DNA of 64,000 bases from an uncultured Methylomirabilota bacterium (lineage in GTDB: Bacteria; Methylomirabilota; Methylomirabilia; Methylomirabilales; 2-02-FULL-66-22), in the NCBI GenBank assembly GCA_963705305.1, contig OY970067.1, positions 3,200,001 to 3,264,000 on the forward strand, given 5' to 3'. How positions within the stretch are numbered: position 1 is the stretch's first letter; each line of letters opens with the position of its first letter. The position numbers and the translations under genes are program-made. Positions 1 to 64,000 of this stretch are shown here, one piece after another. Under the pieces are notes generated by a model that was given only the letters and a program-made list of their open reading frames with translations, did no database searches and was not told the origin of the DNA.

Positions 1-450
1 GTCGGTCGCCGCCTGCTCGGTTTCTGACGGGATCGTGATTCCCAGGAGGCGTGCAGCTCCGACGCCCGCGATCTTCAGAGTGCGACCGTCGATCACCGCC
101 GTGATCCGCCGACCCTCCTGGATCTGCTTGGCCGTTCCCACCGTGAGGTGGAGCACGCTGCCTGCCTGCTCCTTCGCCTTGCCGACCACCGTGTCGACCA
201 CTGGCGTCACCTGCCTGCCCAGAACGTCTCGGCAGTTGCGCTTCACGCTCGCGATGGCCTCCTTGACCTTGAGATCCCACTCGGAGGTCACGCTCCCGTC
301 GCCGTTCACCCACTCGGCCAGCTTGTTCACGGAGTCGCAGGTCATACTCGTCCGCTGGTCCTGGGGCTGCATGATGAACCAGCCAGCCCCGGCCAGCGCG
401 CCCAGGAGGAGCATCGCGCCGGGGGTGATGCGTCCGCGGGGATCAGCCAT
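1..450 (-). CDS. Membrane-anchored thermonuclease (SNase)-like protein, partial (runs off window start)
   Basis: Not in the ORF track. ATG at 450 overlaps the end of the HD gene. Translation MADPRGRITPGAMLLLGALAGAGWFIMQ...ITAVIDGRTLKIAGVGAARLLGITIPSE has an N-terminal TM and resembles the SNase VIDGDT...RLxGIDAPE motifs, with both Asp residues substituted. Confidence 0.5.
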   Translation of the reverse strand, partial: MADPRGRITPGAMLLLGALAGAGWFIMQPQDQRTSMTCDSVNKLAEWVNGDGSVTSEWDLKVKEAIASVKRNCRDVLGRQVTPVVDTVVGKAKEQAGSVLHLTVGTAKQIQEGRRITAVIDGRTLKIAGVGAARLLGITIPSETEQAATD

Positions 451-2506
451 CGTGCCTGTCCTGGAGGGACGGTACCCCTCGCCCGTCTTCGGTGATGGGA
501 GCGCATGCTTCCCGGTCCCTGGCGGGGCCCGCCACGTCTCTCTCTGGCTGGATCGCCCCGGGATTCTGCTGGTGCCCGGCGTCGGGGCTGGCCGTCGTCG
601 CGGCCGCCAGGATTGGCCCCCAGGGATCGATCCACGACGGCGTACTGGGCTTGGGGGTGAACTTGGGGCGACTGGGCCAGCGCTCGAGCACCTCGACCGG
701 GAGGCGCGACCGCGTGACGAGCCAGCAGGCAAGCCACACTCGTCGTCCCACGTCAACCTGCCAGAGGGTCCCGCGTTGCCCATGGTGCTCCTCGACGAGC
801 CAGCCCAGCTTCCGGAAGGCCGCGGCGAGATTGGACGCCGAGGCATGCGGGACGGGGATCTTGGCCCCTGTCGCGTTGTTGATCTCCTGGGCGCTGATCT
901 GCAGCCGGCCGCACTCCTGGACCGTCAGCTGACCGCAGAGCCAGTGCCGGAGCCTGGTGTCCAGCAGCATGACGAGGTCCGTGTCCGGGATGGTGAGCCC
1001 GGCGAACATGCTGAGGGCATTGACCTCCAACTGCGGCAGGGCGGCCACGAGCGCCTGGGTGAGACGGTCCACCAACTCCGGCTGGACGGGGACCACCTGT
1101 CTTGCCTCCGCGGCTGCTTCCGGGGCGGTCGCAGGGGCTACGGGTGGTGGGGGCGTGACTGCTGGAGCCTCCGGCAGTGCCGGGGCGGCTAGTGTCGCCT
1201 GCTCTGCCGCTGGCGCCCCCGAGGTCACCTCGAGGCAGCGGACCGAGAGCGCCGCCGCGGCCGGACCGGGAGGCGCAGCGGCCGAGGGGACGACCGGAGC
1301 TGGCGCGACCGGTGCAGGCCCGGGGAGTGGTGTGGCGGGAGCCGTGGTCGAGAGGACGGCGGCGGGCATCTGCGCTCCCGAAGGCGGTGGCGTCGGCACC
1401 ACGGGCACCGCGATCTTCTGGGCCTGCCCACTCGACCCGGCCCCTACTGCTCGGTCCACCTCCCAGCGCGCCGTCTGTTTGTGCGCCTGGGCGAGGATCG
1501 CCAGGAGGGAAAGCGCCCGCTGGCTCGCGTCCAGGGGGACCCTCGTCGGGGCGTGGTGGAACCGGACCGCGATCCGGAGGTCTTCCCGCTCGTCGGCGGG
1601 CAGCGCCTGCCACTCGGGAAGGGCCGTGAGGATCTGGCTGCTCATCCGATCGTGGTGGCGCAGCACGCGAATCCACCGGTCGGCCTCGCGCTGGAAGGTC
1701 ACCAGCTTGCCTAGGTCGTGCGCCAAGGCGAGCTGCTCCACCAGGGCCGGGAGCAAGGCCGCGCGCTGGGCCAGCTCGAGCGCTCGCTCTCGGATGGCCA
1801 CCACGTGCTTGCCCAGGCTTGTGTCTCCGTGGTGGCGCGAGGGAGTCCCGTCTGGCTCCGGCACGTCCGCCGGCCAAGACGAACAGGCCAAATACCGTTC
1901 CAGGACCGCGACCGCCAGCTGGCTCATCGGCTGGAAACTCGCTGCCCAGGTCGGTCGGGACCGCGGGGCCGCCAGGCGGAGTGCGACGGCCCAGCGTTCG
2001 AGTCGAGTGGGAGAGTAGGGTTGAGCGGCCAGCTGCGCCGCGGGGAGAGGGCAGGGAACGAAAATCCCCTCGTATCGGATCCCCATCCGGGACTCGCACC
2101 GGCGTGGCAGACCGCGGCCTTGCCACCACTCCGCCATGTTCTGGAGCAGGAACAGGAGGGCGCCGAAGCCGCACACGCCCACCAGGCACGCCTTCCAGAG
2201 CCAGAAGACGTACTGGTCGTGCGCCGCCAGCAGGATCGCTTGCGCGGCCTGCAGCTGGCTCTGGAGGTACACCTTGTGGTGGCGGAGCGCCTCGACTACG
2301 ACCTGCGCCTCCGCGCTCTCGGTGTGTGGTGCGAGGTACCGTCCGACCACCGCCATCGCGGGGAGGCTTGGGCCTGCCAGACGCAGCCCCAGCTCGGCGA
2401 GAGCGTAGAACAGCGCATCGAAGAAGGCGAGTGCGGCGGCGAACGTGAGGAGACGCCGCGGGTAGAAGCCCTCCTGCTGGATTTCCGTCGGCTTTGCGGC
2501 AAACAT
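443..2506 (-). CDS. HD-domain protein with two N-terminal TM helices; probable MOBH-like relaxase
   Basis: Motifs WPA..RHH...L..H, LAHDLGK and RFHH resemble MOBH/TraI_2. Pro/Ala-rich linker, GAGGG RBS, located two genes downstream of the coupling protein. Confidence 0.6.
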   Translation of the reverse strand: MFAAKPTEIQQEGFYPRRLLTFAAALAFFDALFYALAELGLRLAGPSLPAMAVVGRYLAPHTESAEAQVVVEALRHHKVYLQSQLQAAQAILLAAHDQYVFWLWKACLVGVCGFGALLFLLQNMAEWWQGRGLPRRCESRMGIRYEGIFVPCPLPAAQLAAQPYSPTRLERWAVALRLAAPRSRPTWAASFQPMSQLAVAVLERYLACSSWPADVPEPDGTPSRHHGDTSLGKHVVAIRERALELAQRAALLPALVEQLALAHDLGKLVTFQREADRWIRVLRHHDRMSSQILTALPEWQALPADEREDLRIAVRFHHAPTRVPLDASQRALSLLAILAQAHKQTARWEVDRAVGAGSSGQAQKIAVPVVPTPPPSGAQMPAAVLSTTAPATPLPGPAPVAPAPVVPSAAAPPGPAAAALSVRCLEVTSGAPAAEQATLAAPALPEAPAVTPPPPVAPATAPEAAAEARQVVPVQPELVDRLTQALVAALPQLEVNALSMFAGLTIPDTDLVMLLDTRLRHWLCGQLTVQECGRLQISAQEINNATGAKIPVPHASASNLAAAFRKLGWLVEEHHGQRGTLWQVDVGRRVWLACWLVTRSRLPVEVLERWPSRPKFTPKPSTPSWIDPWGPILAAATTASPDAGHQQNPGAIQPERDVAGPARDREACAPITEDGRGVPSLQDRHDG

Positions 2507-2699
2507 CGAGCGTCCCTCGACTCAGTCCGTCGGCCCGAGGGGCCAGCTTCGTTGACAGGGCCGGTCCGGTCGCGCACACCCCGTGGCCCGAGGCCGACGC
2601 CGCTGCCGGCGTTCCGTGCGCCGAGTCGTGGCCCGGCCGCTCAGAGCCGTGTGGGCTGACCCGTCAACGGGACCCAAGGGAATCGCCCCCTCCCCTCCC

Positions 2700-3008
2700 T
2701 CACCTGACGTTCCCCCAGAGCCGGGCGAACGCCGTGCGTCCGCTGCTCCACATCAGACGGAACATGGCCAGGAAGGCCTGGGCCAGGACGCGGAGGATCA
2801 CGAGCATCGTTGTGAGGGCCGCGAGTACTGCCGCCTGGGCCAGGAACCTCGATGGGGCCCAGAAGAGGGCGCCAACCAGGAGGAATCCGCCGAGGAGGAT
2901 CCAGGAGCCGACCGCCGGCGCGAGGGTGGGCCAGAGCCAAGAGGACACCTGGTCGCCGGCAACATAGAGCAACCCGCAGAGCACGAGATAGAGCAGACAG
3001 CCCATCAC
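2700..3008 (-). CDS. Small integral membrane protein translationally coupled to the coupling protein
   Basis: 102 aa with about three hydrophobic segments; start overlaps the T4CP stop. Confidence 0.6.
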   Translation of the reverse strand: MMGCLLYLVLCGLLYVAGDQVSSWLWPTLAPAVGSWILLGGFLLVGALFWAPSRFLAQAAVLAALTTMLVILRVLAQAFLAMFRLMWSSGRTAFARLWGNVR

Positions 3009-4849
3009 GCCTCCGCTTCGCTGTCGGCTGGCTCCGCCCGCTCCGGCTCAGCGGGGGGTGCCGGGGCCGGTCCGAGGATGGTGAAGTCCTGCGTCTGCCG
3101 TTTCCGGGTCGGCCGCTTGCCGCCGGTGCGCGTGGTGCTCGTCCTCGAGGCTTCCCCGGTCCCGTTCCCACCCCCCTCGGACACGTTCGCCGTTTTGGGA
3201 AGCGCCTCGATCAGGTTGAGCCCGCGCGGGTTGTTCCGGGGCACCGGCTTCATCTCCTCGTGCCCCGCCTCCGGCAGTTCCAGATACACCAGTTGGGCAT
3301 CCTCGTGCAGGCTCGCCCCAGTGTCCGGGTCCTGGATGTACAGGACCGCCTGGCCCGTTCGCTGATGCATGAGCTGCTCCGGTCGGATTACGTAGTCGTA
3401 CCGCTCCTGGACGCCGTGCGATTCGCTCTGGCCGTTGTTCGACCGATCTGGCATCGGGCTCACCCACGCCGCCGAGCGGCTCTGGGTGCGGGCCGTCATC
3501 CTCGAGCGGAAGAGCGCGATCTCCTCGCCGACGGTCTTGGCCATCGTCTCCGCGGTGGGGAAGTCCCCGAGCTTCATGATGACCTTCGTCGAGCAGTTTC
3601 CAAAGATGAAGTCCTGCTGCTGCCTGCTGGCGATGGCGAACCCCGAGGCCACCTGGGCAGCGGCCACGAGTCCCACCCCCGCCGAGCGGGCCTGCTCGAA
3701 GAGCCGCTCGATCCCCTCGACGTTCATGTAGGCGGAGGCCTCATCCATGAGGACGAGGTAGGGGATCCGCGGACGGTCATTCCGTTGCTGCAGGGTCCCG
3801 ACCGCCTGTTTCAGGTCGGCGATCAGCATCCGCGCCATGGCGGTGGCGGTCTCGGTCTCCGCCAGGATCGGGAGCGCCACGTAGACGATGAGCCCGTGGA
3901 GGAGGGCGTCGAGGAGATCGAGGGATGGGCCGGTGTGGTTCATGATCTTGCCGAGCTCGCCCCAGGCGTACGCCGACACGTAGGAGGGGGCCCCGCCCAC
4001 CATTTTCTTCATGCGCTCGATGTCGAGTTGCCCCTTCTGGTTCCGGTAGTTCGCCAGGAACGAGGTCAAGGCCGAGTGCTCCTCGGTCCCTGGCGGACAG
4101 GTGCGCTCGAGCCAGAGGAGGGCATCTGCCGAGGTAAGGGCCTGGTACACGTCGTTGAAGGTGATCAGTGGATTGATCCGAATCATGGCCCCGAGGATGG
4201 CGTGGAGCGCGGTATTGGCCTGCCCGCGCCAGAAGTCCGCCTCACCCTTCCCCGCGCTCGCGCCCCACAGGGCCATGACCCGGGAGAGGATCTCTTGCAG
4301 CCGGCCGCGGAGCAGCGGGTTCCAGGTGTGCGAGATGGTGGGATCCGGGGGCCAGAGCACCCGGATGTCCTCGACCCGGTCCGCGTGCCGGCAGAGCGCT
4401 AGGACGGTTTGCAGGGACTCCTTGTCGACCTTGGCGTCGATCATCAGGCAGCCCCCGCCACGCTGGATCTGCTGGGCGAGCAAGGAGAGGAGCAGTTGCG
4501 TCTTGCCGGAGCCCGAGCTTCCCAAGACCAGGGTGTGATACTGCAGGCTATGGTTACTGAGCCGGATCCACCCTGCCGTCTTGCTCCAGCCCACGGTAAG
4601 GGCATCCCCCACGGGCGCCGGCGTGCGCGGCTTGCGCATGTCGTTACTCACTCGGTCGGACACCAAGCAGAACGCCCCGAGGCCCCCCGCAAGCAGGAGC
4701 AGGATCAGGAAGAGGGTCTTCAAGGGCAGGTAGAGGCTGCCTAGCGCCGCGTGGAGAAGGACGAAGCGAGGCAGGGGGAACAGGGGAAAGCCCGTCGCCA
4801 GGGCGAGGAGGCCAAAGAAGCACCAGGTCCACCGACTTGAAGAGCCCAT
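3005..4849 (-). CDS. traD: Type IV coupling protein (TraD/VirD4-like)
   Basis: Two N-terminal TMs, Walker A GSSGSGKT, IDAK, Walker B LMDEAS, FEQARSAG and GNCSTK. Start moved to ATG 4849 (MGSSSRW). Confidence 0.9.
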   Translation of the reverse strand: MGSSSRWTWCFFGLLALATGFPLFPLPRFVLLHAALGSLYLPLKTLFLILLLLAGGLGAFCLVSDRVSNDMRKPRTPAPVGDALTVGWSKTAGWIRLSNHSLQYHTLVLGSSGSGKTQLLLSLLAQQIQRGGGCLMIDAKVDKESLQTVLALCRHADRVEDIRVLWPPDPTISHTWNPLLRGRLQEILSRVMALWGASAGKGEADFWRGQANTALHAILGAMIRINPLITFNDVYQALTSADALLWLERTCPPGTEEHSALTSFLANYRNQKGQLDIERMKKMVGGAPSYVSAYAWGELGKIMNHTGPSLDLLDALLHGLIVYVALPILAETETATAMARMLIADLKQAVGTLQQRNDRPRIPYLVLMDEASAYMNVEGIERLFEQARSAGVGLVAAAQVASGFAIASRQQQDFIFGNCSTKVIMKLGDFPTAETMAKTVGEEIALFRSRMTARTQSRSAAWVSPMPDRSNNGQSESHGVQERYDYVIRPEQLMHQRTGQAVLYIQDPDTGASLHEDAQLVYLELPEAGHEEMKPVPRNNPRGLNLIEALPKTANVSEGGGNGTGEASRTSTTRTGGKRPTRKRQTQDFTILGPAPAPPAEPERAEPADSEAEA

Positions 4850-5304
4850 CGCGCGTCTCGCCTTCGCTCCGTGCGGCCCGGGGAAGAGCTGGCCGCTGTT
4901 CGCAGGCAAGCATAGGCAATGCCGCGGCGGTGTCGAGAGCATCTTTCTGCAGCCATCTGACGAATGGGCCGCTTCTCGATGACAGCTCTCGGTGACGGCC
5001 TTCGAAGATGCAAGAAATGTTTCGCGCCCATCTGGCGCGCGGTTCCCGCTTCCGTTGCTACGCTGGAGACCGCGCTGAAGGGGTAGAAGTAGAGAAATTA
5101 CGGGTGCGCTTGGGGTGGAGGTCTGATGGAAAACACGAACTCCTCCGGTCTGCCGCGCGATTTCATACGAGACCGGAGGCATTAGCTAATAGTTGCAGAG
5201 CTTCTCTAGCTCCGAGGTCGCGGCGACGATCGACGCGACCGTGCGGCACGATACCGAGATGCGGGTGGAGAAGAACTTCGTGGGATGTCCGTGTAGTCTT
5301 GCTG

Positions 5305-6102
5305 TCAAAGGTCCGCCGATCTTCTGGCGATGAGCGCGCTGACCTCGACGATTTCGCTGAATTCGCCAGCCGGGGAGAGGCGCGCCAACCCTGCCCGCAG
5401 CGCTCGCTCGAAGGCGGGGCGCCGCTCGCCGAGGGTATCGGGGGACGTGGTGGAAGACGAATAGGCGCGGCCGACGATCGCGTCCGCGTCCAGCCGGCGC
5501 GTGACGATCACGCCGTGACGTTCGAGCGAGGAGAACGCGGAGCGCAGCAGCACCACCTCCTGCGGCTCTTCCAATTGCTTCCGCTCCCGGCGCTCGGCGG
5601 CGACCGCGGGCACGAAGTCTTCGCGGAGCCGCTCGACGAGGGCCCGCCAATCCGCGCCGTGGGTCGCAATGGGCTTGTCACCGAACAGGGCAATGCCCCC
5701 GCCAGGCTCGATCAGGTGATCGAGGACCGCGAGCGTGGCGTCGCGATCCATCCAGTGGAACGAACGACCCAGGGTCGCGAGCCGGAAGCGGCCGAGCGTC
5801 AGAGTGAGGTCGTAGGAACTGCCCTCGATCGTCTTCACGGAGACCCCCGCCGCTGCGGCGCGCTCGCGGGCGGCCGCGAGCATCCTCGGCTCGGGATCGA
5901 GTGCGGTGACGGTCGCCCCGAGGCGCGCGAACGCGATGGCAAGCTGACCCGGCCCACAGCCCAGATCGAGCACGGGACTCGCGGATTCAAGCCCGAGCCG
6001 GTCGGCGACGAGGGCGATGAGCCGGTTCGGGTACGGAACGCGATACCGCAGGTAGTACGGGACCGTGGATTGGAAGCGGTGGGGGTCGAAGGGAACCGTC
6101 AT
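5305..6102 (-). CDS. Class I SAM-dependent methyltransferase
   Basis: Motif I VLDLGCGPG, SFHWMD, and N-terminal YYLRYRVPYP. Confidence 0.9.
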   Translation of the reverse strand: MTVPFDPHRFQSTVPYYLRYRVPYPNRLIALVADRLGLESASPVLDLGCGPGQLAIAFARLGATVTALDPEPRMLAAARERAAAAGVSVKTIEGSSYDLTLTLGRFRLATLGRSFHWMDRDATLAVLDHLIEPGGGIALFGDKPIATHGADWRALVERLREDFVPAVAAERRERKQLEEPQEVVLLRSAFSSLERHGVIVTRRLDADAIVGRAYSSSTTSPDTLGERRPAFERALRAGLARLSPAGEFSEIVEVSALIARRSADL

Positions 6103-6131
6103 GGTGGCACTAGCAGGAGTCTGGCGCTGCG

Positions 6132-6653
6132 CTATGTAGACATCAGATCATACGGGATGTCCCCGAGAAGCTTTCCCCAGCGGCTCACGGCCTTCGTGAC
6201 CTGGTCCAGGGCCGTGCAGTACCCCACCGGGTCGAAGCCATCCGGATCGCTACGGAGGAAGGTCAACATGGCTTCGCACTGTTCTGCGATCGCTCCGACG
6301 AGGGCCCGGGCCCGCTGTCGCACCGGGGCCGCCGGATCGATGAAGCGTGCGGGCAATTTTGCCCGGGTGAACTCAATCCGCTCGCTCCCGCCTCTTGCGT
6401 TGTACACCTCGTCGGTTGCCAGCCGTAATCCATTCTCGAAGGCCCCTTCGAATTTCATCCAGAGTCCGCTGAACTGGGCGGCCGTGAAGTCCGGGTGCTC
6501 CTCCATGAACTTGTGGAGCTCGAACAGTGGGGCCATGGTCTTCTCGATCACCTGGATGGCCCGGGTCCGGTGATTCACCTCCGGCTGGCCGGAGGTCCCC
6601 CGGGTCTCTGCGATAACCTCCGGGGTAACGGCAGACACATTGCGTGTTTTCAT
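6132..6653 (-). CDS. Hypothetical protein
   Basis: Clean ORF with AAAGAGAGGG RBS before ATG 6653; no recognisable motif. Confidence 0.55.
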   Translation of the reverse strand: MKTRNVSAVTPEVIAETRGTSGQPEVNHRTRAIQVIEKTMAPLFELHKFMEEHPDFTAAQFSGLWMKFEGAFENGLRLATDEVYNARGGSERIEFTRAKLPARFIDPAAPVRQRARALVGAIAEQCEAMLTFLRSDPDGFDPVGYCTALDQVTKAVSRWGKLLGDIPYDLMST

Positions 6654-7046
6654 GGCCCTCTCTTTGTATCTTACCGCAATCGGCTTGGAAAGCATAAGCT
6701 GGTGCACCGAGGGCAAGAATCCAACAAAGCTAAAAGGGGCAACTTGTCCGGTCTCCGCGTCGAGCTAGTAGCCGGATCCATCACGCCGCTGGAGGAACCG
6801 GCAGTGTCAGTCCGGTGGTCAGTGTCCTATTCTGATCGAAAGCGACCCGGCGCGCTGCATCCCCCCGTACCGAATCAGCCATTTTCCGGTTTTCACTTCA
6901 GATCCATCAGTCACTTCGGGGAGATGGACCATTCCATTCATCTTTCCGTAGAAAAAGTCAGCATAGCTATCGGCCCTCTTGGTACTTCACTCGAGTCAAT
7001 AATGCGTCAAGAAGAGCACTGTAATCCTCTTTCGAGAAAATAATAC

Positions 7047-7076
7047 TTTACAATGTTGCCCGCAACGTTATATAAG
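7047..7076 (+). promoter_or_regulatory. Sigma70-like promoter with a dyad in the spacer
   Basis: TTTACA (7047-7052), 18-bp spacer, TATAAG (7071-7076). Imperfect palindrome AATGTTGC-CC-GCAACGTT lies between them, in an AT-rich divergent intergenic region. Confidence 0.4.
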
Positions 7077-7177
7077 TCAATTCACTCCTGCGGCTCTTTG
7101 CTCGCATCCGTGGAAAGGAGCGTCCTTCGGAAAGCGTCAAGGATAAGCAGGGGACCCGGAAAGTTCTTTGCGGAGAT

Positions 7178-7513
7178 ATGGCAATGCATCAAGCAGTGGC
7201 TGTGCTAGAGGCAGGGGCGATCGGACCAGTGGAGAACACGGACAGGCGGCTCATGCTGCTGTCGGAGGTCGCAGAACGGGTAAACGTGGACCGGCGTGAT
7301 CTGAACGAGTGGATCAATCTGGGATTGCTCGATCCACGACCGATTGAGGTCGGGCTCAAGGGTCGGCGGACCATCGGGCCCGGGAGGGCCTCAATCCCGT
7401 ACCGCCCATTGGGCAAAGGGTATCTGGTGTCGGAACTCGACGGAATCCGTCAGCAAGTGGAAGCGCTAAAGCAACGCCGGACGTGGCAACCCTACAAGGA
7501 GGCTGCCCAGTGA
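7178..7513 (+). CDS. MerR/excisionase-like HTH protein
   Basis: LSEVAERVNVDRRDLNEWINLGLLDP matches the MerR/Xis-type HTH pattern; GGAG RBS. Confidence 0.55.
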   Translation: MAMHQAVAVLEAGAIGPVENTDRRLMLLSEVAERVNVDRRDLNEWINLGLLDPRPIEVGLKGRRTIGPGRASIPYRPLGKGYLVSELDGIRQQVEALKQRRTWQPYKEAAQ

Positions 7514-8100
7514 TCCAGGCCCTGACGATCCTCTTCTTCGCCATGGCGGCCCTCCTGGTCTTCTCCGTCTGGCAGCGCGCCCAGGCACAGATCGCCGCCG
7601 ATGTCCCCAAGGGGTATCGGGTGTTCTCGGCCGATCTGGGGCACGACACCCGACTGGACAGCCGGGGCGCCATCCTGCTGCGCGACAATGAGTGGGGGAT
7701 CACGGGAAAGGTAGACCTTCTGCTCCAGAACGTCGCAACCCGTGCCGTGATTCCGGTAGAGTACAAGGCGGCGTGGCACGGATTTGAGCCCGGGAAGGCC
7801 CAGCCGAGCCACATCCACCAGCTCGCCACAGCCCTGGTCCTCTGCGAGGGAGACAGCCGGGTGGGGCAGTCGCCGCCTGAGGGGTGGATTCGCTACATTG
7901 ACGAACGCGGGGCCCTGGTCGCCGCCGGCGAGGTCCACATTCAGAACACGCCGGAGATCCGGGAGCGGGTCATCGCGACCGCCCAGCGGATGCGCCGGGC
8001 CCTCGTGACCAGCGAGGAGCTCCATCGCGATCACCGCTCCGTGGCGAAGTGCTGCCGGTGCGCTCTGCGGGACACCTGCGGCGAGGTCCTGGTCGCCTAG
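7510..8100 (+). CDS. Cas4-like PD-(D/E)XK nuclease, C-terminal half, with N-terminal TM
   Basis: GTG overlaps the upstream stop. TM LTILFFAMAALLVFSVW, then GITGKVD, PVEYK, HQLATA and C-terminal CCRCALRDTC (three Fe-S cysteines). Confidence 0.8.
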   Translation: MIQALTILFFAMAALLVFSVWQRAQAQIAADVPKGYRVFSADLGHDTRLDSRGAILLRDNEWGITGKVDLLLQNVATRAVIPVEYKAAWHGFEPGKAQPSHIHQLATALVLCEGDSRVGQSPPEGWIRYIDERGALVAAGEVHIQNTPEIRERVIATAQRMRRALVTSEELHRDHRSVAKCCRCALRDTCGEVLVA

Positions 8101-8136
8101 CGGAGAAGAGACGCCATAAATGGACGCTGGAAGCAG

Positions 8137-8415
8137 ATGGAGAAGAGCAATCGGGCGCCGAAGCCCCGGCCCGACCGCCCGGATATTTCCGCCAACGAGA
8201 TCCAAGACTTCTTGTACTGCGCCCGAAGTTGGTGGTTGCGCCGGGTCCAACAGGTGGCCATCAAGACCCCCGAGATGACGGCCGGGACCCAGGCCCATGC
8301 CCTGGTCGGACACCTCGTGGCCGAGACCGTCGTCCTCGAGCGCGTGGTGCGGGCTTGTACCGGCTTGGCCGTGCTGATCGCGGGGGCGATCGGCTACCTG
8401 TGGCTCGTCCGGTAA
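8137..8415 (+). CDS. Cas4-like N-terminal fragment (first Fe-S Cys) with C-terminal TM
   Basis: ISANEIQDFLYCARSWWL and GTQAH match the Cas4 N-terminal S.....YCPR..W and G...H motifs, followed by TM GLAVLIAGAIGYLWLV. Confidence 0.75.
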   Translation: MEKSNRAPKPRPDRPDISANEIQDFLYCARSWWLRRVQQVAIKTPEMTAGTQAHALVGHLVAETVVLERVVRACTGLAVLIAGAIGYLWLVR

Positions 8416-8439
8416 CCGGACCGGTACAAGAGAGATGCC

Positions 8440-8673
8440 ATGCCTCTCATCATGCTGTTGGCTCTACCGATCTGCGCGGTCGTTCTCGCCATTCGCACTC
8501 ACCGGCAGGCAGTGAAGCGCGGCGAGGATCTCGGGGTCGTCGGGCTAGCTGTCCGGTTGTGGGCGTACGGTCAGGTCCTGGGGCCCCTGCTCCTCGGCTT
8601 GAGCCTCCTGGCCTATCTGATCGGGGTGGTCTGTTTCATGGATGGGCCGTCAGCCCCGAGACACCCCTGGTAG
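8440..8673 (+). CDS. Small membrane protein convergent on traG (possible entry-exclusion factor)
   Basis: 77 aa with 2-3 hydrophobic segments; last gene of the operon facing the traG 3' end. Confidence 0.5.
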   Translation: MPLIMLLALPICAVVLAIRTHRQAVKRGEDLGVVGLAVRLWAYGQVLGPLLLGLSLLAYLIGVVCFMDGPSAPRHPW

Positions 8674-8695
8674 GCCGGTGCCGCGGCTTACTCCT

Positions 8696-8735
8696 CGAAT
8701 CCCCTCCGCCTCATCGGGAGGGGATTCGGGTTTTC
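8696..8735 (+). terminator. Hairpin terminator between the convergent operon and traG
   Basis: 12-bp stem CGAATCCCCTCC/GGAGGGGATTCG followed by a short T run. Confidence 0.55.
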
Positions 8736-8815
8736 AGGGGGTGCCGAAGAAACGCTCATGGCCAGGACCGGTGCCGGCCGTGGAGTGCATCGCCCTTGGC
8801 TTTCGGGTGCCTTGA

Positions 8816-11800
8816 TCAGAACGGCAGGAATCGCTTATAGAACGGCTTGTACCCGCCATCTTGCCCCTTGACGCCTGCCACGACGTTCTCAGCGACTCGG
8901 ACATCCGCATCGGACTTCAGCGCCCCAAGCGTCTGCGGCTCCTGTGTGAGGCCCTCGCGCATGAGGGCCTGGCGGCTCTTCATGGCCTCCGCGCTTGGCA
9001 CGGCGTGGCCGCCGGGGGAGCTGCCCGGCTCGCCCGGGAGGTGTGGGTGACCCGGGGCCGGATGGGGCTGGCTGCTGTCCGTGGCGTGAGGGTGGACCGG
9101 GTGCGGTTTGGAACCCTTGGGATTCTGGGTCGCGTGCGCGAGGGCCGTCGTCGGTGCTGGATCGCCGGTGGGCATCAGCGTGCTGCCCGAGAGCACGGGG
9201 GCACGAACGGCCCGGCCGAAGGCCGAGAGGGGATCCAGTGCCGCCGGATGGTCAGCCGGCGAGGGCGGCGCCCCCGGGGTGGTGAGTGTCGTGTGCACGC
9301 CCTGGAGCGTGGTCCGTTGCGCCTCAACGTCGCGTTCGATCCGCTGCAGGGCCTCCAGCCCCTGGGGGTTGGCCTTCAGGGCCTGCTGGGCCAGCTGGCC
9401 AAGCGCTTCGCGGCGGTTCGGGTCGAGGAAGAGGTTTCGCATCTCACCGTAGAAGCGGGTGACCGCCTCCTGCCCCTGCTCGGTCGTGCGGGCCGCGTCG
9501 AGGCTCCCGTATTGCGCGCGGTAGTGCTGGTCCCAGTAAAGCAGGGCCATGTCGGTCTCCCTGGACATCGACAGGGTTACCGAGGCCGCCTGGGTTCGCT
9601 CCAACTGCTCCCGGGCCGACCGCTCGGCAGACTGCGCGTGGTCCACCGAGTTGATGGCGCTTGCGGCCTGGTCGAAGCTATAGCGCTGATCGTGGCTGCT
9701 GGCGATCTGGGATCCTTCTGCGAGGGCATCCCGGAGGCTGCGGTCGCGCGCCACGGACCGCGCGAAGGCGTTGTCGAAGCTGCGGGCCTGGGTCTCGTTC
9801 AGCGTGAAGGCGCCCATAGTCTGCCCGTTCTTGGACGCGGTGACCTGAAGCTGGCTGGTGGCTCCGGTCCCGAGGACGGAGAGGCCGAACGACATGCCGT
9901 CTTGCGCGGCCAGCGACCGGACGCTGCTCTCGCTTTCGGTGTTGGCCATGGCCTGCTGCAGCGCATACCCCACGTGTTTGGAGGTGACGCGGGTGATCGC
10001 GTCTGCCAGCCCGCTCGAGGCGGTGTGGGTCTTGCTCACGTCCTCGGACTGAAGGCGGTGGACCAGGTCGCCGATGGCGAGCCCGATGGTCCGGGCGGCG
10101 CCCTGCGTGGAGCGGTCCGTGTTCGCAAGGGCGGAGGCGTACCCGCGCCCTTGCGAGGCGGCCTCCGTTTGCAGCTGCTGGAGCCCCGCGTTCGGGGCGG
10201 AAAAGAGCGTGCCCTGGGAGGACACCGACAGGCCGAAGCCGTCGTCGGATCGGAGGTTCATGAAGGTTTCCCCCCCGCTCCCCCAAGTGGTGTTCCGCAT
10301 CCCGCTGCCGATCGCCGTGACCGAGACGGGAGTGCTCCGGGATCCGAGGATGTCGTGGGCCACCGGCTGCCCCATGGGGTCCGTCCCCAGCATCTGGGTG
10401 TGGGGCACGAGGTTCCGCTGGTCCATGGTCACGGTGCCGGCGTTCACGTTCCCCACCGCTGCCTCGACGCCCATCCCGGCGCCCGTGTGCCATGGCCCGT
10501 GCTGCACGACCTTGGTCATGGCGTACGAGCCCCCGAAGATCATGCCGCCGAGGAGCATGACGCCGACGGCCACCGGGAACCCAGAGGCCGCATAGGCATA
10601 GTTGAAGGTGTTCGTGACGGGCTGGGTGGCGGCCACCGACATGCCCCAGTCCATCTGGTTGCTGTAGAGCCCCGCCTTCCCCGCCTGCATGTAGAGGATC
10701 CGGTTGGCGAAGACGTAGGCCAATGGCCAGAGCTGGAGCCAGAGTGCATTGCCGAGGACCTGGGGGAAGATCCGGGGCATGACGATGATCAGCGGGATCC
10801 CAAAGAGGAGGAAGCCGTAGAAGAGGAACTCAAGGGTCGCGTGGAAGAAGGGGAGGATCTGCTGGATCATGAGGCCCGTCGTGATCCACGCGGAGGTCTG
10901 CTGGGCCTCCGCGGCACTGATGGCCCATGCCGTGAGGACCCCGTTTTGGCTGCTGAGGGCGGCGTTCGCCTGGATCGAGGGGATGAGCTGGTTGGCCGCG
11001 AAGCGGACCTTCAGGAGATCCACGGCATTCTGGCTGAGGCCGAGGACGTCCTGGGCCGCCGTGTCGATCGCCGGCAGGACCTGGGTCGTGTCCGTCTTGC
11101 CGATGGTCTGACCGATGATGGCCAGGAGCTGCGGGTCTTGGGCCGCCTGGCCGAGGCGCGGCAGGATGATGCTATCGAAGGCCTCCGGGCAGCGCTGGTC
11201 CTCGAGGGGCTCGGCGCAGCCATCGGGGAGCCCATCGCTGTTGCACTGGGAGGGGAGGAGGATCGGGATGGCCGGGTTCGTGCCCCCGAGCATCGCCTCG
11301 GCCGTCTTCGCCTTGACGATCTGCTCGACCGTCGTGTGGCCGCTCTGGACGTCCGGGATGATGCAGAGCCGGATGTACGCGTCCAGGTCCGTGGCGAGGT
11401 TCAGGTCGATCAGGGTCGCGTCCAGGGTCGTCTGCACGACGCGGGGGCCCCACCCCAGGCCGGACTCCGTGAACCTCCCGTAGTAATCCACCGGGTAGAT
11501 GGCCTGCTCGATTTTCTCGGCCAGTTGTTCCCCGAAGAAGCTGCTGGCGTGGCCGATCACCGCGATGGGGAAGGGGACCCCGGAGACGAGGTCGGTGCTG
11601 AGCGCCACGCGGTCCACGATCGCCACCGTGGTCTGGAAGCTCGGGTTGCAGAGGATGCCGACGATCCCAGCCGTGAGCGCCACGTGGGGGATGGCCAGGA
11701 GGGCCTGCTGGCCCCCCAGGGCACTCGGGATCGCGGCAAACAGGCCGGCGAGAAGCGCCACCAGTCCCGCTACCTTCATGGCCGAGGAGAGGCCACCGTT

Positions 11801-11974
11801 CTCGCTGGCGAACAGGGCAATGCCCTGGAAGGCGCTCTTGAGGAGCTCGCCGTTGCCGTAGGTGGTGACGTCCCAGACGTTCGCCGCGGACGCCGGCGTG
11901 GGGAGGGCGAGCAGGCCGATCGCGAGGATCGGGAGGGCCAGCCCGAGGCTCCCGCGGATCGGTGCGCGCCTCAT
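8816..11974 (-). CDS. traG: F-type conjugal mating-pair stabilisation protein TraG
   Basis: TraG_N start WDVTTYGNGELLKSAFQGIA, WLQLWP TM motif, Ser/Gln-rich C-terminal half; follows traH. Confidence 0.9.
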   Translation of the reverse strand: MRRAPIRGSLGLALPILAIGLLALPTPASAANVWDVTTYGNGELLKSAFQGIALFASENGGLSSAMKVAGLVALLAGLFAAIPSALGGQQALLAIPHVALTAGIVGILCNPSFQTTVAIVDRVALSTDLVSGVPFPIAVIGHASSFFGEQLAEKIEQAIYPVDYYGRFTESGLGWGPRVVQTTLDATLIDLNLATDLDAYIRLCIIPDVQSGHTTVEQIVKAKTAEAMLGGTNPAIPILLPSQCNSDGLPDGCAEPLEDQRCPEAFDSIILPRLGQAAQDPQLLAIIGQTIGKTDTTQVLPAIDTAAQDVLGLSQNAVDLLKVRFAANQLIPSIQANAALSSQNGVLTAWAISAAEAQQTSAWITTGLMIQQILPFFHATLEFLFYGFLLFGIPLIIVMPRIFPQVLGNALWLQLWPLAYVFANRILYMQAGKAGLYSNQMDWGMSVAATQPVTNTFNYAYAASGFPVAVGVMLLGGMIFGGSYAMTKVVQHGPWHTGAGMGVEAAVGNVNAGTVTMDQRNLVPHTQMLGTDPMGQPVAHDILGSRSTPVSVTAIGSGMRNTTWGSGGETFMNLRSDDGFGLSVSSQGTLFSAPNAGLQQLQTEAASQGRGYASALANTDRSTQGAARTIGLAIGDLVHRLQSEDVSKTHTASSGLADAITRVTSKHVGYALQQAMANTESESSVRSLAAQDGMSFGLSVLGTGATSQLQVTASKNGQTMGAFTLNETQARSFDNAFARSVARDRSLRDALAEGSQIASSHDQRYSFDQAASAINSVDHAQSAERSAREQLERTQAASVTLSMSRETDMALLYWDQHYRAQYGSLDAARTTEQGQEAVTRFYGEMRNLFLDPNRREALGQLAQQALKANPQGLEALQRIERDVEAQRTTLQGVHTTLTTPGAPPSPADHPAALDPLSAFGRAVRAPVLSGSTLMPTGDPAPTTALAHATQNPKGSKPHPVHPHATDSSQPHPAPGHPHLPGEPGSSPGGHAVPSAEAMKSRQALMREGLTQEPQTLGALKSDADVRVAENVVAGVKGQDGGYKPFYKRFLPF

Positions 11975-13449
11975 CAGTGCCCCATGGGCGATGCGGATCG
12001 CAACAGCTTCCCCGAGAAGGCCGTGTGGCGGGAGAACATGCTGCTACTGCTGCCCGCGTTCGCCGTCGTGATGCTCGCGAGGTCTTGGAGGATCCGGAGG
12101 GTGTTCATGAGGTTCCCCTGGGCCTCGGCGAACTGTTTGTCCAGGGTATCCCGCCGCTGGGCGAACAGCGTGTTGAAGGTCTCAAGCTCCCCGCTATTCT
12201 TTGCCTTCTGCGATTCGGCAAAGATAGTATCGCCGAGCTGCCGGACGTAGACTCGGAGGATCTGGACGGCGAGGTACTTGCTCGCGAAGCTGATCACCAT
12301 GTCGCTCGCGCCCGGCACGTTCTGGCTTGCCACCATGAGCCGCGTGAGCGGGATACCGGTGATATCGGTGGTCAGGTATTGGCTCAGGGGGCTCTTCTTC
12401 CGAGAGCGAAGATCCGACTGGTAGGTCCCGAGCTGGCCGCGGATCGTTTTGGTGAGTCCGAGGTAGGCGGGCGCCAGGGTCACCCGGGGGTTCAGGCAGA
12501 GGTCGTACTCGTCGCAGCTGTAGCCCTGCTTGTTCTCGTACCCCTCAAGGAGGTCGAGCACGTCCAGGCGGGCTGGAAACGGTGTGGCACTCTTTTCCCC
12601 TTCGGCGGCGAGTAGGTTGGTGACCACTGTTCCGAACAATGCCATGAGCTGCTCGCCGAAGTCGGTGGTGTACTCGGGCATGTCGCCCTCGATCCGCGAG
12701 TAGGCCGACCAGAACACGTTGACGCTGGTCGTCTTCGGCGGATCGAAGGGGTTCGACCCGGCATTCCGCCAGCGGGTGGTTTCCCGCTGCTCCGCCTGCG
12801 GGATGGCGCTCGGATCCGAGCCACAGACCGCGTCGCCCCCCCACCAGTCCTTGACCGCCCCCAGGTCGTTGTTGATCGCGATACAGTTGGTATAGGAGGT
12901 CTGGCGGAACTTGTCCGGGGTGAGTCCCGCTGCGGCAAACAGTCCTTTGGTCATCTGGCAGGAGTTCTTCAGATTCCCGGCCACTTCCCGGGCCATCTGC
13001 TCGAGCTTGGCGAGTACGGTGGCGCACTGCGGGCAGAGCGTTGTGAGGGCCATGTTGAACGCCATGCCCATGGCGTTCTGCGCAATGGATTGGAGGTACT
13101 TGACAAATTGGTCCATATCGATGAAGGAGAAGGCCCCTCCCATCAGGGAGATCCCGCCGCAGCCGGCGGTGAGCTTGGGCATGGAGAGGGCGAACGGGGT
13201 GGGGTTCCGGTTCGGGAACCGCATCTCGAAACTCCCGCCGGAGAGGTAGCCACGGGACTGGCCCTCGTAGAAGCCGGGCTTGGAGGTGGTCATCTGCCCC
13301 TCCCAGTCCTGGAGGAAGTTGTCGATGCCGCTCTCGAGGCCTGCAGTGGCGAGTGAGGGGAAACACGTCGTGGCGAGGAGGACCAGCACGAGGATTCCGG
13401 CGCCGCAGCGCAGGCGAGAGCGACGGATCCAACGGTATGCGAATCGCAT
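11974..13449 (-). CDS. traH: F-type conjugal transfer protein TraH
   Basis: PGFYEGQSRGYLSGGS, P...AGCGGI...GGAFSFI, CPQC and NSCQ motifs. Start moved to ATG 13449. Confidence 0.92.
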   Translation of the reverse strand: MRFAYRWIRRSRLRCGAGILVLVLLATTCFPSLATAGLESGIDNFLQDWEGQMTTSKPGFYEGQSRGYLSGGSFEMRFPNRNPTPFALSMPKLTAGCGGISLMGGAFSFIDMDQFVKYLQSIAQNAMGMAFNMALTTLCPQCATVLAKLEQMAREVAGNLKNSCQMTKGLFAAAGLTPDKFRQTSYTNCIAINNDLGAVKDWWGGDAVCGSDPSAIPQAEQRETTRWRNAGSNPFDPPKTTSVNVFWSAYSRIEGDMPEYTTDFGEQLMALFGTVVTNLLAAEGEKSATPFPARLDVLDLLEGYENKQGYSCDEYDLCLNPRVTLAPAYLGLTKTIRGQLGTYQSDLRSRKKSPLSQYLTTDITGIPLTRLMVASQNVPGASDMVISFASKYLAVQILRVYVRQLGDTIFAESQKAKNSGELETFNTLFAQRRDTLDKQFAEAQGNLMNTLRILQDLASITTANAGSSSSMFSRHTAFSGKLLRSASPMGH

Positions 13450-13598
13450 CCACGGCCTCCGGAGCGTCCCGGACCGCTCCGACGGGCCCGCCGCGGTGGT
13501 GGCGGAGGGCCACCGGGTGGACCCGGCCGGAACAGTCCGGAGAGTGGAGAGTGCCGGTGACTGGAGTGAGGTTACGGAAGAACCAGACCGTCGCACCG

Positions 13599-14186
13599 TT
13601 ACAATCTCCGGATCGGCGAGGGGGATTCCCCGCCACTCGAGCAGAGGGCCGCCGCGGTCGTGGTCACCCGGAGCGACCACCACGTGGGAGGCACCCGGGA
13701 TGAAGGGAGGTGGCGTCGGTCAACGCCACCGTAGGCCCAAGGAATACGCCGCGCCAGCGCTGAACACGTGCCGGGCGGGAGCGACTCCCCGTGCTGGCAT
13801 CCCCGAGAGCCGCCGACTCGCATGGAGGGTCCGAGCGCACAGGCCGCCAGCAGGACCCCGAGGACGTAGGGCAGCATGTACGTCCCGGCGGCACAGGCCA
13901 CGCCAGTCATCAACGGCCCAAGGGATTGTCGCCGGGCCGCCGACCCCGCGCCGATCAGCAGCATCAACAGGGCCAATCGCTGGCTGAGCGACCGCCGAAG
14001 CAGTATGAGCACCGGCATATCCATCTGCGTGCAGTGCAGCCCACCGTCCGCCTCCGACGGCGCCACCAGTGCACAGACCACGATCAGACCTCCGCAGGCG
14101 CTACCCAGGGTCCCGTCAGCCCTCCCAGCACCACGATCGAACTGGCGCAGGAGCCCCGGTCCACCCGATGGGCCCAGCACCCGCAC
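13599..14186 (-). CDS. Diverged pilin paralogue (possibly pseudogene)
   Basis: Segment 13860-13991 aligns without gaps to the adjacent pilin at 21/44 identities. Start and tail of the ORF are uncertain. Confidence 0.5.
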   Translation of the reverse strand: MRVLGPSGGPGLLRQFDRGAGRADGTLGSACGGLIVVCALVAPSEADGGLHCTQMDMPVLILLRRSLSQRLALLMLLIGAGSAARRQSLGPLMTGVACAAGTYMLPYVLGVLLAACALGPSMRVGGSRGCQHGESLPPGTCSALARRIPWAYGGVDRRHLPSSRVPPTWWSLRVTTTAAALCSSGGESPSPIRRL

Positions 14187-14206
14187 CGTGCGCGCTGCGA
14201 CGTGAG

Positions 14207-14536
14207 CTAGAAGAGCGCGCTGATCACCTGGTCGATGACGCCGGGGCCGATGCTGGCGGCCGCCGCGACGCCGACCCCCCCGAAGAGCGCGCCGAAGGAC
14301 TGGCGGGCGGCCGCCACGCCGATGCCCAGGATCAGGGCGATCAGGGCGAGCGCCTTGCCCAAGCTCCCCTTCGTCCAGTTCGAGATCAAGTCGTTCAGTT
14401 CGTCGAACGTGATGTCGTTCCCCGCGTAGGCGGCCGCGGCGCGGAGGCTCACCAGCACCGCCGCGATCACGAGCACGCGGATCAGCAAGCGAATCTCGGA
14501 CTGGTAGCGGTGGGAGAAGGTGCGGATGCGCGACAT
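14207..14536 (-). CDS. traA: Conjugative pilin (TraA/TrhA-like)
   Basis: Leader ending AYA-G, then ISNWTKGSLGK and two hydrophobic helices; AAGGAG RBS. Confidence 0.8.
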   Translation of the reverse strand: MSRIRTFSHRYQSEIRLLIRVLVIAAVLVSLRAAAAYAGNDITFDELNDLISNWTKGSLGKALALIALILGIGVAAARQSFGALFGGVGVAAAASIGPGVIDQVISALF

Positions 14537-14564
14537 GAGCGACTCCTTTCCGTGTGCGAGGGAG

Positions 14565-15320
14565 TTACTTCCGGGTGGTTGCCTGCCAACGCGCTATCAG
14601 GGCGTCGTAGGCGAGGTACCCGTCCAGCCGGGCGCCTGTATCCAGCACGAGCGTCGGGGTGCCGTGGATCTCGAGCGTGTCTGCCAGTGCCTTGATGTGG
14701 GCCAGCGGCGTGCGGCAGCCGGCGTCCACCCCGTCCAGCGTCTGGCCATCCATGATTGCGAGCAGCGCCGCCGCCGGATCCGGGCTGCACCAGACCTGCT
14801 TGCTCTTCAGCTCCGCCTGCGGGTGGAGCTGAGGCAGCGGCAGGAGGAAGACCTCCACTCCCACCCCGTCCTTCAGGAGGCCGGGCAGGGTGTCGGCGTG
14901 GAACTTCTTGCAGAATGGGCAGTCCACGTCCTCGAAGACGGCGATCCGCTTGGTCGATTTTGCCGGCCCGAGATGAATCGCCTCCGCAAAGGGGAGGTCC
15001 TGGAAGTTGACGGCATTGAGGGCGAGCAGCTTCTGGGCGGTGAGGTTCTTCCGGGCGGCGAAGTCGTAGAGTTCGCCGACGAGGACGTACCGGCCGCTGG
15101 CGTCCATGTAGACGACGCTCTTGCCGGACCGGACCTCATAGAGGTTCGGGATCGGCGTGGGCTCGACGGCCTCCACCTTGGACTGCGGGAAGAGGTGCTG
15201 GGCCGTCTCCTGCAGGCTGGCCGCCGGGCTCACACGGGGGAGCACCACGAGGCACCCGACGAGGCCGAGCATGGCGAGGCCGGATGCCCACACACGACTG
15301 CATGGACGAGTCTTCTTCAC
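14565..15320 (-). CDS. dsbC: DsbC-family thiol:disulfide isomerase
   Basis: Signal peptide, PTPIPNLYEV dimerisation domain, DCPFC active site, GTPT cis-Pro loop. Confidence 0.9.
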   Translation of the reverse strand: MKKTRPCSRVWASGLAMLGLVGCLVVLPRVSPAASLQETAQHLFPQSKVEAVEPTPIPNLYEVRSGKSVVYMDASGRYVLVGELYDFAARKNLTAQKLLALNAVNFQDLPFAEAIHLGPAKSTKRIAVFEDVDCPFCKKFHADTLPGLLKDGVGVEVFLLPLPQLHPQAELKSKQVWCSPDPAAALLAIMDGQTLDGVDAGCRTPLAHIKALADTLEIHGTPTLVLDTGARLDGYLAYDALIARWQATTRK

Positions 15321-15623
15321 GCGTGCCTCCCGGGCTGCATAGACCAGGTGAGATCCATCGGGTAAGGGGGGACCGACGAGCACCTGGAGACGGCTAGTGC
15401 GTCATGTCCAGCAGGATCTCTGGAACCAGCGCTACCCCCTTCGACTGCCGCTCCTCTTGTACCAAACGCAGGGGTCGCTGCCAGGGCAGGTTTCTGCACA
15501 TTCCATCGGCGTGAAATAAACTGGCGGGCTGGAGACAGCGATGGCGGCTCCGCACGATACGGGACCGCCATCCGATGCCTTCCAGTGAGGAGCGCGACAG
15601 GCGGGCCTCCGCCGAGACATCGC

Positions 15624-16010
15624 TCACCTGATCGTGGCCCGGTGCGGGGCGACTTGGCGCAGGCGATCCTTCATGCCTGACGGCTGGGTCACCGCTCCCT
15701 CGACGGTCACCCATGCGGGGGGTTCCAAGGCGTGCTGCCGGAGCCGCCACTCACCGGGCGTCGACACGCCCAGCTCCAGGCTCGGCCACTGCTTCGCACG
15801 CCTCGGGACCGCGTGATCGAGGGCGCTCCCACCGCACGTGAAAGAGATGCTGGCCTGGCCCTGGGAGATCCGCGTGCAGTGCAGGACGCTCGAGGGCCAT
15901 GTGGCTGTCTCCACCTCTGGGGCCGGAGCACGCAGGCCAGCAACACGCCGAGCACGAGGATCCCGCGCTGTTCCCTAGTCCTACGGCGTCGTGGCACCGG
16001 CGCGCGCACA
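15624..16010 (-). pseudogene. Frameshifted secreted paralogue of the last domain of the giant Ig-like protein
   Basis: ORF 15624-15914 aligns without gaps to the giant protein's C-terminal domain at 21/68 identities. A signal-peptide-like stretch (RRRRTREQRGILVLGVLLACVL) lies just upstream in another frame. Confidence 0.5.
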
Positions 16011-16070
16011 TCCAGCGCTCGCCCGGACGCTCGCTGGCCTGAGCGCCCGGGCGAGCGGAGAGACATCCGG

Positions 16071-19000
16071 CTAGTTCTGCGGTCGGAGGGGGACGGTCAC
16101 CGGACCCAGGTCCAGCGTCGCGCCGGAGTTGTCCGTGGCATACAGGTGCACCGTCGCCGTCTCGGGCGGGCTGTTCACCGGAACCTTCAGCGACCAGCCT
16201 TGCCTCACGTCCACCTTGAGCTCCGGGACCACCCAGCGGCGGATCTTGACGCTGCCGTCCGGATCGAGGCCATTCGCAGAGCACCGAAGTGTCGCGCTTG
16301 CGGTGCCCACCTGGGTCTTGGTGCAGTCGATCGTGCCGCGGGGGACCATGTTCTCCGCCACGTCCACCGTCTGGCTTGCGGTGAGCTCCTTCCCGGCTGC
16401 CGTCTTGACGGTCAGGGCAAACGTGTGGGTCCCCGGCTGGGTTACGGTCGCGCGGTTCGGCGGCCAATGGAGCGCGATGCCGTCGGCGATCCACGTTGAC
16501 GTGGTGACCCGGTCTCGTGCGTCCAGCGCACCCGGCGGCACCGTGTACTTGAGGAGGTACTGCACCGGGGGCCGCTGGGCGCCACCGGAGCTGATCGTGA
16601 TGTATGGAGCGTCCGTGGGCGGCGCCTGGACCGTGATGTCCTCCGACCAGGCGAAGGAGCCACTCACCGTTCCGAGCACCGCGAGGGACACTCGATAGGT
16701 CCCGGGCTGCGTGAAGGTCACCGCGAAGTTTGTGGACCCGCGGGTGCTCTTGATCGGCGGCGCGCTCGGGTCCGCGAGGCTCACCGCCGTCCAGCTGATC
16801 GTGATCCGCTCCCGCTTCACCGGGCTCTGGAGCTCCGTCAGTCGATAGCGGTAGGTCGTCGGGGCGTACGGTCCGTCGATCCCGTACAGGAATGCTACTG
16901 CCTGCAGCAGCGGCTCATCGATCAGCAGGCTGGCACTCTGCGTCACCGGCGTGCCGTCCTGCAGCGTGCCGGTGAAGACCAGGCTATACTGCCCGCTAAT
17001 GTGCGGCGTTACCCCGTCCAGCAGGAAGCCACGCAGGCTCGTCTGGACGATGAAGGTGTTCGAGGTGGCATCGTAATGCAGCGGGAGCGTGGTACTCGGC
17101 CCGTTCACCATCGCCTGCCCGTCGGCCGTGCCGGTCAGGGTCAGGGTCAGCTTGGCCGAGCCCTCATCGAAGGCCGACGGGACCCCGACGCCCTCCGCGT
17201 CGAGGCCTGGTACCACGATGGTCACCCGCACATCCACCGGATAGATGGTGGGGGTGAGGTGGTACTTCCTGGCGTCGGGCCGGCTGTCGTTCGGCTCCGA
17301 GCTATACCCCGCGTTCAGGAACTGCACGGCGAGGTCCAGGTAGGGGGGTACCTGCGCCGGGATGACCACCTCGGACGGCTCCGTCTGCGTCCGGGTCTGC
17401 GACCCCTGCGGGGTGAAGTAGCCCACCACCTGATACGTGCCGGGGGCCGTGTAGGTGCAAGTCACGCTTTGACCCGCCAACATTTGGGCCGGGTGGGTGC
17501 CGCAGTCCACGAGGTACTTCGAGGCCGGGAGTTCCTCGGGGAAGGTCAGCGGCACCAGGATTGTCCGCGGCCCCGTCTGGGCGAGCGCGCCGACTTGGAG
17601 GCTAATGGGCGCCCCGCTGAGGCTCGTGTCCACCGCACCGCTCAAGGCCACGTTGCCCTGGGTCCGACCGCTGAAGGCCACGTGGTAGTCCCCGGGTGCA
17701 TTCAGGAGCGTCTGCCCGGTCAGCGTAAGGCCGTCCGCGCTCAGCGTCAGGGTCACGGTGATCGCCGCCATCTGCGGGCGGGTGATCGTGAGGACCGACG
17801 TTTGCCCGAAGATCGGGTCCACGATTCCCACGACGGCTGGTGGCGCGAGGGTCACCGTCGCGTCCAGCACCGCCGGAAGGGTCGTGCTGACCGTCGCCCT
17901 GTTGGCTGGCTGACCATTGAGGGCGATCGTGATCTCCTTGACGGTGACGGGCACGGAGGCGACCGACACCGTCAGCGGCGCCGTGGCGACCCTCCGGCTC
18001 CCGTTCGGATCCGTGAACGCTCCGGTCACCGTGGCGCTGCCCGCCTTCGCGTAGGTGCACTCCCCCGTCAGGCCCGAGAACCCCTGAGCCGGGCGCGTGC
18101 CGCAGTCCGTGGTCGCATCGGCGCTCGGGGCATCCGCGGGCCAGTGGATGGGCACGCTGACGTTGGCCCCGTCTTGCACTGGCGGATCGGCCTGCAGCGT
18201 GATCGTGGCCAGGGTGAGCGGGAGCGCCACGCTCGTGGTGAGGCTCGATCCGCGCTGCGTGTGCCCGTCCAGGGTGAAGACGTAAGCCCCGAATCCGGAC
18301 GGGGAGAAGCTCGCCGTATAGTGCAGCGCGTCGGTCCGTGTCGCGGTCAGCCGCGCGATCTGGGTTCCGTCCTTGGTCACCACCATCTTCGATGTGCCGA
18401 GATTCAAGCTGTCCGGGACGCCCACACCGTCCGCTGCGGTGAACGTCACCGGGAGTCCGATCGTCTGCGGGAGCGTATACAGGGTCCGCCCCGCCAGCGG
18501 CTGGTTGCCGAGCATCGGCACCAGCGCGGGCTGGTTCAAGGCCAGGGCGGGGATCGTGACCGTCAAGGGGGCTGTTGCCGTGTTCGGTGCCCCCACCGGA
18601 TCCGTGAACCTTCCGGTCACGGTGTAGCTTCCGGCCTGGGTGTAGAGGCAAGTACCTGTCGGCCCGGTCACGGTCTGGGTCGGGCTCGTGCCGCAGTCCG
18701 CCACCATCTCCGTGACCACAGGGTCCGCCGGCCAGGTGATCGGCACCGCCACGGTCCACCCAACGCGCTGCTCGGCCACGCCAGCGGTCAGCGTCACGGG
18801 GGTCAGCGTGAGCACCAGGCTCCCCGTAGTGGTGACCGTGGCGCCGCTGCCGGTCAGCCCCAGGAGCGTGAAAGTGTAGGTCCCCGACGCCGTGAGGGAC
18901 GCCGACGCCGTGTAGTGAAGCCCATCGATGCGGGTCAGCGTGAGCGAGCCGGCCGAGACCCCGTCCTTCGTCATCGCGATCGCGGACGAACCGAGGTTGA

Positions 19001-22000
19001 GTTCATCCAGGATGCCAATCCCCTCGGGCTGGGTCAGCGTCACGGGAAGTGACACCGGCGTCGGAAAGGTATAGACGTGGACCGATGCCGCGGGCTGCCC
19101 GTTGATCAGCGGCACGAGCGGCATGGTGCCCGGGCTGAGGGGCCGGACCGTCACCGTGGCCGGTGCGGTCGCCACATTGGCCACCCCGCGGGGATCCGTG
19201 TACCTCCCCGTGATCGTAAAGCTGCCGGACTTCGTATAGACGCACTGCCCGTCCCCGTCCAGTGTCTGCAGCGGGGTCGTGCCGCAGTCTACCGTCCGGT
19301 TGGCCACGGTCGGGCTGGCCGGCCAGTGGACGCCCACGGCCACGCTGGCGCTCGGGTCCTTCTGGGCCACCGGCTCGAGGGTGAGGGCCAGCGTATTCAC
19401 CGTCAGCGTGACGCTGGCATCTGCGTGCAGGCTCTGCCCGCCAGTCGTCTTGGCCAGCAGGGTGAAGGTGTAGGTCCCGCTCGCCGTCAGGGAGGTCTGG
19501 GCCTGGAACGTCAGGCCATCCTGCTTGCTCAAGGACAGGGCCGGAGCGGGAATCCCGTTCCGGGTCACCTGGATGCTCGAGCTGGCGAGATCCACTGTGT
19601 CCGCGAAGCCGACCGTGCCGACCTTCTGGAAGCTGATCGGGAACGTGACCGGGACCGGTGTGCTATACACCGTCAGCGGCGCGGTCGCTGCCACCCCGTC
19701 CACGATGGCGACGAAAGGTTGCGCGGGGTCGAGCTGGAGCGGCAGGGCGGGGATGCTCAGGGTGCTCGTCCCCGCCGGGACGTTGGGTGTCCCCGTCGCG
19801 TCCGTGAACGTGCCACTGATGGTGTAGGTCCCGGCCGCGCCGTACTCGCAGCGCACACTCGCACCCGTGCGCTTCTGGGCAGGCGTGGTGCCGCATTCCA
19901 CAATTTGGTTGGTTGTGACAGGCGTCGTCGGCCACTGCACCGGGACGCTGACCGCCTGCGTCGTCTCGGTCCAGCTTGGGGCTCCGACGCTCAGCGTGAC
20001 TGGGCTCAGACTGAGGGTGAAGGTGACCGGTGACGTGCTCACTGCCTGTCCGCTCTGAGTGCGGGCGTTCAGCATGAGGGTGTAGGTCCCTGGCGCGGTC
20101 AGGCTGGCACTTGTTGTGTAGCTCAGGTCCTGCGTGTTTGCGAGCGCGAGGGTGCGCGGCGTTTGCCCCGTCTGCGAGAGGATCATCTTGGCGTTCGCGG
20201 CATCCAACGGGTCATAGACACCGACCCCGTCCGCCGGCGCGAACATGAGGGCAATCGCCAAGTTGGCCGGCAGGCTGTACACGAGGAGATCCGTCTTGCC
20301 ATTGATCGTGTACGTGATCGGAGTGACCGTCAGCGCCTGCCACGGCACGTCCACCGTGAGCGGCGCGGTCGGGACGTTCGGGGTCCCCATGGCATCCGTG
20401 AAGCGGCCGACCACCGTGTACGACCCGCTTTTGGTGTAAAGGCAGGTGGCGCTCGTGCCCGTGGAGGTCTGGGGCGGGGTCGTGCCGCAGTCAATGCTCA
20501 GGTTGCTCGCGGCAAGGTCACTGGGCCACTCAATCTGGACGGTCACGACGCCCTTCCCCTGGGGATCGTGCTTCGTGAGCGTGATCGCGGTGGAATTCAG
20601 GGTGAAGGTCTGGGACGTTCCCACCGCTTGGCCCGTCAGGGTGTAGCCGCTGAGCGTCACCGTATACGCCCCGGCAGAGTTGAGAGCGGCCGTGCCGTCT
20701 GGCGTGGCCAGGGCGTACAGGTAGGTCACCCCGTCATTGCTCACCGCCGTGAGGGGCAGGCTCTGCGCCGGTTGCCCCGTTGGCGCGATCACCACGCGGC
20801 TCCGGTTGAGATCCAGCAGATCCGGGACCCCTGGCGTACTCGGGAGCGTGAGGGTCAGACCGAGACTGAACCGGGCGGGCAGGCTGTAGACCTGGACCGT
20901 CCCCGTCGCGGCGTGGGCGTTGACCGTCGGGGAGAAGGCGGTCAGGCTCCCCGCGACCGCGGGCACCGTGATCGGGACCGAGGGTGCCGTGAAGCTCTGT
21001 CCGTTCAGGACATAGGTCCCCGTGATCGTGTAGGTGCCCGGCGCGGCATAGGTGCAGACATCCGGGAGTACCGTGAGCACCGCCCCCTGGCCGCAGGTGA
21101 CACTCCCACTGGTCGGCGCGCCGCCGGCCCAGGAGACTTGCGTCGTCACCGAGGAGCCGGCCGCCTGCAATGGTGTCGTCGCGATCGTCACGGGTTGCGC
21201 GATGATGAAGAGCAGGCTGCCCGCCGTGCCACCCCCCGGACCCACCGTGCTCACCCCGATGGTGGCCGTCCCCGCATTCTTGAGGCTCGCCGAGGGGATC
21301 ATGGCAGTGAGGGTGGTCCCACCGCCGCTCACCGTGCTGGTCAGGGAGGAGCCGTTCCAGGTGATGCTCGATCCCGTCAGCACGCCGCCGGAGACGAAGT
21401 TGGCCCCGGTGACCATGACGGTGACCCCGGTGGAGCCTGCCAGCGCGGTGGTTGGCGAGAGGATGGTCACCGTGGGGCTCGGGTTCGCCACGGTGAAGGT
21501 GGCGCTGTTCGATGTGCCTCCGCCTGGCGTCGGGTTCGTGACGCTCACCGAGACCGACTGCGCCGTGGCGACATCTGCGGCCGTCAGGGTCACCTGAATC
21601 TGCCCGCCGCTGAGCCATTGCAGTGAGGTCCCGGATTTGGTCTGGCCCCCCCAGTTCACCGTGCTACCACTCACGAATCCGGTGCCATTGATGGTGATGG
21701 TGGGTGGCGGACTCCCCACCAGCACCGAGGGAATGTCGAAGGAGGTCACCGTCGGCACCGGGTTCTGCACCACGAAGGTGATCGTCCCCGCCGACTGCGT
21801 CCCCTTCGCGGGATTTCGCACGCCGACCTTGTGCGTCCCTGGCGTGGCCAGATTGGCGCCGGGGATGGTCGCGGTGAGCGACCCGTAGTTGTTCCAGGTC
21901 GTGGAGGTCAGATCCACGCCGTCCCAGGTGACGATCGCGCTCGGGTCGAAGCTGCTCCCGGTCACGGTCATCGTCACGCCCGAGCTTCCGGCCACAGCCG

Positions 22001-23213
22001 CGCTCGGGGTCGTGCTGCTGATGGCCGGCGTGGACTCGATGACGCTGAAGCTCGTGAGCGCCGCGCTCGGCCCGCCGCCTGGATCAGGATTGTAAATGGT
22101 GATCGGCACATTGGCCCGGGTGGTCTCGAACTCGCTGCCGGCGATTGTCACCTTCAGGGTTGAGGCATCCTGGAAGCTGACCGCGTTGCTCATGCCACTG
22201 GCCGGACAGACGTAGTTCGTCGCCCCCGCTGCGGGCACTCCGGCCGTCCCGGGGCAGTAGTAGTCCGAGCCAAACTTGACATACGCCCCGCTGACGAAGC
22301 TGCCTCCGGTGATCCGGAGCTGGGTGTCCGACGCCCCCTTGGTCACCGAGCTTGGGGAAACGGTGGCCGGGTTGGGGATCGGATTGGTCAGCGTCAGGAT
22401 GGCTGCCGTCGCCGACTCCCCGCCTGCCCCCGCTCCGTTCGGGTCCGGGTTAACCGCCGTGATCACCACTGTGCCCGGATTCGGGAAGTAGCTCGGTGGT
22501 ACGGAAATCCCCAGGCACGGGAGATGGGGGCATCCCGCTGGCTTCGTCCCGGTGAGCGATGGGGTCGTGGCCGTCCCCGGGAGCGGTGCGTGGTTCCAGT
22601 AGATCAGCGAGTCGTTCGTGAAACCGCTGCCGCTGACGTAGAAGCTGAACTGGGTGGGGGAGCCCGCCTGGTACGTGAGCGTTTGCCCCGGATCCAGCGT
22701 GGGCGTCGGGTTGTTTACGGAGACCGTCAGGTTGGGAGTGGCTCCCGTGGGCTGGGTGACCACCTTGACCAGCACCGTCCCGGCATGGAGGAAGAGGCTA
22801 TTCGGAATGTTCACGACAATCTGGGTGGCCGACAGGCTCGTGATGCCGCCACTGGCGCCGCCGGGCAGGTTCGGGTAGTAGAAGTCTTTCGAGTTGTTGA
22901 CTCGAACGAAGGTGCAGTACTGGCCCGAGACGCTGGCCGATCCGCACTTGCCGTTCGCGTCGGGCGTCGTCAGGTCGAAGGTGCCGGTCAGAGTGAATGC
23001 CGTCGTGCTGGTGCTCGTGTTCGGCGTCACCTCGGTGACGGCAATGATTGAGGTCGGGTCGATCCCGGTCAGCGTCGACGCCTCTCCAGGGATGGCTGGC
23101 AGGAGGAGCGCCAGGAGAAGACCTAGGAACGTGAGTGTCGCGGACACACCCGTCGGGCAGCGCCACCCGAGGTGGGCTCCAGGCAACCGGTAGAACGAGC
23201 GGTGCGTACCCAT
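16071..23213 (-). CDS. Giant (~2,380 aa) secreted Ig-like repeat protein (IPT/TIG and PKD-like domains)
   Basis: GGAGG RBS before ATG 23213, signal-like hydrophobic segment, several IPT-like repeats (NPxP...ITGxxF), seven Cys-paired repeats CG(T)xP...CxYxxxGxYT; Thr/Pro/Gly rich. Confidence 0.85.
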   Translation of the reverse strand: MGTHRSFYRLPGAHLGWRCPTGVSATLTFLGLLLALLLPAIPGEASTLTGIDPTSIIAVTEVTPNTSTSTTAFTLTGTFDLTTPDANGKCGSASVSGQYCTFVRVNNSKDFYYPNLPGGASGGITSLSATQIVVNIPNSLFLHAGTVLVKVVTQPTGATPNLTVSVNNPTPTLDPGQTLTYQAGSPTQFSFYVSGSGFTNDSLIYWNHAPLPGTATTPSLTGTKPAGCPHLPCLGISVPPSYFPNPGTVVITAVNPDPNGAGAGGESATAAILTLTNPIPNPATVSPSSVTKGASDTQLRITGGSFVSGAYVKFGSDYYCPGTAGVPAAGATNYVCPASGMSNAVSFQDASTLKVTIAGSEFETTRANVPITIYNPDPGGGPSAALTSFSVIESTPAISSTTPSAAVAGSSGVTMTVTGSSFDPSAIVTWDGVDLTSTTWNNYGSLTATIPGANLATPGTHKVGVRNPAKGTQSAGTITFVVQNPVPTVTSFDIPSVLVGSPPPTITINGTGFVSGSTVNWGGQTKSGTSLQWLSGGQIQVTLTAADVATAQSVSVSVTNPTPGGGTSNSATFTVANPSPTVTILSPTTALAGSTGVTVMVTGANFVSGGVLTGSSITWNGSSLTSTVSGGGTTLTAMIPSASLKNAGTATIGVSTVGPGGGTAGSLLFIIAQPVTIATTPLQAAGSSVTTQVSWAGGAPTSGSVTCGQGAVLTVLPDVCTYAAPGTYTITGTYVLNGQSFTAPSVPITVPAVAGSLTAFSPTVNAHAATGTVQVYSLPARFSLGLTLTLPSTPGVPDLLDLNRSRVVIAPTGQPAQSLPLTAVSNDGVTYLYALATPDGTAALNSAGAYTVTLSGYTLTGQAVGTSQTFTLNSTAITLTKHDPQGKGVVTVQIEWPSDLAASNLSIDCGTTPPQTSTGTSATCLYTKSGSYTVVGRFTDAMGTPNVPTAPLTVDVPWQALTVTPITYTINGKTDLLVYSLPANLAIALMFAPADGVGVYDPLDAANAKMILSQTGQTPRTLALANTQDLSYTTSASLTAPGTYTLMLNARTQSGQAVSTSPVTFTLSLSPVTLSVGAPSWTETTQAVSVPVQWPTTPVTTNQIVECGTTPAQKRTGASVRCEYGAAGTYTISGTFTDATGTPNVPAGTSTLSIPALPLQLDPAQPFVAIVDGVAATAPLTVYSTPVPVTFPISFQKVGTVGFADTVDLASSSIQVTRNGIPAPALSLSKQDGLTFQAQTSLTASGTYTFTLLAKTTGGQSLHADASVTLTVNTLALTLEPVAQKDPSASVAVGVHWPASPTVANRTVDCGTTPLQTLDGDGQCVYTKSGSFTITGRYTDPRGVANVATAPATVTVRPLSPGTMPLVPLINGQPAASVHVYTFPTPVSLPVTLTQPEGIGILDELNLGSSAIAMTKDGVSAGSLTLTRIDGLHYTASASLTASGTYTFTLLGLTGSGATVTTTGSLVLTLTPVTLTAGVAEQRVGWTVAVPITWPADPVVTEMVADCGTSPTQTVTGPTGTCLYTQAGSYTVTGRFTDPVGAPNTATAPLTVTIPALALNQPALVPMLGNQPLAGRTLYTLPQTIGLPVTFTAADGVGVPDSLNLGTSKMVVTKDGTQIARLTATRTDALHYTASFSPSGFGAYVFTLDGHTQRGSSLTTSVALPLTLATITLQADPPVQDGANVSVPIHWPADAPSADATTDCGTRPAQGFSGLTGECTYAKAGSATVTGAFTDPNGSRRVATAPLTVSVASVPVTVKEITIALNGQPANRATVSTTLPAVLDATVTLAPPAVVGIVDPIFGQTSVLTITRPQMAAITVTLTLSADGLTLTGQTLLNAPGDYHVAFSGRTQGNVALSGAVDTSLSGAPISLQVGALAQTGPRTILVPLTFPEELPASKYLVDCGTHPAQMLAGQSVTCTYTAPGTYQVVGYFTPQGSQTRTQTEPSEVVIPAQVPPYLDLAVQFLNAGYSSEPNDSRPDARKYHLTPTIYPVDVRVTIVVPGLDAEGVGVPSAFDEGSAKLTLTLTGTADGQAMVNGPSTTLPLHYDATSNTFIVQTSLRGFLLDGVTPHISGQYSLVFTGTLQDGTPVTQSASLLIDEPLLQAVAFLYGIDGPYAPTTYRYRLTELQSPVKRERITISWTAVSLADPSAPPIKSTRGSTNFAVTFTQPGTYRVSLAVLGTVSGSFAWSEDITVQAPPTDAPYITISSGGAQRPPVQYLLKYTVPPGALDARDRVTTSTWIADGIALHWPPNRATVTQPGTHTFALTVKTAAGKELTASQTVDVAENMVPRGTIDCTKTQVGTASATLRCSANGLDPDGSVKIRRWVVPELKVDVRQGWSLKVPVNSPPETATVHLYATDNSGATLDLGPVTVPLRPQN

Positions 23214-23547
23214 TGGCGGTCCTCCTTTGTGCTTTGTGCAGACCCCACCGCGACCAATATGATCGGGGTGGGGACGACAATCGCTGCCAGGTGGTCGGGG
23301 GAGAGATCCGCGCCAACGGGTGAGCAGGGTAGCCGTCCTGCAGTGATGTGGGAGGCGGGCTCCTGCCGACGGGTGATCCCGGGTGGCCTCCGTGCGACGC
23401 CGATCGACCGTTGTCTGCAGCATCGGGCCACCCTGCATCCTGATAAACCGCCAGCCGGTCTGAGGGGACCCGGTGGCGGGATCCTGACGTTACATCCAGA
23501 GCCTCCGGCTGCGGGGCATCCCCCGCGGCTCCGGACCGTGTGTCCCT

Positions 23548-24126
23548 TCAGTGGCTGGACTGCCTTGGTGCGGCCATCCTCATCTCCTGGAGGGGCTCGG
23601 GCAATGGCAGAAACCTGCTGTCCTCGGCGCCCGTGGCCCACATCACCACACGCTGGACCCTGCGAATGTAGCGTAGGGCGGCCCTGCGCCGTTTCGGGGA
23701 CCTCGCCCAACCTGCCCCGACGTTGTAACAGCCAATGGCCTCCCAGGTGTAGCCATATTCCCTCACGCACTGCTTCAGCACCCAGGTTCCCGCTGCGGCG
23801 TTCGCGCAGGGGTCTCCGAGGTAGGGCCAGATGGATGCGAGGCCGCGGGGATACCACCAGCTGTTGATCTGCATGAGCCCGACATCGTAGCTGCCGTTCC
23901 TGTTCCAGTTCAGGGCGGAGGGGTTACCCTCGCTTTCCGCCCAGGCGATCGCCCGGAGGAGCGTGGGATGGACGTTGGCCCACTTCGCGGCGCGCTCCAG
24001 GCACCCCGGCTCGGCCGCGGCGAGAGTCGGAAGGAGGCTGCTCAGCAAGAGCCAGCCCGCGAGGGGCCAGGCGGATCTTCGGGGTGGGGTCACCAGCGCG
24101 AGCGGGTCCCGCATGGGGGGCCTCAC
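23548..24126 (-). CDS. Lytic transglycosylase (VirB1-like SLT)
   Basis: AIAWAES (catalytic Glu), DVGLMQINS and GCYN motifs; signal peptide. Confidence 0.92.
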   Translation of the reverse strand: MRPPMRDPLALVTPPRRSAWPLAGWLLLSSLLPTLAAAEPGCLERAAKWANVHPTLLRAIAWAESEGNPSALNWNRNGSYDVGLMQINSWWYPRGLASIWPYLGDPCANAAAGTWVLKQCVREYGYTWEAIGCYNVGAGWARSPKRRRAALRYIRRVQRVVMWATGAEDSRFLPLPEPLQEMRMAAPRQSSH

Positions 24127-25343
24127 TTCAGGTGCTTTGCTGGCGGCATGACGGACGGTGCCGTCTCCGCCGGTTCTGGCGGTGCCGCAGGATGCGGCAC
24201 CAGGCCGGTCGGGACGGCCGTGGCCGCGTGCGCAATGCCCGGTCTCAGGACCGGTGCCGCGGCTGCCTTCTCAGGGTGCGTGGCCTTTGGGGCTGGCAAG
24301 GCCGGCGCTGCCTTCTCTTTGGCGTCTTTCGCGGGCGGTGCGGGGGGGAGCGTCGGTGCGGCCTGAGTCGCCGCAGCCGGAGCATCCGGCTTCGCCGCCT
24401 TGGGGACGGGACCGGCCTGGCCGGGCACGCACACAACCTTGGGGTTGCAGTCCGGCTTCTCGGCTTGGCTCACCGCCGGGCTCCCGGAGGCTTCCGGCTG
24501 CGGCGCAGCTGGCTTCTTCGGCTTGGGAGCGGGCTTCGGGACCAGCAGGGCCTTGGCCTCCCTCACCTGCACGCTCGCCCCGTGCTCATCGAGCACTCGC
24601 CTCAGGTACAACTTGCCGGCCGTGGGATAGCCGCTATCCAGGAATGCGAGGCCGAGCTGGAAGAGGGCCTCCGGGGCCTTGGGATCTTTGGCGTGCCCTT
24701 CGACCCACGCACGGAGGGGCAGGGTCTGCCGGGGCGTGGCCTGCAGCGCTTTCAGGGCCTCGGTGAACTCGCGGCTGTCCGTATCGGGGTCAGGGGCGCT
24801 GGCGGTTGGCCCGACCGGAGCCGCCGGGCCGGCTGTGGCTTTGACCTCGCCCAGCGTGCGCTCGAGCTCCTTGATCCGAATCTGAAGGCTGCTCACCATA
24901 CTCTCGAAGCGGCCGCTCAAGGCCGTCAGGTCGCCGCCGACCTTGCCGACACTGGCCGTGAGGGGCTTCAGGTCCGCCGGTGTGACCGCCGACTTCATCG
25001 CGGCCACGGACTGTTCGAAGACCGCCTTGATGTCCGCCGCCGCCTGGGCGTACCGGTCATCAAACTTCCGGAACTGCTCCTCCATCCACGGCTTGGTCAC
25101 CCCGGGGGTGTCCGCGGGCGGGACGGGCACGGGCGCGGGCACGTAGGCTGCGGGCTGGAGGCTGGTGGCCTGGAGCGGAAAGGCGGCCTGGGCCCTGATC
25201 TCCTCGGGGGTGGGGCCCTTCGTGGCACACCCGGCCCCCAGGGTCGACAGGGCCAGGAGGAGAAAGAGCCCCTGCCGGATCGATGGCTTACCGGCCCGGG
25301 CGAGTCGGTTACGGTGCAGCGGGCACATCGACGGGCTTGACAT
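24123..25343 (-). CDS. Lipoprotein with coiled coil and TPR (CpoB/YbgF-like) and Pro/Ala-rich tail
   Basis: Lipobox LGAGC; APEALFQLG...YLRRVL TPR pattern. Confidence 0.65.
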   Translation of the reverse strand: MSSPSMCPLHRNRLARAGKPSIRQGLFLLLALSTLGAGCATKGPTPEEIRAQAAFPLQATSLQPAAYVPAPVPVPPADTPGVTKPWMEEQFRKFDDRYAQAAADIKAVFEQSVAAMKSAVTPADLKPLTASVGKVGGDLTALSGRFESMVSSLQIRIKELERTLGEVKATAGPAAPVGPTASAPDPDTDSREFTEALKALQATPRQTLPLRAWVEGHAKDPKAPEALFQLGLAFLDSGYPTAGKLYLRRVLDEHGASVQVREAKALLVPKPAPKPKKPAAPQPEASGSPAVSQAEKPDCNPKVVCVPGQAGPVPKAAKPDAPAAATQAAPTLPPAPPAKDAKEKAAPALPAPKATHPEKAAAAPVLRPGIAHAATAVPTGLVPHPAAPPEPAETAPSVMPPAKHLK

Positions 25344-26307
25344 GGCTCACGGCTCCTTCCGGGTTGGCCTCGGGGATCAGCCGGAGGAGACGAGTGGCAA
25401 TCTCCTGCTCGGTGAGAATTCCGGTCCCGAGGCGTGTCAGGGAACGGGTGCGGGGTTGAAGCAGGTAGAGGCCCGGGAACTCTGTGACCTGCAGGGATTC
25501 CACGATCAGCGGGTAGGGGAGCGCTGCGGTTCCATCGGCCAAGGTCATGAGCTCCGTGGCGATCGGCCGCACGGTGAACTCGTACGTCTCCCCCCACTCC
25601 CTGAGGATCTTCCAGGCGATCTCGCAGCTCCGGCAGTTCGGCTGCACGACGAGCAGGAGGCTCACGGTCTCCCGGAGGGAGGCCAGGTCTCGCTTCTCGC
25701 GGGTGGCCCGCTCCGCGTCATACGCGCGTTGCGCGACCCCTCCGAGGGGCATGGCATCGGGCTGATCGAAGCCGCCGTCCGTCCAGATCACCTCCTGCCA
25801 TATTCGCGAGAACTGCTCCGAGCGCCGGAGGGATTCCTGCTGCACGAGCAGGTACTTGCGGACGCTCACGCGATCCAGGCGGGTCAGGGCTTGGTCCATC
25901 AGGACCGGGATCCATGCCCGGATCGCCGCTGCGGGGACCGTGGGGAGCATCTGGGCCAGTTCGGTGTCCGGCAGTTGCCGCAGGTATCCCTCCAGGACCG
26001 GCCCTTCCGTTGGCAGGCTGGACATGGGTCCTGCGTGGTCCTCCGGCCGCAGGGGCTCCGCCCAGTCCGGTGCGTCCGGCTTGGGTGCGTGCTCTTCTGG
26101 CTCCGGCGCTGGCTGGGGTGACGGGGTGGGTGTCTCCCGCTCCTCGTGGTAGAAGTACCAGCCCCGGTCCTTCTGGAAGTACGGGAACTGCGTCGGCCAT
26201 TCTGCCTGCGCCAATGCGGGGAGCAGGCCATTCACCCCCACCGCCAAGGCTGCGCTGCAGGCCAGTGCCCGGAGGGCTCGTCGTGGTCGCCTTCCGGTGG
26301 TCAGCAT
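25309..26307 (-). CDS. traF: F-type conjugal transfer protein TraF
   Basis: RGWYFY motif, V.KYL..Q....S..F...W segment, thioredoxin-like NCRSC...FPGLYL. Confidence 0.85.
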   Translation of the reverse strand: MLTTGRRPRRALRALACSAALAVGVNGLLPALAQAEWPTQFPYFQKDRGWYFYHEERETPTPSPQPAPEPEEHAPKPDAPDWAEPLRPEDHAGPMSSLPTEGPVLEGYLRQLPDTELAQMLPTVPAAAIRAWIPVLMDQALTRLDRVSVRKYLLVQQESLRRSEQFSRIWQEVIWTDGGFDQPDAMPLGGVAQRAYDAERATREKRDLASLRETVSLLLVVQPNCRSCEIAWKILREWGETYEFTVRPIATELMTLADGTAALPYPLIVESLQVTEFPGLYLLQPRTRSLTRLGTGILTEQEIATRLLRLIPEANPEGAVSHVKPVDVPAAP

Positions 26308-26756
26308 CGTGGCAGCACCTTCCGGAGGTAGGGGAGCGCATGGGACGCGTCCAGCCCGTACACAATGGCAAAGGGCCCCTCGTTCCGGTTCCCGCAGGTC
26401 AGGACCACCGCTGGGACGGCCTCCACCCCGTAGGCCTCGAACGGCAGGGGATCCACCTCCAAGCCGGCTCCCTCGGCGACGAGGTCCTTCAGGTTCAGCA
26501 GCGTCTCCTGGAGTGAGCTTCCGACGAGCCCGCGGAGGATCAGCGGAGCATCCAACCCGGCAGCATCCTTGGCGAGGGCGAGCAGGCTGACCATCGGCAG
26601 GCTGCTGGAGATGAAGACGTAGAGGTGCGGGGAAATCTCCTCCGGCTCCACGGCGCCGGCCCGGTCCCCGACCATACCGAGCAGGCCCATCGTGATCAGC
26701 ACAGCCAGCAGGCGGCGCCTGAGACTGCGCCGGTGGAGGAGCGGTGTTTCCCTCAT
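26301..26756 (-). CDS. trbC: F-type pilus assembly protein TrbC
   Basis: YVFISSSLP, ILRGL and VDPLPFEAYGVEAVPAVV. Start moved to ATG 26756. Confidence 0.88.
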   Translation of the reverse strand: MRETPLLHRRSLRRRLLAVLITMGLLGMVGDRAGAVEPEEISPHLYVFISSSLPMVSLLALAKDAAGLDAPLILRGLVGSSLQETLLNLKDLVAEGAGLEVDPLPFEAYGVEAVPAVVLTCGNRNEGPFAIVYGLDASHALPYLRKVLPRC

Positions 26757-26814
26757 CGAATCTCCGAGCCCCGCGCGCTCCTGGCGAACCGATGCAACAC
26801 GCCGTGTTGCAATG

Positions 26815-27975
26815 CTACCGAGCACAGCAGTCGCGCTGGCGCCAGACGAGGAAGGAAAAGTCTTCGCCATAGACCGGGTAGGCCTTTCCGGACCCCCACA
26901 GCAATGTGTTCCGGCCGATCGGAGGGCAGCACAGTGGGGTCGCGGTATTCGGCAGGGGATACAGAAGCTGGAGCCGGTACTGGCTCTTCCGAATCATGCC
27001 CGTATAGACCTTGTCGCAGAGGGCGAGGTCAGTGGACGTCAATGCCTCGAAGTACGCGCGGTTCATCTTAGCCAGGGTTCGAGCCGCGAGGAGGGCCGCC
27101 GTGTTGGCCTCGCCGACCGGACCGGCCACGGTCCCGGTGTACGGGTACATGCTTCCCCAGCAGCCCGCACACCAGAACAGCGGGTCAATCGGCCATCCGG
27201 CGCTGGCTGCCAGGCAATCCCCGGCGCACAACGCCTGGCTGATCGGGTTCCCGAACAGGATCGCCTCAGGATTCAGCAGGGCAGCGATCTCGTCGTCGTT
27301 CCAGGTCGGGTCCAGTTCACTCAGGTAGAGCAACGTGTAGTTGGAGACGTCGTAGCCGCCGGTCGAGAAGCACTTGGAGAGGTCCGGGAAGAATCCCGAC
27401 GCAATGTTGCTGATCGAGCTCCCCACGAGCGATGCGGTGAGCCCAAGAATCTCCCACAGGGGGGTCCCGATATAGTGGACGTTGTAGAAGGCGGCTTGCC
27501 TCGTGTCCCCGTTCTGGGCCTCGGTGTACTCCCCGCTCCGCTCGTAGGTGCCCTTCTTCATCTCGACCCCCTCGAGCGAGGGAAAGCAGAGCGGCTCCTT
27601 CACGACCTCGATGAGCCGGATCGGCTCGGAGAAGCCGACCGTCACGCCGGGAAAGATCTTGTCGTCGCAGTGGCAGAAGGTGGAGCTCGGCGCCGCGGGG
27701 TCCGGCGCGAATCCCTTGCTGAGCAGGGTCTTGCCCCCAAGGCGGAAGGGGAACACACAGCCCCAGCACACCTTGGTGAGCATGGTTTCCAGGACCTGGC
27801 TCTTGGGGCAGAGCGCCATGGCGGGGCTGGGCAGAGCGGCCAAAATGATCACAGCGAAGACCAATCTGGCGACCGCCGCCCCGCCCAGCGCGCTGCGCGG
27901 GCGGGAGGCAAGAAGGAAGGGAGCTGGCGGGTGATAGGTGAAGGTGCCGCGACGCAGGTTGATGGGGTGGATCAT
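26815..27975 (-). CDS. traU: F-type conjugal transfer protein TraU
   Basis: VCWGCVFP, YLSELDPTW, FWCAGCWG..YP and WRQRDCC. Start moved to ATG 27975. Confidence 0.93.
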   Translation of the reverse strand: MIHPINLRRGTFTYHPPAPFLLASRPRSALGGAAVARLVFAVIILAALPSPAMALCPKSQVLETMLTKVCWGCVFPFRLGGKTLLSKGFAPDPAAPSSTFCHCDDKIFPGVTVGFSEPIRLIEVVKEPLCFPSLEGVEMKKGTYERSGEYTEAQNGDTRQAAFYNVHYIGTPLWEILGLTASLVGSSISNIASGFFPDLSKCFSTGGYDVSNYTLLYLSELDPTWNDDEIAALLNPEAILFGNPISQALCAGDCLAASAGWPIDPLFWCAGCWGSMYPYTGTVAGPVGEANTAALLAARTLAKMNRAYFEALTSTDLALCDKVYTGMIRKSQYRLQLLYPLPNTATPLCCPPIGRNTLLWGSGKAYPVYGEDFSFLVWRQRDCCAR

Positions 27976-29257
27976 GGGGTGCCTCCCGATCGGTCGCGGG
28001 TTTCGACCCGCGACGTCGGGCATTCTGCCAAAGCATTCGCATTCGACAACCGCATCTTTCTGCAAGACCCTTCTCCCGCGATGTGGTTGACGCTGGATCT
28101 CGGGGCGGGCGGCCTCCGCGCGGGGTCTCGGCTGGATCGGGCGGAGTCAGTCGCGGGCTGTCGGTTGTCGAATCGGCTGTTCCACCGGGCGTAGGTCGGC
28201 CGCTCGTCGAGCATGCGGAGTCCGGGGCAACGGCCCGCTTTGTCCAGATTAGCCTTCTGAAATTCCTCCAGGAGCGCTTCGGATAGCTTGATGAGGTGTG
28301 TAGTAGCGTCCGCGCCACTCCGGGCGAGGTCGTCAGAGACGTCGGATAGGGCCTCGAAGAGGATTGAATGGGCGCGATGGGGATTGGAACGGAGTTGGAC
28401 GTGACCATCGAAAGCGGCCCACTCTTTATGGTCGTCATATCCAGGGTAAACATTGAATCCTATGGGGCATTAGGATCGTTCGCAGAGCGAATCGGATCTT
28501 ACTGGGAGCTGGGGAACTGCTGGAACCTCGGCTTCTATCCGCTCGAGGACAACGGCTAACCCTCGGGGGGCTGTCGAACTGTGCAGCGGTGATGGCGGGC
28601 ATCGCCCCGCGCACGATCCGCACGTCGGGGGATGCGGGGACCCGGAAGAGCGGGCGCGCGGCTTGCAACCCCAGAGAGTTCCTCGAACCCGGCCCAGCAA
28701 CCTCGCGTCATTGCTGTCAAGGACGGCACGGTGCCTAAACCGCCGTTCGAGGCCGAGAAGGACGACTCATGAGGCTTGAGCGCACAATGCTCTATGGCGG
28801 AACCGCCACCGAAACAGCCTCATCCATCCGCCCTTGCCATAAGTCCGCGAGAGCACGTTTCAGTCTACAATGGCCGAGCGGTTGACAACCGCCAGAATGC
28901 AGTCCGCGGGCAAGAACGAAGTACGCATTTCGGGCACTGTTATCGAGCCGCCACCGGAACAGCCACTCCGAAATTTACCACCTCTAACCCATCGTAAGAC
29001 ATCTCCCTCCCGAAATTCATCCAAGAGGGAATGATCAGAGGCGGGCAGCTTGCAGCAGATCGTGGGAAAGATCAATCGCGATAGTAATTACCAGTATTCG
29101 GGAAGAACAAGATCCATTTGGCCGCGCTCTTACTCATAACGCGCCCTCCCTTCTTGGCGGTCTCGTCCCCATCAGAGCGTCCCGGACGGGCCGCCCCGGC
29201 CCTACCACCATCGCCACAGTGCTACAAGGAATATGATGGCCACCACCAGGGTGAGAT

Positions 29258-30532
29258 TCATTTTCGCCGGTCGATCTCTCTGATCTTCAGCAGCAGGCCG
29301 ACGATCGTCACCAGGATGATCCCCACGGCCACCCAGAGCCCCCGGTGGCGAAACGCCAGATCCTTCAGCGCCTGCTCTCCCCAGGCGTACTCCTTGTCGG
29401 CGATCGTGCCCCCTTGATCGACCAGCGTCTTGACGGCCGCCGCATTGGCCAAGTGGATCGTGACCCGGGCCTTGAGCAGGGCGTCGGTGGCCCCGCGCAG
29501 GTCAAACTTGGCCTGGCCCACTTCCATCCCCGCATTCTGGGCCCGGTCCAGGATCACCGCTGCCCGCCGAATCTTCTCCGTGAGCCCGTCCAGGGAGGCC
29601 CGGATGACCCCGGCCTGCTGGATTTCGGGGGAGTTCGGCTGGTGGCAGTTCACACAGACCGCAGGCGGGGCCGTCCCCACCATGGCGTCGCTGGTCTTCC
29701 TCACGTCGTGATTGCTATGGCAGGTCACGCACCCAGGGAGTCCGAGGGCGGAGAAGGCCGTCTGGTGAGGGCTCTTGCCGAAGAAGTCCTCCTGGACGCT
29801 GTGGCAGGTCCCGCAGACATTGGCGACGGAACTCGCGCCCGGCGGCACGGCGCCATGATTGCCATGGCAGATGTTGCAGGTCGGGGCGGACAAATCCCCG
29901 TTCTGGGTCAGCGCCTGGTAGTGGACGCTCTCCTTGTACTTGACGACCACGTCGGTCGGCACGTCATAGCCGGCCATGTAGCGGGGATCGCCGTGGCACC
30001 GGCCGCAGGTGTCCACGACCTTCAGCGGGTAGGTCCAGGCCTGCTGGTCCTTGATGGCCTTGATCTTGTGGATGTCGTGACAGCTGATGCACGTCGCGAC
30101 CTTCTGGTCGCCCTTCCGCAGCTGCTTTCCGTGTACGCTGGTGTAGTACTCCTGCACCTGGTCCACCCGGAGCGTCGGATCGAAGCGTTTCATGTAGTCC
30201 GCGTTGCTGTGACACTTCCCGCAGAGCTGGGGGATGGCCTGGTGCGTCGGCTTCCCGACGAATCCCTTGGCCTTGCCCATGGCCACGTTCGGATCGAAGC
30301 TGGTGGGGTCCCCCCCGTGACAATCCTGGCACAGAATTCCCTTGGCGTAATGGATGTCCTGGGGAAAGAGCTCTGCAGGCTCCCGCAGGCGGGGGATGTC
30401 GCTCCCCTCATGACAGGCGATGCAGGTATTGCTCGCCGCCGGGGTCTGGGCCGCCCTGCCGTTGCCCGGGGCAGCGAGCAGGAGCAGGCCGAGAACCATC
30501 ACCCCAAGCGGGAGCAGCCGGAGGTGCCGCAT
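29258..30532 (-). CDS. Nine-heme cytochrome c with C-terminal membrane anchor
   Basis: Signal peptide; nine CxxCH motifs (CIACH, CQDCH, CGKCH, CISCH, CGRCH, CNICH, CGTCH, CVTCH, CVNCH); C-terminal TM. Confidence 0.92.
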   Translation of the reverse strand: MRHLRLLPLGVMVLGLLLLAAPGNGRAAQTPAASNTCIACHEGSDIPRLREPAELFPQDIHYAKGILCQDCHGGDPTSFDPNVAMGKAKGFVGKPTHQAIPQLCGKCHSNADYMKRFDPTLRVDQVQEYYTSVHGKQLRKGDQKVATCISCHDIHKIKAIKDQQAWTYPLKVVDTCGRCHGDPRYMAGYDVPTDVVVKYKESVHYQALTQNGDLSAPTCNICHGNHGAVPPGASSVANVCGTCHSVQEDFFGKSPHQTAFSALGLPGCVTCHSNHDVRKTSDAMVGTAPPAVCVNCHQPNSPEIQQAGVIRASLDGLTEKIRRAAVILDRAQNAGMEVGQAKFDLRGATDALLKARVTIHLANAAAVKTLVDQGGTIADKEYAWGEQALKDLAFRHRGLWVAVGIILVTIVGLLLKIREIDRRK

Positions 30533-30533
30533 G

Positions 30534-31643
30534 TTATTTCCCCCCCGCTACCACGTACCCCAGCACGCTCAGCGCCACGATGTACGTCACGAGGCACACG
30601 CCGATCCGGAAGAACAGCGGGCTCTTCTCCCCCCGGGCCGATCGGCGATCCAGGAATGGAACCAGCAGGAGGAATAGCCCTCCCAGCCCAAAACCCACGA
30701 CTCCCACCACCTCGCCGTCGATCGGCCCGATTCTGGCCGGGAGGAGCTTGAGGGTCTGGAACATGTACATGAAGTACCACTCGGGCCGGATGCCCGCCGG
30801 GGCCGAGGCGAAGGGATCCGCCTTGGTCCCCAACTCCCAGGGGAAGTAGGCGGCCAGCGCCCCCAGGACGGCCAGCGCCGACAACCAGCCCACCACGTCA
30901 CGCAGGAGAAAGTGCGGAAAGAACGGCATGCTGCGGATGGGACGGCCGCTCTTCTCCACCTCCGGCGGCACGCTCATCCCCTGCGCCTGGACCAGGAACA
31001 GGTGGGCCGCGAGCAGGAACGTGACGAGCAGGGGAAGGATGGCGACGTGGATCCCATAGAAGCGGGAGAGCGTGGCTCCCGTGACGTCGTCCCCCCCGCG
31101 CAGGAGCTTGACGATAAGGTGCCCCACCACGGGCACCTGGCCCGCCACGTTGGTCCCCACCTGGGTGGCAAAGAAGGCCAAGGTATTCCAGGGGAGCAGG
31201 TAGCCGCTGAAGCCGAAGACCAGGATCAGGCCGAAGAGCAGGACCCCGGTGACCCAGGTGAGCTCCCGCGGCTTCCGATAGCCCTGGGTGAAGTAGACGC
31301 TGAACAGGTGGACCATCATCACGGCGATCATGAGGTTGGCCGACCAGCTGTGAATGGACCGAATGAGCCACCCGAACTGGACATCGGTCATGATGAACTG
31401 GACGCTCTCGTAGGCCTGCTCGGCACTGGGGCGGTAGTAGAGGACCAGCAGGATACCGGTCAGCACCTGGATGATGAAGAGAAAGAGTGTCATCCCCCCG
31501 AAGTAATACCAGACCGTGTGCTTGTGCTCGGGCACCACCTTGTGCCGGACGAATCCGCGGAAGGCATCCAGGTCGAGGCGCGCCTCCAGCCAGTCCGTGA
31601 GAGGCTGAACCAGTCGGGGCCACAGATTGTCGCGCCGCTCCAT
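30534..31643 (-). CDS. petB: Cytochrome b of a Rieske/cyt b complex (b6 and subunit IV in one chain)
   Basis: [15 protein letters not shown] and PEWY motifs; four heme His, the second pair spaced H-x14-H. Start at ATG 31643. Confidence 0.92.
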
Positions 31644-31645
31644 CT

Positions 31646-32089
31646 TCAGGCTCGCTTGCTGACCACGACCTGATCGCCCTTGACGAAGACCTTGTAGGGC
31701 TCCAGCGGTCGGGGAGGCGGACCGCTCACGTTCTTCCCGTTGAGGTCGTAGACCCCGTTGTGACAGGGGCACCAGATGTCCTCGCGGGCGGCCCGGTACT
31801 GAACGGTACAGCCGAGATGGGTGCAAACTGCGGTGAAGGCGCGCAGTTCGCCGGATGGAGTTCGAACCAGGATGCCCGGCTGGCTCCCGAAGCGGAAGAT
31901 CCGCCCCGAGTTGGTCTTGATCTCTGCCGGGCTCCACGGGAGGGTAACGGTGGCGACGCTCGGTTCGCCGGTTTCGGGCGGGATTAGGTAGCGGACGACC
32001 GGGTACAACATCCAGGCCGCCATGCTCGTGAATCCGGTCCCGAGAAGCACGTTCACGAAGCGGCGGCGAGACCTCTCCCCTGCCTGCAT
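31646..32089 (-). CDS. Rieske iron-sulfur protein
   Basis: Tat-like SRRRF, CTHLGC and CPCHNG. Confidence 0.95.
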
Positions 32090-32337
32090 CTCTCCCCCCT
32101 CCTCAAGAGGTCCCTTATGCAGAATCCAGCAGCCGACGAGGCACTCCGCTGGCGTGGCATGACCGCCCTTGGTTCAGCCGCCCCACCGGGGAAAACCTCC
32201 GCAAACTGGATGCGCTACAAAGCAGGTAGAGACAATCCGATTACCGGCAAAACATATGCTCAGCGTTCTCCAATGTCAAGACGAATGCTGGCTCGCAAAT
32301 TGAATCACACCGCAAGGAACGCGCGCAAGGCCAGTGG

Positions 32338-34152
32338 CTAGGAGGCGCATTCACCCACACCGGTCGTGACGTGAAAGCCCTCGGTCCCGCCCCAGTCAAC
32401 GTACATATCCGGCGCCTCAGTCGACGCAGGGAGTTCCGTTAAATCCTTCACCGCCTCTCGGATCCTGGACAGGCCCACCCGCTCCACGAATGCCTCGAAT
32501 CGCTCCCCGGCCAGCCGCTCTGACCGGTATAGATCCAGCAGTCGCCCTACCACGCGGGGGGCGTTCTTCGCCGGCACCTTGAAGGCGGGGCGAGCGTACT
32601 TGGTCCCGTCCAGTTGGAGCGCGGCACCCAGGAGGACCTGATAGGTTGGGGCCTGCTGCCCGTTGAATTCCTTCGCCCCGCCCGAGAACCCGATGCCGGC
32701 GATGTGGTGGTGGCCGCAGGAATTCGGGCAGCCGGAGATCTTGATCTGCAGGCCCGCCTCATCTGCGAGATCGGCATAGGTGCTCTGAAGGAGCTCGCCT
32801 ATGGCCCGGGCGAGTCCCCGGGACGAAGTGATTCCGAGTTGACACGTGTCCGAGCCGGGGCACGTCGTGATGTCGGCCAACCGATCCGCCGATGGCTCCG
32901 CTAGGCCGACCGCCTTCAGGAGGCGGTAGACTGCCGCCACCTTGTCGGTCGGGATCCAGCGGAGGAGCACGTTTTGTTGGTTCGTCGTCCGGACCCACCC
33001 GTCGGCAAACTGCCGAGTCGCGAAGGCCAGGACACGGAGTTGCGGGGCGCTCACATCACCCAGCCGCAAGCGGACCGAGACCATGGAATACCCCGCCTGC
33101 TTCTGGGGGCGAATGTTGGTCGTCCACCAGCGCCGGAACTCGACATCCCCATTGGGCACCGGCGTCTGGGTGGCCGGCACCGGGACGGTCCGGGATCGCT
33201 CTGGAGGAACAACGATGGGGGGAATCTTCTCGGCCAGGACCGCCCGCAGCGCTTCGCGTTCCCGGCGGACGAGGTCCCGGACCTTCTCGATCCCGAGCTT
33301 CCGCACCACGAACTTGAACCGCGCAAGGTCGCGGCTGTCCCGGTTGCCGGTCCGGTCGAACACCCGGATGATCGCGGCGATCGTCACGAGCAGATCGTCG
33401 GCGGGCGTGAACTCCTCCAGGGGTTGGGCGACCTGGGGGGACGGGCCGAGGCCGCCGCCGATATAGAGTCGAAACCCCCGGCGCCCGGCGCCGTCCCCTT
33501 CGCGGTGAAGGGCCACCGCCCCGATGTCCTGGATGGCCGGAAGCGCGCAATGCTCCGGGCACCCGGAGAAGCTGATCTTGAACTTCCGCGGCAGGTTCTG
33601 ATTCACCGGGTTGCGCAGCAGGAACCGGGCTGTCGCCTCGGCGTACGGCGTCACGTCGAACGGCTCGGCGGGCGCTACGCCCGCGTGGGGACACGCCACC
33701 ACGTTACGGACCGTATTCCCGCAGGCCTCGCGCGTCGTCAGGCCCGCCTCGGCCAAATGCCGCAGCGTGTTCACCAGCGCGTCGGCTTTCACCGAGTGGA
33801 ACTGGAGATTCTGCCGCGTGGTCAGATGCCCGCGCCCGTGGGGGGTGCTGCCGGCCACCTCTGCCAGCCGCTCGAGCTGAGTCGCCGTCAGGCCGCCCCA
33901 GGGGATCTTCACCCGGACCATGTGCAGGCCATCCTGCCGCTGGCCGTACACGCCCTGCTGGAGGCGAAACCGTTTGAACTCGTCCGCACTGAGCTCCCCC
34001 CGCCAAAAGCGCTGGACGAAAAGATCGAACGTGTCAATCTCCCGTGCGTCCGCCCACGACCAGGGTTCGAGCGGACCCTGGCCTGGAAGCTCCTCGGGTT
34101 CCGGAATGTGCAGATGGCGAGCCTTGGTATTGGTGATCACATCTTCCCTCAT
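32338..34152 (-). CDS. Siroheme/[4Fe-4S] sulfite or nitrite reductase
   Basis: TTRQNLQ, CGNTVRN, LPRKFK, CPGSDTC and KISGCPNSC. The neighbouring DUF2292 gene favours sulfite reduction. Confidence 0.9.
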   Translation of the reverse strand: MREDVITNTKARHLHIPEPEELPGQGPLEPWSWADAREIDTFDLFVQRFWRGELSADEFKRFRLQQGVYGQRQDGLHMVRVKIPWGGLTATQLERLAEVAGSTPHGRGHLTTRQNLQFHSVKADALVNTLRHLAEAGLTTREACGNTVRNVVACPHAGVAPAEPFDVTPYAEATARFLLRNPVNQNLPRKFKISFSGCPEHCALPAIQDIGAVALHREGDGAGRRGFRLYIGGGLGPSPQVAQPLEEFTPADDLLVTIAAIIRVFDRTGNRDSRDLARFKFVVRKLGIEKVRDLVRREREALRAVLAEKIPPIVVPPERSRTVPVPATQTPVPNGDVEFRRWWTTNIRPQKQAGYSMVSVRLRLGDVSAPQLRVLAFATRQFADGWVRTTNQQNVLLRWIPTDKVAAVYRLLKAVGLAEPSADRLADITTCPGSDTCQLGITSSRGLARAIGELLQSTYADLADEAGLQIKISGCPNSCGHHHIAGIGFSGGAKEFNGQQAPTYQVLLGAALQLDGTKYARPAFKVPAKNAPRVVGRLLDLYRSERLAGERFEAFVERVGLSRIREAVKDLTELPASTEAPDMYVDWGGTEGFHVTTGVGECAS

Positions 34153-34243
34153 CGTGTTCCCCCTTCAAACACAGAAGACCATCCCCGCACTCCGCGAGAA
34201 TGGCCTCCAGTTGTCTGGTCAGCCTAGATCTTGCCTGCGCCCG

Positions 34244-34414
34244 CTACACGAGCCGCAGCTTCTCCGTCTTGTCGATCTGGACCACCCGGGAATCCTGGAT
34301 GATGATCTGGACCTCCCCGTGGCGCACACTCTGGATTGCGGCGAGAATCTGCCGGACGATCTCGCCGGCGTCCAGAGGGGGTTTCGGTTGGAGGGTGGCT
34401 ATCTGAGCGCTCAT
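34244..34414 (-). CDS. DUF2292/YezD/OscA-like small protein (56 aa)
   Basis: Not in the ORF track. MSAQIATLQPKPPLDAGEIVRQILAAIQSVRHGEVQIIIQDSRVVQIDKTEKLRLV; GAGG RBS; the G.V.I.I.D..VVQI...EK.RL signature is typical upstream of sulfur assimilation genes. Confidence 0.8.
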   Translation of the reverse strand: MSAQIATLQPKPPLDAGEIVRQILAAIQSVRHGEVQIIIQDSRVVQIDKTEKLRLV

Positions 34415-34548
34415 AGTTTCCTCGCGGTTATCGGTTATGGGTCGCCGGATGACAGTGCGTCCTCGTCACGTCTGTCCCGAATGGGCGCCACTCCCTGGCG
34501 CCAGCGACAGATACATCGCATGCGACCCTCCAATCTCCGCGCGAAAGC

Positions 34549-34585
34549 AAAAACCCCTTCCCATCGCTCTGGATGAGAAGGGGTT
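34549..34585 (-). terminator. Leader hairpin with U tract upstream of the DUF2292-reductase genes (possible attenuator)
   Basis: Minus strand reads AACCCCTTCTCATC-CAGAGC-GATGGGAAGGGGTTTTT. Confidence 0.5.
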
Positions 34586-34733
34586 ACAGTGGGTTCTTTC
34601 CCCCTCCTCATCTCTCCCCGGCGGCGCGCGTTATCGCGACCAGATCGTTCGTCCGTCGGGGCAGGAGTTAGCACCCCGCGCCCCTTTCGGGGTCGGGTAG
34701 TGTCCTAATTTGATTTTTGAGGGTAGATGAAGG

Positions 34734-35037
34734 CTAGTGTTTCGGGAAGAGATAATTGGCAACCACGTAAAGTACACCAAGAATATTGGCTGTTGTGCTT
34801 CCAATCGCAGCGAGTAGGACGGGGTCGGATAGCTTTATCCAGATGAATCCTTGGAAAAAGAGCAGCAGTGCAATGATGGAAACCCAAGCGCAGGCTAGAC
34901 AAAAAAACCGCTGAGAATATTTTTTTCTCTCCGCTATGTCTTGGCGTTGACCTTGGATGGATGGGGTCGATCGAGGACTTATCGTCTTTTGCGAGCTTGA
35001 GGAATTCATTGGCGACGGCAAGGGCTCCGTATGGCAT
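34734..35037 (-). pseudogene. Internally deleted Panacea (DUF4065/SocA) antitoxin plus membrane-protein pair
   Basis: MPYGALAVANEFLKLA resembles a Panacea N-terminus. It is joined out of frame to a 2-TM C-terminus LSDPVLLAAIGSTTANILGVLYVVANYLF. Confidence 0.5.
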
Positions 35038-35167
35038 TTTACTTACTCCTCACCACAAGAGCCGTTTTGGGAAGTCGCTCAAATAGCACCAGAACCGTGC
35101 GGTTTACGTGGACCAATCATATGTTTGGGTGAGCCGACTTGTCAACAGGAAAATGTTTACTGGCGAA

Positions 35168-35998
35168 CTAAGTGCCCGGGAGCAGGTCACCCAAGTCCCA
35201 CACGCGGTGCGTGATCCCCGCCGCCATAGCCGGCGTCACCCGCAGGGTCTTGTGAATCCGGCAGAAATTGTAGTACGCGAAATGCAGTGCAAGTGCCGCC
35301 TTCAGGTTCTCCAGCTTCTTGCTGAAAGCGTTCGTCAACCGCGTAAACCGGCGCATCATCATGCGCATCGTGAGGTTCTGCCGCTCGACATAGGACGTGC
35401 AGACATGCGCCGGATCGGGGTTCCCGTTGATCGTCGTGGATACCGTCTCCGTGACCCGTGGTGGGGAGTACCTCCCGTCGCCAGCGGGCTCGGCCCCGTA
35501 CAGCTTCACGAGCTGCGCGTAATCCACATCTGCCCCGAAGGCTTCCTCGACCGCCCCAATGTAGGCGTTCAGCCCATCCGTGGTCAACTGGATTCGGCCA
35601 TTCTCGGCAAGCCGTCGGCGCAGGTCCTCCATGAACGCCAGCGCCGTCTGCCCGTCGCGCTTCCCGACGAGGAAGGTCGGAATCAGCTTTGACTCGGCAT
35701 CCAGGGCGACGAACACGTACTGGTCGCCCCGCTCGGGATGCACCGTCCGGTCCTTCTCGGTCAATCGGCCCTCTTTCTTGAAGACGTAGCACCAGATTTC
35801 GTCCGCCTCGATGTGGCGGGAGTGAAATCCCTTCATTCGATCTTTAAGGATTCCCTGGCACCGCTCGCCGACTTCGATCAGGAGCCGCAGGATCGTATCC
35901 CGATGCACGCCGGTCATGCGCTCCGTGCTCCGGACGCTGTTCCCCTCGACTAGGGCCGCCAGGACGGCCAGCTTCTTTTCCAGCTTCAACGTGTTCAT
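35168..35998 (-). CDS. IS1-family DDE transposase
   Basis: N-terminal HTH (EGNSVRSTER), EADEIW, LTTDG, TSYVERQN...RFTRLTNAFSKK and TPAMAAG. Confidence 0.9.
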   Translation of the reverse strand: MNTLKLEKKLAVLAALVEGNSVRSTERMTGVHRDTILRLLIEVGERCQGILKDRMKGFHSRHIEADEIWCYVFKKEGRLTEKDRTVHPERGDQYVFVALDAESKLIPTFLVGKRDGQTALAFMEDLRRRLAENGRIQLTTDGLNAYIGAVEEAFGADVDYAQLVKLYGAEPAGDGRYSPPRVTETVSTTINGNPDPAHVCTSYVERQNLTMRMMMRRFTRLTNAFSKKLENLKAALALHFAYYNFCRIHKTLRVTPAMAAGITHRVWDLGDLLPGT

Positions 35999-36136
35999 GG
36001 GCCTTGCCTTTCTGTGGCGAAGGCCCTATATTGAGAATGGCTGGTCAAGCATCTCAATGGCCTTCGCGGGTTGTTGGGGTGTCAGCCGCCCCCGGGTCGC
36101 TTGGAACGGCTCGGGGGTTTTCTTTACCTATAAATA

Positions 36137-36197
36137 TACATGAGCGGTCATGTAATGTCAAGAGAAAAAGCTTGACTTTACATGAGCGGTCATGTAA
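36137..36197. promoter_or_regulatory. Two identical palindromic operators overlapping divergent promoters
   Basis: TACATGAGCGGTCATGTAA at 36137-36155 and 36179-36197, each next to a -35-like hexamer (TTGACA on minus, TTGACT on plus). Confidence 0.7.
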
Positions 36198-36206
36198 AAA
36201 AAATCT

Positions 36207-36374
36207 ATGAAGAAAAATCCACATGCTGTAGCATTGGGCCGACGTGGTGGCCTGAAGGGTGGCCCCGCACGCGCTAAAGCGCTATCACGCGAGCGGCTTA
36301 GCGAAATTGGAAGAAAAGCCGTTCAGGCGCGATGGGCTAAAGCGAAACTGGTAAAAGAAACAAATGGAACCTAG
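36207..36374 (+). CDS. Small basic protein (KNPxAVALGRxGG.KGG family), probable nucleic-acid-binding regulator
   Basis: Not in the ORF track. MKKNPHAVALGRRGGLKGGPARAKALSRERLSEIGRKAVQARWAK..., 55 aa, overlapping the next gene. Confidence 0.75.
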   Translation: MKKNPHAVALGRRGGLKGGPARAKALSRERLSEIGRKAVQARWAKAKLVKETNGT

Positions 36375-37125
36375 AATTGTAATCTCAATTAGTGGAGATA
36401 TTATACCACTGTCTGCGTTCATCGACGCGACATCGCATATACACTTTATCTTGAGCGATGTAGACAAACAGATAAGCGGAACGTCAACCTTGGTGTGGTC
36501 GGTTGAATCGCTTGGCAATTCAAGTAAGATTGTAGAGGCTGCCCCATATCTTATTCATGAAGATGGCGTTGATAATCGAGTCCGCATTGTGTCAGCTTTT
36601 GTAGAAGGAATGCAAAAGATTTCCCTTGATAAACCTGTACGCCCAAATTACTTTTCGGAAGACTCTCTTCTTAGGGCCAAATCCTTGGCAAATCTTCTCG
36701 ATGGATATGTGACTAGAATTTCTCTACGAGGAACGATTGAGGGGAAGTTGTCTGATTATATCCTTATCACTCAACGTGTGGCCGCCAACGTCGATGAATT
36801 GATTGGCATTCGTCGCACGTCCTTAGGGTCTATAGAAGGGAAAATGGAACTAATTTCCATACATGGAGGAACTTATTTCAATATATATGATCAGTTGAGT
36901 GGACGCAGAATTAAGTGTGTCTGCAACCGAGATCAATTGAATGAACTAACCTCAGCTCAGAATCTTGGCAGGCGCATTCTTGTGTATGGCGAGATCCGGG
37001 AGGATTCCTTCGGACAGGCCATCCAGATTAAATTGCAGCATCACCGATTTCTCCGTAATAGAGATGAGCTTCCTCAACCTAACGACCTGCGTGGCATCCT
37101 AGTTAATAATACTTCTGCGGGATAA
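36364..37125 (+). CDS. Hypothetical protein upstream of PIN toxin
   Basis: AT-rich 253-aa ORF ending 5 bp before the PIN gene. Confidence 0.7.
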   Translation: MEPRIVISISGDIIPLSAFIDATSHIHFILSDVDKQISGTSTLVWSVESLGNSSKIVEAAPYLIHEDGVDNRVRIVSAFVEGMQKISLDKPVRPNYFSEDSLLRAKSLANLLDGYVTRISLRGTIEGKLSDYILITQRVAANVDELIGIRRTSLGSIEGKMELISIHGGTYFNIYDQLSGRRIKCVCNRDQLNELTSAQNLGRRILVYGEIREDSFGQAIQIKLQHHRFLRNRDELPQPNDLRGILVNNTSAG

Positions 37126-37130
37126 ATCGG

Positions 37131-37592
37131 ATGACGCCGAAAAAGGAACGTCACTACTGGGATTCGTGCTGCTTTCTTGCTATACTAAATAATGAGCCGG
37201 AGTGCTCTGAATGCGAAGGGATTTTGAATGACGCTAAGGACGGAAAGGTCGATATAATTGTTTCTCCTCTCAGCATGTTAGAAGTGATACGCAGGAAAGG
37301 GGATCCGCTACCAATCTCTCGTGATAAAGCGCAGGCCATAACGAGTTTTTTTGAAAATGATTATATAATTATGAGAACAATTGATCGTTTGGTGGCCGAA
37401 ACCGGCAGGGAATTATGTTGGTCACATAAACTGAAGCCGATGGACGCACTCCATTTGGCAACTGCGTTGCTCACTGATTGCGATACACTCGAAACTCTTG
37501 ATCCTGATTTACTTCGACACCACCTCAAAATAGGAAATCCTCCCATTAAGATTCAAAAACCTCGCCGTGTTGGTCAAATCGAACTGATTTAA
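37131..37592 (+). CDS. PIN-domain (VapC-like) ribonuclease
   Basis: YWDSC, SMLEV, MDALHLATA and TLDPDL acidic motifs. Confidence 0.88.
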   Translation: MTPKKERHYWDSCCFLAILNNEPECSECEGILNDAKDGKVDIIVSPLSMLEVIRRKGDPLPISRDKAQAITSFFENDYIIMRTIDRLVAETGRELCWSHKLKPMDALHLATALLTDCDTLETLDPDLLRHHLKIGNPPIKIQKPRRVGQIELI

Positions 37593-37616
37593 TCCCGTTC
37601 AAATTAGGACACTACC

Positions 37617-39341
37617 GCCCGCGAACTCGGCGTCGGCTTCAGTACGCTCGGGGCGTGGGTGCGCCGGTATCGCGCCGAGGGGGAAGCGGGCCTGCAGGCG
37701 AAGCCGACACGGCCGCACCGGCAGCGCCCGAAAGTGGCCCCGGCGGTGAAGGCGGAGGTCGTCGCCCTCAAGCGGCGCCACCCCGAGGCGGGGATCCAGA
37801 AGATCAGCCAGTTCCTGCGGCGCGTGCTGTGCCTGCCGGTGAGCCGGGAGACGGTGCGCCGCACCCTGCACGCGCACCAGCTCCTCAAGAAGCCACGCCC
37901 CAAACCCCAGCGGAACCCGGCCCGACCGCGCTTCTTCGAGCGCGCCACGCCGAACCAGCTCTGGCAGACCGACATCTTCACCTTCCGCCTGGGCGGCAAG
38001 AACGCTTACCTGATCGGCTTCCTCGACGACCACTCCCGCTACGTGGTGGGGCTGGACGTCTTCCGCAGCCAGACGGCGGAGCACGTCCTGGAAGTGTACC
38101 GCCGGGCGGTGGCGGAGTACGGGGTCCCCAAGGAGCTGCTCTCCGACCAGGGCCGGCAGTTCTCCAGCTGGCGCGGGACCACCCGGTTCGAGGCGGAGCT
38201 CCGGAAGGATCGGGTGCACCACATCAAGAGCCGCCCGCACCACCCCATGACCCTGGGCAAGCTGGAGCGCTTCTGGAAGACGATCTGGGAGGAGTTCCTG
38301 GCGCGCGCCCAGTTCGAGAGCTTCGAGGCGGCCGGCGAGCGGATCCGGCTCTGGGGGACGCACGACAACCACCGGCGGCCCCACCAGGCCCTGGAGGGGC
38401 TCTGCCCGGCGGATCGCTTCTTCGGCATCGCCCAGGAGCTCCGGCAGGTGATCGAGCGGGGCATCCAGGAGAACGTGCTCGAGCTCGCGCTCCGCGGGCA
38501 GCCCCAGAGCCCCTTCTACATGGTGGGCCGGCTGGGCGAGCAGTCGGTGGTGATCCGGGCGGAGAAGGGCCGCGTGAAGATGCTCGTCGATGGCGAGGAA
38601 TCGCGACCACAGCAGGAGGTGACCTACGACCTGGAAGGAGGAAGCCATGCCCCCCGAAGTGCGAGCCAAGAAGGAGCCGCTGCCGTATACTGCGCAGCAG
38701 CGGGTGCAGGCGGTGCTGTCGTTTTGGACCGAGCGGCGGCGCCCGGGGGAGGTCTGCCAGGAGCTGGCGATCAGCCCGAAGGTGCTCGCCCAGTGGGAAC
38801 AGCGGGCGCTAGCAGCGATGCTCCAGGCGCTGGCGGCGCCGACGCGCCGCGACCCGGGCCCCGCGCTGAGCCCGAAGCTGGAGCGGCTGCTCGCGCGGCA
38901 GGCCCTGCAGCAGCAGGGGCGGATGGCCCGGCTGGAGCAGCGGCTGGCCAAGCTCCAGGACCCGAAAGCCCCGCCGCCGACCAAGTAACCCATCCCCACG
39001 GGGCGGGAGGACCCTGCGATGCGCGATCCGACGGCCAGTCCCCACCAGCAAGCCCTGGCCCGGCAACGGGCGCAGCTGATCATGCAGGCGCGGAGCGGGG
39101 TGGTGAGTGCCCAGGAAGCCGCCCGGCAGCTGGGGGTCTCCCGCAAGACGGACTCCAAGTGGGAGCGCCGGGCCCTGGCGGCGATGGTCGCGGCCCTGGG
39201 CAACCGGGGCCAGGGGCGGTCGGCGCAGCCGCACGACCTGGAGAAGGCGGCCCTCCGACGCCAGACCCAGGAGCTGCAGGCCCAGCTCACCGTCCTGCAG
39301 CAGACGGAGCGGCTCCGGCAGGTGCTCGCGCAGCCGGATAA
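37617..39341 (+). CDS. IS481-like rve/DDE transposase lacking its N-terminus
   Basis: Frame is open from the IS1 TIR (ARELGVGFSTLGAWVRRY, an HTH). DDE motifs WQTDI, SDQG and KLERF; low-complexity tail overlaps downstream ORFs. Confidence 0.8.
   Translation, partial: ARELGVGFSTLGAWVRRYRAEGEAGLQAKPTRPHRQRPKVAPAVKAEVVALKRRHPEAGIQKISQFLRRVLCLPVSRETVRRTLHAHQLLKKPRPKPQRNPARPRFFERATPNQLWQTDIFTFRLGGKNAYLIGFLDDHSRYVVGLDVFRSQTAEHVLEVYRRAVAEYGVPKELLSDQGRQFSSWRGTTRFEAELRKDRVHHIKSRPHHPMTLGKLERFWKTIWEEFLARAQFESFEAAGERIRLWGTHDNHRRPHQALEGLCPADRFFGIAQELRQVIERGIQENVLELALRGQPQSPFYMVGRLGEQSVVIRAEKGRVKMLVDGEESRPQQEVTYDLEGGSHAPRSASQEGAAAVYCAAAGAGGAVVLDRAAAPGGGLPGAGDQPEGARPVGTAGASSDAPGAGGADAPRPGPRAEPEAGAAARAAGPAAAGADGPAGAAAGQAPGPESPAADQVTHPHGAGGPCDARSDGQSPPASPGPATGAADHAGAERGGECPGSRPAAGGLPQDGLQVGAPGPGGDGRGPGQPGPGAVGAAARPGEGGPPTPDPGAAGPAHRPAADGAAPAGARAAG
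38647..38988 (+). CDS. Transposase-associated HTH protein
   Basis: YTAQQRVQAVLSFWTERRRPGEVCQELAI HTH; GAAGGAGG RBS. Confidence 0.7.
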   Translation: MPPEVRAKKEPLPYTAQQRVQAVLSFWTERRRPGEVCQELAISPKVLAQWEQRALAAMLQALAAPTRRDPGPALSPKLERLLARQALQQQGRMARLEQRLAKLQDPKAPPPTK

Positions 39342-39354
39342 AAAAAACCCCTGA
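39019..39354 (+). CDS. Transposase OrfA-like HTH protein
   Basis: SAQEAARQLGVSRKT HTH plus coiled coil; ends just after an A8 slippery run (39340-39347). Confidence 0.75.
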   Translation: MRDPTASPHQQALARQRAQLIMQARSGVVSAQEAARQLGVSRKTDSKWERRALAAMVAALGNRGQGRSAQPHDLEKAALRRQTQELQAQLTVLQQTERLRQVLAQPDKKNP

Positions 39355-39364
39355 GGTGGCCGCC

Positions 39365-40429
39365 ATGGTGGTGACGACCCTCACCCAGCTGAAGCGAGAC
39401 GTGCGCTGGCCCTACCAGCACCTCTGCCGATTCCTCGGGGTGCCCTATGGGACCGTCCGGCGGTGGAAGCAGCGCCTGGCGCAGGGCCAGCCCGCCCGGT
39501 TCCCGCCAGGGCCCAAGAAGGTGGCCCCCCTGACCCTCGAGGAGCTGCGCGGGGAGGTAGCCCGCCTGCACCACGGCCGCCGGCGCAGCCGAGGCGTCGG
39601 GGCGGTGTACCGGCAGTTCCACCCGCAGGTCTCCCGCCGCACGCTGCAGGCGCTGACCGCGACGCTGCGGCGGCAGCGGGCCCAGCAGCGCCAGGCCGCC
39701 TGCCGCCACATCACCTGGCACGTACCCGGCTTGGTCTGGTCCCTGGACGACGCGGAACTGGCGCGAGGGAGTTCGCCTCTCCTGCGCCTCCAGCAGGTGC
39801 AGGATCTCGCCTCGCGCTATAAGTTCACACCCTGGGTGGGAGAGCGAATCTTCGGAGAATCCGTGGCTGCTCGGCTGGAACACCTGTTCGTGCAGTATGG
39901 ACCGCCGCTGGTGCTCAAGCGCGACAACGGCTCCAATCTCAATCAGCGAGCGGTCGATGAGGTGCTCGCCCGGTACCTCGTGATGCCGCTGAACTCACCA
40001 CCCCACTATCCGCCGTACAACGGCGGGATGGAACGTGCGGTCCGGGAACTGAAACCTCCGCTGGTGGCGAAGCTCCGCGCCAGCGGTCCAATTCCGGACT
40101 CCCAGGTGCAAGGCTGGGCGGAGGTGTTGGCGCACGAACTGAACCATTGCCCCCGCCGCTGCCTCGGGGGGCAAGTGGCCTGCCGGGTGTTCCAGGATGC
40201 AAGGCAAGCCCTGCAGGCGTATACTCGTCGCAAGCGAAGGGAGGTCTTCGATGAGATCAACGAACTGACCCGGACGCTTATCCGTGCCCGGGCGGTTCAT
40301 ACTCAGCGTCAAGCTGAAGTGGTCCGGCGTCTCGCGGTAGAAACTTGGTTACAAAACAACGGGGTCATAAGCATCACTCAGAACCACAGAGTGTTACCCG
40401 TTTTCCTCGAAGAAATCGCTCATAATTAG
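39365..40429 (+). CDS. rve-type transposase OrfB
   Basis: WSLDD, KRDNG and NGGMER DDE-like motifs; frame overlaps OrfA at the A8 run. Confidence 0.8.
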   Translation: MVVTTLTQLKRDVRWPYQHLCRFLGVPYGTVRRWKQRLAQGQPARFPPGPKKVAPLTLEELRGEVARLHHGRRRSRGVGAVYRQFHPQVSRRTLQALTATLRRQRAQQRQAACRHITWHVPGLVWSLDDAELARGSSPLLRLQQVQDLASRYKFTPWVGERIFGESVAARLEHLFVQYGPPLVLKRDNGSNLNQRAVDEVLARYLVMPLNSPPHYPPYNGGMERAVRELKPPLVAKLRASGPIPDSQVQGWAEVLAHELNHCPRRCLGGQVACRVFQDARQALQAYTRRKRREVFDEINELTRTLIRARAVHTQRQAEVVRRLAVETWLQNNGVISITQNHRVLPVFLEEIAHN

Positions 40430-40441
40430 GTTGGCCGCACA

Positions 40442-41028
40442 AACAACGTATAGACTTTGTTGGTAATATTATTCCCGTCGAGAGGCCCGGATTCAATGCT
40501 CGCATTAAAGTGTTCAACAAAGGCAAAACTGCTGCTAAGGGAGTTCATGCGAGAGTTGAGAGAATCGTGTTGAAGAATGCGCAAAGCAATGTACCACCCG
40601 AGGTGAACATTTATCATCCAACAACAGTGAAGTGGTCTGGTGAACGAGGTTGGGGTCCGGTTGATATTTCTCCACACTCCTTTTTCTTTCTGGATGTGTT
40701 TTGGTCTAAAAGTGAAAGGGTTGTGGACGTCATCGACCATAATGCTGCCCGCTACAGGGAAATCGACAACACTCTCCTCCGGGAAATTATCGAAAAGACA
40801 ATACAGCCAACGGGAGAGGTTTATTGGAATGTATGGGTAGACCTTTCTTACAATCGGGGTATTCCAGATAGGTATGTGTTTCAAGGGAACATTGCGATTT
40901 CATTTATAGTCAATGCGGACAATGCTAATCCGTTGAGCTTTGAAGCCTTGATAGACTGGTCTTATGATACTTACAATTCTCCCAGTGTCCGCATTCGGGA
41001 AGGTGAGAAGTATCTAGACAACGACTAG
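40442..41028 (+). pseudogene. AT-rich hypothetical gene, 5'-truncated by the adjacent element
   Basis: The frame of ORF 40510-41028 stays open back to the element end at 40441. Confidence 0.5.
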
Positions 41029-41043
41029 AAGGGGGACGGCGCC

Positions 41044-41316
41044 ATGGATGACCTGTCAATGGAAGTCATTTGTGAAAAGTGTGGATCGCCTATGAAGCGA
41101 ATTGATAAAGAAGTGTTGAGGCCCATTGGTATGTCGACACGTGCTACAGGGGCCAACAATGCCACGTCTGGAACGTCGGTAGAACGGCCAATCGGTGTTT
41201 CAGGGACCTCATATCCGCACGGGGGAGGGTTAAACGAGGCGAGTCCCAAATCGATTAAGATCGTAAAATATGTATGTCATTCATGCAAATGGGAGTGCCA
41301 AAGAATTGTAGACTGA
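41044..41316 (+). CDS. Small zinc-ribbon-like protein
   Basis: CEKC and CHSC pairs; GGGGA RBS. Confidence 0.5.
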   Translation: MDDLSMEVICEKCGSPMKRIDKEVLRPIGMSTRATGANNATSGTSVERPIGVSGTSYPHGGGLNEASPKSIKIVKYVCHSCKWECQRIVD

Positions 41317-41854
41317 AGACCTGACCTGCCCCCGATAAAAGGCGCAGCCAGAAAGCAGCAAGGAAACCATTATCGAGAGGGAGTCAGGCTATGCCGAAAA
41401 GACGTTTCACACCAAATGAGAACATCGCCACGCAACGAAGAGCAGGGCAGGTGGAGAGGGATTAACGTGGAAGCGTCTTCATTGTATCCCTCCGTGCCGT
41501 CCAAGGAGTTACCTCTATAATGAGTTCGCCTCAATGAATCGCAGGAAGTTCGATTGGAAAACAATCTGGCCTATCGTCGGGTATGTTCTGCTCGGTCTTG
41601 TGGTGTGGGCGTGGGTTCTCCTCGCCATTTACAATAATGCCCAGTATGTGTGATGACGTGTGCATGCGTTTCGGTTTACAATGATGGTGTCTTTGGTTAT
41701 AGTAAGTCTTCTGCCAGCTTAAACCTCTGTCTCTGTGCGTCAAAATGACTCATCCTATTGAACACATCTCCATAGATTGACAGATTACAGGAGAAAAGGT
41801 ATATTCCAAAAGGTTCTACACCTCTTCTTTCCCATGCACGCCAAGGAGGATGCC

Positions 41855-42115
41855 ATGGCTATCCAATTGAGAGGAATTCTGGTCAAAGCGCTTCGGCAAT
41901 TGGAATCAGAACGTGCTCACCTCGATCGACAAATTGCAGCAGTTCAAGCAGTATTGGGAACATCTGACAGTGGAAACCGCTCAACCGTCAAAACCAGATC
42001 CCGCAAACCACGAACGATGAGTGTGGCAGCTAGGAGAAAAGTTAGTCAGAGTATGCGGAATTATTGGGCTGATCGCAAGAAGGCTGCTGCTAGGGCAAAG
42101 GTAAGAGAATTGTAA
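41855..42115 (+). CDS. Small basic coiled-coil protein, possibly nucleoid-associated
   Basis: AAGGAGG RBS; coiled coil followed by MSVAARRKVSQSMRNYWA. Confidence 0.65.
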   Translation: MAIQLRGILVKALRQLESERAHLDRQIAAVQAVLGTSDSGNRSTVKTRSRKPRTMSVAARRKVSQSMRNYWADRKKAAARAKVREL

Positions 42116-42141
42116 AGAGAAAGTCGGGAGGAAGAACATGT

Positions 42142-42396
42142 ATGGGCAAGAAATTTGGGCAAGTTGTTCTTATGTGCGTATTATGGATACCTATAGCCGT
42201 GAGTGGTATCGATAACGTTCTGGAACAACTGGGGTTTGGCCATGGCACTCGGTGGGATTCATTGAATGCTAGTCTCTTTGGGTGGGGCATGTGGCTTGTC
42301 GGCTGTTTCCTGTGGTATATGATCATCGGGTATATCGGGGCTAGGTTTTTCGGAGAAGGTGACAAAAGCAAAAAGGCGAGTCTTCCACGTGGCTGA
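42142..42396 (+). CDS. Small membrane protein
   Basis: Two hydrophobic segments; GGAGG upstream. Confidence 0.5.
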   Translation: MGKKFGQVVLMCVLWIPIAVSGIDNVLEQLGFGHGTRWDSLNASLFGWGMWLVGCFLWYMIIGYIGARFFGEGDKSKKASLPRG

Positions 42397-42559
42397 AATC
42401 GATTAGCTCCAAGGCAGAACCCGTAAAACGCGAACAATGAGTGTGCCAGGGACAAAACGAATCAGTACAGAGCCGGTTCCGGAAAATAGGACAGGCGTTT
42501 AAGTGAAAACTCTGCTCTACTGGACGGGACGCATCGCCGTCCCACAAGGAGAGCAGCCC

Positions 42560-42862
42560 ATGAAACGGTCCCGACGGAACCACGCCCCCGCCTTCAAGGC
42601 CAAGGTCGCCCTGGCTGCCCTGAAGGGCGATCGAACCCTCGCCGAGCTCGCGCAGCAGTTCGACGTCCACCCCAACCAGATCACGCAGTGGAAGGCCCAG
42701 CTCCTGGAGCGGGCGCTGGAGCTCTTCGCCACGTCCGCCGAGCGCCAGGCCAGCGTGCCGGATGTCAAGGCGTTGCACGCGAAGATCGGCCAGCTGGTCC
42801 TGGAGAACGATTTTTTGGCCGGCGCGCTCGGTCGCATCCCCGATGCGAGCGCGAAGCGATGA
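42560..42862 (+). CDS. IS3 transposase OrfA
   Basis: FKAKVALAALKG...LAQQFDVHPNQI; ENDFL at a T6 slippery site. Confidence 0.9.
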   Translation: MKRSRRNHAPAFKAKVALAALKGDRTLAELAQQFDVHPNQITQWKAQLLERALELFATSAERQASVPDVKALHAKIGQLVLENDFLAGALGRIPDASAKR

Positions 42863-43686
42863 TCGACCGCCAGCACCCCCTGCCCGTCACGCACCAGTGC
42901 CGCCTGGTGGCCGTGACTCGGTCCTCGGTCTACTACACCCCGCGCCCCGTCCGCGCAGGGGACCTGGCCCTGATGCGGCAGCTCGACGAGCTGCACCTGC
43001 TGCATCCCTTCGCTGGGAGCCGGATGCTCCGGGACCTGCTGCGCCTCCGGGGCATGGCCGTCGGCCGGAAGCACGTGGCCACGTTGATGCGGCGGATGGG
43101 GATCGCAGCGCTGTACCGGCACCCCCGCACCACCCAGCCGCACCCGGGGCCCCGGGGGTTCCCGTACTTGCTGCGCACCCTGGCGATCACGGCCCCGAAC
43201 CAGGTCTGGGCCATGGACATCACGTACCTCCCCATGCGCCGGGGCTTCCTCTACCTGGTGGCCGTGCTGGACTGGGCGACCCGCCGGGTCCTGGCCTGGC
43301 GCCTCTCGAACACCCTGACCGGGGACGGTTGCCTGGAGGCCCTGGAGGCCGCGATCCGGGCCCACGGCTGCCCGGAGATCCTGAACACCGACCAGGGGAG
43401 CCAGTTCACCAGCATGGCCTTCGTCGCCCTGGTCCAGCAGCACGGCATCGCCCTCAGCATGGACGGCAAGGGGGCCTGGCGCGACAACTGCTTCGTTGAG
43501 CGCCTCTGGAAGACCGTCAAGTACGAGGAAGTGTACCTGCATGCCTATGACTCGGTGCCTGACGCCCAGCGGCACCTGGTCGCCTATTTTACTTTTTACA
43601 ACCAAGGCCGGCCTCACACAGCGCTGGACGGCCAGACCCCCGATATGGTCTACTTTGCCTCGCGGCCTCAGCTCGAGGCGGCGTAA
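42859..43686 (+). CDS. IS3 transposase OrfB
   Basis: WAMDITY, NTDQGSQF and DNCFVERLW. Confidence 0.92.
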   Translation: MIDRQHPLPVTHQCRLVAVTRSSVYYTPRPVRAGDLALMRQLDELHLLHPFAGSRMLRDLLRLRGMAVGRKHVATLMRRMGIAALYRHPRTTQPHPGPRGFPYLLRTLAITAPNQVWAMDITYLPMRRGFLYLVAVLDWATRRVLAWRLSNTLTGDGCLEALEAAIRAHGCPEILNTDQGSQFTSMAFVALVQQHGIALSMDGKGAWRDNCFVERLWKTVKYEEVYLHAYDSVPDAQRHLVAYFTFYNQGRPHTALDGQTPDMVYFASRPQLEAA

Positions 43687-43751
43687 CGTGACCCCGGCAG
43701 AGTTTCACTTATCGCGCCCCGATTCCTGTCCAGCTCTTTGGGGCCACCGCT

Positions 43752-44939
43752 GCTGAAGCAGACAACGGGTAACGGCGTGTCGTTCCGAATGAGCCAGCCC
43801 GTTTCCCGGAGGCGCCCCCGGAGATAGTCGCCCAGCGCCGTTTGCCGCTCAATCAAGGTGCCGTAACCGTCCAAACCAAGCTCGGCCAATGCCATGAACA
43901 CTTTGAGCCCGATCATCCGGCGCGACCACTGGACGCTCATGGCGTACTGGTCCACCGTCTGGTCGCCGGTCTCTTTGGGCATATAGGAGGTTGCACTGGC
44001 AAAGGCCCGCTTGACGGCCTCCGGATACCGGCAGAAAAACATCCCCGCCCCCATGGGCACGGACAGCCACTTGTGGGCGTCCCAGGTGACTGAATCCGCC
44101 CGGTCGATCCCGGTCAGCACGCCTCTGAGGCGAGACGATAGCACCGCACTGCCTCCCCAGGCGGCATCGACGTGAAACCATACGCCAAACCGACGGGCGA
44201 CATCAGCCATGTGTGGCAAGGGGTCAATCACACCGGCGCCAGTCGTCCCGGCAGTCCCAATCACCATGAGTGGGAACCACCCTGCGTGACGATCAGCTTC
44301 AATGCGCCGTGCGAGCGCCTCCACATCGAGGGTGAAGGTCTCGCCCAGTGGCACCTCGTGCAAGGCGGACGTGCCCAGCCCGGTCATGCGCGCGATTTTG
44401 ACAAAGGAGTGGTGAGTCTCGCTCGTCAGGTAAATGGCGGGACGGGACGGGAGACTTGCCACCCCCGATTCGGCGAGGCCGGGAAGACGCTGGGTCAGCG
44501 CAGAAACCACCGCCGTGAAATTGGCTTCCGCGCCCCCGCTCGTGAAATGCGCCAGGGTCGTTTCCGGGTCCAACCCGAGCGCCTTCGTAAACGCGCGGAG
44601 GGTCAGGCGTTCAATCTCGTTTGCCGCGGGTGCGTGGGACCAGGCCGCCAGTTGCGGATTGTAGAGCGCGACGAGCGCATCCGCGACAATCGCCGCTGGC
44701 CGGACGCTCGGGTTGAACAAACCGAAATACCGCGGATGGGTCACCTGCACGTTCCAGGTCCGCAGCAGTCGGCGAACCTCTGCGGTGAGCGTTTCCAGGG
44801 GGATGGGCTTGTCAAAGGTGTAGCGGCTCTCCAATTCGGAGCGGATTTCTGCCGGGGTGACCTGCTGCAATACGGGGAGGTGACGGATCTCGTTGGTGAA
44901 TCCCTCGATTTCGTTAATGAGCTGGGTCCATACTGTCAT
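43752..44939 (-). pseudogene. Group II PLP-dependent decarboxylase, C-terminus truncated by IS3
   Basis: HPRYFG, FTSGG, HVDAAWGG and DAHKWL (PLP Lys). Homology stops at LPVVCFS at the IS3 end. Confidence 0.85.
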
Positions 44940-45071
44940 TGTGGTTTTACTTTCGCCTTTCGTTGGTTTCGTATCACAAGTGTTTTTCGTTTTGGCCTGC
45001 CCCCACTGATTGGGCCGCCCACAATGGTAGCTCAAGCCGGCTCCTGACGCCAGCGCAGAAGGCGGTTGCGG

Positions 45072-45106
45072 GTCGAGCTGGGGGGCACAGTCGAGCTGGG
45101 GGGCAC
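45072..45106 (+). repeat. Tandem 17-bp direct repeat
   Basis: GTCGAGCTGGGGGGCAC twice, with an 18-bp period. Confidence 0.8.
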
Positions 45107-45197
45107 GGATTAAACGGTAGGACCGTGTTTACCGGCGCCGAGGCGGGACAGCATTTGTGCCTACTTCAGTTCGCTGTGGCATTCGAGTCCCGCTTTG

Positions 45198-45270
45198 CTC
45201 CCCAGGCAGGACTCGAACGCGCAACGGCTCGGCTAACAGATGAGTGCTCGACAGGTTGAGCAGCCGAGGA
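45198..45270 (-). tRNA. Degenerate tRNA-Asn(GTT), likely pseudogene
   Basis: Acceptor stem TCCTCGG/CTGGGGA, discriminator G, GCTC/GAGC D stem, CTGTTAG loop and TTCGAGT T loop; mismatches in the anticodon and T stems. Confidence 0.7.
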
Positions 45271-45296
45271 ATGCCTTTGCGGAGCTCGGTCCAGCG

Positions 45297-45509
45297 CTAG
45301 CGCTTCCGCTCGAACTCCCGTAGGACCTCGGCGTGTACCTGAGGCAGCGTGCGGTCGCCTTCTTCGTTGATCCACCGGAGGGCCGCAACCATGCCGGGTA
45401 GTTGAGCCTCAAACTCCAGGGAGGGGGCTGCGTACTTCAGCATCGCCGGGTTCTTCTTGAGCTTCACTAGCGTCTCAAGCGCGGCTTGCACTTCTTGCGG
45501 GGTTTTCAT
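45297..45509 (-). CDS. Hypothetical protein (70 aa)
   Basis: GGAG RBS before MKTPQEV; follows the RNR gene. Confidence 0.55.
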   Translation of the reverse strand: MKTPQEVQAALETLVKLKKNPAMLKYAAPSLEFEAQLPGMVAALRWINEEGDRTLPQVHAEVLREFERKR

Positions 45510-45645
45510 TGGGATCTCCGGATCATGATTGCGTTCTGTCGCATGGTAACCGCCCACGGGTATCGCATCTGGAGGCTGTCTCTAAGATCGATGTTTCGGT
45601 TTAGAAACACATCTCAATTACCTTCAACTCCAATGGTGCAGCCGG

Positions 45646-48126
45646 TCAACATTCGCGGAATCCACATTCACATTTCGCGCAACCATCGTCTGTGATCAGA
45701 TTCGCCCCACCGCATTGCGGGCAGAAATTGCCGTTCGCGTTGGTGGGCTGCGGTGCCAGCGCGCCCAGTGCCAGCGCTGGTTGAGGAACGGCTGTGCTGC
45801 CCGAGCTCGCGTTGCCATTCAGGCCTTGCTTGTGCTCCAGGTACCGCTTCGAAGCCTGGGCGATGGCGTCCGGGCCGCTCCGCACCCGGTTTGGGCCAAA
45901 GCCGATCGATCGGCTCCCGGCGATGCCTTCGAGTTGGTCCGCGATCAACTGCAAGCGTTCGAGCGCGTTTGGGAGTCGCTGGAACCGCAGGATGATCGAG
46001 CAGAGACGTGCGGTGGCCTGGGCCCACGCGTTGATGTCGGATCCCGCCTTCCCGCCGTGGCAAAGCATCTCGAACAGCTCCCCCTCGACCTCGTTGAAGG
46101 TGACCTGGAGGTTCCCTTCGGGGGCCGGCTGGGCCACGGTGACGCCAGGGAGGAACGCCGGCCGCTGGCGGAGGGGCCGATCGTCGGGCGTGAGCAAGAG
46201 CTGCATCGGCCCATGCTGAAGGACCACGTCGATAGCCTGCGCGAGGTGGCTGACCTCGATCTCGTTGGGCGTGGGACTGAGCTTCGCCTGGGAGGGCAGC
46301 ACCTTCGCCTCCACCAGTCGGTTGATCTCGGTGGCCAGCCGGCTCTCGATCCCGTGGCGTCGTTCCGCCGCTTCCTTCTGCGTGAGTAGAATGCCCTCTC
46401 GCGAGCCCTCCCGGTAGACGGTGATGCCCTTGCATCCCGCTTCCCAGGCTCTCCGGTAGATCCTGGCCACCGTCTCCGGCGTGGTGTCTCGCGGCAGGTT
46501 TACCGTGACGCTAATGCCTTGGTCGATGTGTTTCTGGAGCGTGGCCTGTAGGAGGATCCGGGCTTCAGGATCGATCTCGTGCGCGGTGACGAAGGTCTCC
46601 GGCAGCGGGTCGGTGTCCTTGGTTCCGGAGATCTGGCGGTACTGGGTCACCAAGGGGTGCTCCACCCGGAACTCCCCCTGTGCCAGCGACTCGCTACGGC
46701 GGATGTACTGGGTGGCAAAGACCGGCTCGATTCCGGAGCTCACGCCGGCGAGCGCGGCGCCGGAGCCGACCGGCGGGACCGTGAGGAGCGCGACATTCCG
46801 CAGGCCGACCTTTCGGATGCTGTCGACGAGTTCCCCCGGGAAGTTCGTGAAGAAGCGGCTGGCCAGGTGCTTGTCCGCGTCGAAAAGCGGGAACGCCCCC
46901 TTCTCCTGCGCCAGCGACACGCTGGTCGCGTAGGCAACCTCCTTGATCTCCGTGAAGAGCCGGTCGGCCATTTGGAGCGCCGCCTCGGAGTCGTAGTGGA
47001 TGCCGAGTTGGATGAACAGGTCGGCCAGGCCCGTGAACCCGGCGCCGATCCGCCGCGACGCCAGGCTGGCCTCTCGCTGCGCGGCCAGCGCATGCCGGGG
47101 CGCGTTGTAGTCGAGGACATCGTCCAGGAACCGGACCGTGTAGCTGACTGCCTCCATGAGCTGCGGAAGGTTGATGTTCGCCTGGGGGGTAAACGGCGCG
47201 TCCACGAAGGCGGCGAGGTTGACGTTTGCCAGGGTGCAGTTGTGGTGCGCCCCCTGCGGTATCTCGCTGCACGGGTTGGTCGAGATCACCTCCATGCCGG
47301 CGTACTCCGACGTGCTCCCGGCCTTCACCGTGTCCCAGAAGAGGACTCCGGGCTCGGCGAAGTCTCGGGCGCCCGTGATGATCTCGGTCCAGAGCTGGTG
47401 GGCCCGGATCACTTCCCGGACGTGGTAGCGGTCCGCTTCGTTCGCGAACTCGAGCACCCACTCCGTGTCGTCCTCCACCGCCTGCATGAAGGCGTGGGAG
47501 ATCCGGACGCTGATGTTCGCGAATTTGAGGCTGGTGTTATCCCGTTTCACCCGGGTGAACGCCAGGATGTCGGGGTGCGTGTCGCCGAGGGAAATCATCA
47601 GGGCGCCGCGCCGACCGCGCTGCCCGATTGTCCCCGTGGTGGCGCTGAACAGGTGGATGAACGAGACGGCCCCCGAACTGGTGATGGCCGCGTTTCGGGT
47701 GGGCGTCCCGTTCGGACGCAGGGTGGAGATGTCGAAGCCACAGCCCCCTCCTCGCTTGTAGGTCTCGGCCATCTCGTGACAGGTCCGGAAGATTCCCTCG
47801 ATGGAGTCCGACGGGGACGGGAGGACGTAGCAGTTGGCCAGCGTCACGTGGCGGGGATTGCCGGCCCCGGTCATCACGCGGCCTCCAGGGATCATCCGGT
47901 AGTTGCCCAGGAGCCACCGGAACCGCCCGGTCCATTGCACCCGCCGCTCCGCGTCTGGCTCGACGCTGGCGATCTCGCGCGCGATCCGATCCCACATCTG
48001 GGTGGGCAGGATTTCGAGCGGCGCATTGTTCTCGTCCCGGGCGGCGTACTTGTCAAAGAAGGTCCGAGCGCGGAGTTCGTCCCCTCCGAAGGCGGCGAGG
48101 GTGTCAGCAGGCAGGGGAGCTTTCAC
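45646..48126 (-). CDS. nrdJ: Class II (adenosylcobalamin) ribonucleotide reductase with TSCPD and Zn-ribbon tail
   Basis: PGGR, LANCYV, GGGCG, RRGALM, TNPCSE, VPPVGS...SSGIEP, KGITVYREGSR and CPQC...C.CGF; no beta subunit nearby. Confidence 0.93.
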   Translation of the reverse strand: MKAPLPADTLAAFGGDELRARTFFDKYAARDENNAPLEILPTQMWDRIAREIASVEPDAERRVQWTGRFRWLLGNYRMIPGGRVMTGAGNPRHVTLANCYVLPSPSDSIEGIFRTCHEMAETYKRGGGCGFDISTLRPNGTPTRNAAITSSGAVSFIHLFSATTGTIGQRGRRGALMISLGDTHPDILAFTRVKRDNTSLKFANISVRISHAFMQAVEDDTEWVLEFANEADRYHVREVIRAHQLWTEIITGARDFAEPGVLFWDTVKAGSTSEYAGMEVISTNPCSEIPQGAHHNCTLANVNLAAFVDAPFTPQANINLPQLMEAVSYTVRFLDDVLDYNAPRHALAAQREASLASRRIGAGFTGLADLFIQLGIHYDSEAALQMADRLFTEIKEVAYATSVSLAQEKGAFPLFDADKHLASRFFTNFPGELVDSIRKVGLRNVALLTVPPVGSGAALAGVSSGIEPVFATQYIRRSESLAQGEFRVEHPLVTQYRQISGTKDTDPLPETFVTAHEIDPEARILLQATLQKHIDQGISVTVNLPRDTTPETVARIYRRAWEAGCKGITVYREGSREGILLTQKEAAERRHGIESRLATEINRLVEAKVLPSQAKLSPTPNEIEVSHLAQAIDVVLQHGPMQLLLTPDDRPLRQRPAFLPGVTVAQPAPEGNLQVTFNEVEGELFEMLCHGGKAGSDINAWAQATARLCSIILRFQRLPNALERLQLIADQLEGIAGSRSIGFGPNRVRSGPDAIAQASKRYLEHKQGLNGNASSGSTAVPQPALALGALAPQPTNANGNFCPQCGGANLITDDGCAKCECGFREC

Positions 48127-48406
48127 TGTGGATCTCCGAACAGCGTAATCGGGTCACGGATGGGGTCAGCAGACCGATCCTGGTCTGCGAGCGCCGCGTC
48201 CGGGGAGCAGACTACTTGCCGGTGGCGTGGTCGCAAGGGGAGAAAAATGCATCGAATGGGGACACAGATCCCCCAAGGTCTGGGGACGATCCTATCCAAC
48301 ACGCCGTGTTGCATAGTCGACGCAGCCGTGGCAGCCGCAGAGATGCTTTCCAGGGTGCGGCCCCCGCCGGGTCTTTCTGGTGTGCGGGCAGAGATGAGGG
48401 TGGAGC

Positions 48407-49783
48407 CTATCGTTCTCCGTCCCCCAGAATGTAGGGGATTGTCCCCATCCATTCGGCGAGCGGGGCAGCGAGGCTCGTCCGCCGGTTTGGATCCCAGTCC
48501 TGGTACAGCTGGTACACCATGGCCGCTCGGCGGACAAGGGTACTTCCATCGTAGGCATAGGTTCTGGTCAGATGGCGAACCCACGTGGCTTCCGGGTCTG
48601 TCGGCTGCCCGGCCGCCGCCTCCGATGCCAGGGTCTTGAGTTCCTCGTGCCAATCGCGGTGTCGATACCCCTGTTGAATCCTTTGCGCCATGGTGGGGTC
48701 GCTGATGGCAATCGGGAGGAGGAGCGTCGTCAGGTCCTCCAGGGTGATCCGGGGTGTCACGATCGTGCGGTCGCGGCTCGTGAGGTCTGTCTGGAACAGC
48801 GTGCCCAGCGCATGTCCCGACAGGGATGTGAGGAGGCTCTTCGCCACCGGCGTCGGCACCTTCGGGCGGGTCGGCATGGGGATGGTGCTCCACGCGGTCA
48901 AGGCCTCGACGTGGATGGCCGGGTCGAGCTTGGGAACACGGAGCAGGCAGCTCTGGACCTCCGCCGGCGCGGCCAGCCACACCGGCAGGAGTTCCGCGAT
49001 CCGCTCCGGCGTCAGGTGCTCGAGCGCGAAACGGTTCACCCGGTGCGCCTCGCCGGATGCGATCGCCATGCGCAGGGTGTCCTGGTTCTTGCGCCGCTCC
49101 GCCGAGGCTCTCCGACTCTGGAGTCTGGCCTCCTTTTGCCTCGCCAGGCGAGTGGCCTCGGCGGCCTCCTGGGCAGCCGTGTGGCGACTCCGCGCCTGTT
49201 CGAGCAAGCAGCCCAATTCCTTCCGAGCTTCGGGGATCCAGTTCGCCCTGATGGCCTCGCTGATCGGCTGGACATGCGGATGAGCCCGGCATTTCTCCAG
49301 GAAGGCGTCGGCAATCACGGTCGGGAATGGACCGTGGATCGAAAGGCAGCAGCTCGGGAAGTCGGTGTGGCGGTCCCGCGGGATCTCCTCCCAAAATGGG
49401 TGGCTCCAGTCCTGCCCCCGGATGGCGTCCGCCAGAAACGCCGCGACCGAGCGGTGCCGCTGGGCGTTCGTCCAGAGGTGATAGGACGAAAAGCGCTCCA
49501 GCCAGGCGTGCGGGATCTCAATCCCCACGAAGCCGTTGCTATCCGTGACATTCTGAACTGCCTGGACATGGGCCGGGCACGTCGGCGTGAGATCGGCCAA
49601 GGTGACGTACTCTGCCATCAGGGCGGCTTCGACCATCCCAGAGTCTTCTCGGAGTGCGTCCAGCAGGAACGGGGCGAGTTCGCGGTGATACCCCGTGGAT
49701 GCCGCTATCCCACCAGGCGGGGGACCTGCGTGCTCGCTGGGGGTCGTTTCAGGATCTGCTGGCAAGAGATCGAGTTGGGTCAT
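48407..49783 (-). CDS. Hypothetical protein
   Basis: Long ORF co-oriented with its neighbours; start set at MTQLDLL; no motif recognised. Confidence 0.6.
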   Translation of the reverse strand: MTQLDLLPADPETTPSEHAGPPPGGIAASTGYHRELAPFLLDALREDSGMVEAALMAEYVTLADLTPTCPAHVQAVQNVTDSNGFVGIEIPHAWLERFSSYHLWTNAQRHRSVAAFLADAIRGQDWSHPFWEEIPRDRHTDFPSCCLSIHGPFPTVIADAFLEKCRAHPHVQPISEAIRANWIPEARKELGCLLEQARSRHTAAQEAAEATRLARQKEARLQSRRASAERRKNQDTLRMAIASGEAHRVNRFALEHLTPERIAELLPVWLAAPAEVQSCLLRVPKLDPAIHVEALTAWSTIPMPTRPKVPTPVAKSLLTSLSGHALGTLFQTDLTSRDRTIVTPRITLEDLTTLLLPIAISDPTMAQRIQQGYRHRDWHEELKTLASEAAAGQPTDPEATWVRHLTRTYAYDGSTLVRRAAMVYQLYQDWDPNRRTSLAAPLAEWMGTIPYILGDGER

Positions 49784-50016
49784 CGTGCTTGCGTCCTGTG
49801 GCTCAGCGGCATTCCGAAGATGGGGCTCCCCATACACGGGGAGGCCCCCCATCGGTGTGCGGTGCGCCCACCCTCCGTCCTCGCCGTAGGTGGGGACGTT
49901 TTGCTTGGGAGAGTAGCCCGTGTCGACTCGCCGGCCGTGCCCCCCCAGCGTGGACTTCGTCCGATGGTGTGGGAGCCTCCCCGGACCCCCGCGCTCTTGG
50001 TCGCATGGTTGATCGA

Positions 50017-51231
50017 TTAGCTCGCGGCTTCGCGCGGCGTCAGCTGTGCCTGGGGGAAGCGGTGTCGAGCGCCGAGGACATACGCCAGAATCCGATCGCT
50101 CGTTACCCATTGGCGGCCGAGGCGCTCCGCCACCTCGCCCGTCGTCGAGCTGCCGCCGAAGAAGTCCACCACGAGGTCCCCCGGACGCGTGAGGAACTTG
50201 ATGAAGAACTCCGGGAGCGCTGCGGGGAAACGCGCCGGGTGCGGGGGGAGGCCTTCGCCGCGGCATCCCTGCAGGTACTGATTGTTCGAGACCGTGTTGG
50301 GGGCGGTGAGCAAATTCCCCGGAATGGCCCCGCCGTTGTCTACGCCGAATGCACTGTCGGCGAACCTATAGCCGCTGGGGCGGTTCGCCGTCCGTTCGCC
50401 CCCCTCCGCGAGCCGCGCCTGCATCCGTGCCGAGTACGGGGCAAGGACCCCCCGGTTATCGGCATACGGGTAGGCATCCCGGGCCAACCAGTAGATCTGC
50501 TCGAGACTGGGCTTCACGCGCACGCGGCGAATCGTCACCCACTCGGCCGGGGCCGGCAGCTTCGACGGATTGAGCCACGCGAACCGCTGGCACAGTCGGA
50601 GGCCAAGTTCGTCTACCAATCGAAGCACCAACCGCTCCTGGTACAGGCTCAGGGTGGGTTGCCCTGCCTCCCACACATCACCTAGGTTCAGCACGATGCT
50701 TCCGTCGGGTGTGAGCTTCTGCGGCCACTGGGCGGCCAGCCGCAGGAACCAGCTCAGGTACTCCTGGGCGGAGAGGTTACCGTATGCCTTCTGTCGCGTG
50801 AGGGGATACGGGGGTGAGGTGAGGATCAACTGGACGCTGCCGTCCTCCACGTACCCTACCGCGTCCTCTGCCGCGGCCCAGAGGGCGGCGCCGTGCTCCG
50901 TGACGAACACGGTGATGACCACACCGGGTCGGCTCTCCCTGAGCTGCTTCCGGCCCTTCTCCGTGATCTCCCACGCGCCCGGCTCGATCGGCCGCAGGAG
51001 GCCAAGGAACTTGCCCCGCTGCTGTGCCCAGCGCACGGAACGGGCAAACGTGTTGATCGTCCCGGCGGAGGCCAGCGTCTCGGTGGCCGTGCGGATCGCC
51101 GCGGAAACGCCCGTTCGTTCGGCAACCGCGCTGTAAAGATCCGCCGTTCGGGCGCGGCCACCGTTCGCGGCGATGGCTTCGAGGACCGGGAGGAGGAGTT
51201 GGCCTTGAGATGGCGAACTGTCTAGTGACAT
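50017..51231 (-). CDS. Beta-class N4-C/N6-A DNA methyltransferase fused to an Mrr N-terminal winged helix
   Basis: LLPVLEAI...VRWA...GAWEITEKG (Mrr_N); TSPPY, HPARFP and DFFGGS. Confidence 0.88.
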   Translation of the reverse strand: MSLDSSPSQGQLLLPVLEAIAANGGRARTADLYSAVAERTGVSAAIRTATETLASAGTINTFARSVRWAQQRGKFLGLLRPIEPGAWEITEKGRKQLRESRPGVVITVFVTEHGAALWAAAEDAVGYVEDGSVQLILTSPPYPLTRQKAYGNLSAQEYLSWFLRLAAQWPQKLTPDGSIVLNLGDVWEAGQPTLSLYQERLVLRLVDELGLRLCQRFAWLNPSKLPAPAEWVTIRRVRVKPSLEQIYWLARDAYPYADNRGVLAPYSARMQARLAEGGERTANRPSGYRFADSAFGVDNGGAIPGNLLTAPNTVSNNQYLQGCRGEGLPPHPARFPAALPEFFIKFLTRPGDLVVDFFGGSSTTGEVAERLGRQWVTSDRILAYVLGARHRFPQAQLTPREAAS

Positions 51232-51684
51232 GAATGGTGTGCACCTGGCTGCCGCAGGGAAGACCCGGTCGTGGACGCAGGGAGGACTCCCTCTAAATGT
51301 TGGAGAGGCTTCATCCTTCTGATCGATCTGGGCGCAGTCGCCATAACCCGTGGTGTCGCCCTGGTGTTCGAGCATGCGGCGGAGCGCGAGTTCGCACGCC
51401 ATCGTGGAGGCGTTTCCAGCCTAGGCTACGACGGGATACCCTGGGCGATCGGGGTTGCTCCGGGTCCGAGGTTGTGTGCCCTATTGTCCTGGTCCAGCAG
51501 AATCCCGGGGCGTGGCTGGATCCGGGGTCCCTTGGGAGATGGTGGGAATCCGATTCTCGGATGTGCCTCGGTCCCCCGTGTGGTCCTTCGCCGCATTGCG
51601 ATGCGGGGGTCCGTCGCAGGTGACGCCGGCTCTGTCGGGTCTTTTGGGTTGGGGCTCTGGTGTGAGCATCTCCGGCCGAAAACA

Positions 51685-51718
51685 GCAACGCCCCCCAGCC
51701 GAAGGCTAGAGGGCGTTG
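51685..51718 (-). terminator. Hairpin downstream of the NADAR fusion gene
   Basis: CAACGCCC...GGGCGTTG stem with a T-rich tail on the minus strand. Confidence 0.45.
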
Positions 51719-51731
51719 AGTTGGCGTCCGT

Positions 51732-53009
51732 TCATGCCGTGCGAGGGATGCGCTCGTAGCCAAGGGCCACGAGCACGTCGCGCAGGTAGAAGCAGGCCGC
51801 TCGGAAGGTTCCTGGAGTTGCCCGGTGCTCCCGGTTGCCTGCCACGTTCAGGATCTGGATGCGGTGCTCGCGGATCCATGCGACCCCCTCAGCGGCTGGT
51901 CGAGGGTGGGCCAGATCCACGTCGAAGTGTGGTCGATGGTTCTCCTCGATCGCCCGGAGCGTGCATCGCTCGCCGGCCGTCGTGAAATCGAAGGCGAGCC
52001 GGATGGTCCCGTGCGCCTCCTTTGCGTTCGCGAAGGTTCGGGCGGGATACCCACCATGGTGTTCCTGGAGCTTGAAGCGATCCCGGAGCAACGTTGGCGC
52101 CGCTCCACGACTGGTGAGCCAGCCTTTCGGGGCCCAGCCTCCGGTGGGGATGCCGAACGCTTCGGCGGTGAAGAGTCCGGCCTGGTCGGCTCCCGTTTGC
52201 CCACCGCTGATGATCTTCACCAGGGGCCGGCTGACAACCGGTGGTTCCTGGCGGAGCTTCGTCCGGAGGGCCATCAAGAGATTCCCCAACATGTTCTGGC
52301 CCGCTCCGGTCCGGACATCCCGGCCCCAGAACGTGTCGTTCCAGGTATTCCCCTCGATCAGTTCCGCCTCGCCGGTGGCGAGCAACTTGCCGCGCAGCTC
52401 TGGATCGCTGAATTTCTTCCGGACGATCTGCGCCATGACCTTGACCTTGATGGTCTCCCAGTTCGGTCGCAGCGGCACCCTGTAGCCGATGGCCTTGAGC
52501 TCCCGAAGGTCTTTGGCCTTGAGGAGCTTCTTGATCCACTCGGCGTCATCGGTCTTGCTGAGCTGGTAGGCGACCTCGGCCGATGGGCAGGTGAGCCTCC
52601 GCCATTCTATCGGGTGCGGGTAGGGGTTCGCGAGGAAGCGGAACTCGCCTCGGAACCCGGGGATGACTGGTCGGGGGGCCACCATGGCTGCGGGCGCATG
52701 CCGGTCGAGCCAGGCCGCGATGACGTCCCCGTGGCATGGCAGCGGCCCCTCGGGTTTCTTGCAGAAGCAGCCGAGCCGCTTCCCCCGGAGTTCTAGGAGG
52801 CGGCGTCGGAACTGAGCATCGCGTGCGATCCGCGCTTCAAAGTCGCGCGTGTACGCTTCCAGGCAGCTTGCCCGATCGTGGATTGCGCCGTTGCAGCGGG
52901 GACACGGCCTGCCGATCAGGTGGGGGTTTCCGAAGTCCCCGCCTGCGCCTTTCCCGCCCCGGCCGATGTAGACGTTGTACGGCTGGCTGATATGCACGAC
53001 TGCCGTCAT
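51732..53009 (-). CDS. DUF4326-NADAR-SLOG (MoCo-carrier-like) three-domain fusion
   Basis: VYIGR..FGNP..LGCFC..CHGD; FLAN.Y..SAE.AYQ..LIEGN.W.D.FWG..GQNMLG; KIISGGQTGAD..GGWAPKG..LNVAGNR. Confidence 0.88.
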   Translation of the reverse strand: MTAVVHISQPYNVYIGRGGKGAGGDFGNPHLIGRPCPRCNGAIHDRASCLEAYTRDFEARIARDAQFRRRLLELRGKRLGCFCKKPEGPLPCHGDVIAAWLDRHAPAAMVAPRPVIPGFRGEFRFLANPYPHPIEWRRLTCPSAEVAYQLSKTDDAEWIKKLLKAKDLRELKAIGYRVPLRPNWETIKVKVMAQIVRKKFSDPELRGKLLATGEAELIEGNTWNDTFWGRDVRTGAGQNMLGNLLMALRTKLRQEPPVVSRPLVKIISGGQTGADQAGLFTAEAFGIPTGGWAPKGWLTSRGAAPTLLRDRFKLQEHHGGYPARTFANAKEAHGTIRLAFDFTTAGERCTLRAIEENHRPHFDVDLAHPRPAAEGVAWIREHRIQILNVAGNREHRATPGTFRAACFYLRDVLVALGYERIPRTA

Positions 53010-53099
53010 CGATGCTTCTCCATCCAGGACCGCTCCCCCAGGCGAGGAGCGGCAACTTACGTGCTCCGCGCCTGGCGGATGGCTCTCGATGAGCCGGGA

Positions 53100-53243
53100 T
53101 CAGAAGCGGCTGTAGGGGGAGCAGCGCTCGTACGGCTTGTACAGGAACCGGTAGCCTCCGTACACAACTACAGCGATCCCGAGGAAGATGCCCTCGGGTG
53201 TCTTCATGAGGCTGGTGAGCAGCCCCAGGATGTAGGCGGCCAT
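53100..53243 (-). CDS. Small single-TM peptide (47 aa)
   Basis: AGGAGGAG RBS before MAAYILG. Confidence 0.45.
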   Translation of the reverse strand: MAAYILGLLTSLMKTPEGIFLGIAVVVYGGYRFLYKPYERCSPYSRF

Positions 53244-53703
53244 GGTCTCCTCCTGCCGTCCCTCCCTCTCGGGAGTCGTGTGGGGGTTCCAGGTGCCCCT
53301 CAGGGATCCGCTGCACTTGCTGGGCACTCCGACCGGAAGCTCTTGTCTGACGGTGCGGTTCTTCCGCGCACGGCATCGACGACCAGCGGCGCTCGGAGCG
53401 CAGGTCTTCGGATGTGTGCTTGCGGACCATCACGAGGTACCTGCGGCACCGGGGAATCAGAATCACACGACCGTCAGCGTCCGGTTGGAGGTCGGGCGGT
53501 TCTGGGCAGGGGTTGCCACGGGCGCAAGCGTCAGCGCGGCCGTCAGGATGACCAGGAACCGGATGCAGCCGACCAGAGGACGATGGCACGCGGGCCCCTC
53601 TTGCGACCGTCCCAGCTGGCGGGGAGCGGTCCGATGCCTGTCTCCCGCACCAGGCGGGTGGCTAACGGAAAATCCGGTATGGGGGGAGTCAACCCCGGAG
53701 CCG

Positions 53704-54021
53704 CTATTGACTCACGCTGGGTCCGGAGCCCATCGTCAAGACGGTCGTGGCCACGTTCCCTTTTCCATACTCGACGGAGCATCGGATGATCCGTCGTCCC
53801 TGTCGGAAAAGGAACGTATCAACGACCCGGCCGCCGGTGACCTCGGTGCTGACGGGCTGGCCGATGGCGCGGATGATCTCGCTCCGCACGGCGCCGGTCC
53901 GGACGACCGACAGATCGCGGGGCACCATCTGCTCACCGAGCGAGCCGATCAGTATGAGGGGGACGAGCAACAGAAGAAGAAGGATCAGCAGGGATACGGG
54001 ATGCATGCGCTGGGTCATCAT
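53704..54021 (-). CDS. Small membrane-anchored protein
   Basis: AGGAG RBS, N-terminal hydrophobic helix, and SEIIRAIGQP (weakly BamE/SmpA-like). Confidence 0.45.
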   Translation of the reverse strand: MMTQRMHPVSLLILLLLLLVPLILIGSLGEQMVPRDLSVVRTGAVRSEIIRAIGQPVSTEVTGGRVVDTFLFRQGRRIIRCSVEYGKGNVATTVLTMGSGPSVSQ

Positions 54022-55552
54022 GGCTTTCTCCTGTGAGACCTTCCCTGCGCGGCAGGGAGGTCGGTCAAGGGACTCCCCCACCGTGCGGGCGGCTCATCGA
54101 AGAGCCAGTAGGTGTCGCTTCTCACGCGGGTGAGAAGGGGGGCATGAACGGTTGTCAAAGAACCCGCAGGCTCCCCTGGCGTGCCAGGTGGGACGGCCAA
54201 GGGCCGTCCAGAGCGTGCGGCGACACTTCCTGGACGATACCGCGACGCGCATGCAGTGCAAGGACACGAACCTGTTCGTCGGAGGGGGTGTGGACCCGTT
54301 CTGGGATGTAACGGACGAAGGAGGTCTAGCGGATCTGACGAAGCCCTGCGACTACTGGGGGACGGGGAAGCCGCCGGGGGACTGGGCGGACGGCGAGCCC
54401 GTAGGTACGGAGCCGACTGTCGTGGAGTTCAAGTTTCTGCTCTCGGATGGGTGTTCCCCGGATGTCCATGTCGGAGAAGCAACAGAGGCTGAAGTGCCTG
54501 GGGAAAATCATTCCCCAGGGGACTGAGGCCGGCCGCAGGTTGTTAACGTCCTTTCCGCAAGAGCAGGCAACGCGCGTGCTCTGGGGTCATGCTGGTGTCC
54601 TGTTTGCCCGTTCGACCATCAGGCAGATGAGTCTGAGGACATTAGAGAGAAGGGTCATTGCCGTGGACAGGTGGCTATTCGGGCCTTCCGTTTGTATGTG
54701 GGCCAGAGGATCAGGGCGACACTGTCTGTGGCACACGCGGCAGGTAGCCCTCACTGTGCAGCACAAGTGAGACGCGCTCGCAGTCTTTCTGAGGGCCGTG
54801 GCCGTCAGCAGGGGCGCCTCGATCCAGCACCCGCTCGTGGTCCGCGTACCTAGCCAGAGGGCGGACCACCGCCCAGGTCAGAGGAAGGGGGCGGGCGATA
54901 GGCCGAAGCACATCCGTGGCGGGATTTCGCTCAGCGATGATGCGTGCGTGCAACCCGGGCATTCTGAGGGCCTCGCTCTCGGCTGTGGAATATCGCTCCA
55001 CGGCGCGGCGGTAGAACAGCTCCTGGAGGGAAGCAACCAGCTCCGTCGATGGCAGATACTGGCCGTGTCCCTGCGCCCGTCGCCTAAGCAGCTCCTGATG
55101 GAATGGCCTACAGAGGGGGGGCCGCGGTATTTGGGTGCACGTGGTGCCGCCGGAAGTCCGCAGGCACCCGGGGGAGGTGGCCGGTCGGGACGCATGTGAA
55201 GATCTTCGCGCACCGGCACGGGCTTGCGATCGTCGTCAGAAAGGGCAGGTCCGTGAGCCGGTGTGCGCAGAACCGGGGCTGATTGGTGTCCGAGTTGATT
55301 TGATCGGATTCACGCGGTTAGTGGACGAGACTGCTCTGGGATGCCTCTGACAGGAAGCGCTCTCGCTTGCTCTGGGCCTTCATCATGGTCCTCAGGGGTG
55401 AAGCTTCGCGATCCTGGGCGGAAATCGCGGCAAGGTCTCGCGCCCAAAGGCGACTTCTAGGACGGTGAGGACCATCCGCGATAATGCCGGACGCAGGGCT
55501 TCGATCAGGATGCTACCCGTCGCCCCCGCTTCACTCAAGCAGCTTGTAGACC

Positions 55553-56284
55553 CTATGGCGAGCCCGCAGAGCCCTCCGCTCGCTCAGCCCCTGGGATCTC
55601 TTCGCGCCCGATGATCCTGTCGAAGACCAATGTGGCGCAATCGACGCACACCGCCTTGACCGACTGCCAGTGGTGCCAGCGGGGGTCAAGGTGTTTGTAC
55701 TCTGCCAGATTCATCTCTTCGAGGTCGTAGGGCAGCGGGTTCGCCAGTTGAATCTGAAGCTGCTGCAAGGCTGATTCCTCATTCGGCTGCGGGTAGAGCC
55801 GATCGAATGGACGCAGGGCGTCGGCGACTTTCTCCGCACCCATTCGGTCGGCCAAGGCGACGAAATCGAGATAGTCGCGCGTGGCGTTGCGCCTGAGGAT
55901 CAACACTCCCTTGATCCGCAGGATTTCGGCCAGGGTCGGCACGGTCAGCATCTGACCGCGCCATTCAATCTGGGCGGTCTCCAGGGGCGTGTCTCGGAGC
56001 AACTGCCGGACCCCGGTCTCGATGCCGTCGAGGCTGCCGAGAATTTGCACCGGCCGCTGGACGCGGGCGGTCTTCCAGCCCGCCACGGACTCCAGCAGGG
56101 CGAGCACTTGGTCAAAGCGCGCCCGCAGATCAGTCAGCACATGATCCGCATCGGCCGATAGTCGGTGGCTCGCATAGAGTGCGGACGCGGTGCCGCCGAC
56201 CAGAACAGCCTCCGGCAGGAGGCGTTGTAGGCGAGCAGCGCAGGACAGAACCTGCTCCCACTCAGGCAAGGTGTCGTTCGGCAT
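55553..56284 (-). CDS. AbiEii-like nucleotidyltransferase (type IV TA toxin)
   Basis: LVGGTA, HRLSADAD and K......RNATRDYLD. Confidence 0.85.
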   Translation of the reverse strand: MPNDTLPEWEQVLSCAARLQRLLPEAVLVGGTASALYASHRLSADADHVLTDLRARFDQVLALLESVAGWKTARVQRPVQILGSLDGIETGVRQLLRDTPLETAQIEWRGQMLTVPTLAEILRIKGVLILRRNATRDYLDFVALADRMGAEKVADALRPFDRLYPQPNEESALQQLQIQLANPLPYDLEEMNLAEYKHLDPRWHHWQSVKAVCVDCATLVFDRIIGREEIPGAERAEGSAGSP

Positions 56285-56483
56285 AGTGTTTCCAGAAGTG
56301 GTAGCGCTGGGCGTAGGGGTCGTCCACATGCGCCTTGCACACGCGCAGCACCTTCTCCAGGACGACCCGATCCCGAAGGACCGCACGCCGCAGGTCAGCC
56401 CAATCCTGCTGCCTGCCACGACCGATCACGTCATCGATAGCGGCGAGCGTAAGGTTCTGATGGTTCAGATGGCGGTGAAGCAT
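56262..56483 (-). CDS. Cognate small antitoxin
   Basis: 73 aa; IDDVIGRG...DW; overlaps the toxin start. Confidence 0.7.
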   Translation of the reverse strand: MLHRHLNHQNLTLAAIDDVIGRGRQQDWADLRRAVLRDRVVLEKVLRVCKAHVDDPYAQRYHFWKHYAERHLA

Positions 56484-56864
56484 AAGATGTCCAATAACCC
56501 TTGTGATTTTCGACAAATAAATCATACCCCTTGGCAGGGGCGAATTGCAACAACTGGGCTCTGGGAGCGCCGCGTGCGACGTGGTCGATTTCCAACGGAT
56601 TGATTATGGCCAGTTCGATCTCGAGACGGTCAATCTTCGGGAAGCGAGCTCATCCCAAGACCACCGGGTCGGAAGACGCACGTCCCCGCAAGCGTGGCGC
56701 TGCGACGGAGGTGAGGCCTAGGCAGGGGAGAGACGGGCGTGTAGTCCTGGATCTCTCCCTGTGGGATTGGGGGGCACCTGACCGTTCACTGGCCCGCCTC
56801 GGCCCTTGTGCCGAAAGGAAGAACCCGCGATGCCTCCTCCACGTCACGGGGGACAATGCCGCTG

Positions 56865-57110
56865 TCACGCGACGCGACGCTCGAGACGTTCCGCGAGCCA
56901 GACCTTGATGATGGACTGCCGGGTCACGTCCGGTCGCTTCGCCTCGCGGTCCAGGGCTTCCCACCGATCTGACCGATCACGAGCACCACGGCTCCTGCTC
57001 CGAGCGGGCCGTTCCCTCGACGCGGCGGGGGAGCATCCAGAGCGCCTGACCTCAGCGAAGTCGATCCCGTGCCGGGCCTTGTTGGGCTCGCCCTTCTGGG
57101 ATTCATGCGC
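56865..57110 (-). pseudogene. Collapsed BrnT/BrnA-like TA locus
   Basis: NKARHGIDFAE (BrnT N-terminus) joined to LDREAKR.DVTRQSIIKVWLAERL (RHH antitoxin C-terminus). Confidence 0.6.
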
Positions 57111-57684
57111 GGACTCCGGCTTGGAGCAATTATGTACCATTTCTACTCCACACCGGCAGGCCGTTCATGGCGGCTGCGCCGCTCCCAGCCGCGGTCGCCC
57201 GTCAGTCCCTCTGCGGCGGCTTCGCGGGGACCTTCCCCCGGCGGTCTCCGAGCTCGAGGGTCATCGCAAAGACCGGGGTGTCCAGGATGAAGGTTTCGGA
57301 GGTGCACGCCCGCTCGCTACCGAGAGACTTGCGGTGTGCCAAGTGCTTCGCACGAGGACGCCGAGGCTCACGTCGAACCGAACCTGAAGACTTATCGCGT
57401 GCCCGGCCACCATTCCGGGGTCGGGGAGCTCGATCTCCGACAGGATTCTATACGCTGCCAATGTCCCCATCAGTGGCTGGGATCGCCACGACAACTGGCA
57501 GGTTCACTTCCTTTCAGGAAGATCCGTGGGCTGTATGGCAATGATACTTACCGTGTCTTCGCACCACGGAATGATACGGACTGGCCCGAATGTATCGTTA
57601 CCCCAGAAATCCGGCGGTACGCAGCGTCATGTGCAGGCGGTGACCCCGTCGGATCCGGTAGGGCCGCCGACCGGGGTCGCGCGG

Positions 57685-59313
57685 CTAGGTGTTCTGGGAC
57701 CTGCGGGCTGCCTCGTCTGGGATCACCACGATCTTGCCCCACCCTGGCCCTGGGCCGTGATCCTGGTTGACGCACCAGAGGACCGGGAAGGGCGGCCGCT
57801 GCTCTGGGAATTCGGAGTGGAGATCCGTCAGCGCCACGAGCAAGTCCAGGCCCATCCGGTGGTTCTTGAACCACTCGAAGACCGGGAGGTGTGAGGTGCC
57901 CCCACCGCCCCTGATCGTCAGCCGGCGGAGGAATTCCGGCACCTCGCGGGTCTTCACCACCTGGTGGATCTGGGCGTCGCACGTGAGGATCAGGGTCTCC
58001 TCGGCCAGCGTGTACAGCTTCGCCATCTCGGCGGCAAACTCCTCCAGGAGCGGCTGCGTGGAGCCACTGCTGTCCAGGGCGATGGCCAGGAGCGCAATCG
58101 TCTCCGACCGAAAGCTCGGGCGGATGATGTCGTACTGCAGCCACCGTCGGTGGGGCGGGTTCAGGCTGAATTCCTCCTTCGCCAGCGCGGTCCCAGCGTA
58201 CTGGTGGAGCACGCGCTGCCAGGGGACCCGGGCCTCGCGGAGCTTCTGAATGAAGCGGCTGAGCCCGAGCGGCATCGACCCGCGCTGATTGGACGCGTTC
58301 CAGATCTGGTGGGCATTGATGATCTGGTCGATCAAGTCCTGCACCTGTCGCCCAGTGAGGTCCGGCGGGATGTGGACATCGGTCTGTCCGGGGCGGCAGT
58401 GGCCATTGAAGTCCGGCAGCCCGTCGCCTCCGCCCTCCTGATCCGGGCAGCCGGGATTCCCCTGTCCGTCACCCCGGCCGTCACTGGGGTTCTGGCCGTG
58501 ATCTTCGCCCTGCCGAGAGCACTGGCCTGGCCCGAAGAGGTCCCCTTGCGGGGAGTCTTTTGGGTTCCGTCCGCCCTTGGCGGCGTCGGCATTGTTCCCG
58601 TTGCCGTTCTGCGGCTGGGGGGACCCCGCGTGAGGCGGATTCTGCTCAGTGCCGTTTTGGGGCTGCGGCGTCTTGCGCGTCCCGCTTCCCCCGGCGGGAT
58701 TCTCCCCCCCGTTCTGCCTGGCCTCCGGGGTGTTCGCCTCGCCCGTCCCACCGCTGCCGTTCCGGGCTTGACGGTGCTTCTGGCCGCAGCGTGGGCAGGT
58801 CTCCGGTTCCTCGCTCTCAAGCTTGTCGTAGATCTCCTCGGCCACGAGGTTCTTGAAGGCCTCGTTATAGAGCGGGCGAAGGACCAGTCCGAGGTCCGGG
58901 ATCTCGAGGTCCGGGCGCTCGTAGAGCTTCTTGCCGTCCTTGTCGGTCAGTTCCTCGATGATGGCATTGATCGCGTAGTCGGTCGCATCGTTCCAGCGGT
59001 GGTGGTCGCGGGTGAGGCGTCGGGCGGCCGTGAGGAATACGACGTGGCCAACCTCGTGGATGAGGATGTACCCGAGCTGCTTGAGGCTGAGGTGATACGT
59101 CCAGGAGGGGTTGATCCAGATGCGCGACACGCAGTCGGTGGCGGCGAACGTCGGGATCCAGTGCGAGAGCTCGACCTGCATGGGGAGCAGGAGCGTCGCC
59201 CAGAAAGGGTGGTGCACCACGACCTGGGCGCGGAGGGTCTGGATGCGCCGGATCTCGTGGTCGAAGAGCTGCTCCGCGCTGATGGCGATCGATTTCGCGA
59301 CGGCGGTGGCCAT
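57685..59313 (-). CDS. DUF2201-like metallopeptidase plus vWA-like protein
   Basis: AATD, LIHEVGH (HExxH), WN.ATDYAIN, ALDSSGS (MIDAS), GGGGT and LTD. Confidence 0.88.
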   Translation of the reverse strand: MATAVAKSIAISAEQLFDHEIRRIQTLRAQVVVHHPFWATLLLPMQVELSHWIPTFAATDCVSRIWINPSWTYHLSLKQLGYILIHEVGHVVFLTAARRLTRDHHRWNDATDYAINAIIEELTDKDGKKLYERPDLEIPDLGLVLRPLYNEAFKNLVAEEIYDKLESEEPETCPRCGQKHRQARNGSGGTGEANTPEARQNGGENPAGGSGTRKTPQPQNGTEQNPPHAGSPQPQNGNGNNADAAKGGRNPKDSPQGDLFGPGQCSRQGEDHGQNPSDGRGDGQGNPGCPDQEGGGDGLPDFNGHCRPGQTDVHIPPDLTGRQVQDLIDQIINAHQIWNASNQRGSMPLGLSRFIQKLREARVPWQRVLHQYAGTALAKEEFSLNPPHRRWLQYDIIRPSFRSETIALLAIALDSSGSTQPLLEEFAAEMAKLYTLAEETLILTCDAQIHQVVKTREVPEFLRRLTIRGGGGTSHLPVFEWFKNHRMGLDLLVALTDLHSEFPEQRPPFPVLWCVNQDHGPGPGWGKIVVIPDEAARRSQNT

Positions 59314-59392
59314 AACGACTCCAGGGGGGTCGGGCGCCGGCAGGGCCGATCTCGCCGGGCCTCGGGTTCGCGGGAGACGATGCGCGTCTAGG

Positions 59393-60463
59393 CTACTCCG
59401 TCGCCGTCACGATCTTGGTCAGGCGGATCTTGATCGGGTCGAAGGTCTTGCTGTTCAGGATGGCCTTGAAGGCGGCCGTGTTCTCGAGGTTCTTGAGGAG
59501 CAGGATCTGGAACTCGTCCTTGAAGCCCGCGGTCGTCATCAGCTTGTACAGGTTCTGGAGCTGCTGGGCCGCGAGGGCCTTGGCGTTCCGGAGCAGGTGG
59601 CCCACGGCAAAGGTGAGCGCGTAGACGAAGGAGATGTTCTTCTCCGGATCCAGCGCCGGGATCTCCCCCCGCTGGATGATGGCGGGGACATCCACCTTTC
59701 GGTACAGCTTCAGGAACTGGAAGAACTCATTGGTCATGGAGGAGCCGACGCAGGAGGCGATGAGCGAACGCCGCTGGTCCTCGTCCACGTCCATGTTTTC
59801 GATCTTCGCGGCGTCGGCCCAGCTCCGCGGGGTGGGGTAGGCGTACTCGCCGGTCCGGCAGTAGAGCTTCGGTTCCCGGAAGGTCCCGATGAAGGCCATC
59901 ACGTCCGGGGAGAGGGCCTTGCTCGCGGCCCAGCGCAGCCACGCGTCACAGTCCACGCGCATGATGAAGTGCCGGAAGCGGTTCTGGAGGGCCGAGGACA
60001 TGGGCACCGCCAGCGCCTCGTCCTCTTCCAGGTTGCCGGCCGCCATCACCACCGTCTCGGGGTGGAAGATGAAAGGCCCCACGCGGTGCTCGAGGATGAT
60101 CTGATACGCTGCGGCCTGGTGCAGTTTCGTCACGCCGGCGTTGATCTCGTCGAGGAACAGGAAGTGGGGCTTCTCGCAGCAATCCGCCACCCAGTCAGGC
60201 GGGAACAGCTCGAGCCGCTTGGTCTCCCGGTTCGGCACGTAGACCCCCGACAGCTCCGCGGGATCCTTCTGGGCCAGCCGGATGTCCTTCATGGGCAGCT
60301 TGAACTGGACCTCGGCCAGCTCGTTCGCCAAGCTGGACTTGCCCACGCCGGGGTTACCGCGGACCAGGACGGAGGAGCCGGCCCGGAGCGACTGCCGGAC
60401 CAGCGGGAGGAGAACGGGATAGGAATAGCCTTCCGCGGCAAGGGGTGCGGCGGCACTGGCCAT
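59393..60463 (-). CDS. MoxR/dynein-related AAA+ ATPase
   Basis: GNPGVGKS, LFLDE, AAGN, ALQNRF and TPRSW. Confidence 0.9.
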   Translation of the reverse strand: MASAAAPLAAEGYSYPVLLPLVRQSLRAGSSVLVRGNPGVGKSSLANELAEVQFKLPMKDIRLAQKDPAELSGVYVPNRETKRLELFPPDWVADCCEKPHFLFLDEINAGVTKLHQAAAYQIILEHRVGPFIFHPETVVMAAGNLEEDEALAVPMSSALQNRFRHFIMRVDCDAWLRWAASKALSPDVMAFIGTFREPKLYCRTGEYAYPTPRSWADAAKIENMDVDEDQRRSLIASCVGSSMTNEFFQFLKLYRKVDVPAIIQRGEIPALDPEKNISFVYALTFAVGHLLRNAKALAAQQLQNLYKLMTTAGFKDEFQILLLKNLENTAAFKAILNSKTFDPIKIRLTKIVTATE

Positions 60464-60619
60464 CGAGACCTCCACGGTGGTGCGGGTGCGGAGCGATGAT
60501 GGCGGGGACTGGACACTCAGAGCAGGCGAGGCATCCCATTCCGGGCAGCGAGGGTGCTGGCTGAGGCGCGTCCGATCGCATCATGCGTGCCCATCACGCC
60601 ACCACGCTTCACGAGACTT

Positions 60620-61279
60620 TGCCTGCACGTGATTGGGGGGTGGGCTCCTCACGGTGGCAGTCGGCCGGCACGGCGAAAGGACAGGGTTCTGTCGAGATGG
60701 GCTTCGATGCGAAGCGGGTGACGGTCAGGCTTCGCGACCGGGAGGCCGAAGTTCTTCCCCAGGCGATGGCAGAGGGTTGGTCAGATAATAAATATAGCGG
60801 AATCGGCGCAGGGCCGCGGTGCCGTCCCGCTCGATCTCGGCCTGCACCGCGGGCCACGCCTGCTGGCGCAGGTGCTGGCGGCCAAGAGGATGGCGTCGAT
60901 TTTTCCCCGGTGGTTCAAGATGCCGAGGGCCCACTGGCTGACTCGGCCTGCACCGCGGGCCACGCCTGCTGGCGCAGGTGCTGGCGGCCAAGAGGATGGC
61001 GTCGATTTTTCCCCGGTGGTTCAAGATGCCGAGGGCCCACTGGCTGATCTCCTCTCACTCCGCCACGATTCGGGCAGCAGTGTCGAACTCGCGGAAGACC
61101 CCGCGGAGGGCCGGCCGAAGCTTCCTGCAGACGGTATTGCGCATCCCGCTGTTGACAATCACCCACTCCAGTTTGCAGAGGAACTCGGATTCGGTCACCG
61201 CGTCCATGTCGCGAGGCCGCTTCAGACTTGAGTGTGGGTAGCCCCAGCATCTGGGATCCCAGCAGTCGAGCTGACTCAT
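60620..61279 (-). pseudogene. Disrupted HhH/glycosylase-like gene
   Basis: Pieces in different frames: WVIVNSGMRN, LNHRGKIDAI and LGKNFGLPVAKPDRH. Contains an internal stop, frameshifts and a 106-bp duplication; 3' end approximate. Confidence 0.55.
60836..61047. repeat. Perfect 106-bp tandem duplication
   Basis: 60836-60941 is identical to 60942-61047. Confidence 0.95.
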
Positions 61280-61381
61280 GGTCCGATGGCATCATATGCA
61301 TCAATCATCTTGACGTTAGGTGCATGATGCATTAGCATCTTTCACAATGGTGTGGCAAGATAGGTAGAGTGGAGCAGAACC

Positions 61382-61609
61382 ATGCGAACGACAGTAGACC
61401 TGGAAGAAGATGTGCTCATGGCTGCAAAAGAACTCGCGCGACAGCAGGGGGTGCCGGTCGGCAAGGTCGTATCCGATCTCGTGCGCCAGGCGCTGACGCA
61501 TCGCCCTGCCGGCGCGACCCGGCAAGGGATTCCGCTCTTCCCGGTCCAGCCGAAAGCCGGGGTCGTCACGCCAGAATTGGTGAACCAATTGCGGGACGAC
61601 ACGCCATGA
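61382..61609 (+). CDS. vapB: VapB/CopG-type antitoxin
   Basis: MRTTVDLEEDVL RHH pattern; ATGA overlap with the toxin. Confidence 0.88.
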   Translation: MRTTVDLEEDVLMAAKELARQQGVPVGKVVSDLVRQALTHRPAGATRQGIPLFPVQPKAGVVTPELVNQLRDDTP

Positions 61610-62040
61610 GCACCCCCTATCTGTTGGACGTGAACCTCCTGTTGGCCTTGACGGATCCGATGCACCTCCACCACGACGCAGCCCATCGCTGGTTTGGCGA
61701 GACCGGGCAGACCGCCTGGGCGACCAGTCCGCTCACGGAAAATGGTTTCGTGCGGGTGGCGAGCCACCCCTCCTACCCAAATCGACCTGGGGACGTACCA
61801 GTCGTCCTGGCAATCTTGCGAGATCTCTGCGCCGCCGCCGGGCATCTCTTCTGGAGTGACGACATCAGCCTTCGCGACGTGCTCGATCCGAATGTCATTC
61901 TCACCCACGCACAGATCACCGATGCCTATCTCTTAGGACTTGCCGCACACAACGGCGGCAAACTGGCAACGCTGGATCGACACCTCCCGGTCAACCTGGT
62001 CCGCGGCGGCCAGGCCGCTCTGGAGCTCATCACCCCGTAA
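61606..62040 (+). CDS. vapC: VapC PIN toxin
   Basis: LLDVNLL, TENGFVR, TDAYLL and LATLD. Confidence 0.92.
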   Translation: MSTPYLLDVNLLLALTDPMHLHHDAAHRWFGETGQTAWATSPLTENGFVRVASHPSYPNRPGDVPVVLAILRDLCAAAGHLFWSDDISLRDVLDPNVILTHAQITDAYLLGLAAHNGGKLATLDRHLPVNLVRGGQAALELITP

Positions 62041-62111
62041 GTCCCGAACGATACGATTCTTCCCGCCTGCGTTCGACCATGCCCTGACCCACAGATTTTG
62101 AGGCCATACTC

Positions 62112-62384
62112 AATCTTAAGCTTCACGAGGTCCGTGCGGAACGCCACGTGCGCTGCGAACACCTCCTCCGTTTCGGAGACTGCCGAGAGCCCGACGTGGG
62201 TGTAACCGCTGTCCACCCCGAGGGTGATGGGTTGGGTCGCCTCCCCGGTAGCGTACATCAGCCGAATGGTGAAGGGGGTGCGGTGGACGACGGGCGCTTT
62301 CTTCTGTTTCAGGAGCACCCGCGCTTTTCGGGGGGTGGTCGGCATCAACGGCGTCCCACGCAGGTTCTGAACGAAGACTCGCAA
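62112..62384 (-). pseudogene. iscB: Truncated IscB (PLMP domain and RuvC-I only)
   Basis: AAGGAGG RBS; GTPLMPT..RKAR.LL...PFTIRL and LGVDSG. Homology ends before the Arg-rich bridge helix. Confidence 0.85.
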
Positions 62385-62389
62385 GCTTC

Positions 62390-62621
62390 GTTCCTCCTTG
62401 CGGAGTGAGGGCCGCATCGGGATTGTTATCGTAGCTTGTTCGACCGGCAGCACGGTTCCTACCTCTCAGAACGGTTTAACCACCGGCGACAGGGTGCCTG
62501 GAGCGTGCGGAAAGCCCCAGGGTGTCCTGACTGCAATAACTGCTGCTCCGGATCTGTTTGGAGCCCCCTAGTCAACCACGGCTTGGGACCAAGCCGCCGG
62601 CTTCAGCCGGGGGTGATTGAC
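62390..62621 (-). ncRNA. IscB omega-RNA scaffold / left end of element
   Basis: Begins GTCAATCACCCCGGCTGAAGCCGGCGGCTTG...GTTGACTAG, then CACCCTGGGGCTTTCCGCACGCTCCAGGCACCCTG, and lies directly upstream of iscB. Confidence 0.75.
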
Positions 62622-62702
62622 CGTTCGGGTGGTCCGGAGGTCTCCCGGAGGCGGGGTGGGCCGGGACCGGGAGCGTGTTGGGTGACCGCGCTCGCTTGCT
62701 GG

Positions 62703-63026
62703 CTAGGCCACCCCGCGTGCTGCTTCGGGGGCTTCCGGTCCGAGCGCGGCGGTGGCCTCCACCATCGCCGCTCTGTCCTGGACCGTCAGGCCCTTGGCCT
62801 GTAGGTAGGCCTGCAACTCGACCGTCCGCCCGGTCTTCATGGCGTAGGCCGCGGTCAGCACCACCTCGCAGAGCGTGGCCAGCGAGACCGCGGGGGTCTT
62901 CTTGTCTGGCCAGATCCAGCGCGTGGCTGCCGGGTTGAGAGGCTGGGCCACGGTTGCCGGGCTGACACCGAAGTGGGTGATGGCCTCGCGGCACAGGGGG
63001 TGCCGGATCGGGGTCGTGGTGTCCAT
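62703..63026 (-). CDS. Hypothetical protein (107 aa)
   Basis: AAAGGAG RBS; clean ORF between the two iscB loci. Confidence 0.6.
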   Translation of the reverse strand: MDTTTPIRHPLCREAITHFGVSPATVAQPLNPAATRWIWPDKKTPAVSLATLCEVVLTAAYAMKTGRTVELQAYLQAKGLTVQDRAAMVEATAALGPEAPEAARGVA

Positions 63027-63381
63027 GCAAGGTCTCCTTTGGGCTGGTGGGAGGGAAGGGGGTTTCAGATGCCGTCCTCACTTATGGGAGGAGGCGGGTA
63101 GCCTCGTCGGCTGGGAACGCTTCGACGGCAGGCGTCCGCGGCGGCTGAGTAATCCCACTGGTGGTCTTCGTCATGGTCAGGCACCCTCGGTGGTTGGGAC
63201 GAAAGAGATTGGGCTGGTGTCCGCTGCCACATAGAGCGGGTGGCTTTGTGGGTCTTAGATGTTGCCGGAGGTGTCGGTGTGCATTCGACGTAGTTGCCCA
63301 TTTTCCACGGTCTTGTGCGGAACGTTCATGGCGCCTTGCTTCCTTCCTGTTCGTTGCCTGTTCATGCTTTGCCGGCTCCTG

Positions 63382-64000
63382 TCACGTGTGGTGCTTAAGA
63401 AACGGTCGCCGGGCCTGGGACACCTTCCGCTTGAGCGGAGGGGGGAGGGGCGAGCAGGAATCGGGCAGTCGTTGGTAGCCGTACCCATCGGCGCGTTGGA
63501 GTAAGCGGCAGTGCCGGGAGCGGATGCCTTGGAGGGTCCCCGTGGCCGTCTGGAGGTTGAAGCTCCCGGTGGCGCGGATGGCGACGCGGCCGGTATGGAG
63601 ACCGGCATGCTTCCCCGTGGGGACCGTGGCGCGGACGAGGTCCCCCGTCCGGAAGCCGTGGACGGTTTTCGTGCGCGTGAGGTAGCCGCGGGGAAACCCG
63701 TGGGCTGTCACGCGGGTCCGCTGATGGGAGCCCCGGCCGGTGCACTGGATGACCAGGACGGGGATCTGCCAGGCGGTGACCTGGGCGAACTCGCCGGCGC
63801 AGGCCGCGTCCAGGGCGTGGCTTTTCGGGATCCCGAGGCGCGAGCGGTTCCACTTCGTCCGCCCCCCGCTAGTGACCTCCACCGGCAACTGGGTGGCCGT
63901 GAGCGTTCGCCAGATGGCCCACCGGGTGGCGTTGAGGGCTGCGGCAGCCTTGAGGGGCTGTTGGGCCTGGGCGAGGATCCGGGCGAGGCGCTCCGGCTGA
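63382..64000 (-). CDS. iscB: IscB RNA-guided endonuclease, C-terminal part (5' end outside window)
   Basis: PLKAAAALNATRW, GGRTKWNR, KSHALDAAC (RuvC-III), GFPR, FRTGDLV and LLQRADGYGY. Confidence 0.9.
   Translation of the reverse strand, partial: QPERLARILAQAQQPLKAAAALNATRWAIWRTLTATQLPVEVTSGGRTKWNRSRLGIPKSHALDAACAGEFAQVTAWQIPVLVIQCTGRGSHQRTRVTAHGFPRGYLTRTKTVHGFRTGDLVRATVPTGKHAGLHTGRVAIRATGSFNLQTATGTLQGIRSRHCRLLQRADGYGYQRLPDSCSPLPPPLKRKVSQARRPFLKHHT

Follow-up and report, generated by a model that had tools for sequence, protein, structure and literature searches.

A probable two-piece, membrane-anchored Cas4-type nuclease encoded in swapped order between traD and traG of a Methylomirabilota conjugative element

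The established part of Cas4 is that of a soluble accessory protein in CRISPR spacer capture. In the window analysed here (the whole stretch of 64,000 nucleotides), Cas4-like sequence is divided between two neighbouring genes, each with a membrane helix, within a conjugative element. The first-pass annotation of this DNA described them as the halves of one nuclease in permuted gene order, with both membrane helices at the split point, and assigned the assembled enzyme a role in exclusion or defence. The locus raises two questions: whether the two genes together encode one enzyme, and what such an enzyme would do beside a conjugation machinery. All four open reading frames of the operon, here called genes A to D, exist as first described.

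Gene B (7510..8100, + strand) encodes 196 amino acids, with a membrane helix at residues 2-20 followed by the Cas4 core and the cysteine motif CX2CX5C. Its GTG start and the stop codon of gene A overlap in the tetranucleotide GTGA, with AAGGAGG 6 nt 5' of the start. The NCBIfam cas4 model TIGR00372 was covered over positions 56-178 of 180 (E 1.1e-8), the 35.2 bits being below the curated cut-off of 65, and nine PADLOC Cas4 models were matched over their C-terminal two thirds; the Pfam search gave no match at E up to 1. The RecB-type catalytic motifs of Cas4 (D, ExK and Q) are all present on gene B, and in an alignment of 20 homologues D69, E84, K86, C181, C184 and C190 were invariant and Q104 nearly so. 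The AlphaFold2 model of gene B (pLDDT 78.9) had its best PDB fold matches among Cas4 chains, 7mi4 (E 4.8e-6) and 8d3l, and 7mi4 alone was matched in the PDB sequence search (E 0.004). Residues 2-20 form a hydrophobic 19-mer in the Kyte-Doolittle scan. The original description of B as a Cas4 core with three C-terminal Cys behind an N-terminal membrane helix was thereby confirmed in its motifs, cysteines and helix.

Gene C (8137..8415, + strand) encodes 92 amino acids that comprise a Cas4 N-terminal segment with C28 and H54 and a C-terminal membrane helix at residues 73-91, again a hydrophobic 19-mer in the Kyte-Doolittle scan. It matched TIGR00372 at about positions 5-48 (E 1e-3, 18.9 bits against the curated cut-off of 65), PADLOC Cas4 models over about the same positions (E 6e-5 and weaker), and positions 2-50 of Pfam PDDEXK_1 (E 2.5e-4, the 21.5 bits being below the cut-off of 22); the PDB sequence search gave nothing significant for this gene. 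C28 and H54 were invariant among 15 aligned homologues. The metal ligands of SSO0001 are His62, Asp99 and Glu113 according to the part of PMC12501428 available to us, and H54 corresponds to His62 by model position, so that the metal-binding His falls on half C. Both genes match cas4 profiles in complementary regions, the division seen on TIGR00372 recurring on nine PADLOC Cas4 models, and the profile match, the two invariant residues and the terminal hydrophobic segment agree with the proposal that C supplies the N-terminus missing from B and ends in a membrane helix.

The relation of the two genes to each other became clear from single-chain relatives. Against a 9-sequence alignment of these, hhalign placed C at positions 3-52 (probability 98.4, E 5e-15) and B at positions 120-272 (probability 99.9, E 1.7e-32), which bears out the claim of two halves of one Cas4-type domain in permuted gene order. 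Between the C-like and the B-like part the single chains carry two hydrophobic segments (about eight in P0071), and single-chain relatives pass PF01930, e.g. P0134 with 44.7 bits (cut-off 22.7). Since the hydrophobic segments of the split proteins are at B 2-20 and C 73-91, both helices are located exactly at the split, as had been stated. The permuted order also occurs in one natural chain, P0050, in which a B-like part (43 % identity, E 1e-44) is followed by a C-like part (42 %, E 5e-13). A search for longer proteins holding gene C scored none, a weak negative result as P0050 does hold a C-like part. The four Fe-S cysteine positions are conserved, C28 on C and C181, C184 and C190 on B, and the sequences support a composite active site and a composite Fe-S site, with His and the first Cys from C and the D/E/K residues and three Cys from B.

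A model of the B-C complex had an ipSAE of 0.76 (0.79, 0.72 and 0.76 in the separate runs), compared to 0.00 for the best of three controls. In the calibration, 116 of 157 solved complexes but 2 of 215 mismatched pairs attained this ipSAE mark; the complex was modelled on unpaired alignments with a ligand included, the ligand being outside the scope of that calibration. Partner pLDDT was at least 73, and at least 82 % of the contacts agreed between runs. In the modelled interface, residues 1-30 of B and 70-89 of C make helix-helix contacts, C28 lies against B 173-175, and residues 184 and 190 of B also take part. Modelling of the pair, which had been suggested as a check, supported binding with all controls passed, and placed C28 together with B 184 and B 190 at the interface. 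It is possible that the pass may simply reflect resemblance to solved Cas4 folds.

The soluble parts of B and C would both lie on the cytoplasmic face, judging from the Arg residues at the cytoplasmic ends of both helices, from the mere 1-2 residues past the opposite ends, and from the expectation that an Fe-S domain without a signal peptide remains inside. As each Cas4 half has a membrane anchor, the enzyme probably assembles on the inner side of the cell membrane. We are confident that B and C are two halves of one Cas4-family PD-(D/E)XK iron-sulfur nuclease, split in a membrane hairpin, swapped in order and assembled at the cytoplasmic face. The ancestor was most probably a single polypeptide in which a membrane hairpin separated the N-terminal Cys helix from the nuclease core; this chain would have been cut in the hairpin loop, and the gene order swapped. 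B would then be anchored by its N-terminal helix and C by its C-terminal helix, the helices would pair within the membrane, and the soluble parts would come together as a single catalytic domain facing the cytoplasm. Of the earlier suggestion of a membrane nuclease acting on DNA, the binding of the halves (by model) and their predicted location on the same face could be retained, whereas neither an action on incoming or transferring DNA nor the exclusion or defence role follows from these results.

In the window B and C are in-frame and only one TAG and 12 codons apart, as might be the case with a Cas4 gene that had been broken, either as a pseudogene or by an assembly artefact. Such an origin is nevertheless very hard to believe. 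B and then C occurred as separate frames in 18 of the 18 loci holding both, i.e. with the core half first and the small half downstream, and the frames differed in 8 of these. Each half has kept its own membrane helix, dN/dS was 0.12-0.37 in close pairs, and an ordinary Cas4, if broken, would put its N-terminal piece first and not second. A broken gene or read-through was rejected, as B and C share a frame in just 10 of the 18 loci and a helix is present on each half. The database homologues, 30 of B and 18 of C, were all separate small proteins; with these numbers and dN/dS values of 0.11-0.37, the B-C pair is far beyond chance. Purifying selection was seen on all four genes in close comparisons (0.11-0.37), gene A having values of 0.15-0.17 against L020 and L021 and gene D the lowest of the four (0.11-0.17).

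The best family and fold matches of B and C are the Cas4 nucleases (TIGR00372 / PF01930 / COG1468; SSO0001 4IC1, type I-C 8D3L, Geobacter Cas4-Cas1 fusion 7MI4). They share with these the D, ExK and Q motifs, the metal-ligand His, and one N-terminal and three C-terminal Cys (CX2CX5C). Unlike Cas4, they are two proteins in swapped order with a membrane helix on each, both halves score under the curated cut-offs, and the setting is a conjugative element. A CRISPR-associated Cas4 was considered and rejected. The Cas1 search gave 0 matches in the whole genome, with the control positive in 7 of 14 genomes, and the five tandem repeats of the window include no CRISPR-like array, in agreement with the earlier observation that the window has neither cas1 nor a CRISPR array. 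B-C is therefore at most a solo or MGE-type Cas4. Solo Cas4 and MGE-Cas4, likewise Cas4-family genes beyond CRISPR loci and on mobile elements, have been surveyed, and one Cas4 clade is tied to conjugative plasmids of Burkholderiales (PMC5704561, in the part available). The roles of many Cas4 genes outside CRISPR loci are open according to the accessible sections of PMC5704561 and PMC13621843. In the main text of PMC5704561, 'transmembrane', 'split' and 'permut' have 0 occurrences and 'membrane' one, and no title describing a membrane-anchored or split Cas4 was found in a literature survey that covered titles. The swapped order of the Cas4 halves and their fixed place in a conjugative backbone are new. 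The concept of a restriction-fold nuclease tethered at the membrane where foreign DNA enters is shared with Shedu-type systems, some variants of which are membrane-anchored PD-(D/E)XK defence nucleases. Shedu belongs, however, to a different PD-(D/E)XK subfamily, and PADLOC gave only Cas4-type matches and no Shedu match for B and C.

Single-chain relatives with the inserted membrane hairpin are widespread, archaea included. The best 150 relatives of B comprise 109 short proteins, 95 of which have a hydrophobic segment at the start, and 41 long ones, of which 27 are single chains with the Cys helix first. Poseidoniia, Methanosarcinales and Thermoplasmatota account for the named relatives, whose annotation goes no further than Cas4; the archaeal single chains form large clusters, e.g. 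one of 122 members in Poseidoniia. The split form was strong in just 3 of 251 genomes of the phylum, always on integrated elements. A tblastn search of 72,556 plasmid records with B found no close relative, only one 31 % match, and viral contigs searched with the short-form alignment A4 contained no relative. One of the weaker phylum matches to B (L010-L015), L012, turned out to be an ordinary soluble Cas4-like protein and was discarded.

The operon was said to start with an HTH gene and to end with a small membrane protein. Both reading frames are there and gene D does have two hydrophobic segments, while the HTH matches of gene A are weak. Gene A (7178..7513, + strand) encodes an excisionase/MerR-like HTH protein of 111 amino acids, and its stop overlaps the start of B. 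Its matches were to HTH_17 (E 0.011) and MerR_1 (E 0.079) in Pfam, to PADLOC mad1 (E 3.6e-4) and to a PHROG excisionase (E 0.0036). Homologues of A were found directly 5' of B in eight loci (L018, L019, L020, L021, L022, L024, L025 and L028), that in L018 being limited to 15 C-terminal residues, and L016 had a weak A-like match (E 5.7e-5). Gene D (8440..8673, + strand) is the last gene of the operon and faces the 3' end of traG. It encodes 77 amino acids with two predicted membrane helices (Kyte-Doolittle segments 1-19 and 46-64). No family match was obtained for D in Pfam, NCBIfam, PADLOC or PHROGs, and the best score in the protein atlas search was 0.85 (below 0.9), to unnamed clusters. D is located 3' of C in the window and in 13 related loci, its homologue in L024 and L033 being 170 amino acids long, and it is a candidate third subunit or exclusion-type protein. 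Upstream of A, a promoter-like site (7047..7076, + strand) consists of TTTACA, 17 nt and ATATAA, with the palindrome GTTGC-CC-GCAAC in the spacer. All 5 aligned upstream regions retain the promoter-like motif (TTGACA in relatives), the palindrome and the A+T-rich hexamer, and the site, which was not flagged by a consensus promoter scan, is a candidate promoter and operator of the A-D operon.

The A-D operon is flanked by traD and traG in a Methylomirabilota element of the F type (TraI/TraD/TraG). The coupling protein gene traD (3005..5182, - strand), identified by family matches in Pfam and NCBIfam, and the conserved orf194 (6132..6716, - strand) are divergent from the operon, and traG (8816..11974, - strand), with a TraG_N domain (PF07916, E 3.9e-40), is convergent with it. 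A methyltransferase insertion between traD and orf194 (5305..6102, - strand) was seen in the window only. In nine related loci traD is upstream and divergent as it is in the window, and orf194 is upstream in five. Downstream of D, a convergent traG is present in the window and in four loci; it adjoins D likewise in L005 and L022, and extra genes intervene in L024 and L033. Neighbours of the related loci (traD, traG, integrase) link the operon to conjugative and integrative elements, as anticipated. In L006 an integrase gene is directly beside B-C-D, and in L029 a response-regulator gene is located between integrase and operon. The operon is kept with the backbone, between traD and traG, across loci of just 45-60 % identity, but as all related loci were found via B, a claim of a fixed backbone gene is biased and its unbiased check comprises 2 genomes only. 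The genes A-D probably make up a self-contained operon with a fixed place in one family of F-type (TraI-TraD ... TraG-TraH) integrative conjugative elements in Methylomirabilota. Other arrangements exist: L026 has B without C or D, D accompanies B-C in L006 and L016 where traG is absent, a decayed copy has no tra genes within 10 kb, and the genome's second copy is decaying. The traG protein of the window has 23-25 % identity to its best plasmid matches (two matches). B-C as the relaxase was set aside, because orf687, a neighbour of traD, weakly matches an HD domain (E 6e-5), as do MOBH TraI proteins, and looks relaxase-like.

The role that we favour for B-C, although with somewhat less than even confidence, is that of a membrane-tethered barrier against incoming DNA. 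The nuclease would degrade rival conjugative, transforming or phage DNA entering at the membrane, tethering would hold it away from the chromosome, and D may serve as a TraG-facing, exclusion-type partner. Nucleolytic activity in the recipient is difficult to reconcile with the lack of an obvious means of telling related from unrelated DNA, and a 5'-3' exonuclease would be hampered by the relaxase that the transferred strand carries on its 5' end as it enters. The large archaeal clusters point to a general function in the cell more than to one in conflicts. Translational coupling to an excisionase-like gene and the nearby integrase in L006 and L029 would in turn fit expression in the donor cell. 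Ranked second, and seen as a possibility of clearly lower weight, is a function in the element's own DNA transactions, in which B-C would trim or resect DNA for transfer, establishment or recombination beside TraD and would be expressed where the element is activated, with gene A as an excisionase-type factor. The resemblance of A to excisionases, its overlap with the start of B and the integrase genes already mentioned agree with this, as do the position of the operon next to traI-traD in the window and nine loci and its retention with such a divergent backbone. However, the element already has the relaxase-like orf687, and conjugation systems are not known to depend on a nuclease of the Cas4 type. 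The operon also carries a promoter-like site of its own, with every tra gene lying on the other strand, and the decayed copy persists away from tra genes.

The wide occurrence of membrane-anchored relatives, including the short and single-chain forms among the best 150 and the archaeal proteins annotated merely as Cas4, would be expected if B-C shared a general DNA task of its non-mobile kin (repair, turnover or segregation) and was carried as useful cargo, with its proximity to traG being meaningless. Solo Cas4 genes evolve as ordinary cellular genes do (PMC5704561, in the part available), which is compatible with such a task. We consider this unlikely, since the split form was strong in so few genomes of the phylum and always on integrated elements, the traD-traG position is kept across divergent loci, and the second genomic copy is decaying, which is unexpected for a housekeeping gene.

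Known entry exclusion systems offer a different comparison. In SXT/R391, traG and eex are a co-evolving functional unit according to the available parts of PMC2791158 and PMC11493245. The same parts did not state how eex is oriented towards traG in SXT/IncC elements, where the first-pass annotation had taken the two genes to be convergent. As in TraG-Eex (SXT/R391, IncC) and TraG-TraS (F), the gene of a small inner-membrane protein (D) is found beside traG of an F-type system. D has no sequence similarity to any family, and the known exclusion systems described in the available text of PMC2791158 and PMC11493245, in contrast to the B-C locus, contain no nuclease. In position, it is the small protein D that resembles an exclusion protein more closely than the nuclease does. 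D alone could then be the exclusion factor, an Eex/TraS counterpart acting on TraG, and B-C an unrelated fellow traveller. Besides the co-evolution of traG and eex in SXT/R391 and the location of D right at the traG 3' end, this would be in line with the purifying selection on D, stronger than on A, B or C, and with the co-variation of C and D (Spearman 0.60, 55 pairs) while B reassorts against C and D (0.24, 78 pairs). Absence of family similarity in four libraries, atlas scores below 0.9, and the presence of D with B-C where traG is absent (L006, L016) make it rather improbable. B-C might also act jointly with the TraG-facing D as a DNA-level exclusion and defence device, destroying single-stranded DNA that emerges from a rival's transfer pore, from competence machinery or from a pilus-dependent phage; we regard this as possible but doubtful.

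A membrane-built, two-piece Cas4 in a conjugative backbone gives the question of non-CRISPR Cas4 function a concrete setting, namely DNA crossing a membrane. Should incoming DNA be the target of B-C, the pair would represent a novel type of gene-transfer barrier. If the exclusion device exists, it would add to exclusion a second layer, an enzymatic one, of which no example is known among conjugation systems, and would provide a first function, surveillance of membrane-crossing DNA, for the wider family of membrane-anchored Cas4 proteins. Apart from its function, the pair is a clean natural example of how a protein can be divided where a membrane hairpin had been inserted, its two genes afterwards changing places. 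As single-chain forms in both the ancestral and the permuted order survive elsewhere, it is useful for studying the evolution of split and circularly permuted enzymes.

The end of gene D and the stop of traG are 143 bp apart in the window. Between these convergent genes there is a terminator-like hairpin (8697..8727, + strand), an 11-bp G+C-rich inverted repeat followed by a short T run. A pattern scan missed it because the run has only four T, whereas RNA folding gave -32.4 kcal/mol with z = -3.07 (200 shuffles).

The operon at 7178-8673 consists of four closely spaced open reading frames on the forward strand, of which the second and third match complementary parts of Cas4. Gene A (7178-7513, 111 aa) encodes a putative HTH protein, B (7510-8100, 196 aa) the Cas4 core half, C (8137-8415, 92 aa) the Cas4 N-terminal half and D (8440-8673, 77 aa) a small membrane protein. 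B starts with GTG, sharing GTGA with the stop of A, and AAGGAGG lies 6 nt 5' of this start. B and C are in one reading frame, with one TAG and 12 sense codons between them (8098-8139), as in 10 of 18 loci. Compared with most of the listed homologues, C of the window lacks 7-9 aa, and it has ATA where most of those appear to start. A promoter-like TTGACA-17-TATATA with a GTTGC-NN-GCAAC palindrome lies 5' of A and is kept in all five aligned loci, and a strong hairpin (z = -3.07) lies 3' of D. In two related loci, L024 (10937-11875) and L033 (672-1610), D has 170 aa, not 77, and a gene for an HU-type DNA-binding protein lies between D and traG.

B aligned with positions 56-178 of the 180 in the NCBIfam cas4 model (E 1.1e-8) and C with positions 5-47 (E 1e-3), at 35.2 and 18.9 bits, both well under the curated cut-off of 65 bits. 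The complementary coverage was repeated on nine PADLOC Cas4 models; B had no Pfam match at E up to 1. The AlphaFold2 prediction for B, with a pLDDT of 78.9, had the Cas4 chains 7mi4 (E 4.8e-6) and 8d3l as its nearest folds, followed by MGME1, SSO0001, AdnAB and ACE1. In a PDB sequence search B matched 7mi4 weakly (E 0.004), and nothing significant was found for C. Residues D69, E84, K86, C181, C184 and C190 of B were invariant among 20 homologues, as were C28 and H54 of C among 15. Because the invariant residues are divided between the two proteins, and given the metal ligands described in part of PMC12501428 for SSO0001 (His62, Asp99 and Glu113), the predicted active site and four-Cys site would each require both B and C.

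The origin of the split was approached through relatives of B. A profile search with the B alignment over 1.84 billion representatives gave 408 relatives at E up to 1e-3, 89 of them at E up to 1e-10, and the best 150 of the 408 were sorted by a crude script based on motifs and hydropathy. Among these 150, 109 had at most 210 aa, 95 of which had a hydrophobic segment at the start. The Cys-helix motif came first in 27 of the 41 longer relatives, 13 had no recognisable motif, and in one (P0050) the motif was placed after the Cys triad. In the long relatives inspected, a Cas4 N-terminal segment was followed by two or about eight hydrophobic segments and then by the core; those named came from Methermicoccus, Methanosarcinales, Poseidoniia and Thermoplasmatota, are annotated as Cas4 and pass PF01930. 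When an alignment of nine single-chain relatives was used as the hhalign target, C was placed at positions 3-52 (probability 98.4, E 5e-15) and B at positions 120-272 (probability 99.9, E 1.7e-32). From this placement the B/C pair is best read as a single-chain membrane Cas4 that was severed within its membrane hairpin and whose two parts have exchanged places in the gene order. The first-pass annotation had taken 7510-8100 as a Cas4 core and 8137-8415 as its missing N-terminus, and both the model coverage and the hhalign placement bear this out, each half having its own Cas4 match. P0050, a 315-aa protein known from one database entry, has a B-part (43 % identity, E 1e-44) followed by a C-part (42 %, E 5e-13) and hydrophobic segments at both chain ends; it is, as judged from its sequence, a natural B-C fusion in permuted order.

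Among the titles listed in literature searches, none describes a membrane-anchored or split Cas4, and the terms 'transmembrane', 'split' and 'permut' are absent from the main text (supplements apart) of a Cas4 phylogenomics paper (PMC5704561). What appears to be new is the order of the genes, with the two halves swapped, together with the natural fusion in permuted order and the constant position within a conjugative element.

Hydropathy scans located the helices proposed earlier at the start of B (2-20) and the end of C (73-91), and two hydrophobic segments in D. The soluble parts of B and C are both predicted to be cytoplasmic, because no more than 1-2 residues extend past the outer end of either helix, the other ends are flanked by Arg, and the N-terminal part of C (70 residues) is without a signal peptide and carries one cluster Cys. 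A model of B, C and a 4Fe-4S cluster, with unpaired alignments and the ligand outside the calibration, had an ipSAE of 0.76 (runs 0.79, 0.72 and 0.76), a mark that 116 of 157 solved complexes attain, versus 2 of 215 mismatched pairs; none of the three controls exceeded 0.00. Partner pLDDT did not fall below 73, and contacts agreed between runs to at least 82 %. The interface was helix on helix (B 1-30 with C 70-89), with C28 against B 173-175, B 184 and 190 in contact, and C 52-68 against B 69-70, 85, 87 and 103-104. The model supports binding of B to C, in line with the complex anticipated for the two halves; the model's memory of intact Cas4 folds may, however, account for the pass.

Divergent from the operon, on the opposite strand, are orf194, a methyltransferase and the coupling protein TraD. 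TraG (TraG_N, E 3.9e-40) and TraH are convergent with it, and their strand also carries a TraA-type pilin, DsbC, a lytic transglycosylase, TraF, TrbC and TraU. Adjoining traD is orf687, with a weak match to an HD domain, the kind of domain found in MOBH-type TraI relaxases. A gene for a tyrosine integrase is situated 12 kb ahead of the window. The tra genes and the integrase point to an integrated F-type conjugative element in a genome of 5.65 Mb that has relatives labelled Methylomirabilota. The class I methyltransferase (5305-6102, reverse strand) stands between traD and orf194 in the window only, traD being directly next to orf194 in related loci, and the same genome has a second copy, 99 % identical, at about 4.773 Mb. 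The transfer set (1-28065) looks incomplete, and the element may be a remnant: searches of the genome with PF11130 and TIGR02746 detected no TraC/VirB4-type ATPase, and the tra genes end at TraU (28065). Past TraU there are IS transposases and genes for multihaem cytochromes, cytochrome b/Rieske proteins and nitrite/sulfite reductase.

Homologues numbered 30 for B and 18 for C, every one a separate small protein. B was matched in 10 of 251 genomes of the phylum, strongly in three only. All loci were fetched via B (one from the genome collection, two further genome loci and 19 metagenome loci), which biases the case for a backbone gene. B preceded C in all 18 loci holding both, and D followed C in the window and 13 loci. 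Three loci stop before C, L036 is a weak partial match only, and L026, which lacks both C and D, has a methylase and a ParB-like gene after B. A divergent traD lay upstream of the operon in the window and nine loci; the convergent traG reported for the window recurred downstream in four of these B-fetched loci. Downstream of the L016 operon there is instead an RDF-like gene, then RadC, a helicase and a DUF6094 methylase. In a stricter first look at the 251 genomes for TraG, this type occurred in two, both with B-C-D. With dS below 0.7, and leaving out the 15-codon match of A in L018 and the 20-codon match of C in L020, dN/dS was 0.15-0.17 for A (two full-length pairs), 0.22-0.29 for B, 0.34-0.37 for C (full-length pairs) and 0.11-0.17 for D.

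Between the window and locus L016, identity was 52 % for B, 83 % for C and 90 % for D (dS 0.97, 0.34 and 0.40, respectively); against L006 it was 76, 50 and 59 %. Across locus pairs the Spearman coefficient was 0.24 for B-C (78 pairs) and 0.60 for C-D (55 pairs), descriptive values only since the pairs are non-independent. Descriptively, B appears to reassort against C-D (window 7510-8673 versus L016, L031, L006 and L032), a pattern that points to recurrent recombination within the short spacer between B and C and suggests that any B may pair functionally with any C. L006 is a second, decaying copy of B-C-D (G000:C1:1343815-1345084, i.e. 1.344 Mb), next to a tyrosine integrase and with an internal TAG in C and a truncated B match ending at residue 173-175. 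No tra genes lie within 10 kb of it; an SSB fragment, RadC, a UvrD-like helicase and a DUF6094 methylase follow. In another order of the phylum, a B-like match (G054:C76:3004-3384; L009, L017), 35 % identical and with two in-frame TAG codons, falls within an open frame of 569 aa (contig of 3.9 kb) and could be a pseudogene or something else.

As to function, we tentatively favour a membrane-tethered barrier against entering DNA, because an active-looking nuclease is predicted at the inner membrane face, because it is kept in the conjugative backbone on the TraG side, where other F-type systems have their exclusion genes, and because the operon has its own promoter-like site, on the strand opposite the tra genes, and probably yields one transcript that takes in the gene of the small membrane protein D. 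In SXT and IncC elements TraG and the entry-exclusion protein Eex form a functional unit, according to parts of PMC2791158 and PMC11493245. That D alone is the exclusion factor seems unlikely.

Against a barrier, however, B-C has no evident means of telling DNAs apart, and the 5' end of the incoming strand carries the relaxase. A is excisionase-like, and an integrase stands beside or close to the operon in two loci: it directly adjoins B-C-D in L006, and in L029 one gene, a response regulator, intervenes. A part for B-C in the element's own DNA handling is a possible alternative, though a less likely one than the barrier. The large archaeal relatives, which also speak against a barrier, resemble ordinary cellular genes; a general membrane-DNA role is about as doubtful as exclusion by D alone. 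That B and C are simply a broken gene is highly improbable.

Elsewhere in the window, a 2455-aa protein within the tra block (16071-23438, reverse strand) has six 'choice-of-anchor Z' PGGG repeats (E 2.3e-61) and weak PKD/Ig-like matches, and may serve the mating apparatus as a giant surface adhesin. At 50017-53009 (reverse strand) an Mrr_N-domain DNA methylase adjoins a three-domain DUF4326-NADAR-cpYpsA (SLOG) protein, a pair resembling a defence island. A perfect tandem duplication with a 106-bp unit (2.0 copies, 100 % identity) was found at 60836-61047.
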